From Bugula neritina (lineage: Eukaryota; Animalia; Bryozoa): DNA of 64,000 nt. The position numbers and the translations under genes were made by a program. Of this stretch, positions 1 through 64,000 are shown piece by piece. The notes under the pieces were generated by a model. That model saw only the letters and a program-made list of their open reading frames with translations. It was not told the DNA's origin and did not search any database. Position 1 is the first letter of the stretch. The number at the start of each line of letters is the position of its first letter. The stretch spans positions 14,580,698 to 14,644,697 of the forward strand of contig OZ037765.1 in the NCBI GenBank assembly GCA_964035545.1, given 5' to 3'.

Positions 1-450
1 GACTGATACCGATACTTTTATAGTGATACTGATACTGATAGTCATACTGAAATGATAGTAATACTGATGCAGTCAAACTCAATGTCAATGTGAATGTCAT
101 ACTAATGCCAATGGCCAATGGGCAATGGTATCTCTAAGAGTAAGACTAAGAGTCTTACTCGTACTGATAATGACACTCATACTCATAGTGATAGTCATAC
201 GGATACTGAATCTGATAGAATCATAGATGATACTTGATGGTTGATGGTGACACTCATACTCATACTGATAGTGATACGGATAGCGAATGCATTCGTGATA
301 GTCCTACGGCTACTGACACTCACAACTCATCATTAGGCCTATAATATTATTAGTATACTCTATTACCATTAGTGATTACTAATAGTATTACTATTACTAT
401 TGCTCATCATCAGTGAGTCTCATTGTGACTGTCACACTGACTCTGAGACT
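1..450. repeat. Degenerate low-complexity repeat (ACTGAT/ACTCAT/AGTGAT-like 3-6 nt periodicity)
   Basis: Visible periodicity; similar sequence resumes at ~715-900. Confidence 0.6.
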
Positions 451-457
451 CAGTGAC

Positions 458-710
458 CGGTAAAAATGGCACAGTAAAATGGCACAAGTAATAATGATAA
501 TCATTAATGGTATAGGTAATAGTGGCACAAATAAACAAGTAGGTAAACACTGCACATTTTTATTATTATGGGTTGGGGTGAAAATTTGGCCTTTGGAGTT
601 GAGATGGGAGTTTATGTTTAGAGTGTGGGAAATTTCAACGTCATTCACAGTGTGCCATTTTTACCTACTTTTTTCATTTGTGCGATTATTACCTGTGCCA
701 TTTTCACACA
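458..710. mobile_element. Small palindromic MITE-like element (GGTAAAAATGGCAC family)
   Basis: Inverted arms aaaatggcaca/tgtgccatttt; related copies at ~30321-30580, 30813-30915 and 36861-36890. Confidence 0.6.
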
Positions 711-1363
711 AAATCCTGATACTCAGAGTTACTCACTGTCAGTGTCACACTCACAGGGAAGTCACTGAGTTTAAATCACAATGAGTTAATAAGTTTGACT
801 TCATCATAGTTATAAACAAAATCATAATGTCATAGTCATACTGATGGTGATGCTAGTAGCCGATAGGGCACCAGTTACTTAGTACTGATGGCCATTGGTG
901 ATGTTAGGACGAGCATTCAGTAGTAATTATTCCTGTGCCCTATCCGGATAAGTCCTTAGCCCAATTTAACAAAAAAACCTTTCCATCAGAGGTTTCTCAC
1001 AGGGATAGCGATTGTGAACTTGTGTGAGTTTATAAAAAATGTTGCTATTTAGCCAATTAACATTGCAAAGCTAAAACCAAATAATATTTTAACATGGAAT
1101 AAAGTAGAAAATGAAAATGCTAGGAATAGGTTGCAGATGTGGTCAGTATACATATATAGTAATTGTTGAATATTCTGGTTAATGTTGATAAGTTTAATAC
1201 TGATACTGGTTTTAAGGCATGATAGTGGACATATTGTGAGCATCTCTTGGAGGCACAATTTTCAAATATGGCTGTGACTACACTCAACTCATCACTATTA
1301 ATAGATTATTTATACTGTATTTTATCTTGATTTCAGATACTTAGCCTAAAAGCCTAAAATAAG

Positions 1364-11143
<9,780 letters not shown>

Positions 11144-11262
11144 TTCCAGACAGCTGCTAGTAATGAAAGCATGTTGTGACAAAACGGACTTACTGCAGCT
11201 TGATTTGATTACTACTTTGCACTGATACTTTGTCATGCCTGTTTTTCATCCATATATAAGCT

Positions 11263-11295
11263 TTTATTCTACTTTTATATTATCATTTCAATAAA
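11263..11295. promoter_or_regulatory. Opposed polyadenylation signals: AATAAA on + (11290-11295, RPA1) and on - (11263-11268, CCDC63-like)
   Basis: Canonical hexamers in the 291-bp gap between the two stop codons. Confidence 0.55.
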
Positions 11296-11434
11296 AAAAA
11301 CCACAGTTTCAAGTTGTAGCTTTTACCTTTAAACAAAAATAGTATCCAATGCATTTATAACATTAAGCAAAGTACATTAACTCATGGCCATAGAGGAGCA
11401 GACCAAAATTTGCCTGAACAATATAATTTTGATT

Positions 11435-14400
11435 TCAGTTGTTGAATTTCTTTAGCTTAAGTTTTTCACTTCTGTGATGAACAAAGGGAGGCTGTTGAGA
11501 AAGGCTTGCTGCCTCATTGCTAGCTATTTCTTCCATTACTTTACTTCTTATCTCAGATAATTTCATGGGCATAGTGATTGGTTCCTCTGTGTGTAGTATA
11601 CTGTCTACTAACTCATCACTAAAATATTTACAGTTATGCCAAGATTAAACTACATACTTAGAGCTAAGCATAAAAGTATCCTTCAAGAGATGATGTACAT
11701 AATAAGTTACCCATAGACTAACACCTTTATGATGAAAAATCACATGCCTATTAATGATTTTCTTAAATAGTGTAAATGTGTGGACATAAATAACACTACT
11801 ATCCATAATTTTAAATTGTGTTATATGTTCTTAGGCCACTAACTTGAAAACACATTATTTGCACTAGCAGTATTTGCCTAAGTTTAAGATACCATAAAAA
11901 ATAGCTTATATGATAACCTTGCAAATATATAGATGAGAAAATGCAAAACACAAGAAAATATAAGTGTCATACCTCACAGAAGGAGCTTGTACACTTGGTA
12001 GAACAGGCCTATCAACAGCCTCCAAAAGAATCTTTGAATGACCACGTGGACGAATTCGATGAACACTTCGAGGAGAGCACAGTAAATTTTTATGATGGTC
12101 CTGTTGAAATTGGATGCAAAGTACATATATGTACATCAACCTAAAATATGTTGGGGGGGGGGGGTTGGGAGGCAGTAAATACATTTAAACTTTTTTGGGT
12201 AACTAAAATTGTAACCGTGATTTGTGGTGAATAAAAGTAATAAAACTACAGATTTAGTGTAGGGCCGTGCGTGACGTGCGGAAATCCCATTTAGCCCAAA
12301 AATTGGACATTGTGTGCGGATTTTCAAGCGTCTAACATGCTGAACGAGAAGTACGACATGCTTGTGCGACACAGTTTGATCTAATTGGCTTATTACCATG
12401 TAATATTTAGCGAGCACATTTTTTTATTTTAATTTACGATTTAACTTCTAGCGAGCTGGATTAAAACAGTTTGTATTTCCGCTTTTATAATAGCCAAATC
12501 TGATGACGTAGTTTAAAAACAAACGCCTGTAGGCGAGCAGTAAAGTTTAACGCTAACATCATTGGCTAATAAATTTTTGCACTCGCAACACACGCACTGT
12601 GTGCAGCAGGTCACCAGCGTGTATTCTAATGAGATTTCTCGCATGTCACGTCCTGTGGCCCTACACTTAATCAATTTTTGAGGCCATAATGAATCTCAGT
12701 CTCTATCACTACATTTCCATTATCGAATTATGCGAATGGATTTTTTCATTCGCCCCATGGAACTAGTTACATCGTCATGGAAATGCAGTGATTATCTTAA
12801 CCACCAGCAGAGCTATCAAATTAAATCAGTTAAAAAATCAATGTAGGAATTCACAATTCTTTACATTATGTATGTCCAAATGCTCCAATAGTACACAATC
12901 TCCTAGTATAAATTTTTGTCCCTCCATAATTTTTCAGCTTCCCAAGGTTACAGAGCTTTTGTTTTCTGAAATCTTTTAATTGCTCACCAAAATATATTTT
13001 ATAGTTGATTTGTTAAATAATGTAATGGATTCTCATCCTCTATTGTCCTGAAATAACAGCGTGCAGCAGTATTATAAATACTGTTGCGTATCGTTTTTAA
13101 TGCTGTAATTGGTGTAGTAGACTTTTGCATGTACTTATTTCCTGTTGCCCGAGATCGGCATTTCGGCTTTCCGAAATGCCGAAATACCGATAGTCGGCAG
13201 TTCAGGCTACCAAAAGCCCCGAAATGCCGAAAGTTGGTGTTTCGGGCTGCCGAAATGCCGAAGGTCGGCGTTTCGGACCTCCGATCTCGGCAACAAAGGA
13301 AAAACCCTATCTCTTGCTGCATATAAAAGCCAGCGAGCTCTAGTGTAGTTCAGTCTACTACTGGAGCTCACTGGCAGAGGACCTTCAATATTATATTATT
13401 CGACTCAATAAAGATTTCTTCAACTGTACAACACATCTTGTTCTCTCTGACAAAGAGTATGTTCAGGCACTAGTTCTATTCAACCCACAAAATTATCACA
13501 TTGGTGGCAGCAGTGGGATTTCGAATAACTAGTTGCCAAAGGGGAACGAGATGGCTTCGCCAGGGGAAACAGCCCCTGGGGCAACGGAGGCGGAGACACC
13601 AACCCTCACGGTAGAGGCCTTGGTTGCAGTCCTCCAGGGATTGCGGGAGCCAAGTCAGGCGCCACCTGGTGACAGGTACCGCCTCAAGCTTCCGAATTTC
13701 GGAGGAGAAGAGGATGTGGAGCAGTTCATCCGCGAGTTTGAAGATGTGGCCACCATCGCTGAATGGCCAGCCCCGGTGCGCATACTTCAACTCCGGTCCT
13801 GTTTGACAGGCCAGGCAAGGAGTTTTGCTTTTGGGCCTGATGAAGCCCACATCCTGCGGGCCCTCAGGGCTCGGTTCGGCCGGACAGCCGAGGAGGCTGT
13901 GGATTGCCTACAGGCACTGAGGCGAAACCGCAGGACGACATTGGAAGAACATGCTAATACGGTGGAACGGTTGGCCCAGGCTGCTTACAGCCACGCCACA
14001 GGTGCAGAGAGAAAGCGCCTGGTGTACAACGTGTTCTTTAAAAGTGTCAACGACTCTGGTCTGCAACGCTACTGGCTGGCCGCCAAAGTTCGCACCTTGG
14101 AGGAAGCCCTGGAAATGGGTATGTCATATTTCCAGGTAGAAGGGCTCCAAGAGAAAAGCTTCACCGCCCACCAGGTAGCTGAGGGAAACCCAGAGGACGC
14201 CACACCCGCAACACCACAAGTGTCGGCAGCGACGACCCAGTCGCCGGAACAGGCGCAGCTCGCCGTGTTGGTGGACATGGTGAAGGGTCTGCAGGCTACG
14301 GTAACCGAACTACAACGGAACCAGGCGGATAGGCGGGCTCCCCAAATACGGGACAACCCTGTCGGCCCCTCGCAGCTTACCTGCTGGGGATGTGGAGCGT

Positions 14401-17400
14401 CTGGGCATGTGAAGAGACACTGCCCCAAAGGCAGCCTGCCTTTAAACAACCGAGGCTCACGGTAATTTCCGCCGACCGTGGGCCTCCAGCCAACCCCATC
14501 CGGGGGAGTGGTCAGAGAGTGACCAAGAAGACCCCTACAGAGTCTGACGATATGGGGTGGCAGGCACCTCGGAGATCTCGGAAACCGAAAGGTTTACCCG
14601 ATCCTCCGGCCATGCCACTCAAGATCCGGATAGCGTCAGAAGACACGGGATGGCAGGCACATCGGAAATCTCGGAGACCGCAAGGTCTACCCGATCCTCC
14701 GGCCTGGCCACTCCACAACCGGTTCGCGGGGTTGCCCGAGGAAGTCGCGGAGGAGGACTCAGCTTACTTGCAAGAGTACCCCAAGCTGCCCTCCCGACCT
14801 CAGAAAACCCCCGTGGTCTCTAAGGCGATGAGGAGGCCCGCTGTGCAGACCCAAGTTGTGTCTCCCCCAGAGACTAACCGTTCTAGGAGCACCCAACCGT
14901 ATGGAAGCAGCTACTTCCTACCCGGAAAAAATTCGGGTAAAGCTGCCACATTCCTACTGGACACTGGGTGCACTACAAACCTGCTGAGTAGGCGTCTCTT
15001 TGACACCCTTGGTGCCCGAGAGGGGGCGAGCCTTGAGCCGTACGAAGGTGCGCGTGGTACGTTGGCGGACGGATCGTGCATCCCTTTTTACGGCGTTATT
15101 ACGCTACCTGGACGCGTCCGTGATCAAGTGATTCACGAGACGTTCATAGTCAGCCAGCTGAAGGAGGACGCCATACTGGGAATGCCGTTTCTGGAGAATC
15201 ACCAGTGCCGCATGGATTTCCAGAGGTCGGTGGTGGTGATGGCTGGAAGGGAACTTGTCTGTGTTGACAAGTTCGGCAGGCCCTTGGTGGGCGGAGTCCA
15301 GGTAGTGCGAGACTGCACAGTTCCGGGAAGATCCCAGGCGACTCTCCGCTGCAGAATCAACTGCAAGGAGATCGCTGACCTGGGGGTGGTTGAGGGAACG
15401 CACGGAGCGATCCGACTAGCAAACAGCCTGAATCGGCTAGACTGTCGGCAAGAGCTCCTCGTGCAGTGTATCAACCTCTTCACGGAACCTGTCCGATTAT
15501 CGGCCGGAGCGCTGGTGGGGAAGTACCACTCCATCCAGGAGGCGGATGTGGGTCCGGCACTGGAAACAGTGGCCGACACCCAGGGAAACCCCCCTCGCCC
15601 CAGCCAAAGCGCAGTCCCGGAGCATATGGCTGACCTGTACGATGAAGCGTGTGGCAACTGTACGAGTAGTACTGAACGCCAAGTACTGGCTCAACTACTC
15701 GCGGAGTACAGTGATGTCTTCAGTCGTGGCGATGAAGACATGGGGCTGACTAAGGTTATCTCTCACGAGATACCCCTGGTAGCCGGCACCACTCCCATCA
15801 GGCAGCCTACCCGGCATCTAGGCCCGGAGAAAGAGAAGGAGGTGAGCCGACAGGTGCAGGATCTTCTCGATCGGGATCTGATTGCGCCTGCCCACGGTGT
15901 GTGGAGCTCTCCAGTAGTCCTGGTCAAGAAGAAGGATGGTAGCTGGAGGTTCTGTGTGGACTACCGCAGAATCAACAGCGTTACCATCCAAGACGCCTAC
16001 CCTCTCCCACGGATAGATGAGTCTCTGGATGCCCTCGCGGGTAGCAAGTACTTCAGTCCTTTAGATCTGCTTAGCGGGTGCTGGCAAGTGCCCCTTAGTC
16101 CTGATGCCAGGACAAAGCAGCATTGATTACTTGCGACGGGCTCTGGAAGTGGAAAGTACTGCCATTTGGACTGACGTCCGCCCCGGCAACTTTCCAACGG
16201 CTCATGGAGCAGGTCCTCAGTGGATTACACTGGAAGACCCTCCTCACCTATCTGGACGACGTCATTGTCATCTCCCCAGACTTTTCGACTCATGTCAGTC
16301 GTCTGCGGGAGGTTTTTGACCGTCTCCGGGCAGCTGGACTGAAGCTGAAGCCCTCCAAGTGTGCGCTCCTGCAGCCGGAAGTCACGTACCTGGGCCTTGT
16401 GGTTGGCCGTGACGGGGTTGCTACCGACTCGGAGAAGGTACAGGCTGTGAAGGAATGGGCTGTTCCCCGTGACCTACCTGAGCTGCGAGCATTCCTAGGC
16501 CTCGTAGGGTACTACCGGCAGTACATACCTGGCTTCGCAGGGGTGGCTCAGCCGTTAAATCGGCTGACCGCAAAGGGGGTCCGGTGGCAGTGGACACAGG
16601 AGGAGCAGCAGGCATTCGACCACCTCAAGCAACAGCTAATGGAGGCACCAATTCTGGCGTATCCTGATCCAGCCAAAGAGTACATCCTGAACACTGACGC
16701 CAGCGACCACAGTGTGGGAGCTGTTCTGTCTCAAGTCCAGGGTGGAAGTGAGGTGGTCGTGGTTTACTACAGCAAGACTCTCGCGGCCGCCGGGAAGAAC
16801 TACTGTACCACTAGGAAAAAGCTCCTAGCAGTAGTCAAGGCGGTCAAGCACTTTCGGCCATATCTGTATGGGAGAACGTTCCGGTTGCGAACAGACCATG
16901 CATCACTGATTTGGCTGTGTAAACGTGCAGAGCCCTCGAGCCAGGTGGCTCGTTGGCTAGAGATTCTTGCCGAGTTCTCTTACCGGATAGAGCACCGTGC
17001 GGGCCGGAAGCATGGGAACGCCGACGGCATGAGCCGCCGGCTGGTAGAGGACTGTAAGAAATGCCTGCACATTGAGAAGCGGGACGGGGGACCCGCTCGC
17101 CTTGACGTAGAAACAAAGTTAGGGGAGGGCACCGTCTACCGGTGAGAGCACGGCCATCTTTGGACCGAAACCCACCCAGACGACGTCCAGGCACTCCACG
17201 CCAACCCCACTCTGTACCAGAACGTCAAGGAGCTGTGCCGACTCCAGGAGAAGCTACCCGGCGCGGTAGCGGACATCTTCCGGGCCAAGAAAGAGGGCCG
17301 ACGACCTAGCGAGCAACAGCAGCGGCAGGGAGACGTTGAGTTCCAACTCCTCTGTCGTCGCTAGGATGCCCTCAAGGTCAGTCCTGATGGCCTCCTGATG

Positions 17401-20400
17401 ATAACGTTAGCAGCAGACAACCGTCAGCAGGAGAGGGACCGCGTCGTCTGTCCACGCGCCCTCCGGCGGGAACTGATCTGGGACACCCATGAGCAGGCTC
17501 ATTCTTGAGTCAGTCGGGTCATCAGGTGTCTGCGGCTGCATTGGTATTGGCCCAGAATGACCCGAGACGGCAATGCGAGGTCTGCCAAGCTAGCAAGCAT
17601 GGCCGCCCCACGGAAACCACTGGTTGACGCCGGCTATACGCTGGTCGACTGTGGCAAGTAGTGGCGGTAGACCTCGTTGGGCCTATGCCGTTATCCGCCA
17701 GAGGGAACACCTGAATACTGGTGCTCACGGACCACTTTACCCGGTGGGTAGATGCTCTGGCTATTCCAGACGCAACAGCCCCCCCGGTGGCCCGGGCCCT
17801 GGACCAAAATGTGTTCTGTTACCTCCGATTACCCGAGCAGATACATACGGACCAGGATGCCCAGTTTCAGTCCCAGCTTATGGGAGACCTCTGCCGGATA
17901 TGGGGGGTGAACCAGAGTCGGACCACCCCATATCACCCGCAAGGGAACGGAGTCGTCGAACGGAACAACAGGATGTTTGGTGACGCCCTCAGGAGCCTGC
18001 TCCTTGGTCGCGGTCAGGAAGAATGGGACATGGTGCTGCCGCAAATCATGCGGGCTCACCGCAGCATACCACACTCCACCACGCAGGAGACACTAAACTT
18101 TCTGATGCTAGGCCAGGAGACACGGGTTCCGGAACAACTGACCTACCATGTCCCCGCCCCCGAGTCACCGGTACCTGAGTACGTGGGGGTTTGATAGAAA
18201 TCATGGGCAAAGCTCATGATGCACTGCGTGCCCAGCAGTGGCAGACCCGCACGGAAGACTCAGAAGAGCCCCCGTTGTACCAGGTGGGAGACTGGGTCTG
18301 GATGGTGAGCTACCGGAGGCGACGCGGACAGTCGGCTAAACTCCAGCCCAAGGTCGTTGGTCCCTACTGCGTAGTGGAGGTGCTGCCCAACCACACGTAC
18401 CGTGTGGAGCGCTCTGGACAGGTCTCAGTCCAGAGCGATCAGCGCCTGAAACCTTACCATGCCAGCCCAGACGCAGTGGGTCAGGCTCCACCCCTCCTGG
18501 AGCCCAACCGCCAGCCCAACCATCGGAGAAGGACCACCCAACCCCGAGAGGTGGAAATTGTCGTCCCAAGGGAGGCGGATCAGGAACAGGCCGCCCTGCT
18601 GGAACAGCTTGAACAGCAGCAAAGGCAGGAACGGCGGCAGCAGCAGTAGGCTCCAGGGCCACCACCCCTCTCGGGGGAGGACATCCCCACCCGTATTACG
18701 GGTGAAGGCAGGGACCCCCTACATTGGCAACTGAAGAGCCACTGGCACTACAAGTGCCTGCCCATCCATTGAGGAGTCAAAGAGATAGGAAACCACCCAG
18801 ATATCTGACGGACTATCACGTGGGACACATGGAGATGTCCCCACAGAGGAGTGGTACATCCAGTACGGGTAAAAACTTCGAGTCTCAGTTGCAGAATAGT
18901 CCTGACAGTACAGGACTTCTCCAAAAGCAACAGCCCCCAGACCAGCACAGTCACCTGGACAACAGATACCCAGCTCTTTCGGGTAATGTTGGCCAAGGTA
19001 GGTGGCGATACCCCATACCCCTGACCGACTTGGAACTCCCTCAAGAGAAGGAAGATGGGGCCACGTCCCTGCTACCTGCCCAGCTGATTGGAGATGGCGC
19101 TACCGCAGCCACCATCCAGCCTCTACGGGTAGCACTGGCAAGACTGGGCAAAGAGCCTGGAGCACCAGTCAGCCAAATAGGAGAGAAGACTCAGCCGCCC
19201 CACCCACAATTGCCCCGTCACCGGCAAAATGTGGCACCTCCTTACCGCGAGTGCGTCCTGGATAGTGCAATCCAGGCCTGGTCCAGTATCCTTGACCGAT
19301 GTACTGAAGAGATAGAAAGCCTGGTGCACCACCTCCAATGACCAAACCGGACAATTAGGAGCCGCCGGCATTAGCCACCCGAACTTTATATATTGTGGGT
19401 ACTACTACCATGTTATATTATCGTGATACGCGTGATTAATCATAATACTTTTCTGGTAACCGCATATTTTTCTACTTTTGTGAAATAATTGTTCTGTTAT
19501 CAAAAAGGGATGCTTTTCGATGGGGGGAGAATGTAATGGATTCTCATCCTCTATTGTCCTGAAATAACAGCTTGCAGCAGTATTATAAATACTGTTGCGT
19601 ATCGTTCTTAATTCTGTAATTATAGTTAAGTAAGCTAGCTTGCTAATGCCTAAGTATGGTAATTACTGTTAAAGCTTTCAACATAATGTAATTTTACTGA
19701 AATACGCATTCTGAAGTTATGTAATATTTCTTGTACTAATGTTGCGTTCTTTTGTAATAGATTTTCATCCTCTATTATTCTGAAATAACTGCGTGCGTCA
19801 GTATTATAAATACTGTTGCGTATCGTTTTTAATGCTGTAATTGGTGTAGTAGACTTTTGCATGTACTTATTTCCTGTTGCCCGAGATCGGCATTTCGGCT
19901 TTCCGAAATGCCGAAATACCGATAGTCGGCAGTTCAGGCTACCGAAAGCCCCGAAATGCGAAAGTCGGTGTTTCGAACTGCCGAAATGCCGAAGGTCGGC
20001 GTTTCGGACCTCCGATCTTGGCAACAAAGGAAAAACCCTATCTCTTGCTGTATATAAAAGCCAGCGAGCTCCAGTGTAGTTCAGTCTACTACTGGAGCTC
20101 ACTGGCAGAGGACCTTCAATATTATATTATTCGACTCAATAAAGATTTCTTCAACTGTACAACACATCTTGTTCTCTCTGACAAAGAGTATGTTCAGGCA
20201 CTAGTTCTATTCAACCCACAAAATTATCACAATAACATGCAATAATCATTGAAATCCCCTCCTAACAAGAATTTTCCAAAATACTGTTATGTAATTTCAT
20301 TACATGTAAATTACATATACATTGAAATCGAAAATGTTAGGCTACCCTTATATTTATAGATTTATAAATGTATTATGTAGCTATATATGGAAAGATATGC

Positions 20401-23400
20401 CAGCTCAATTGGGAATTTCACCTTTTCTTAAGTAAATGGTAGGGCAATGTGCTTCATGCTGCAATCAGCTATGGCAAAAATAATTTTAGCTTTACTTTTA
20501 AACTATAAAAGACTGGTTTTAGTTGGAAAAGTTCAGAGCGAAGATTATGGTTAAAAGTCTAAATTGGTCTTTGAAACTAAAAAAGTTTTGACAGCCTTGA
20601 TTTTCATCAATTTAGCAAAATAATCTTTCTCGAGTCGAAAAACTGAAAACAGCATTAAAAAATCAACTGTCCTCATCAAGTTATATTTTGTCCACCATAA
20701 AGAACTCAACTGCAATACCTACCTGATGGAGCCCAATAAACTTCAAAATGCAAATTAATTCCATACACCGCTGCTCTATCAAACTAATGTACATCTTAAG
20801 ATTTCTTGAAGTCATGTCTCTTTCAATTGTAGGTGCTTTAGATAACACCATACTGGAATTTATTTTTTTAAATAGTGAGCGGATGCTAACACAGATCACA
20901 GCTAGCAATGCTTCTAACTCATCACATCTCTGTTTAGCCGAACCAACTTCAGTCTTAAGCTGAGCTCTGGCAGCCTGTAAAATATTTGGTGACATACAAG
21001 TGCAGCTATAGCTTCACATATAGCATTATGACTAGCAAAAGAAACAATCTGTTTCATTACACCATAACTGTAGTAAAATTAAAATAGTAAAAACATTTTT
21101 TTGAAAAAGGAAAAACAACATTTTGCAGTTTTCGAAAAGCTTTAATGTAATCTGCTTCAGTGTATGCTATTCAAAACTTTAGTCATGCAAAATCAAATTA
21201 GTAATTTCAACTTGGTTACAAACATACCTCAATCTGGTTCACAGTATGGTTGGTTCCTGTCTGAATTTTTTCATCTTCCATCATTGCAATCTTAATTCCA
21301 TTTTTAATCTTTTGAATGTTTTCATAAAGTTTCTCTACATTGTGATTCAGTTCACTAACATAATCAAACCTGTAAAGTAAACATGATATTTGGCAATCAA
21401 TTTTACCTAATAACATTATAGTATTGCTATATAGCCATAACACAAAATATTGTAGTAGATTTTGACAGTTATCATCACCTTATGTTGTGGAAAGTTCTAG
21501 AATGCATTAACTATTTTATATTTTATAATTTATCATTATAGTTGAACTCTTGGCCGAAGTTTGGTGGTTCTAAACTTCGGGGGCCTGAAATTCGAGGTGC
21601 TCGATTTGGCACGCCCAAAGTTTGAGGTACCCGATTTGGCCCGAAATCAGATAGAACATTCTAGAATTCGATGCACCCGGACAAATTCTAAAGTATGAAA
21701 GGACGAGCTTGCCAGCAATAGTTAATATAAAATTATCACAATATTATAGAAATGTGCTATTGCAGATTTGAACAATTATGCTGAGTAGCTAATGTATAAT
21801 TATAAAAAATCCTGATGGAACAACCTGGATAGATAAAATATATAGGTCATTTAAAGTTTTACAGCCAACAAAAACCGGACCGATAACTAAAATTAAGGTT
21901 TCATGCTTGAGCGAGTCTGACCTCAAAATACATGGACCTATTCTAAATGGAAAATAATGTGTGATAAATACAACAACTATATTATAGTTTTATTAATCTA
22001 ATTATAGAAAACAGGAATGTTGGAGGGAGCAGAACAAGTAACAAACATCACCAATATAAATAATCATAACTCATTTTGTTATGGATGTGATTAAAACGGG
22101 TGGCCACCTGGTGTCGCAGTCAGTGATACCCATTTTAGTCATAGGGGGGGGGGGGGGGGGTTGACTAAAATGGGTGTCGCAAAAATTTTCCTTTTATTCT
22201 CAGATTTTTAGACAGCCGTGACTGCTAAAATTATTATTAAATAAATCTTCAGTGAATAATGACCATTTCAAAATAGTTTAAACCAAAAACATAAATAAAT
22301 AATGATAAAATTGAAATAGTGTTGTGAATTTATGCTTCACTGCAATCAATGGGTTTATTTATTAAAAGCCATTTCACCAGATTTGCTAATTAATAAGAGT
22401 TTATTTACTGCTAATAACACACTAATAAATGTATAACAACCAACACAAACTGTTACATAATAGAGAGCTAACAGTACACAACTTTACACTAGCATTATCA
22501 AGTCCTCTCTGCCGGCTACGCTGCCTAACTAGCTTCCACTACGCGTTTTGTAGCTCCGCCTACTAATTAATTGTTAGTCATGTCTCATTGGCCAACACGG
22601 TGGTGATATGATGCTGGCTGCATCATGTAACTGTCCGAGTGAGAAGTATCCTTTCAATATAACTGATGCATTATTAAAAACCCTTACATCCTCCCCTCCT
22701 ATCGAAAGGTATACGCTGTTAAACTAGTATAAAATTTGAAAAATATACAAAATGATAATAAAAATATAGTAACGGCAAGAATATAATACAGCAATAAGCA
22801 TATAACACACAATCTATTTACACCATCACCGAGAAGTAAGTATAAATACTGCCAGTCCAAGTAAGGGAACGAGGGGGGGAGAAGAGAAGAAAGAGAAGAG
22901 GCGAGTCATCAGGCTATTTTGTTAGTCAGTTCAGCCGCCGCCCGTTTCTGTTTTTTGCAGAGACGGGCCATACGCCTCTGTAAATTCCTTACATCTGTCA
23001 AAAGGGACTGGTCAGGCATAGTGTTTTCGTCAGCCGCATCACGAGTACTTCTCCTCTTTTTCTTTTGCTGGCCCGGTAAGGTGGAGGTAGTTGTAGTAGG
23101 GGGGGGGGGTGAGAGTCTCCTTCTACTGTTCGGTCCGAGCGAGATACCAGAACTCGGAGGGGTTGTGTCATTATCTCTGGAGTCGGTGTCGTCAAGGTTG
23201 TTTCCATAGTTGGGGGGTCAGCATCAAAGTCACTATCCACAGTCGGTCGCGTCGGGGGAATTGGTTTAGTAGCATCTGTCGTCGGTCTGGTACAGTCACA
23301 TGAGGTAGTATAAGGTCTCGGAATTCAGTGTAGGAGTCGGCGTCAACTTCATATAAATGTCCAGTGTAACAGTTTTGGGTTCTTTGATGTCGAAGTATGG

Positions 23401-26400
23401 CGTCCCTGTAAAAGTGGTGGACTCTACAGGGACAGAAAGTTACAGTAAAGTGCTGGGGTACGTGTATTTTAAGTCGCTTCATGGTGGAGAAAGTCCGTCT
23501 GCATTCGCTACATCGTCTATTGTCGTCAGTTCCTATGATTGCTTGTATGAGTGTTCTCGTCCGTCGGGTAGTCCAAGTCGTACGCCGTAGCAACGCCTGT
23601 GGCAATTCAAGGGGTCGGTCAATCGTCTCAGTCAGTCCAGTCATGTCTAATTGTAGTGCAGTCTGTTCAGTCGGTGGGTCCGACACTGTCGACAAGTGCA
23701 TGTTGGACAACATGTCCATCCCTGCTTCTGACATATTGTCCCAGGTTGCAGTAGGTGAATCTAACAGAGCTTGTATCTCTGCAGATACAGATTCAGTCTC
23801 ACCTGCAATAGAGTATTTACATTCACCGTCTAACTTTGAATCAAACTTTATAAATGGGATTCCCCTCTTCAGTGCGATACTGACAACTGAATCACACAGT
23901 GTATTAACCCACTAATCGTAAAATCAGCTGAGTTGACTGTCTCATTCTAGTCACCTATACATCGCCCGACAGAAGTTTCAACTTTATCATTATGACAAAG
24001 TGAGACTGCTAACGGCTACCAGAATAAATTTCAGTTAAGAAATAGAATTTCTAGTAGACTTACCCCCCAAAACAGTTGCTGCATCAGCCATGATGTTTGC
24101 TGTCTGTTTGTATAGGGCTCGTAGTAGCCAAATTTATTCACTGCAAAAAGACGTGCTGTCTGTTAGCTGGTTGAATTTGAAAAGAGCACTCACAGCTAGA
24201 GTATTATGCAACACCTTATACGCTATTGAGTTGGCTTCGCTCTGCTGACCCTTCGGCTGACCTATTCTATCGCCACTAGGCAGCACACTATCAATTTCCT
24301 CGTCCCCCAGACTTTTTTTGCACCTGTCGACATGCTATAAAATACTGTGCATGTTGATCAAGTCGCACAAGAAGTCTCTCAAATAAGATGGTGGCGCCCT
24401 AATACGTTGGCTACGTTCCAACGGTACAGAGGAATTTGCTGCTGCTGGTGACTCTACCATCTCGGTTGGTGCCGCCAGCACGGGAGGGGGGTAACCAATA
24501 CGGGTGGTTCCCTCTCAGCTGCCTCTTCCTCATGAATTTGAGGAATTTCCATCTCATCCAGGGCGACAGGTGTGTCGGCCGGCTTCACTGGTGGTGGGGC
24601 CGGCTCGGACTGGTCTTCCGGTGTGTCGGCCGCCCCCTCCTGGGGTGGGGGTGGCCGGAGCGATTCAGGCGACGCGTCGGCCGCTCCCTTCTGACCTGGC
24701 AGTATCTCCTCCATTTCTCTGTATGCCATGCCTCGCCCCCTCATGGGAGGGCGTCGAGCAGGCTCTAAGAGTAGAGGTGCTTGTCCTGCCACGTCAGGGC
24801 TTGCCCAGTGTGGTTTCAAACGTGCTTCGTTCTGGATCGACACCTGTCTAGAACGTTCCACTTTATAGGTGTGATTTGGCATCACCTCAATCACGCAAGA
24901 AGGACCCACAAACTTCGGCTGCAACTTAGCCGCCTGTCCGTGCCGCTGGCGATGACTAGTTATCCAGACCCAGTCTCCCACCTTGTACAAGGGGGAGGGG
25001 GTTGTCAGGGTCACCATTTCTGACCTGCCACTGCTGCTCACGTAGCACCTTGTGAGCCGTCCTCATGCGTTTCGCGAGCTCGTCCACATAATCATGGACA
25101 CTGCTCTCTGGAGCTGGAATGTGGTGAGTTACGTGCTCAGGAACCCTTGTTTCTCTCTCCAGCATGAGAAAATTAGGGGCCTCCAGTGTACTGGAGTGAA
25201 GGGTACTACGGGAAGCTCGCATGATTTGCGGCAGTACCAAGTCTCACTCTTCCTGGCTCTTACTGATAAGCAGGCTTCTCAGTGAGTCCCCTAGCATTCA
25301 GTTGTTTCTCTCCACAACCACATTCCCTTGCGGGTGATGCGGGGTCGTTCGACTCTGGTTTACCACCCACGTTTTACAGAGATCGCTCATAAGTTGCGAC
25401 TGAAACTGGGCGCCTTGATCAGAGTGGATTTGTTCCGTTAAGCCAAAATAACAAAACACCCGCTGATCCAAGGCTCTGGCCACCGTAGGGGCCGACGCAT
25501 CTGGAATGGCCAGCGCATCAGCCCACCGCGTGAAATGGTCAGTTAACACCAGTATCCAGTTATTACCTCTCACTGTCGTGGGCATGGGGCCTACCAGATC
25601 TACAGCGACTACCTGCCATGGACGACCGGCATGGAGGCGGCGCCGACACAGCTCCTTGACGTTCCTGAGCAGCGTGGGGTTTGCATGAAAGTTGTTAACA
25701 GCTTTACTAGGGGCTTCGGACCGAAGTTGTCATTCCTCCCAGTTGTATATACCTCCTTTCTCCACCTGTTCTTCAACGTTCGAGCGAGGGGGTCCACCAT
25801 CCCCACGCTCGATATTTTTGGCATTGCTTACACCCATCTGCCTGGCCGCGGCTCAGTCTGTCGGCATTACCGTGTTTCTTACCGAGTCGGTTTTCGATCC
25901 GATAAGAAAACTCTGCCAGGATTTCAAGCCAGCCCGCTACTTGACTAAATGGCTCAGCTTGTCGACGCAGCCATATCAAAGACGCATGGTCCGTTCGTAA
26001 TCTGAACATGCGTCCATACAGGTATGGTCTAAAGTATTTCACCGCCTTGACAACTGCCAGGAGCTCTCTCCTGGTGGTACAGTAGTTTTTCTCAGGCGCC
26101 GACAGAGCCTTACTATAGTAAGCTACCACCGCCTCGCGGCCATCTTGGACCTGAGGCAGCACCGCCCCCACATTATGGTTACTGGCATCAGTATCCAAAA
26201 TGTACTCTTTCGCCGCAACAGGGTACGCCAAGATGGGCGCCTCTACAAAGCGATCCTTGAGGTGGTCAAATGCCTGCTGTTCCATCTGCTTCCACTGCTA
26301 TCGCACCCCTTCTGCTGTCAGCCGGTTTAGTGGCTGCGCAATCGTGCGAAGTCTGGTATGTACTGACGATAGTACCTTACCAGCCCCAGGAACGCCCGCA

Positions 26401-29400
26401 ATTCAGGGAGGTCGACAGGGACAGCCCAGTCCCTCACAGCCCGTATCTTCTCGGGGTCGGTGGCGACCCCGCCTCGACCAACTACATGGCCTAGGTACTT
26501 AACCTCTTGCTGTAACAATGTGCACTTAGAGGGCTTGAGCTTCAGACTAGCAGCTCGAAGTCTGTCAAACACCTCCCTGAGTCGACTGACGTGAGTGTCG
26601 AAGTCGGGGGAGAGGACAATGACATCATCGAGATAGATAAGCAAGGTCTTCCAGTGTAACCCACTTGGGACCTGCTCCATGAGTCGCTGGAAGGTGGCCG
26701 GCGCAGACGTAAGTCTGAATGGCAACACCTTTCATTTCTAGAGCCCATCCCGCGTAATAAACGAGGCCTTGTTTTGTGCATCAGGACTTAGGGGCACCTG
26801 CCAATACCCGCTTAGCAAATCAAACGTACTGAAGAACTTGCTATCAGCTAAGGCATCTAGCGACTGATCGATCCTAGGAAGAGGGTAAGCGTCCTAGATG
26901 GTCATGCTGTTCAGTTTGCGATAACCCACGCAAAAAACCTCCAGCTCCCATCTTTTTTCCGAACCAGGACAACTGGAGAGCTCCAAGCACTATGTGCTGG
27001 CTCAATCAGGTCCCGGTTCAAAAGGTCTTGCACCTGTCGGCTCACTTCTTTTTCCTTCTCATGACCTAACCAGCCGGGTCGACTGCCTGATAGGCACCGT
27101 CCCAGCTGCCAGGGGTATCTCATGACAAACAGCCCTCGCTAGGCCAATGTCATGATCGCCGCAACTGAACACATCTTTGTACTCAGAGAGTAGCTGTGCC
27201 ACTAACAGGCGTTCCCGCTTACTCTTACAGCCATCACAGGCATCCCCGTACAAATCTACCAAGTGTTCAGGCACCGGCCCCCTGCTGTCCCTAGTGTGTA
27301 CTCATCGAGCCTCGTCCGCTGTTTCCAGGGCCAGCCCAACATCCTCCTGTATGGAGTGGAATTTCCCCCCTAGTGACCCAGCTGGCAATTTTACTGGCTC
27401 CGTGAAAGGATTCACACACTGGACCAGGAACTCTCCCCACTCATCCAATCTATTCAGACTGTTAGCGAGCTGGACGCTCCCCAGCGCACCTTCCACCACT
27501 CCTAAATCGGAGATTTCTCTACAGTTCACTCTGCAGCAAACTGTAGCCCGAGAGCGCTCAGGTACGGTACAGTGCTGTACCAACTGCACTCCCCCCACCA
27601 AGGGCCGGCCAAATCGGTCGACACAGGCCAGCTCACGTCCGGCCATCACCACCGTTGACTTATTAAAGTCAATGTGGCACCTGTGTCGATTCAAAATGGC
27701 ATGCCCAAGATGGCGTCCTCCTTGAGTTGACTGACGATGAAGCTCTCGTTGATCATCTGATCACGGCATCTACCAGTCAACTCTATCACACCATGAAGAG
27801 GAATACATGACCCGTCCGCCAACGTGCCATGTTCCCCTTCATATGGCTCCAGGTTTGCCCGGTCTCTAGCAGTGAGTGTGTCAAACAGACGCCGGCTCAG
27901 AAGATTTGTTGTACACCCAGCATCCAATAGGAAGGTGGCAGCTTTTCCGGCAAGTTTACTGGGGAGGAAATAACTGCTCCCATACGCCTGGGCGCTTACT
28001 GAGCGAATCGTCTCTAGAGGTGACACCTTGTGTGCATGGAGTTGGGAATGCACCTGTGCTTTTCGGTTACGAGGGGGGGTCATCGACGTTTCGTGGGCAA
28101 GCAGGTTACATCTCGGTCTTGCTCACACACGGGCGGCCGAGTGAATCCTCAGTCTTGCGCTCGTGTGGGCACCCAAGGGAAATTCCTGTCTTGCTCCCAT
28201 TCGTTGTACATCCCCTCATCAGGCAAACCTTCAAGGCGGTTTTTGAGTGCCCAAACCGAAGGTTTTGGCGGGCTTTGCGGCCTACTAACTCTCCTTGAGG
28301 CTTGCCACTCTGGCGAGGGCAGCCTTCTTACCCGATAGGGTTTGGTCCTTGACAGGTTAAACCGAGGCCCACGGTCGGCGGAGTCTACTGTGGGCCGTGT
28401 CGATTTAACTGCCTCCCTCTACCGTGGGGGCAGCTTCGTATGAAGTGCCCACTACTACCACAACCCCAACATACGGGGTCCCGCCTGCTACCGACAGCTG
28501 ACGGCAACCTAGTGGGTCGCTCGACTGTCAACTGTTGGCGTAGTTGCCTGATCTCGGCTAACAGATCTCGAACCAAGCTTGTGGTCAAGCTAGTCAGCTG
28601 CCGCCGTGGCGACATGTACAGCTGTCTTGGCCGACAACGTCGTCGGCCTTGACTTGCTGTACTGTCGCCCCAGGCCGGCACGTACTGTCGGCTTGAAAAT
28701 AAGCATTCCCAAGCCTGAGAGCTCGCTCCATAGTTTTAACCTCAGCTACCAGGAGGTAGTGCTTCAGCCAGCTCTAGGTTGTTAATAGACTGGAGGAAAG
28801 CATCTAGTGCCAGACTCTGCTGACCATTCGCAGGCAAGTCACCATAGGCGACTTGTGCTAGCCGCTCAACTACGGTAGCGTGCTCCCTCAAGGTAGTCTT
28901 AGGATTTCTCCTAAGCTTTTGGAGCTGCACACGAGCATCCCAAGCAGTAAGCCCAAACCGAGCTCCTAATGCCTCAAAGATGTCGCCGACGTCCTGACCA
29001 ATTCCATAGGGTTTGGCCATCCCTGTCAGTCACAACCGTAGCTGAATCAGAGTAACCCTGACAGGCCATCGACAGATGGCTGCTACATCACTGAACTCAG
29101 TAATAAATTGCTCCACGTCTTCTTCTCCAGAAAAGATGGGAGCCGCAAGTGGTACCTGTCCATAGGCAGCGCTGGGCCGCCTATGCCGTCCTCCATAGCT
29201 ACTGGTTCTTGACGGGGTATGTCCTCTTCGTCGGCCATTTTTTACTCCCTAGCTAGGAGCATTTGCAATAAATAAATCCCACCGCTGCCACCACTGTTGT
29301 GAATTTATGCTTCACTGCAATCAATGGGTTTATTTATTGAAAGCCACTTCACCAGGTTTGCTAATTAATAAGAGTTTATTTACTGCTAATAACACACGAA

Positions 29401-32400
29401 TAAATGTATAACAACTAACACAAACCGTTACATAATAAAGAGCTATCAGTACACAACTTGCTAGCATTATCAAGTCCTCTCTGCCGGCTACGCTGCCTAA
29501 CTAGCTTCCACTATGCGTTTTGTAGCTCCGCCTACTAATTAATTGTTAGTCATGTCTCATTGGCCAACACGGTGGTACCATCCTGATGACATGATGCTGG
29601 CTGCCAGGGTTAGGGTCAGTTACATGTGAATGTAATTAATTACAATTACATCAAAATTTGTCAATTACAATTATAATTACAGATAAAAAGTAATGTAATT
29701 AATTACAATTACATGACAATGTAATTAATTACAATTACAATTACTTTCGTTCTTACAAGCAATAAATAGAAGTTATGCAAGCTCACTTATAGTGTCCAAA
29801 TACCAGGGGCAATTTTGACAGGGGTGAACCTCTTTTGTTCTCAGCAGTGATACTATACTACCTAGACCAGTGATTCCCAACCTTTTTCAAACTATTCCCC
29901 CTTTCATAAATGTTGACTATTAATTCCCCCTTATTCAAAGATCGAAAAGATTTGATGACCCACTGAATGAGAATATATGATACAATGCAATATATTTTGT
30001 TCTATTATATTTGCATATAATATAATTATCATAATAGTAATATTATCATTATTTTTATGTTATAAAACACAGAGCAGTCTAATTATTAATGTTATGGCTT
30101 CAGTTGATGCTTTTGTGCCAGCTTGGTTAAGTCTGACTTTGTTTATTACCAGGCCCATCTTAAGTCACTCTGCGGGTAAAAGCAGTTTCTCTTCTCTTTG
30201 AATTGATTAGAATCCTACTTCACACAGATAGGCAGAGTTTTGGTTCTGGATGGCACCAAAACTCTGCTTTGTCAGCTATGTGTGGAAAGAGTTTGCTTGT
30301 TGAAATCCAGAAATACTTTAGGTAAAAATGGCGCATGTAAAAATGGCACACTGATGTTAAATTTTTCCAAACTCAAACAACCAACCCTTGAACCCAACCC
30401 CCCCACCTTCTAACTCAAACCCCCACCCTCAAACTCCAGAACCTCAAGCACAAACCTAAAATCCTCACCTCAAACCCTTTTTTCAAACTCCAAACCCCCA
30501 CCCCAACATTGAAAACATGTGCCATTTTTACCTACTTTTTTATTTGTGCCATTACTACCTGTACCGTTTCTAGTGGACACCACCCACAATCCATCAATTG
30601 GAATAGATTTCAAATCATCCTTCATTGCTGAATTGTGAACCAACTCAATGAAATCCTCATATGATTCCTCTAAAAACCTTTCAACAAAGCGTTGCAATGG
30701 GTCACATTTCAAGTTAAGAATCTAGCTCTTTCTTTTTGGGAGGTAGCTTAGAGAAGTACTGTTAAAACTTCATTAACAGTTCAGAGATGAGAACAGGGAG
30801 AACAGGTAGTGTCCGGTAAAAATGGCACAGGTAAAAGTAGCATTATTGACACAAATGGAAAATTAGATAAATATTAATGGCACATTTTCAACTTTACCTG
30901 TGCCATTTTTGCCTAAAATCGGAACAGGTTTCCTGCATTTTCAAGTTCAGATTATTTAGTGTAGAAAATATTATATGCACGAAGTATGTAGTATACAATT
31001 TATAGAAATTGACTTGCATGACTGCTAAAAATCGGCCTGTTGGTTTTTGCAAATTTTTTGACCTCCATTGGAAATAGCGCAGAGAACAGTTAGGGTAAAG
31101 TAATTAATAGACACATTCATGTAGAAGTAAACTGAGATTGCAGAATATGGTTTGGTTAAATAGATGAACTAAGATGAAGATTTATAGATATGCATATATA
31201 CTTTTGTAATGTGCAAGAGCTCAAAAAGCTTTCAACAAAGTGCGTGAAATTTTCAAAATCCAAATTCCCCTCCCTGAAATGTCCAAATTCCCCCCTAGGG
31301 GCATGGTAGAAAAAGTAGGAAATTTTTAAGATTTTAAAGTTTGAAGTAATTGACAAATAATTATAAAGTAATTGTAAAAATCAATTACATTTTTATACAT
31401 CAATTACAAATTACATTCAATTACTTGAAAAAATGTAATTAATTACAAATTACAATTACCCCAACCCTGCTGGCTGCATCATGTAACTGTCCGAGTGAGA
31501 AGTATCCTTTCAATATAACTAATGCAATATTAAAAACCTTTACAATAGTTATAATGTAGTAACTTGTGGGTTATTGAATGAAATCAGGCAGAGAACATAA
31601 CTCCTTGTTATAGAAGAGACAAGAGAGGGTGTTGAAGTTGTGTGTGCTGAACTTTATTGTAGTCTTGATCCTTCCAGTTCGAGCTTCAGTCCTCAAGTGA
31701 CTGAAGCTCGAAAATGGGCTTCCTTTTATACTAGCCAGACAAAGGACTTCTAGAACTTTCCACCGGTGACTAGTCAATATTCCGAAGGCCCATTGCTCCG
31801 AAGATCCATTGGCCCGAAGGTGCATTAGTCTGAAAATTAGTAGGGATATAGTATTATATCACTGAGCATATCATAAATTTCACTCACAATCTTGCTATAT
31901 TATTGCTAGCTGTGGATGATATGCGTGTGGCCTACTTGTAATTTTTTAGCCCGAGATTACGCTATGACCCTACCTCAATTAAATGCTGCCTTATCTATCA
32001 ACATTCTATTGTGGCTGGTCCATAAACCAAGTACACAGCAAGCTATTCACTAGCCTGTCAGCTAACAAGCTCGTAACTAGTAATTTATGCATAAGTATCT
32101 CCTCATCTCTAAGTGTTGAAGCATGAAGTGTTGTGCAAGGGTGATTTAATAAGTATTTTTATTTCACAGTTCATATAAAAATGACAGCTATAAGCAATGA
32201 ACTCAAAATATCCAGTTCAATGGCTATAGTGACTGCAACTCTATTCTAGCTACAGTCAGTCAGCTTATATAAGCCTTTCATATGTTGACTATTAACTGAA
32301 AAACTTAAGTAAAAATATTAAAGCCAAGCAAACATTTTGGGTCTACTGTATGGTATTCATGATAAGCTTGGTAAAAGTTTACCTCATAGTTTACATTTAA

Positions 32401-35400
32401 AGTTGGTGTCAAAAAATTGTTGGTATTGAATGAAATAGCAAATTTCTGGCTTGGCAGTTATTTATTTGATATCACATTTAATCTCCAACATTATCTATAA
32501 GCTGCTAAACTGCACTTTTCTATGCTACTATTCTTAATATCAGTAAATACAAGCATTGAAGACAAAAAATAATAAACATTTTGGACGCTACTCTAAAATT
32601 AAATAACCAAAGCTGCACACCAAACAACTCCACAAGATATGTAAACAAGGGCAACATCATTAGTAGATAAGAGTTCAGGCCCGCCAAGTAAAACCTAGCC
32701 TAAACTAAAATTTAAAAACCATGTTGTAGATCTTCCTGTTGCTCAAAGCAACTTTTTGAAATGTTCAATAAATAATTTTAATTCTCATAATAATTCTACT
32801 AATTTTTGGACTAATGCATCTTCGGAACAATGGGCCTTCGGAACAATGGGCCTTCGGAATATTGCTCCGTCCCTCCCTTCCACCGACCGAAGTTCGGTAG
32901 GGTATGGCAACATTCGTCATGTTGGTAACTAACATTCCGTCTGTCGGCATCCACTTGCCGAACTCGGTCCAACTGCTGGTTTACGTGAATCAGCAAAAAT
33001 GAACCCAACCAAGTGTATGCGTATTGTAACTTGTAATGGGGGGGGGGGGGGGAAGGGATTACCTATTCACAATGCTAAAAGCTTAACAATAGACATAGTA
33101 TTTAAGGTATTAGAAAGTTACGCCACAGACTTAGCTATAACTACAGTATTTAGAAAAATGGCCATATGTAATGTGTCAAGGGGGATAACTCTGATATTTA
33201 CCACACACACTTCTTATCAGAAAGTACACTTTCTAATACAAAAATAGAGGGTATATATAACAAACATAAAACAACGGGCCAAGGGGCATGGAGACTAGCA
33301 TAAGAATACAGGGCTAGGGCTTCTGTGAATACAGAAAAATAATAAAAAAAAACTTGGTTCAGGTTCAGGTTCTAGAGAAAAATGATATAATACTGATAAA
33401 AAAAATTTTTGGGTAAAGAAAAATAAAATAACCTTGACTGGTAGGAATTTATGAGCACAAAAACAGAGTATAAAGGTAGAAATCCAAAAAAAACTGGTAC
33501 TGGTATAAAAATTTAATTTTCACCTAATTGTATTGTTATTATTGTGATCATAGACATGCTAACTTATAAAACATATACTTTAAACTAGTAAAAACGCTGG
33601 GAACAACATTGAAAAAACAAAAATGTTCACAAAGTTTAAAAAAAGTTGAACATTTTCACGACACCCATTTCAGTTAAAACACTCCAGAATGACTAAAATG
33701 AGTGTCACAAGAATTTTTGCTTTATTTTTAGCATTGAGGACATATATAATTTTACAATTGACATCATTAAACTGCTTTTGCATTTTTACACCAACTCAGC
33801 TAATTAAAAAGTTATGAAACTGGGACACAAGAATAAATAAGATTAAAGTCATTGTGAAAATTCTTGGGGTCAAAAACTAGGGGATATCGCAAAGAACTCA
33901 ATACATTGATTTTAATTTAATTTTATTGGTATTTTTCAGCTTCTAGACATGCTGACTCATGAATCATATACTTTAAACTAGTGAAAATACTGATAGCAAT
34001 ATTAACGAACAAAAATGTTCACAAATCGTGGAAATAAAACTAAAATTTTTTGCGAAACCCATTTTCGTCAAAACTCCCCCAAATGACTAAAATGTGATTT
34101 GCTCATCTCCTCCCCCTTCCGCATTCCAGCCACAAACTTCAGTCACCTTAGCTACAATTCATAGAAAAAAAGTCTACCCGAAATTTTGTAGCACATGTCA
34201 CTAAAGTTTTTTCTGATGAAAGCTGGCCTGTGAAGTGGAAATAGAAAAAACATTTTTAGTTCTATAAAACAGTAATGATAATGGCACTATAGAAATGAGT
34301 GATGTGCATTTGATTTTGCCTCTGCCTGCTATCTGTGGTGGCACAAACTGTACAGTAAAACATGAATTTTGCTGTAGATCTGAAAGAGTATTTTTATTTA
34401 CTTGTGTATATTAAATACTCGTAAATAAAGATCAGATGCAACCAAATCAGCAAAGTCTCAATATATTTGTTGTGCCCCACCCAGTGGCCCATTGTACCCC
34501 GGTACCGGGGCACAATGGGCCATTTTTTTTGTCATGAAAATTTCATTATTCTGAAAGTTGTAAAAGAGATAGAAACAACCAACTGATACCTCACCTACCT
34601 ATAATAGACAACTGGTGTAGCATTTAGACTAGAGACTATTGAACTAGTAACCTGAAAAACAGACGAATGAGAGCAAAAAATTCAAAATTTGGCCCATTGT
34701 GCCCCGTTACTCCTATATAAATTGACAAATACTGCAATCAACAACAAAAAGACTATCTCGGTATAAAACTATAATATTCACCTAGAAAAGTTTTCTTCAT
34801 CATTTACTGTGAATTCTTTGACCACCTTCTCCAGGAACTCATGACCAGTAACTGCTTTAACATTGTAAAACAACTCTTCATATTTTTGAATGTGCTCTTC
34901 TTCTTCTTTCACCGCTTTTTCTTTTACACCTGTATCGAATTAGCAACTAGATAAATGTAAAGATAGATTACATATATACACAATAACTGGTTTATACATA
35001 TATAATACCAGCTATTACAAATAGCAACATTAATGCATGCCGATAACAGTCAAACCAAAATCTTTTAACCCACATTTCTCGAAACTACAAATAACATTGT
35101 AGAAAATTTTGACAGCTCAATTCCTAATAATTTTTGTTAGACTTGTTAAATATGGGTCTTATTTTTATATAATGAATTGTGATTAGTCTGAGGTGAACAG
35201 ACGCACTCATTTTAGCTTGTTTTTCCACTTCATCGGCCTTGTGACCTAATCTTTCATGCTCCTTTACACTCATAAACCTCTTGAGTTCACCATCATGGGC
35301 AATCATTCTCTGGAGAACCTTAATCTCAGAGTTATGCATCATCTCATCTTTACTAGACCTTTCATTTAATGCCTTCAATTTCCTCAGAAATTCTAATCTA

Positions 35401-38400
35401 AAGGTAATGAAAACCAAAAAACAACCTGCAAGCATCAGGTAAATTACAAAACGATATTAAGATGCAATTGAAGTCATCCAAATTATTGGACTGAGCATAT
35501 AATTTCAATAAGAAAAGCGATTGCTATTTCTATGAAGTAAATAACATACATGTACACTTTAAACATACAATACTTTACAAACAAAATAGGCCTATAATTT
35601 CAAGTTGTCAATAACTTCAACATGTTACCTCTGCTCATAATTCCTACTGGCTTCCTCTGTCATTCCTACAATCTTTTTCTTATAAATGGATATTTCATCA
35701 GTCACAGCAATATATAACTCTTGATAAATCCTCTTTTCATTTACTGAAGCTTTCAAGCTATCTTTTAACTTTTGATTAATGTGCAGAGTTGAGCAAAAGT
35801 TGGTAGTCAACTACAAAAACATTAAATTTATTAAAAAAAATAAGTTTTTCTATTGAAGGATTTTGACTTGCACGTCGTGAATAAAACAAGAGTTTTAATA
35901 CAAAGAACTGGTTTCTTCTTAAATCAAAATATCATTACAATAATGACAATACCCAGTTGACTTTATCTTCAAGTCGTTTAATAACTGCCTGTTGAGCAAT
36001 TCGCTTTTCCCTTTCTGCATCTTCTCCATACCAGGCCACTTTTACTGCTGACAGTTCTCGTTTTAATGCCAAAATCTGCAAATATAAAAAAGTTACAGTT
36101 TGAAACCGTATTTTATTTTCCGATTATAATAGTGGATAAAATAAATTTGGCTAGAAAATGAATTTTATAAGCTGATACTGATACTACTGCAAGCATAGCT
36201 GTGATACTTGCTAATATTTTAGCGGCGTAGTATATGCATTTGTATCACATATATGAATTACATTTTCTACAAAAATCCATCAAAGAAGTTTAAACTTGCA
36301 ATTGTTTACTGTTACAAAAATCAAACAACTGCTTTAAATGAAAATATTTTGCTGTGAAACCAGTAATAGAGAGTAAAGGTTTTATATCATTAGGTACCCA
36401 ACAAAATACCTGTATATCTAGCTCTTCACATGATATCTTTTCAATGTTACACAATTTTTCATAATCTTCTCTTGCTTCTAATAAAGTTTGTAACTTTCTC
36501 GTAGAACCAATGTCTGTGTTGAGATGCTGAGGGCCATAAGTCACCCATATCGTGTGGTTTAGATTATCATTAGCAACTTTCAATGATTTTATCTCTGTTC
36601 TAAATATATATAGTATGCTTTTCGAAAGTTTTAAAATGCTGCCTAAATTATTCTGGTTAAGAATTTTACAACTATCCACTGTTTACAATAATGATAAAAT
36701 GCTTACAGATCTTGCTTATTTTGCTGCCAAAATTGACTAATTAAAATGCTTTCTTTCACTTTACTCTGTCGTATGTAAAAGCACATGGTAAACTTAAATA
36801 TAATGTAAAATCTTAGCCAATGTTATTTTCAACAGGCAAGCAGCAAGTAAAGATAGCACTGGTAAAAATGGGATGGCAAAAATGGCACAGCTAATAATGG
36901 ATGGAATCCCTCATTCTGAGATGAGCGACCGATTCAGCGCCTGAAAACCATTCGGCTTTCGAGTCGGCGGATTTGGACGTCCAAATGGACATTCATGGGC
37001 TTTCCATGGATCTGAATCGATCTCGCTGAGTCAGATCTGAGAAATGTGCTCAGATCGATTGTTTTTCTATAAGAGTGTCAGATCGATCTTGCGGAGTTGC
37101 CTTCTAGTAAGTGAAGAGTACTTTAATAATATATTTTTCCTCCACCTGAGTGATTAAAGCTACTGCTGTTGAAAAACAAAATTTCCATAGTCTAAAATTT
37201 AACGCCAGCTATAAACTATACGCAGCAAATCTTTTAGTGTGAAGTAAATTGGCCAATTTATGATGATCAATTTTAATTTTTTAGCTTGACAGCTTATATA
37301 ATATTAATAGCTGTCTTGCAGATAATTCATAAATTTACAGCAGCAAATAGCTAATGAAAGTAAGTTTTACTAGCCATTTAAATTCAATTTAGTGCTCCCA
37401 TTTTTTGTACCTTCTACTGTCTACAATTTTATATAATTGAGTTTTTTTAATCGTAGTACTGAAAGTCAAAGTTTTGGCATCTGAAAATGTGGCTATCGTA
37501 ATTATTAAATAATTTGTTTAGTAATTAACAATAGTTTATCATTTTTATTAGCAGACGACATTTTAGCAAACAGTCTTTTTCTACTTCTCAGATCGATCTT
37601 TCGTCTTTCCATGGTCTTATTACCTTGAGATCGATCTGAGTTCAAGCTTTACAAACCGACCAGCTCAGATCGATGGAGATCAATCTATGGAAAGCCGGTG
37701 ATTCAAGCGTCAAAATCGGGTTTCTGTTGGGAGAATTATTCATGCAAACTCTATTACATAATCTATTACTTACTAAATAGAGGGAGACAAAGTAAAGTAG
37801 AAACATGCCCAGACAGGGCGCATGATAACATAAGCTGCCCACCGTCTATGGGCATGCCAAAATATTATACACACCGCTTAAAATATAATAAAATGCATAA
37901 TATAACAAAATGCAATTAATAAAACTAATTATTATTAACTTATTAATGTCGTTTTTGTTTATTATGGTCAGGAATTCCATATATATCAATTATCAAGAAA
38001 AAAATACTACTACTAATTTATATTAGCCAAATTATGGTTTTAAAAACTAAAACTAATTAAACTATCTAATACTGTCTGTTACCAACTAACTGCTAGTGTG
38101 ACTTTAGGGTGTGACTAAAATGGGTGGCCATCCGGTGTCGCGGTCCGCGACATCCATTTTAGCCATTTGGGGGGGGGGGGTTGACTAAAATGGGTGTCGC
38201 GAAAAATTTTCGTGTCATTTTCAGATTTTTAAGCAGTTGTCACTTTTGAGATTATTGTTAAATAAACCTTCAGTTAATAATGAACATTTCACAATTGTTT
38301 AAACAAAAACAACAAATGAATAAATAATGATAAAATTGAAATAATTGTAACCTAAACAAACTCGTTGAGAATTATTGTTTTGTGTCAAAATATCAATTTT

Positions 38401-41400
38401 CAACTTAATTTTCTTGTTATTTTTGAGATCATAGACATGCTGACTTTGAAACATATACTTCAAACTAGTAAAAGCGCTAGGAGCAATATTGGCAAACAAG
38501 AATGTTTACAAAGTTTGAAAATAACACTAAAATTTTTCACGACACCCACTTTAGTTGAAACGTTGGGGACGGAGCAATATTCCGAAGGCCCATTAGTCCG
38601 AAGGTCCATTAGTCCGAAGGTCCATTAGTCCGAAGGTCCATTAGTCCAAAGGTCCATTAGTCCGAAAATTAGTAGACACATGATAGTAAAGAGCATCCTC
38701 ACTGAGAATATCATTGATTTCACTCACAATCTAGTTTAAGTTCTTGCTCTGTTAATGCTGTACGTGAGTGGCATGCGTGTTGCCTACTTGCGATTGTTTA
38801 GCCTGAGATTACACTATGACCAGAAAACAGCTGCCTCAATTAGGGCTGCATCATCTATCAACATTCCATTTTGGCTGCTTTATAAACAAAGTACACAGCA
38901 AGCTATTCACTAGCCTGTCAGCTAGCAAGCCTGTAATTAGTATTGTATGCATCACTATCTTTTCATCTCTAAGTGTTCACTGAAGCATGAAGTGCTGTGC
39001 AATGATGATAACTTATGAAAAAATTTACTAGCATTTAATTAGTATTACTTATATTACAGCTAGTGTAAAAATGACAGGGGACTGCAATTCTATTCTAGCT
39101 ACAGTCAGTCAGCTTATATAGGCCCTTAATGTTGACTATTTATAAACTGAAAAACTAAAGTAAAAACATGAAACCGGTAAAATAAAAGCCAAGCAAACAT
39201 TTTGTGTCTACTGTACTGTATTTATGATGAGCTTGGTGAAAAATTACCGGGCACCTCATAACTTATAAAAAAAGGTTGCATTTGAAGTTAGCGTCAAAAA
39301 AATAATGGTTTTTTTAGAATTTTGCTATTGAATGTAATAGTAAATCTCTGGCTTGGTAGTTATTTATTTGGTATCACATTCAATCTCTTTAATTATCTGT
39401 AAGCTGCTAAGCTGCATTATTATATTAATTAAATTATGCACATATCTATTTCAATTAAAAATATCTCTTTGTAATTAAAAATATCTTTAATTAGGGATAT
39501 CTGTAAAAATGCATTGAAGACTAAAAATTATAAACATCCTGGACACTACTCTAAAATCAAATAACCAAAGCTGCACACCATAATATACCAAACCAAACAA
39601 ATCCACAAGATATGTCGATAAGGGCAACCTTCTAGCTGTAACTGCCTGGCTGGGGCCACACTATTGGTATATAAGAATTCAGTCCAGCCAAATAAAACCT
39701 CACCTAATTGTGCTATAGAATCGAAATTTAAAAACCATGTTGTAGATCTTTCTGTTCCTCAAAGCAACTTTTCTGAAATTTTTAATAGCTTTTATAGATT
39801 TTCTATAAAATATAAGTGATTTATACACTGCAAATATGATTTTTTTTCCCTAAGTTATCATCATTGCACAGCACTTCATGCTTCAGTGAACACTTAGAGA
39901 TGAGAAGATACTGATGTGTACATACTAATTACAGGCTTGCTAGCTGACAGGCTAGTGAATAGCTTGCTGTGTACTTTGTTTATAAAGCAGCCATAATGAA
40001 ATGTTGATAGATGATGCACAGCCCTAATTGTGGCAGCTGTTTTCTGGTCATAGTGCAATCTCAGGCTAAACAATCACAAGTAGGCAACACGCATGCCACC
40101 CACATTAACATTAACAGAGCAAGAACTTAAACTAGATTGTGAGTGAAATCAATGATATTCTCAGTGAGGATGCTCTTTACTATCATGTGTCTACTAATTT
40201 TCGGACTAATGGACCTTCGGACTAATGGACCTTCGGACTAATAGGCCTTCGGACTAATGGGCCTTCGGAATATTGACTAGTCACCGAAACGTTGGGAGCA
40301 CTATTGGAAAAAAATGTTCACAAAGAATTCAATACATTGATTTTAATTTAATTTTATTGGTATTTTTCAGCTTTTAGACATGCTGACTCATGAATCATAT
40401 ACTTTAAACTAGTGAAAATACTGATAGCAATATTAACAAACAAAAATGTTCACAAAGTATGAAAATAAAACTAAAATTCTTTGCGGCACCCATTTTAGTC
40501 AAACCCCCCAAACGACTAAAATGGGTATCACATTGACTTTTGGTTTATTTCTAGCTTTCTAGGTGGTTTTGGATTCTTTACAGTATGTCATATTAAAACT
40601 TCTATTTGCTTTTACTAATTCAGATTATTAAAATTTTTAATACTCATAAATATTGGGGGAAATAGCGATATAAACGAAACTAAGAACAAGGGAAAGATAA
40701 TGTTAGGGGGTGTCACTGATGGTTTTGGTTTTATTATATTTCATTTTTATTGTAAATTATTATTTATTAGTATTGTCATTTGGGGTAAAACAATTATAAT
40801 ATATTAGGGTTTTCCTAAAGTTTTGATCAACAAGCAATTTAACAACAAGAATTATTAAAAAGCTAAAAAATAGAGCAAAAAGTCACCGTGACACCCATTT
40901 TAGTCATTTGGGGGGGGGGTTTTGACTAAAATGGGTGCCGCAAAGAATTTTAGTTTTATTTTCACACTTTGTGAACATTTTTGTCTGTTAGCCTAGGGCC
41001 ACACTGTGCGTATTTTCGCATGCGAAAATTAAAATCACGGGTTGCAAAGGTGTCCACTGTAGCATCAGTGATGCGTGATAAGTAAAGCTTTCATTTTTAA
41101 ATCGCACTCGCTTTCAATAAAACGCAATTTACTGGAATATAGCACTAAATAAAGAAATTGGGCTCGCTGAATAGCTACCAGCCAATTAGGTGACGACGAC
41201 AGAGGCGATTCGCACTTCCGTTGAAAATGCAGAGCGACAAGTGCGAAGGTTTTCTCAACGCGCACAGTGGACACCTTTGCTACTTGTGATTTCAATTTTC
41301 GCATGCGAAAATACGCACCGTGTGGCCCTAGGTTTAATATTGCTATCAGTATTTTCACTAGTTTAAAGTATGATTCATGAGTCAGCATGTCTAAAAGCTG

Positions 41401-42163
41401 AAAAATACCAATAAAATTAAATTAAAATCAATGTATTGAATTCTTTGTGAACATTTTTTTTCCAATATTGCTCCCAGCATTTTTACTAGTTTAAAGTATA
41501 TGTTTTATAAGTCAGCATGTCTATGATCACAACAATAACAATAAAATTGAGTGAAAATAAAATTTTTGATAAGGAAAGATAACTCTTGACGAGTTTGGTT
41601 TTTGTTATAACTATTCAATTTTATCATGATTTATTTATGTTTTTTTGGTTTAAACTATTGTGAAATATTCATTATTCACTGAAGATTTATTTAATAATAA
41701 TTTTAGCAGTCAGGACTGTCTAAAAATCTGAAAACATAATAAAAATTTTTGCGACACCCATTCTAATCAAACCCCCCCCTCAAGACTAAAATGGGTATCA
41801 CAGACCGCGACACCGGGTGGCCACTCATTTTAGTCACACCCATATAATTATTGTTTTATAATGCAGCACCAACATTTAGGTTTTTGCAGCTGGTTTAGTA
41901 GCTGAAAGTGGTTTTCTGAAAAGTTGTCAAACCAATGATATAACTTTTTCTAAAAATGCAAGCAATCTTTCTGTTAACATAGACACTGAATACAAAACTA
42001 GCCTTTGTTTTCTTAAAATTTTTCGTGCTTCATGAGAGTATCTGGCTCGATCAGTGGTCATAATTCGCAATTTTCTCTTTATTTTTATGTATTCCCAATC
42101 ACTATCTTGAACCAGTTCTCTAGCTCTATATTGCCGGGTAGACTTCTTCCTTTGCTTTGTCAT
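11435..42163 (-). CDS. CCDC63: CCDC63/ODAD1(CCDC114)-family coiled-coil outer dynein arm docking complex protein, 10 coding exons, ~566 aa
   Basis: Minus-strand exons in consistent phase: 42163-42003, 36599-36410, 36075-35953, 35810-35629, 35397-35207, 34929-34782, 21369-21228, 20974-20723, 12100-11973, 11618-11435 (1701 nt). Family-like motifs: LLEAREDYE, ASRNYEQR, HNSEIKVLQRMIAHDGELKRFMSVK, EENFSRFDYVSELN, LFKKIN..MTSRNLKMYISLIEQR. CCDC63 versus ODAD1 cannot be resolved by eye. Confidence 0.88.
12257..12666. mobile_element. PIF/Harbinger-type MITE
   Basis: TIR GTGTAGGGCC...GGCCCTACAC with extended imperfect pairing; TTA on both sides. Confidence 0.8.
13551..14465 (+). CDS. gag: Gag of element A, intact ORF with CCHC zinc knuckle
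   Basis: LKLPNFGGEEDVEQFIREFE capsid-like region; CWGCGASGHVKRHC. First ATG at 13551. Confidence 0.9.
   Translation: MASPGETAPGATEAETPTLTVEALVAVLQGLREPSQAPPGDRYRLKLPNFGGEEDVEQFIREFEDVATIAEWPAPVRILQLRSCLTGQARSFAFGPDEAHILRALRARFGRTAEEAVDCLQALRRNRRTTLEEHANTVERLAQAAYSHATGAERKRLVYNVFFKSVNDSGLQRYWLAAKVRTLEEALEMGMSYFQVEGLQEKSFTAHQVAEGNPEDATPATPQVSAATTQSPEQAQLAVLVDMVKGLQATVTELQRNQADRRAPQIRDNPVGPSQLTCWGCGASGHVKRHCPKGSLPLNNRGSR
14441..18830 (+). pseudogene. pol: Pol of element A (protease, RT, RNase H, integrase), disrupted
   Basis: LLDTGC protease; WSSPVVLVKKKDGSWRFCVDYR, LPFGLTSAPATFQR, YLDD; TDAS RNase H; IHTDQ..YHPQGNGVVER integrase; frameshift near 16110, stops at 17143, 17362 and others. Confidence 0.95.
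21483..21720 (+). mobile_element. Probable LTR remnant
   Basis: Starts TGTTGTGGAAAGTTCTAGAA (shared with the LTR near 31750), GC-rich CCGAA-type repeats as in other LTRs here, TATA-like GTATGAAAGG; right end not found. Confidence 0.4.
22909..23734 (-). pseudogene. Extra ORF3 of element B: double zinc finger plus C-terminal coiled coil
   Basis: CSEC-x12-H-x3-H then CPC-x12-H-x5-C; frameshifted tail ends LLTDVRNLQRRMARLCKKQKRAAAELTNKIA; homologous to 59055-59866. Confidence 0.8.
29605..31469. mobile_element. Non-autonomous hAT element inside the 5' LTR of element B
   Basis: TIR CAGGGTT(A/G)GGGT, perfect 8-bp TSD CTGGCTGC (29597-29604, 31470-31477), subterminal AATTAC/GTAATT arrays. Confidence 0.9.
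29868..30790 (-). pseudogene. Charlie/Buster-type hAT transposase C-terminal remnant with one TIR
   Basis: End CAGTGATTCCCAACC preceded by ACCTAGAC; minus strand reads YLCEVGFS (30232-30210) and ..SDLRMGL.., resembling the hAT dimerisation domain. Confidence 0.65.
31555..33500 (-). mobile_element. Truncated Gypsy 3' LTR (31555-~33205) with adjacent 3' internal sequence, interrupted by a MITE
   Basis: Minus strand: TGTGGTAAAT start, TATAAAAG, AATAAA, end CCCACAAGTTACTACA (compare element A end CCCACAAAATTATCACA). Confidence 0.6.
31764..32873. mobile_element. Foldback/MULE-like non-autonomous element, copy 1
   Basis: Termini CGGTGACTAGTCAATATT and AATATTGCTCCGTCCC; inverted 16-bp CCGAAGGYCCATT arrays; imperfect ~8-bp TSD; superfamily uncertain. 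Confidence 0.75.
36901..37980. mobile_element. Putative non-autonomous DNA transposon
   Basis: Ends ATGGAATCCCT / AGGAATTCCAT; inverted subterminal CTCAGATCGAT motifs; TSD not clear. Confidence 0.45.
38566..40286. mobile_element. Foldback/MULE-like non-autonomous element, copy 2, with ~440-bp inverted arms
   Basis: TSD AAACGTTG on both sides; 5 and 4 copies of the 16-bp unit; arms ~38575-39015 and ~39851-40275. Confidence 0.85.
40991..41333. mobile_element. PIF/Harbinger-type MITE
   Basis: ~80-bp TIR (GCCTAGGGCCACAC...GTGTGGCCCTAGGT), TTA TSD. Confidence 0.85.
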
Positions 42164-42624
42164 TTCTTTTTATTAAATGATTCTACAAGATTTGATAAAA
42201 TAAAAATCTTAGGATTATAATCTGCAGCACTTTCATGGCTTAAAAGAAATTAACCATACCCGTCATGCCACAACAATTGTATTATTGTGTGGCTGAATCA
42301 AACATAAACTTGACATTGACTTGACTAGACTTTGTAAGAGATATTAAAATTTGAATAGAACAACATTCACAAGTTTAGGACAAATAACTATCACCAAATA
42401 TTTCCATTAAGTTTTTTCAATACTGAAATAAATGATAGGTTTAAAACTTCTGAGTGATGGCATATAAAAACTGACATAATTAAAAATATAATATAATTTA
42501 CCTTAAAATATCTATATCACCTTTAGATATTCAGTTTCACTGATATTTAAATTACTTGATTACCATTAGCCCGATAACTAGTAGTACTAGTGTTACTAAA
42601 ACATCAACTGCAAACTCAATCTTA

Positions 42625-44310
42625 ACTACAATTTAGCACCAGTTCATTATACTTCAAGAAGTTCGAGGGGCAGAAGAGGCACCATCTGGAGACAGGCATC
42701 ACCTTAAGCTTTCGACCAACGAAGATGGGAATGTCAAACAGTTCCTCGGAAATTCGAAGATGTGGCCACCCTCGCCGAATGGCCGGCACTGGTGAGGAGT
42801 CAACTTCAATCCTGCCTGACAGACCGGTCCAAGTGCTATGGGATGAGCCCCGACGTAGGAAAAATTTGTTCGGCATGACCGCTCGAGGCGCGAGAGATCG
42901 CCTACAGGGTTTAAAGAGGAAACCCAGAATGTCCTTGCAAGACAATACCAATCAAGTGGAGAAATTGGCCCAGATTGTATGTAACTGCACAGACCTTGAG
43001 TAGCGCCAAACCCTTGTGCTTGAAGCGTTCCCCAAGTTCCTGAAGAAATCAGAGTCGCGGTGCTATCTCCTGGCTAAGGGGATGGACACCATAGAAACTA
43101 CCTAGGATCCGAGGAAAGGCCTACTATCAGGTCGATGGCCTCAAAGTTCTCCATACTAATGGCTATGGTGAAAGGCCCACAGCCTGACTAAAAGAGGGTG
43201 CTGCAGGCCGAGGCTGGCAGGCAGGCTCCATGATTACGGCGACTCTGCCAGGCCTCTACTCTTTACCTGTTGAGGGGCGAGTGTGAGAGAAATGTGAGGC
43301 GGAGCTGCCCACATGGGAGGAAGGTGTTTTCAAGCACCCAAAGCCTGCGGTAAATTCTGCCATGCGTAGGCCCAGAGCCGACCCTGACAAAAAGCAGGTC
43401 CAGCCTGTACCAAGGAAGACAGGGATACACACACAAAGCGGCAGACACCCCGGTGATCTTGGAGACTACAAAGTCTACCCGAACCCCATTCCTGGCCACT
43501 CAGCAATCGCTTTGTAGGGTTACCCGAGGAGGATGTAGAGGAATCATCCTACGCTCAGGAGTTTTCCAGGCTACCCTCCAAAACCTCAGAAAATTATCAA
43601 TGTCGTCAAGGCGAGGAAGAGGACCTATGTAAACACCCAAGACATGTTTCCCTCTAAGACTGATCGCTCCAGAAACACCCAACCCTATGGAATCAGCAAC
43701 TTCCTGCCCGGTGATATTGCGAGTAAAGCTGCCACTTTTCTACTGAACACTGGGTGCACTACAAACCTGCTGAGTCAGCATTTCTTCAACACTCTTGGTG
43801 CCCAAGAGCGGGCGAGTCTCGAGCTGTATGAAGGTGCGCATGGTATGCTAGCGGACGGATCATGCATCATCACAATACCTGGGAAGGTCTGTGATCAGGT
43901 GACTTGCGAGACGTTCATTGTTAGCTACATGAAAGAAGATGCCAACTTGGGCATGTTGTTTCTGGAGAAAAACCGGTCTCGAATGACGATCAGAAGTCGA
44001 CGGTGGTTAAGGTTGAGAAGGAACTTGTCTTTTTAGACATGTTTGGCAGGCCTTTAGTGGGCGGAATGCAGGTAGTGCAGCACAGCTTGGTCACGGGACG
44101 CACCTAAGCCATGTTATGCTGCAGGGTCAATTGCAGAAGAATATCAGAGATAAGAGTTGTGGAGGGGATGCGTGGGAGAATCTAACTGGCAAACAGCCTG
44201 AATCGGCTAGACTGTCGGGGAACTCCCTGTGCAATGCATCAACTACTTTAGGGAACCAATCAAGCTGCTGGGGGGCTCGTTTGTGGGGAAGTACCACTCC
44301 ATCCAAGAAG
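42625..44310 (+). pseudogene. Heavily decayed Gypsy gag-protease fragment (C)
   Basis: QPYGISNFLPG..KAATFLLNTGCTTNLLS, homologous to element A. Confidence 0.85.
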
Positions 44311-44384
44311 ATACTTGCCAGTATCCACTCATCAGAACCAAAGTACTGAAGTGCATACTTCCTGGGAGGCCATCCAGTGACTCA

Positions 44385-45043
44385 ACTATTTTCTCGGGCA
44401 GGAAGTAGCTGCTTCTATAAGGTTGGATGTTCCTGGAGTGATCAGTTTCTGGAGAGACACTTCTTGGGTTATCTCAGAGGGCCTCTCCCTCATCTTGACG
44501 CCATTGGGGGTTTTCTGAGGTTTGGAGGGTAACCTGGAAAACACCTGAGCGTAGGATGACTCCTTTTTCACAACCTCGTTGGGCAAGCCCATGAACAGGT
44601 TGCTGAGTGGCCGAGCTAGTTTTTCTTGTTCTCATCCGTCTGTTCCTGCCATCCTGCATCCTCTCTCTATAGGGCCAGTTAAAATTTACTAGATCCCACC
44701 ACTACCACTAATGTGATAACTTTGTGGGTTGGTAAAATAATAATTGGTGAACATAAATTTTTGCAAGAGAGAAGGCAATTCTAGGTGTTTATTGTAGTTT
44801 TATTGAGACATCTTCCAAGAAAAAAGTATAGTAATGGTCAATGCACAAGATGTGTCCTCCTCGAGCTTAAGCAGTAGACTAAATCTACACTGGCGAGTTC
44901 ACCCTGTTATACTCTAAAAATCGGATGCCAGCGCCAAATCAGGCGCCCCAAACCTGGGTCCTCGAATCGGCCAACCCGAAGTCCAGACCACCCAGACTTT
45001 GGCCAAAATCGGAATTACATGACAAAATGTAGAAATTTTCACA
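44385..45043 (-). mobile_element. Gypsy 5' LTR (~44712-45043), degenerate PBS and deleted internal fragment
   Basis: Minus-strand LTR end CCCACAAAGTTATCACA then TAGTGGTAGTGGTGGGAT; 44390-44620 is an inverted homolog of 43490-43710. Confidence 0.65.
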
Positions 45044-45139
45044 ATAAAATAAAAGGAAAGACAACTCTTAAAAGTAATTCCCAAATCTATTACACAATTT
45101 TAGATTAAGTTGTGTTATTATGGTGATTACTATTAGTAT

Positions 45140-45640
45140 TGTAATGACGGTCGCACACATCATGATACCCCAAACATTGCAACATGGACCACAGTCTACT
45201 TAGCTAATGGTGTCTGACTGTTACTTCAGCTCAGCTGAAGTCTCGCTGCAAGTCCATTAGTTAGACTGTTTCATTTTCAATTATCACACGTGTGTACTGC
45301 CTAATTGCACTTCCGCACTCTCTACTAGGCAGAATGGCGGCCTTCACTGCGGGATACGTTATCCGTAGGGAGACCGGAACACGCGGAGCCAATCAGGATC
45401 AGGCTCTCCTATATAAGCAGGACAATTCATGCGCTCAGATACACTTAGCTAGTATTGTTACTCATGTACAATTTTGGTGTTGTACTAATGTTTTACCTCG
45501 ATATCTTTTCATAAAGGCTAGTCTGTAAATACAGTTATCATTCCTTAACACTCGCAGTTCTCTCTCTTAGATAAAGATAGAGTCATGTTTTAGCTTTTCA
45601 GACAACCACGGACAGTAGTTAACTGCATAAAACTACAACA
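45140..45640 (+). mobile_element. Solo LTR
   Basis: TGTAATG...GCATAAAACTACAACA (end resembles B/D LTRs), CCAAT and TATATAA; flanks GTAT/GTAG. Confidence 0.7.
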
Positions 45641-46820
45641 GTAGTGTGGTAAATTATGGTTTATCGGAAAGGCAACTCTTCTCTCTAATTACTCTGCTAC
45701 TTTAATGTGCATCCTCTAGTATAAGCTAAGTTACGCGTGGCCTACTCTCTACATATTATGCTACGCTCAAGACAATGAATAGGATCAACCAATAAGAGGA
45801 GCTTATGACCATACGATCACAAGCAGCTTGCATTAGTAGTTAGTAGCTAATGCTTGGGATGGAGCTAATGCTTTAGGGATGGAGCTAATTATGTAAGCTC
45901 ATTAGCAGCGGGCATCCACAGCACACAGTTAACTAGTAGCACTTGAATAGTTAGGTTGTGTGCTTTATTGTTGTACAGTTATGTAATTCCTTTCATTTTA
46001 TGTAGTTTGCTTTACTTGTGTATTATTCGTATAAATAAACTCTATTCATACTCTACGCCGGCAGTTGTTGGCTTAGTCTTAAATACCCGTATAATTGGTG
46101 ATAGCATAAAATCACAATAGTGGTGGCAGCGGTGGGATTAATTTAAGGCTAATGCTCTTGGCCAAGGAGTAAAAGAGTATGGCCAGCGACGACAAAGGAG
46201 ACATCTCTCATCTAGAACAAATTGAACCGGAAGCTGTAGAGGATGTCATAGGCGGCCCAGCGCTGCCTATGGACAGGTATCATTTGCAGGCTCCTGCCTT
46301 TTGTGGAGAAAAAGATGTAGAGCAATTTATCGCTGAGTTCAGCGACGTGGTAGCCATTTGTTGATGGGATCGGCCAAACTTTATGGTATCGGCCAGGATG
46401 TCAGCAGCATCTTCGAGGCGTTGAGAGCCTGATTAGGGCTCACCGCTCGAGATGCGCGACCAACTCTAAGGGCTTAAGAGAGATCCTAAGACTGCTTTAC
46501 AAGAGCACACGACCGTAGTGGAACGGCTGGCACAAGTCGCTTATGTCGACCTACCTGCAGAAGGCCGACGGAATTTGGTGCTAGAGGCGTTTCTCTAATC
46601 TATCAACAACATCGGCTTGAAAAGGCACTTGCTGGTAGCCAAAGTTGATACGATGAAAGGGCCCTTTGGCATGGAAATGTCTATTTCCAAGCCGATAGCG
46701 CGTGTCAGCCTGGTGTGAACGCGCAGCAAGTAGAAGCCGTCGGCGGCGGCAGCTGAAGAGGTGACCGGCTTAACCACGAGCCTGGTTCAGGAGCTGCTGG
46801 CCAAAATTAGGCGCCTGAGG

Positions 46821-47316
46821 CACTGTTGGGGTTATTGTAATAGGTTGTAATTAATTACATTTTTTCAAGTAAATGAATGTAATTTGTAATTGATGTATAA
46901 AAATGTAATTGTACTTGTGATTGTAACTAATTACATCGCTAATGTAATTGAATTTTACAATTACTTTATAATTGCATAACAATTACTTAAAATTTTTAAA
47001 TCTTATAAAATTCATATTTTTCCTGCCTTGCCTACTGTTAAATAAAAAGTTCAGAATATTTTAATATCATATTCATCACCCTATTTGTTACTGTTGAAAA
47101 CAAGGAAGGTTTTCCATCATCAAAATTGCCTTGGGTAGTTGGACCCCCCCCTCCAAAAATGAGATTATATAACTTTTATTTATCTCCTGTGACAAAAGGA
47201 ATTGTAAGTAATTACATTTATTTTAACTGTAATTATAATTGTAAATGTCATTGACAAAATTTCATGTAATTGTAATTGTGATTAATTACATTTATATGTG
47301 ATTGTCCCCAACCCCG
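46821..47316. mobile_element. hAT MITE (same family as 29605-31469) inserted in gag of D
   Basis: GTAATT arrays, decayed TIR, TSD GCCTGAGG/GTCTGAGG. Confidence 0.8.
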
Positions 47317-50300
47317 GTCTGAGGAAACAGTCGGCAGCTGAGCGGCCTGCAAGGTTGCCGACAGCTGCTGCTGGCAGATGAGCCTCTCTTTGTTAGGGTT
47401 GTGGTTTTGCCGGACATCTCCTGAGGAGCTGTCCCCACGGTTGGAGGAAGCAGTTATACTTAAACGGCCCATAGCAGATCGCAAGGTTTGCCGAAACCTC
47501 TGGCTTGGCCACTTAAAAATCGCTTTAAGAGATTGCAGGAGGAGGAGGGAGTGTATGAGGAATGGGGGCAGGACTGCGAGATCCCTCGGCTGCCCAAGTA
47601 GGAGCAGGACTGAGCGTTCACTCAGCTGATCACTTGTGAGCAGGGCCAAGATGTCACTCGGCTGCCCACGAGATCTCGGAAACCCCTCGCAATCGGAAAG
47701 CGCGGGTGCATCCTCAACTTCATGCACATGAGGTGTCGCCTCAAGAAACAAGCCGCTCAGTGAGCGCCCAGCCATATGGAAGCAGCTGTTTCCTGCCCGG
47801 TAAACATGCCCGCAAAACTGCAACATTCCTATTGGACACTTGGTGTACCACTAATCTTTTGAGCCGGCGTCTTTTCGACACACTCAATGCAGAAGACAGG
47901 GCTAACCTGGAGCTATAAGTAGGGGAACACGGCATGTTAGCGGACGGGTGGCGTACTCTATTCTATAGTGTGATTGTTGAGACAGGTTGAGTCTGTTGGC
48001 AGGGCGTGAGCTTGCTTGTGTGGATAAGTTTGGCAGGCCCTTGGTAGGGGGAGTGCTGGTGGTGCAGCGCTGCACCATTCCTGGGCGCTCCCAGGCTACA
48101 GTTTGCTGCAAAGTGAACTGTAGGAAAATCTCTAATTTAGAAATGGTAGAAGGGGCACTGGAGGGAGTCCAGCTCGCAAACAGCCTGAATCCGCCGAATG
48201 AGCGTGTAGAGTTCCTGGAACAGTGTGTGAACCCTTTCACGGAGCCAGTGGAGTTGCTGGCTGTTTCGTTAGTGGGGAAGTTCCACTCCGTGCAGGAAGA
48301 GGATGTTGAGCTCGCCATGGAGATGGCGGAGGAGATCCGTGAGGTACCCACTGCAAACGGCAGAGGGCCGGTGCTTGAACATGTGGTAGAGATGTTTGGG
48401 AATGCCTGTTATGGCTGTGAGAGTAACAAGGAACGCTTGGCAATAGCACAATTACTCTCCAAGTACAAAGATGTGTTCAGTCGAGGCGACCATGACATGA
48501 GCCTGATTAAGGTTGTCTGTCATGAGATACCCCTGGTGGCGGGAACAGGGTCGATTCGGCAGCCGACCCGCTTCTGAGAAGAAAAAGAAGTGAGCAGTCA
48601 GGTGCAAGACCTTCTGAGCCGGGACCTGATTGAGACAGCCCATAGTGCTTGGAGCTCTCCAGTTGTTCTGGTTTGGAAAAAGGATAGGAGCTGAAGGTTT
48701 TGCGTGGATTATCGCAAACTGAACAAGATGCTTACCCTCTGCCGAGGATCGATGAGTCACTGGATACCTTGTTGGACTTGCTGAGCGGGTACTGGCAGGT
48801 GCCCCTGAGTCCTGACGCACAGGACAAGGTTGCGTTTATAATGCAGGATGGGCTCTGGAAGTGGAAGGTGCTGCCATTCAGAATTACATCTGCTCTGGCA
48901 ACCTTTCAGCGACTCATGGAGCCGGATTTCAGTAGGCTAAACTGGAAGACCTTGCTCATCTACCTCGATGATGTCATCGTCATCTCTCCTGACTTCGACG
49001 CTCATGTCAGTTGGCTCAGAGAGGGGTTCGGCATTTTGAGCCGCCGGTGCGAAGCTCAAGCCCACTAAGTGTGCGTTGTTGCAGCAAGAGGTCAAGTACC
49101 TAAGCCATGTAGTTGGTTGGAACGAACCGCTACCAACCCCGAGAAAGTACGGGCTGTGAAAGACTGGGCCGTCCCTCTGGATCTCTTTGAATTGCGGGCA
49201 TTCCATGGGTTAGTAGGGTACTACAGGCAGTACATACCCGACTCTGCAAAAATTACTCAGCGGTCAAACCTGCTGACAGCAAAGGGGGTCCGCTGGCAGT
49301 AGACGTATGCAGAACAGCAAGCATTCGAGCACCTCAAGGATAGCTTGATGGAAGCACCCAAATTAGCGTACCCCGATCCGGCGAAAGAGCACATTCTGGA
49401 CACTAATGCGAGTGACCATAATGTGGGAACTGTGTTGTGTCAGGTCCAGGATGGTCGCGAGGTAGTGGTGGCCTACTACAGTAAAAAAGGGCCCCTGAAA
49501 AGAACTACTGCGTTATCAGGAAAGATCTCTTGGCAGCAGTTAAGGCAGTTAAGCACTTCAGATAATATTTGTATCGGCGGACGTTCAGATTGCGAACGGA
49601 TTATGCGTCCCTGATAAGGTTATGCAGACGAGCTGAATCCTCTAGTCAAGTTGCGCGTTGGCTTGAAATCCTGAAATGTTTTCATACCGGATTGAGCACC
49701 GACCCGGAAAGAAACACGGTGATACCGATGGATTGAGCCGGCGGCGTGAAGAGGGGTGTCAGCAATGCCTAAAACATTGAGCGGTGGGATGGTGGACCCT
49801 CTTGCTCGGACGTGGAAGAACAGATATGGAGGGCAGGTGTATACAGCTGGGAAGAAGGCCAACTCCGGTCTAAACTCCCTCTAAAGCTGTCAACACCTTT
49901 CATGCAAACCCTACACTGCTCTGAAATGTCAGGGAGCTTTGCAAGCTCCAAGCTACCCTACCAATAGTGGTGGCCGACTTAGTTCAGGCCAAGAAGGAGG
50001 GACGGCGGCCTAGTAATGCCGAACAACGGGTCAAGGGTGCAGAGTTCAAGTATTTATGTGACTGTTGAGACTTCGTCAAGTTCAATGGTGATGAGCTGTT
50101 AACGACAACGTTAGCAACCGGCGTAAATCACCAGGAACGTTAGAGGGTAGTTTATCCGTTAGCCCTTTGCCGGGAGCTGATCTGGGACATCCATAAGCAA
50201 GCTCATACTGGGGCTGGGCGGGTAACTAGGTGCCTTCAGCTCTGGTGGTATTGGTCCGGGTTGACCAAGATTTTCGTTTTCGGGTGCGGAAGTGTAAGGT

Positions 50301-50861
50301 ATGCCAAGCTAGCAAGAATGGCCGTTTCACTGAGATCGTGGAGAGGTATCACCTCTATGCCGGTCGTTCGTGGCAAATAGTTGCCGTAGATTTGGTGGGT
50401 CCCATGCCCACGTCTGAGAGAGGTAATAACTGGATACTGGTATTAGCTGACCAATTTACGCGGTGGGCTGATGCTCTGGCTATTCCGGATGCGTCGGCCC
50501 CCACGGTGGTCATGGCCTTGGATCAGAATGTGTTGTTATTTCGGCTTGCCGGAACAAGTACACACTGATCAGGGTGCCCAGTTTAAGTCGCAGCTAATGA
50601 GTGATCTTTGCAAGACGTGGGGGGTAACCCTATATCACCCACAAGGAAATGGGGTTGTTGAGCGGAACAACTGTATGCTAGGTGACTTTCTGAGGAATCT
50701 GCTTATCGGTAAGAGCCAGGAAGAGTGGGACTTGGTACTGCCGCAAATCATGCGAGCATACCGTAGTGCCCCTCACTCCAGTACACTAAATACCCCGAAC
50801 TTCCTCATGCTCGGTAGAGAAACGAGGGCTGCTGAGCATTTAACCGACCATGTTCCTGCTC

Positions 50862-53680
50862 CTTATATTGATGAAGCACTAGGGTCCCTTGAAAGAGCTT
50901 GTTATTTTACTAAGCTAGATGCAAACTGTGGTTATTGGCAAATGACATCCGATGATTCTAAGGATTATAACACCTTTATTACACCTTTTGGGCGATATCG
51001 ATGTCACCGGCTTTCATTTGGGATCAGCTCAGCGCCAGAAATTTTTCACAGGGAGATGCAGAGAATTTTACTTGGATGTGAGGGAGTTATCTGTCACATG
51101 GAAAATGTACTTGTGTTTGGCAGGAGCAGGACAGAGCATGATACCAGAGTGTCTAAAGTGCTTTCGGTGTTGTCTAAAGCAGGACTCACTTTGAACAGGG
51201 ATAAGTGTAAGTTCGGGCTGTCAGAAGTAAATTTTTTAGAGCATGTAATCGGTGCTAGTGGGATCAAAGCTGATTCAAAAAAGATCAGTGTAATAGCTAG
51301 CTACCCTGTGCCTAAGTCAAAGAAGGAGCTCTCTCGATTTTTGGGACTAATAAATTTCCTTGGTAAGTTTTCTGCTAGTATTGCCAAGCATACTGAGAAC
51401 CTAAGATGGCTGTTGAAGAAGGACGCTGCTTGGCTTTGGAGTCATCCACAGGACAGGGTGTTTCAGAATTTTAAAGATGGGCTCACTTTATCTCTAGTGT
51501 TGGTGTCATTTGAGTTGCATCTGGAGACTAAGCTATCCACGAATACAGCATCATTTGCAACGGGAGCAGTATTATTCCAGAAGCATGAGGGAAAAATGGC
51601 GTATGGCGCATGCATCCAGGACTTTGATTCCGGTAGAGAAAGGAAGCTTTGGCCATGTGCTGGCCGCCAAATAAGTTTCATTTGTATTTGTTGGGACGAC
51701 AATTTGAGATAGAGACGGATCAAGTTTCTTTGCTAGGTGTGATGGAGAGAAAAGAGCTTGCTAAACTGTCAATCAGACTACAGCAGTTTAGATTACCAAT
51801 GTTGGGGTTCAACTACACTGTGTGCTATACAGCGGGATCGAAGTTGGTGGTGGCAGACGCGCTTTCTAGATTTAGTCTGGGCGACGATGGGTTGATGTGT
51901 TTGGTGGACCATGCTATGGTGCAAGAGTTGGTGGACTGTTTGCCAATCTCTGAGTGTATGAGGCAGGAAACACAAGCTGTGAGTTTCCATGATGATGTAG
52001 GTAGATGGTTGCTGCGCTACATAGAGGTGGGATGGCCCTCGTTGGCTAGTTCGGATCCAGGTCTAAAGAAATATTATCCAGCCGAACACTTCATGACAGT
52101 GGTCGATGATATGGTGTTTTTGAACCAGATGATTTTCATCCTGAAGAGTTGTAGAGAGAAGATACTGGGATACATCCATAGAGGCCATCTAGGCGAGGTA
52201 AAATGTGTTCAAAAAGCAAAGGAGGTTTTATGGTGGCCTGATATGATTTTGGACATCTGAAATGTGGTTAGTTCGTGTAAAACATGTGCAGAATACCGAA
52301 GAGTGCCAAAGGAGCCGATGGTGGCGCCTCCTTTTCCAGAGAGGCCTTGGTGGAGGTTGGCATTGGACTTTCTCCAGTGGGAGAACAAAAACTATATCGT
52401 TGTAGTTGACTACTATAGTAGGTTTATTTTGTGTGATATTCTACCAGATTTACAGACCAGCACCGTCGTGAAGAAGTTGGAGATGTGATTTTGTTTGTTA
52501 AGTATTCCTCACTCGTTGAGGTCGGAAAATGGGCCACAGTTTGTGAGTGATGTGTTTCAGTCATTTCTTAGACGATGGAAAGTCCAACATGTAACGAGCA
52601 GTCCCAAGTACCCGCAGAGTAATGGAGAAGTAGAGAGAGCAGTACAGACAGTAAAATCACTGTTAAGAAAGAATGTAAATTTCCAAGCCGCATTGTGTTC
52701 ATACAGAAATTCCCCACTAAGAAATTGCTACTCTCCACCAGACCTGCTATTTCAAAGGTCCCTTCATTCTATGGGCATAATTACTAACACTACTGTTAAT
52801 CTTCCTCGTCTATGACAAGCTGAGCATGATTACAGAAAACAGAAAACAAAGATGATTACAATCTCCGACATCAGGTGAAGTGTACTACTCCTTTTGCTAT
52901 TGGTCAAAATGTGCACTTGAGAGCAGAGGGTAAAAAAGGTCCTGTTGTGGCTACAGAGTTCCTGAGATTGTGGTCTAAAGTATTGGGTCTCTATTCAGGC
53001 GAAACCAGGTTTTTGCTTCTCCTTGTGTGCATGAGTTGCCGCGTAAGGAGGAAGTGCAGAACACGTCACTACAAAGGACGCCATCACCTGTTCCAGGGCA
53101 GCTTCTTCGGTCGAGCATACGACAAGTGGGTTTGCCATGCTGTAAAGCTAAAGAATCTCAACAGCCAGCATCAGGAGCGAACTTTGATCTCCCTCCAAAC
53201 CTGACACCTAGAGATGCTACGAAGGATGTCCCAGATTATAGAACCAGGTCTGGCAGGTTGATTAATAAGCCAGTCAGATTGGACCTGTAGTTAATGAGAC
53301 TCAAGTTTCAGAGACATTAGTACTTTAATAGTACACATATTTGTATATTAACGTGGGGGTACTTCACTATACTTATTCTGTTGGCTTCAGATGACGATAC
53401 ATGAATGCTACCATTTACAGTTTGTTTGTTTCAATATTTTGTTAAAAGTTATATCATGATTTGGTACTGGGTTTGTTTGTTTTGACTAATTGCGGGGATG
53501 CGGTGGTATTCCTATATTGTTGATGCGATTGCATCAAACGGGGATGTGGTGAGAAGTCATTGGCACACACAAGTGACGAGATACGACGAGAGCAGGAGAA
53601 AGGGTTCTCGGTGTACCAGTGAGGAGTCTAGACGGCCTTAGCTCTACTCAGATCTACTGACTTAACTGAAGAAGAGACAC
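50862..53680 (+). mobile_element. 3' half of a second-lineage (Mag-like) Gypsy element F: RT-RH-IN and LTR
   Basis: KLDANCGYWQ, TFITPFGRYR..FGISSAPEIF, HRGHLG..CKTC, SENGPQF, PQSNGEVERAVQT, tail RTRSGRLINKPVRLDL. Confidence 0.9.
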
Positions 53681-55924
53681 GCTCTATACTCAGGACAATG
53701 AATAGGATAAACCAATCAAAGGAGCTTATGATCATACGATCACCAGCAGCTTGCATTAGTAGTTAGTAGCTAATGCTTGGGATGGAGCTAATGCTTTAGG
53801 GATGGAGCTAATTATGCAAGCTCATTAGCAGCGTGCATCCACAGCAGCACAGTTAACTAGTAGGGCTTGAATAGTTAAGTTGTGTGCTTTATTGTACAGT
53901 TATGTAATTCCTTTCATTTTATGTAGTTTGCTTTACTCGTGTATTATTCGTATAAATAAAATCTATTCATACTCTAAGTCGGCAGTTGTTAGCTTAGTCT
54001 TAAATACCCGCATAATTGGTGATAGCATAAAATCACAACAGTATTACTATTAGAATCAATATTAATATAAGTTATTGTTTAAAAATCTTTAGGACTAGTA
54101 CTGGTAGAACTAATACATCGTAATAGCTTGGTTTAAATATCTATTAAAATATTTATGACACTAGAATATTAATATGTATTATAACTATAATAATAATTAT
54201 AATGATTATTATTACTATAACTATGATCATAAAAGTACTAATGTTATAAAATTAAAATTTAAATATTAAAATATATATAATTCTGTAATGTATAGATGCA
54301 TAAACTTTACTATTTTACAAATTACAAGGGTTATGACTTATGATTATTATTATTATTATGATTGTATTTAAAGAAAATATAAAAAATAAATTATAATAAA
54401 ACCAATTAGGCATTAGCATCATTATAATAAACATAATAAAATTAAAATAATATAATACAGTAAAAGTATAGCAAATACTAATAGTAAATCCAATGCTGTA
54501 GTAATACTATTATTATAAATATCAGTAACGTTATAGTATTAGTGGGTACAACTAGTACAACTGTCTTGAAGATAAACTCATGTGGATATAAAATATAAAT
54601 GTTAATTTGAGCCACTGGTACTACTAGTACTACTAGTACTGGTGTTAGTGGTACTACTACTCCTCGTGTTCATTATTGATGTAACCTGATGCTAGTTATG
54701 TGATAGTCAACCTGACGCATAGCAAGAAGGTCTGCAACTTTGTTCTGCACTGAAGTAGCCGCACAAATAGTTATGCAATTTATCATTTACATTATGAATA
54801 ACGCCCCGTTGCTCATTACGCAGGAAATTACAAAGTACGCGCAACAATGAGTGTAGGTGTATCCACTTAATTAAATCTAGGGTACAAGTTTAAAGTGACG
54901 TCGTTAGCACTTTTGACCTTCACCATAGAGACATCATTATGCCGCTTCCCGTGCTGTGAGTTTATATATGTTATAAAGGGAAAAATTTCCGCCTTTTTAT
55001 TTTATTATTTGTTTTTATTTTATATGTACAAATTTTTAGTTTTGCTTATTGGTATAGTTTTTAATCACATTTTTTATGCCTCTAAACTTAAAAACAGTTT
55101 CAAAACTCACTCATGTACATAAATACACAGCTATAAAGTTTCAGTTTATACTAGCAAACTTTGGTAACATCCGAGCTACATCGCACCCCGCTGCGGCGTT
55201 GATCAAGCGGTGCTCAATTCAAAAAATCACGGCGAACTCCCATTGGGTAGAGTTGATCTGGTACTAAAATTTGAAGAACATTATTGCTAGTATATTTTAA
55301 TCGCTTATTTTTGATTTAATTTAACTAATTCAAAAGTTTTAAAAGATTAAAAAATCTTTATCCGTTTTGTTTAAATTAAACTCAGCTTAAAAATCTAGCT
55401 TTTCCTGATCACAAAAGTACGCAAAATAACAACTTAAAAATTATTTAGACGGTTTAAATATTTATTATTTCAATAAGTTTGCACAATTATTTTAAAAGTA
55501 AATATATTTAAAAGAAAGATTTTTTCAGGTAATTGCTTCTATCTAGTCAAAATCATTTATATAACATCTTTTGATAAGAATGTTGCAAATAATTTGTAAA
55601 TAATATCCAAAGGCGTTCAAGTCACCGCAGACAAAAATTAGCCCTAATATGATTGGTCACAGCTCATCGTCATGTGTTGTACTTGCCGTTGTACTTACGG
55701 CAAAATGTGAACGCCCGTTGACAAAATGTAACAGTGGCGCCATTTGGTTTGTGCTGTTACGGTTTATGATACGGCAATGTGTGAAAAGGAAGTAACCTTT
55801 TGATAATTTCGAGCTTCACACCCTACTCTTGCATTAAAGTCACCGGCTATACTGTGGTGGCCAGCAAAGCGTACTAATCATACACGTGCACGTGCACAAT
55901 AACCAAAAGTGTTGAAGCACGTGA

Positions 55925-58900
55925 CTACCCCCTGCGAATCAGAATGCGTCCGAACGAGCGGTCACCGATGAGGCCCCCTGCGGCCACCAGTCCTATGTTG
56001 GGGGTGTGGCGGTCGAGGACACCTCCGCACAGAATGTTCCCAGAACAGGCGGGAGTTAAACTTCCACGGCCTGCGGACGTCTCCGCCTCTCGCGAGCCGA
56101 GAATGAAGGATACCAGGCTGACATACCGCCGGCCGTCTGTACAGACCCAACGTGGCAGGTACCACGTAAGACCAGTCTACCGTAAAGACGACCAGGTACC
56201 TTTACATTGCCACTCGCCAACCATTTCCACCGGTTACCTGAATATGAGCCGACTAACGGCGTCAATCTGGAAGTTCATGCGAGAAACCTCAACCCTCCAA
56301 GGCAAAGGCCTCGCTACAGGAAACCCCGTAAGCTACGGGCCGACCCCCCAGAGCCCTACCCTGGCAAAGCCGAGTACGCGAGAGGAGTGAAGGTAAAACC
56401 ACATGGAGGTAGCTATTTTCTATTGAGTAAAGTGGCTGGCAAGGCTGCCACTTTCCTGCTAGAGTCTGGTTGTACCACGAACCTCCTCAGCCGTCGAGTC
56501 TTCGAGGCTCTTTCCTCTCAGGATAGGGGCAAGGTACAACCGTACACCGGGGAGCATGGCACCCTTCTACAGTGTTGTAGAGCTCACAAGGCATGTTCGG
56601 GACCAGGTTATACAGGATACGTTTGTCATCAGTCAACTCGAAAAGGACGCTTTCCTCGGCATGCCATTCTTGAAACGACATTGGTGCCGCATTGATATCA
56701 GTAAATCTGCGGTACTGATGGCCGGGCGAGAGCTTATCTGTGTGGATAAGTTTGGCTGTCCTCTAGTGGGAGGTGTGCAGGTAGTACAGAACTGTACATT
56801 ACCGCTCCTAAGCTACTATTCACTGCAGAGTGAACAATAGCCAAATTTCCGGAATAGGGGTGGTGGAAAGTGCGCACGATAGAATCCAACTCGCCAGCAG
56901 TCTAAATCAACTGACTGCGCAAGGAGAGATTTTAGTGCAGTGCATCAACCCCTTTACGAAGTCGGTAAAGCTACCGGCAGGGTCCATGCTGGGCCGTTTC
57001 CACTCTGGCCAGGAAGAAGACGTGGGACCGTCGTTGGGAGATACGACGGAGTGTTCCCAACAGCGCCCGCCAAAAGGGCGGGGGAACGTCCCACCACACA
57101 TCAAGGAGTTGTATGAGACAGCCTGTGACGGCTGTGCGAGCAACGAGGAATGCCAGGCTATGGCGAAGTTGCTACGCAAATACAGCAATGTGTTCAGCAG
57201 CAGACTTTGCGGGGATAGCACAGCCGCTACACCGGCTCACCACAAAAGGGGTGTCATGGCAGTGGTCCCCGGTCGAACAACAGGCGTTCGACTGCCTCAA
57301 GAGTTGCCTGCTGACGGCACCCGCCTTGGCCTACCTAGACACCCCGACGCCCTGGCAATTCCAGATGCGTCGGCTCTGACAGTGGGCAGGGTGCTGGATC
57401 AACATGTATTCTGTTACTTCGATCTTCCAGAACAGATACATTCTGACCAAGGTGCTCAGTTCTAGTCTCAACTGATGAGCGATCTCTGCCGCCTCTGGGG
57501 AGTGAACCAGAGCAGGACTACTCCCTACCACCCCCAAGGTAACGGAGTGGTGGAGCGCAACAACCGGATGCTAGACGATGCGCTCCGGAGTCTACTCCTC
57601 GGGCGTAGTCAGGAGGAATTGGATACGGTGTTGCCGCAGGTCATGCGCGCTTACCGCAGCACACCACACACCAGCACTGATGAAACCCCCAATCTCCTGA
57701 TGCTCGGGAGTGAGACTCGGATCTCTGACCACCTTACCTACCATGTTCCCGAGCAAGATAGCTTAGTTCGCAAGTACGCCAGTGAACTGGTAAAGCGGAT
57801 GAGGGTCGCACACAAAATGCTGCAGGAAAGGCAGTGGCAGGTGCGGCATGAGGATTCCCAGAAACTACCCCTCTATCAGAAAGGAGATTGGGTGTGTATA
57901 GTCAATTACCGTAGGCGTCGCGGACAGGCAGCAAATTACAGCCTAAGTTCGTGGGACCCTACGTGGTAGTCGAGGCTATGCCCAACCATACCTACAAGAT
58001 CGAGCGCTCAGGACAGGTATCTATTCAGAATGAGGCTCGCTTGAAGCCGTATTGGGCTAGCCCAGATGTGGTGGGAGAAGCTCCCCGGTTGTTGGAGCCA
58101 AGAAGGCAGACAACAACGCGTGGGCGACGGCGGCATGGACTTGAGTATGAGGTGGTCATTCCGCGAGAGGAGGACTTGGCAAGAGACGAGCGACCGCTTC
58201 CACCAGCAGAAGTGCGTTCGCCGCCTTCTACGCCAGATGTGACACCATCACTTCCAGAACTCGAGCCGGATCCGGAAGTGCAAACCTCCACGGATGGAGG
58301 GGCTCCATCTGGGCAAAGCGAAGAAAAAACAGTTACTAGGGAACCGGAAGCGCCGCCAGTGGAACTTGATAGTTCACCGGTGAGTGCACCACTTCCCCTG
58401 GAACGAGGACAGCGTATTAAATAACCCCCAGCGTATTTGAAAGATTTCGTATGTGACTGCATTCAAAGCGGCACATATGCAAGTCTAGCGAGAAACAATA
58501 CGGGAAAACTATCGGCAAATTGTTGGAGTTGGGAGCCCTACGTAAATTTCAACTTTTACGAAGGCGGAGTAGGGGGCAAAATTAATGGGTTCGAGGTAAA
58601 AAGTTCAAGTCACGTGCAGCAAGCACGCTGCCCGGCTTTTTTCTACGCTGACATCGCCAAAGGCAGACGTGTTCTTCAAGCTCATACATAGATAGATACC
58701 TGAACGTTGAGTATGTCTCTAAATACCGAGTTCCAAGGTAAGCCTGCATAGGTCTTGTATTCCTATCTGTGAAAACAGGTCTGTTACCGGTTAATTCTGA
58801 ACTAATCAATCTGATTGAGTCAGAGTTACTGGGGACCGTGTCTAATGTGAATGGCGACGAGGACATAGTAATGGCCGACAATCTGTTAGATCTAGAGCTA

Positions 58901-59990
58901 GACACTATGATACTTAGTCAGTCTACAAGTTTGAACACGGTCTCTCAAGTGCCTTAAAAATGGATTTGTGACCCTCAGACGAGTAACAGTCGATTGTCAC
59001 GAGAATTATGTTGTAAAGGTCAACTTCGATCTAACAATAATTCTATTCTTTTAGACGACACTCGTTCCCCCACTCCTCAAGGGATGCCATCTTTAGAAAT
59101 GGTGTAGGATCCGGAGCCTAAACCACCTACTAGATCAAACCGCACACTGCCACATGCATTAGAAGCCAAGTTGTGCTGGACGACGCCAGCAACAGAGAGA
59201 GAGATCCGTCAATACCGGGGTGATGAAGATAGTACTATTTGTTGGCTCTGCCAGCAACACTTCACCACCCGCCGCAGGTTGCGGGTGCATCTCTCACAGC
59301 ACTTGGTTACCACCTTCTGTCCTTGTAGAGAGTTCAGCTACTACAGGGACTATATACTCCGACATCAAAGGACGATGAACTGCTTTCAGGGGAATCTATA
59401 GGATGTGGACAAGGCCTTCTATCCAGAGTTCTTCAACTTAATATGACCCTTTGTCTCTGACCCAGCTCGGCTAGAGTGTCTCTCCCAGAGATTTCCTGCT
59501 CCCCGACCCATCACCCCTGATCCTACCACGAAGCCTCCTAGATACCTGAAGCCACGCATGAAGAACTCTATTTCCAAACTCATACTCCCACCCCGATCTA
59601 TTCCTCGAGTCCTACTACAGCGTATTGAGACAAAGCCCTACAAACGTTCCTCTTCTCTTCCTCCTATAGATTGTAAGAGATGGTGGCAGTCTTCTTCCCC
59701 TCCCCATCCTTCATCACTGGCCCGTAACTTGCGGAAAGTAGAGCTCCGGACCAGCGAACTAGAACGGGAGGTCCATCGGCTTGCTTTCAAAATTTCAGAT
59801 GCAACAAGTGAGCTGTGGCCACTAAAGGAGTCGGTAGCTCAGCTCAAACGGGCTGCTAAAGACTAAGGTTGTGTCTCCTAGCCTGCTCGGTGTGACCTAT
59901 CTCATCCCCCATGACAACTTGGTGCTCAGTAAGTTATACAGGAGTATAACTGTGTATATATGGTGTGAAGACAGACAATTACCTAGGGTT
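55925..59990 (+). mobile_element. Gypsy element E: 5'-truncated, most of RT deleted, no LTRs seen
   Basis: CWGCGGRGHLRTEC knuckle at ~55995, protease, deletion junctions near 57200 and 57345, integrase 57345-58450. Confidence 0.9.
59055..59866 (+). pseudogene. Extra ORF3 of element E: double zinc finger plus coiled coil
   Basis: CWLC-x12-H-x3-H, CPC-x12-H-x5-C; a single frame with three in-frame stops; ends LARNLRKVELRTSELEREVHRLAFKISDATSELWPLKESVAQLKRAAKD. Confidence 0.8.
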
Positions 59991-60031
<41 letters not shown>

Positions 60032-60037
<6 letters not shown>

Positions 60038-60940
60038 AAATTGAAATGACACAGTTAAATTTGATAAAACATTTTATTACTAATAGTTTCATGCATATTG
60101 AAATATACACTCTTCAGATAAAATGTTTAAATCTACTAAAAAATATATTACATGGTACTATTTAAATAGTAAAAAGCTGAAAAGCTGGCGGATTAATGAT
60201 ATTTAAAATAGGCTGGTAAGCATATCGTATGAATTATAAAATGCTCATGTAACGCTCTCTAAAACAAATGCCCTCGCATGTCTACATGTAGAAATAAAAT
60301 CACTTCTGGTGTTTAATGAAGCGTATGTTGGTTTGTATACTATAAAATATTTCTCCCATAGACATAGGTGACAGAGGGGGGAGTTTTTATTGCACGGCCG
60401 GGCATGTTTTAAAATTCTCCATTGTATATTATAATCTATATTCTTGTCTTTTAAAGTCCAGACATATTTACTGAGCTCAGTGGAGTTGCGTTTATTATTA
60501 TGTTTAAAACTGGCTATATGGTTACGATATCTGAATTTGAATTCAGCCTTAGTTAGTCCAACATATGTTTCTGTGTGGTTGTTGGAGGAGACAGTGGCTT
60601 GGTAGATTAGAGATTTTGATCTGCAGTTACCATTGAGTGGGCACAGATTCTTATTTCTGCAGTTGCATGGGTCATTTACATTCTCCTGTTGATGTAGTAA
60701 TTTTTTGTTGTGTTCATTTATCATAGACCGTACATTCTTCATGCAGCTGTAGCTGACTTTTAAGGTTTTGTTGTTGAATATTTTACTAAGGGCATGGTTG
60801 TGTGGGAACTCTTCCTGTGCTATCCTCAGAAATTCTTTGCCTACATTTGTGGCTACATTGCGGCTGTATGGCGGGTTGAACCAGATTATGGGCTTCCGGC
60901 GGTTGATTTTGTTAGGATGGTTTTCCTTTGTCTGTGTCCA
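60032..60940 (-). mobile_element. Penelope-like retroelement 3' fragment (RT C-terminus/linker and GIY-YIG endonuclease)
   Basis: IIWFNPPYS..KIFNNKTLKVSYSC, CNCR..CPLNGNC, LIY..YVG, FKFRYRNH, CHLCLWEK, LNTRSD; stop at 60245; abuts (TA)n. Confidence 0.92.
60067..60128 (-). ncRNA. Minimal type I hammerhead ribozyme in the PLE 3' UTR/pLTR
   Basis: AAACATTTTAT-CTGAAGA-(8-bp stem II)-GAAA-CTATTAG-TA-ATAAAATGTTT; perfect 11-bp stem I. Confidence 0.85.
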
Positions 60941-60947
60941 CCAACAT

Positions 60948-61085
60948 TATGATTGGTCAAAACTCAACGTCATGCGTTGTACTTTGCGTCAATGTGTGAA
61001 CAACCGTTGACAAAATGTCACAGCGTTGCCGGTTTTTTTGTTTTGTTACGGGGTACGGTGCGGCAATGTGTGAACAGGGGGTTAA
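60948..61085. repeat. Harbinger-like MITE end (related copy 55650-55795)
   Basis: Shared CCGTTGACAAAATGT..CGGCAATGTGTGAA; ends GTGTGAACAGGGGG-TTA. Confidence 0.5.
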
Positions 61086-61237
61086 TCAGTTTGTCTGAGA
61101 TAGATATATTATTTACCGTTTCTCTCAGCTTATTGTAGTATAGGGTTGCAACACAGGGTTGCAACATTGCTCATCGGAGTTGTAGTCTCTTGGAGCTTTT
61201 ATGCCTCATAATATCATACAAGTACTTAGATAGAGGG

Positions 61238-64000
61238 TGTTTTATGTTAATTTGTAATATTATTTCAGCTATCGTGGAAAGGAGAGAACGTGCTCAAGTT
61301 AGTTGATTAACGGAAGAGGCCGAAGCCGTGATTTATTACCACAATATATATACAAGATAATACTAAAACTATTACAATAAGTGAGACAAATGATTATTAA
61401 GATTATGACAAAAATAGTAAAATAATAAAATAACAAATTACAAATAAATGTTTACATAAACACCAAACATCTCCCACAGAATAGAAAAAAGCTATTTAGA
61501 TATGAATGTTTTAAGAGGGCACATAGTCTGCCATCCAACTAGGGGGCTTCCGTTCTCTGGTTGAACGTCGTAGGATGTCGCTATGATTGGCGCTCTCGGT
61601 GGTGTCAACCTAAGTGCTACTAGCCATTTGTTTAAGATTCTTTGATGTCTCAGGACTGGCTGGCTCCGTGACGAGCGGTCTGATATCTCGCCAATTTCTC
61701 CGAAAGAGGTTGTTGTTAAGTTGTACGGCATAGGCTCTGCTACTCAATTGTCTGTTTATTTGTGCCTCCTGCCATTTTCTCCGGTGCTGACTCCAGTCTC
61801 AAACCAAAACTGGTTGCCCTTCTTTCAGCACTGCCAAATCTCTTGCACCGTCATTACATCTCTGTTGTAGTTTTTCATTGCGGCCCTGTTTTTCCCACCA
61901 ACCTTGGTTGTTCTCTGTTTTTGGCTGTACTTGTGGTAGTACTGACTTGGTGGGCCTTCCGATAAGTTGCTGAATTGCGCTGGCAGTCAGGCCTTCTTTG
62001 GTGTTATTGAGATGTTCCAGCAACGCAAGTTTGGGCTCTTCACATCTGCGGAGTATGCGTTTGACTATCTTCACAGCAGACTCTGCCTTCCCATTAGACT
62101 GAGGATGATATGGAGAGCTGGTGATGTGTGTGAAATTCCATGATTGGCTGAAAGTAGAAAACTGATGTGAAGTAAACTGTGGTCCGTTGTCAGTGTGAAC
62201 CTGTCTGGGTATTCCCAGGCGTCCAAAACAGCGCTTTATAGAGTTAATAACAGTCTCTGCTGTTTGGTTTTCCAGTCGGTCGTATTCAAGGTAGTCAGTC
62301 GTATAGTCAAAAATAGTAATTTAATGGGTGTGGTTGTATTCAAACAAGTCAATTCCTACTTTTGTCCAGGGTTGTTGGGAAACTGTGTGGAGTAAAAGTG
62401 TTTCCTTCTGTTGCCGGGGAGCATCCAGTTGACATTGTCGACAGCTAGCAGTATTGTTTTTGATTTCATTGGTGATGCCAAGCCAAAACACTGTGTGGCG
62501 GGCACGTCTTAGTGTGAAGTTAATTTCGTTATGGCCAGTGTGAAGTAGTTGGAGAAACTTTCTCTGGAGTGCCTTTGGAATAATAACTCTTAGTCTTTTG
62601 TAAACAATGCCATTGTCAATAGATAGTTCGTCCTGAAAGTGTTTGTACTTGTCATGAGTTGTGCAGTCGGTAGTGTTTCAGTCATGTTTAATAAGGTTTG
62701 TCAGTGTCATAAGTTCATTGTCCTGTGCAGTAGCAGTCCTAATGTTGTTAATAGTTGTTGATAGTTGGAAGAGTCAAAGTATGAGTCTCCTGAGAGTAGG
62801 TCAGCCGTGATCTGTTCAGCACACTTTTGCCAAGTTACCTTAATGTTGGGGTATCTTTGTAAGTGAAGAAGCATAGCCTGCAACCTCCGAGATGCCTTAT
62901 GAATGGAATTCCTGAAAATAGATACAAGGGGTTTGTGGTCAGTTTGGATAGTGACAGCATGGTGACCAAAGATATACTGGTCAAAGCGTTCAGCGCCAAA
63001 CACTATGGCAAGGCCCTCAAGCTCTAGTGGTACATAGTTCTGTTCCGATTTTGTTAAACACGAGATGCATATGCTACAGGCATGCCTCCTTGTGCATGAG
63101 TGTTGCACCCACACCAGCATTTGAAGCGTCAGTTTGTATAGTTACTGGCTTGTTGCAGTCAAAGTATTGTAGAGTTTCCGAGTCAGTTAGTAAGGCCTTC
63201 AGTCTATTAAAAGCGTTCATTTGGTGGCCAGTCCAGTGAAAGTCTCGAGCATTGTTTTGTGTCAGTAAACGTCGTAATGGTTCAGATTCTGATGCTAGAT
63301 TGCTAATAAATTTTGACATGTAGGTGATGTGACCAAGGAACCGTTTTACTCCTTGTCAAGACGAGGGAGGTTTCATCTTAAGAATGGCATTTACTTTGTT
63401 AGGATCTGGTTTAAGTCCATTAGTTGTCAGTATGTGTCCAATGTAAGGTAGTTCGTCCTGAAGGAAGCGGGATTTTTCCTTGTTCAGTCTCAGTCATGTC
63501 TGTCGAGCACGTTTGAAGAGCGCTTCAAGGTTTTTATCATGCTCTTTCTTTGTCCTTCCAAAAATTAGGATGTCATCTGCAATTATGGTGATGCCATCAA
63601 AACCAGCAAGATTTTCCGTGAGCCTTCTCTGAAACTCCTCTGGCGCTGATGCAATTCAGAAGGGTAGCCTTAGGTACTTGTACTTTCCTATGGAAATCCA
63701 AAAAGTTATCAAGTCTGTAGATTCTTCAGCTAGAGGAATTTGATAGAAACCTTCTTTGGCGTCAAACAAGGAGAAAAACTTGGCACCGTTGAGTTGTGGC
63801 AAAACATCTTCCAATGTTGGCATGACAGCGTGGTTCCATTTAATTGCTTGATTGAGATTTTGCGGATCTATGCAAATGCAGATCTTTCCATTAGGCTTGC
63901 ATACTGATTGTAGATGGCTTATCCAGTCTGTAGGTGCTTCTACCTTTGTGATAATTTGGCGTTGTTCTAGTTCAAGAATAGTCTTGATGAGATCTGATTT
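61238..64000 (-). mobile_element. Mag-like Gypsy element (RT-RH-IN and 3' LTR 61238-61469), running off the window
   Basis: IADD RT motif, QTDASNAGVGA RNase H, TDNGPQF and PQSNGKAESAVK integrase; PPT-like GGGAGA then TGT...ACA. Confidence 0.9.

What the first reader, a model, noticed from the sequence alone, without database searches (positions are those of the whole stretch)
22909..23734. Gypsy elements carry a conserved non-env third ORF: double zinc finger plus coiled coil
Seen: between the integrase tail and the PPT, element B encodes LPQAL..WTT..T..I..G..D..CSEC-x12-H-x3-H-FTVTF-CPC-x12-H-x5-C..LYEVD..Y.EF..LI.P..FP. Element E (59055-59866) has the same motifs in the same order, although the two DNAs are hard to align there. 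Both continue through a Pro/basic linker to a heptad-like coiled coil. No signal peptide or transmembrane segment is visible. Established: Metaviridae normally have only gag-pol, with env in some lineages; finger 1 fits the classical C2H2 consensus including the F and L positions. Inference: a selected accessory gene, perhaps a dimerising nucleic-acid-binding regulator, anti-silencing factor or targeting factor. I do not recognise it from described families, but cannot exclude prior description.
Basis: partly seen in the sequence, partly recalled or inferred. Interest (0 to 1): 0.9.

Follow-up and report, generated by a model that had tools for sequence, protein, structure and literature searches.

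The report
Gypsy double-zinc-finger accessory gene
A lineage of animal Gypsy retrotransposons carries, after its integrase, an extra conserved gene of no catalogued family, with a predicted two-zinc domain and coiled coil; it is likely spliced and free-standing in the two copies here, joined in frame to the integrase in many relatives, and likely acts on chromatin to keep the element switched on.

Summary
Real, selected, and larger than reported. Elements B and E share a gap-free 117-aa core (46% identity; dN/dS about 0.23, one pair). In both the gene likely has a tiny ATG exon and a phase-1 GT-AG intron; one public contig skips B's predicted 261-nt intron exactly and a database protein starts like the spliced form. 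Both copies are decayed. The family is large (298 clusters at 50% identity, a few of them ordinary C2H2 proteins), has no Pfam family and models as one compact two-zinc domain (pLDDT 95) with no whole-domain structural match. It is not only a third ORF: 27 of 82 related polyproteins that reach the integrase C-terminus carry it in the same reading frame, mostly behind an internal Met. Layout: acidic head, zinc core with basic helices, HP1-box-like motif in a disordered linker, basic patch, terminal coil. Best reading: a self-encoded chromatin factor that counters silencing (0.40); integration targeting is the main rival. No binding or expression was shown. Named relatives are bryozoan. Ten paper searches found no description; Repbase/Dfam/GyDB were not available. 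The scan noted a different Gypsy extra ORF before (not tested for kinship).

The parts
22320..22688 (-). Element B 3' LTR
   Evidence: 92% identical to 29295-29604 over 313 columns; begins TGT after the PPT
22689..22702 (-). Polypurine tract of B
   Evidence: sequence
22909..23802 (-). B accessory gene, exon 2 (decayed: two frameshifts, near 23.26 kb and 23.10 kb)
   Evidence: family HMM hits in three successive frames; acceptor TTGCAG at 23803
22912..23004 (-). C-terminal coiled-coil-like helix
   Evidence: 45-residue helix, pLDDT above 90, in the model of intact homologue P0017; heptad score in 54 of 72 family tails vs about 3.6 expected
23050..23064 (-). Basic patch KKKRR, candidate nuclear localisation signal (inferred)
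   Evidence: sequence; basic patch in homologues
23139..23165 (-). Short motif QPLRVLVSR, HP1-box-like (LxVxV) and similar to the MLV integrase tail motif; partner untested
   Evidence: identity between B-like and E-like subfamilies 0.42 vs 0.13 and 0.17 in flanks; disordered, not docked on the core, in the model
23255..23605 (-). Two-zinc core domain: helix, C2H2 finger, CxC-H-(C/H) finger, strand, helices
   Evidence: ligand conservation 0.93-0.99 in 120 domains; AlphaFold pLDDT 94.9, pTM 0.85
23606..23802 (-). Acidic, hydrophobic, disordered N-terminal segment (activation-domain-like, inferred)
   Evidence: head net charge -7 to -16 in 11 of 11 homologues picked; low pLDDT
23803..24063 (-). 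Predicted 261-nt phase-1 intron, GTAAGT...TTGCAG
   Evidence: consensus scan; one X1 contig skips exactly this stretch (table 5); 9 stops in 86 in-frame codons vs 0 in the next 182
24064..24091 (-). B exon 1 coding part: ATG, 9 codons plus 1 nt; in frame with the integrase
   Evidence: N-terminus of P0005 is colinear with exon 1 plus exon 2
24335..25062 (-). Integrase C-terminal SH3-like domain and tail, ending at a stop
   Evidence: Pfam SH3_Tf2-1 and MLVIN_C below cut-off; translation
29276..29604 (-). B 5' LTR (5' end lost) and primer-binding site
   Evidence: tRNA-Leu identity of the PBS is recalled
58713..58737 (+). E predicted exon 1: ATG, 8 codons plus 1 nt; in frame with the integrase
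58738..59054 (+). E predicted 317-nt phase-1 intron (GTAAGC; CTAAC branch-like site; TTCTTTTAG); splicing not observed
   Evidence: codon pairs compatible with YAG in 14 of 14 E-like proteins; no matching joint among 3 listed
59055..59866 (+). E exon 2: core 59147-59497, strict PxVxL motif IPRVLLQRIE 59600-59629, coil about 59717-59863; three in-frame stops
18706..19341 (+). Element A: open frame running on from the integrase tail with the same motif (QPLRVALARL, 19117-19146) and a terminal helix but no zinc core
   Evidence: family HMM i-E 0.076 and 0.21 only, so weak

Best explanation
This is a conserved accessory gene of one Gypsy clade, likely spliced in B and E, whose product would be a nuclear chromatin protein that likely binds the element's own DNA through a basic two-zinc domain and would keep the element transcribed by countering HP1 silencing. 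Shown: conservation, purifying selection, position after the integrase, in-frame continuity with Pol in many relatives. Strongly indicated: splicing in B's family. Predicted: one compact two-zinc fold, a terminal coil, a free linear motif. Inferred: a subgenomic RNA and internal ATG give the free protein; the acidic head recruits activators; the PxVxL-like motif occupies the HP1 chromoshadow groove that host silencers use; in families with an open frame a copy also rides into the particle on Gag-Pol and reaches the new insertion with the integrase.
For: Selection: pS 0.72, pN 0.39, dN/dS about 0.23; shifted frames about 1.1. Splicing; of 18 G|GTAAG sites in the window 3 have a phase-1 ATG 22-31 nt upstream, two of them B and E at the matching place. 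Free product also in fused families: 23 of 24 linkers have a Met in one 42-aa window after the integrase tail, 0 of 2000 shuffles reach this, five control residues do not deviate. Nucleic-acid surface: R/K at 0.81, 0.71, 0.72 on the finger-1 helix, 0.76 and 0.69 on finger 2, mean net charge +5; best structural neighbours are tandem DNA-binding C2H2 pairs; sister elements L002 and L003 have a tandem C2H2-like pair plus an acidic tail in frame after the integrase. Motif: [PLC]xVx[LMVI] in 20 of 29 and 12 of 21 near-family tails vs 5.3 and 3.9 expected; E-type PRVxLxR matches the KAP1 HP1 box at P486, R487, V488, L490, R492 (PMC12126490, passages); LxVxL and CxVxL are accepted variants (PMC7465937, passages).
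Against: No binding, expression or activation data. The motif patterns were chosen after seeing the sequences, and kin are not independent. Plain PxVxL-type patterns are not enriched in distant members (6 of 38 tails vs 7.1 expected; 9 of 27 fused vs 7.4); only the longer phi-x-phi-x-R-phi form is (7 of 36, 7 of 27). The B-type motif also resembles the MLV integrase tail that binds BET proteins. An HP1 box could as well recruit silencing. The acidic shift after the internal Met is not significant (13 of 23, p 0.14). The +6 helix position is hydrophobic, unlike base-reading fingers, so sequence-specific LTR binding is uncertain. Frames kept open from integrase to module argue that the fusion itself matters. 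The B joint rests on one contig with 27 letters on its short side at 80% likeness; no joint was seen for E, and several E-like ORFs run open through the predicted intron.
Confidence: 0.4

Rival explanations
1. Integration-targeting module: on the integrase tail (or bound to it in trans) the zinc domain and motif would tether the integration complex to HP1 heterochromatin or to BET-bound chromatin, as a chromodomain or the Ty5 and MLV tails do.
For: In-frame after the integrase in 27 of 82 polyproteins, scattered over the RT tree; a single 2373-aa Gag-Pol-module ORF in 5 of 15 listed members of one young cluster. Ty5 uses a C-terminal hexapeptide that binds Sir4 (PMC7459421, passages); MLV tail NPLKIRLTR binds the BET ET domain (10.1101/2020.09.21.306696, passages). 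The window holds six Gypsy pieces within about 50 kb.
Against: In B and E stops and an intron separate it from pol; internal Met cluster; the acidic head is not needed for tethering; one window says nothing about insertion preference.
Confidence: 0.27
2. Self-limiting repressor: the protein would bind its own element and recruit HP1, capping copy number.
For: Same motif evidence; a zinc finger plus HP1 box is the logic of host silencers; stand-alone bryozoan genes carry the domain, as expected for domesticated repressors.
Against: Acidic-hydrophobic heads; delivery on Pol would silence new copies at once; the family is abundant in runs X1-X3 (633, 1622 and 790 contigs laid on B's 3' end).
Confidence: 0.13
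3. Rev-like RNA export or splicing regulator that would bind unspliced element RNA, like CERV of Cer1.
For: An element with an intron must export unspliced RNA; CERV is spliced, has a Cys loop, leucine zipper and NLS (PMC10309623, passages); conserved basic surface fits RNA as well.
Against: No export signal tested or evident; fusion to integrase and a chromatin-type motif are unexplained; fold neighbours are DNA-binding fingers (low Z).
Confidence: 0.12
4. A captured host zinc-finger gene or nested element carried passively.
For: Annotated bryozoan genes contain the domain; element A and some relatives lack the core.
Against: dN/dS about 0.23; same place across elements 60-69% identical in RT; open frame with Pol; no second set of termini seen.
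Confidence: 0.03

Closest known systems
Chromoviruses (Ty3/Gypsy with a chromodomain at the integrase C-terminus; recalled)
   Same: A chromatin-type module in frame after the integrase of a Gypsy polyprotein.
   Different: No chromodomain hit; a two-zinc domain, acidic head and coil instead; also made as a separate, likely spliced gene.
Ty5 targeting domain (Sir4) and MLV integrase tail (BET ET domain)
   Same: A short linear motif downstream of the integrase CTD; B-type PLRVxxxR resembles MLV PLKIRLTR.
   Different: Here the motif sits hundreds of residues further on, beside a folded zinc domain; the basic residue between the hydrophobic ones is mostly absent; partner untested.
CERV of C. 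elegans Cer1 (PMC10309623)
   Same: Spliced non-env accessory protein of an animal LTR element with Cys motif, zipper and NLS.
   Different: CERV shares sequence with Gag and has a C4-type loop in a ring-forming domain; this gene lies 3' of pol with a C2H2-derived pair. No sequence comparison was possible.
Foamy virus Tas/Bel1 and plant VANC anti-silencers (recalled; VANC seen only in search listings)
   Same: Element-encoded factor that promotes its own element's transcription; Tas lies next to the 3' LTR and is spliced.
   Different: Different element classes; no homology shown; function here inferred only.
Classical tandem C2H2 zinc fingers (Kaiso, SALL4, ZBTB)
   Same: Finger 1 matches by sequence; residues 27-83 superpose on finger pairs, Z up to 3.9, rmsd 2.8, 57 aligned.
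   Different: Second finger is CxC-x12-H-(C/H), no TGEKP linker, extra N-terminal helix, a C-terminal strand and helices pack both into one predicted domain.

Membership tests
Ty3/Gypsy (Metaviridae) element | LTRs, PBS, PPT, order gag-PR-RT-RH-IN | tested here: met
   B: zinc knuckle, protease, RT, RNase H, rve, SH3 in order; LTRs, PBS, PPT
env-type ORF3 | Signal peptide, transmembrane segment, fusion-protein fold | tested here: not met
   Model of P0017 shows a zinc core, disordered linkers and a charged amphipathic helix; no env Pfam hit; no dedicated signal or TM predictor was run
Chromovirus | Chromodomain at the integrase C-terminus | tested here: not met
   No chromodomain Pfam hit in 45 family proteins or 4 fused polyproteins
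Classical C2H2 finger | C-x2-C-x12-H-x3-H with F and L core, beta-beta-alpha | tested here: met
   Finger 1: ligands 0.93-0.99, L 0.68, F 0.33; helix 47-57 in model; Pfam scores mostly below cut-off
Classical C2H2 array transcription factor | Independent fingers with canonical linker and variable base-reading positions | tested here: not met
   No canonical linker; +6 position hydrophobic, +2/+3/+5 basic and conserved
HP1 chromoshadow ligands (PxVxL) | PxVxL or LxVxL/CxVxL pentapeptide in a disordered segment | tested here: met
   Near family; not enriched in plain form in distant members
HP1 chromoshadow ligands (PxVxL) | Binding to the chromoshadow dimer | not testable with these tools
BET ET-domain ligands (MLV tail type) | Alternating hydrophobic and basic strand (LKIRL) | tested here: inconclusive
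   Hydrophobic spacing and flanking R match; the middle basic residue is mostly V, L or E
Any solved fold covering the whole domain | Significant full-length structural match | tested here: inconclusive
   Only partial finger-pair matches, Z at most 3.9
Rev-like exporters (CERV) | Binds and exports unspliced element RNA | not testable with these tools
   Needs experiments

The most novel reading that the evidence does not exclude
An animal Gypsy clade encodes its own dual-use chromatin factor, a new two-zinc domain with an HP1-binding motif, made both as an integrase extension delivered with the particle and as a spliced free protein: it finds heterochromatin for insertion and then keeps the new copy active there, a metazoan counterpart of both chromovirus targeting and VANC-type anti-silencing, and a source of domesticated host genes in bryozoans.
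Probability: 0.2. Interest if true: 0.9.

Novelty: new variant of a known kind. Interest (0 to 1): 0.72.

Why it matters
Animal Gypsy elements are taught as gag-pol with or without env; few non-env accessory genes are known. A widespread, selected, uncatalogued domain at the integrase end, switching between fusion and spliced gene, points to complex, retrovirus-like regulation in invertebrate retrotransposons. It names a specific protein and motif with which to test whether animal elements counter HP1/piRNA silencing or read heterochromatin, and gives a new zinc-binding fold to solve.

Tried and rejected
No whole genome is held, so no genome-wide copy count or dN/dS. The ORF3 alignment found no loci in metagenome contigs (428 pattern matches, 0 confirmed) or viral contigs (73, 0). 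The search for longer homologues found none among 5221 candidates; one search shows this was a false negative. No RNA holder listed. No joint for E's predicted intron among 3 joints listed. Foldseek: 0 matches at E 0.001 in PDB and in BFVD; VIA: none at Z 5 or more among 48161 chains. Atlas: low recognition score, top hits 0.91 to unnamed and C2H2 clusters, weak; a second query did not complete. Homodimer prediction for P0017 residues 60-299: no verdict, score 0.02. My first Met test (16 of 24) counted Met in its own score and was replaced. Of 80 RT-related loci, mostly about 50% identical, 33 reach the integrase CTD; only L003 hit the core HMM, L002 was seen by eye. The idea that the motif docks on the core as a strand was not supported. 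The idea that B's and E's integrase-to-ATG linkers are formerly coding is unresolved: 2 stops in 103 and 2 in 95 codons, but many 1-nt indels there among relatives (12 of 75 rows shown). Paper searches found no description of this gene; term look-ups in PMC8556966 (0 hits) and PMC2774666 (passages) gave none. No supplements were read; Repbase, Dfam, GyDB and subscription journals were not searched.
Full report
Observation. The window holds six Gypsy pieces. B (22320-29604, minus) has LTRs 92% alike, PBS, PPT and pol domains in Gypsy order. Between its integrase tail and PPT lies the reported ORF. Its only significant partner in the window is E 59147-59497: 117 aa, 46% identity, no gaps, E 4e-29. 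Both copies are decayed: B has two frameshifts, E three stops. For E I saw no PPT or 3' LTR.

Selection. Over 115 codon pairs, differences by codon position are 0.42, 0.40 and 0.59; pS 0.72, pN 0.39; corrected dN/dS about 0.23, rough because dS is near saturation and this is one pair. pN/pS is 0.54 (bootstrap 0.42-0.69). The two shifted sense frames give about 1.1; the antisense frame that shares third positions gives 0.60.

Gene structure. In B a G|GTAAGT donor at 24063 follows an ATG by 28 nt, and a TTGCAG acceptor lies at 23803; the 261-nt interval has 9 stops in 86 in-frame codons, the next 182 codons none. One contig of run X1 skips exactly this stretch with GT-AG ends; two further joints share the donor side. 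Caveats: one contig, 27 letters on the short side, 80% likeness, run type unknown. Independently, database protein P0005 begins with a segment colinear with exon 1 plus exon 2, while P0014, P0020, P0027 and P0108 differ upstream of the acceptor. E has the same design: ATG 58713, donor 58738, acceptor 59054, phase 1; the acceptor codon pair fits YAG in 14 of 14 E-like proteins. No E joint was seen, and several E-like ORFs are open through that intron, so an unspliced E product is possible. In both elements the ATG is in frame with the integrase.

Family. 49 close proteins among 62 candidates; a profile finds 298 clusters at E 0.001, 121 at 1e-10, best 150 listed. A core HMM hits 189 of 199 proteins held, 137 domains near complete. 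Of 45 proteins scanned only two had Pfam hits, both generic fingers, one a many-finger false positive. Over 120 domains the ligands are C 0.93, C 0.97, H 0.99, H 0.97, then C 0.97, C 0.99, H 0.94 and a loosely defined fourth C or H in 119. Of 30 clusters looked up, the three with a species name are bryozoan. The host of the window is not identified.

Structure. With 99 aligned sequences AlphaFold gives one compact domain, pLDDT 94.9, pTM 0.85. Only the finger pair (residues 27-83) superposes on known structures, Z up to 3.9 on Kaiso. The full-length model of P0017 has a disordered head, the core, a disordered linker holding the motif, and a 45-residue terminal helix. A crude heptad score finds a coil in 54 of 72 tails against about 3.6 expected.

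Not only a third ORF. Among the best 120 of 3832 Pol relatives, 82 reach the integrase CTD and 27 of these carry the core further down the same frame; four were confirmed as RT-RH-IN polyproteins. This is a lower bound: P0203 counted as negative, yet two members of its cluster carry the core, and one young cluster has the same 2373-aa Gag-Pol-module ORF in 5 of 15 listed members. These are gene-caller ORFs, not observed proteins. Fused cases are scattered over the RT tree; B- and E-type cores form one clade, support 0.90. In 23 of 24 fused linkers with a recognisable tail a Met falls within one 42-residue window; 0 of 2000 shuffles reach that, although the window width was chosen after looking and kin are not independent. 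More distant loci mostly lack the core (1 of 80), while L002 and L003 carry a simpler C2H2-like pair and acidic tail in frame. The simplest history is a finger pair gained at the end of pol, elaborated into one domain, expressed from an internal start, and cut loose with an intron in the B/E line (inference).

The motif. A short PLRVxxxR / PRVxLQRI segment is an island of conservation between subfamilies (0.42 against 0.13 and 0.17), survives in coreless element A (weak HMM score), and in distant members a related form often lies just before the core (7 of 36, expected 2.1; 7 of 27 fused, expected 0.4). It fits the HP1 box: KAP1 has P486, R487, V488, L490, E491, R492 (PMC12126490, passages), and LxVxL and CxVxL are accepted variants (PMC7465937, passages). 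It also resembles the MLV integrase tail that binds BET proteins (10.1101/2020.09.21.306696, passages). Plain PxVxL patterns are not enriched in distant members. Patterns were chosen post hoc.

Mechanism. Acidic head, basic zinc domain, chromatin-type motif, basic patch and coil describe a small transcription-factor-like protein. I commit to a self-encoded activator that counters HP1 silencing (0.40). Targeting of integration (0.27) explains the open frame with the integrase best, by analogy with Ty5 (PMC7459421, passages) and chromoviruses (recalled). Self-repression (0.13) and CERV-like RNA export (0.12; PMC10309623, passages) remain. The first two can both be true.

Novelty. Ten searches of the held library found no description; other non-env accessory genes exist (CERV; PMC11952523, seen as listing and abstract start only). 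Repbase, Dfam, GyDB, subscription journals and supplements were not seen, so prior notice there is possible. The scan's sequence look-up found nothing; a word look-up gave one note on a much longer Cys/His ORF in another Gypsy element, kinship untested. Verdict: a real, selected, uncatalogued module; new variant of a known kind; interest 0.72.

Noticed in passing
window 45766-54042: Element D has two 94%-identical LTRs and a B-like 5' half, but near 50.86 kb its integrase gives way to RT-RH-IN of a different Gypsy family (about 30% identical), which runs to the 3' LTR; no accessory gene. A chimera or a nested insertion with deletion.
   Followed up: partly
window 18706-19341: Element A keeps a coreless version (motif and terminal helix) in frame with the integrase tail; P0201, P0210 and P0238 also join the tail to a terminal coil without the zinc core.
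   Followed up: partly
window 60245-60946 (-): 233-codon open frame that looks like the GIY-YIG endonuclease of a Penelope-like element (recalled motifs; no Pfam hit); a related piece at 55648-55789.
   Followed up: no
window 24141 and about 24225 (-): A second acceptor-like site with a branch-like CTAAC and a TATA-like word upstream of B's ATG: a third exon or an internal promoter is possible.
   Followed up: partly
window 23720-23722 (-): A second X1 joint shares B's donor side and lands near an AG about 81 nt further on, perhaps an alternative acceptor (one letter off).
   Followed up: no
L002 5400-7630 and L003 5200-7390: Sister elements with the same PBS carry a tandem C2H2-like pair and an acidic tail in frame after the integrase, without the other parts of the core: a possible ancestral form.
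   Followed up: partly
P0053/P0320, P0076, P0325, P0329: Bryozoan gene models (Watersipora subatra, Bugula neritina) with one or two cores and extra N-terminal sequence; possible domesticated genes, context unchecked.
   Followed up: partly
window 25729-25776 (-) and 56984-57346 (+): B lacks the stretch between RNase H and the integrase core; E lacks most of RT. Both are defective copies.
   Followed up: partly
window 31764-32870 and 38575-40286: A repeat family with 16-nt tandem units and inverted copies, probably a non-autonomous DNA element.
   Followed up: no
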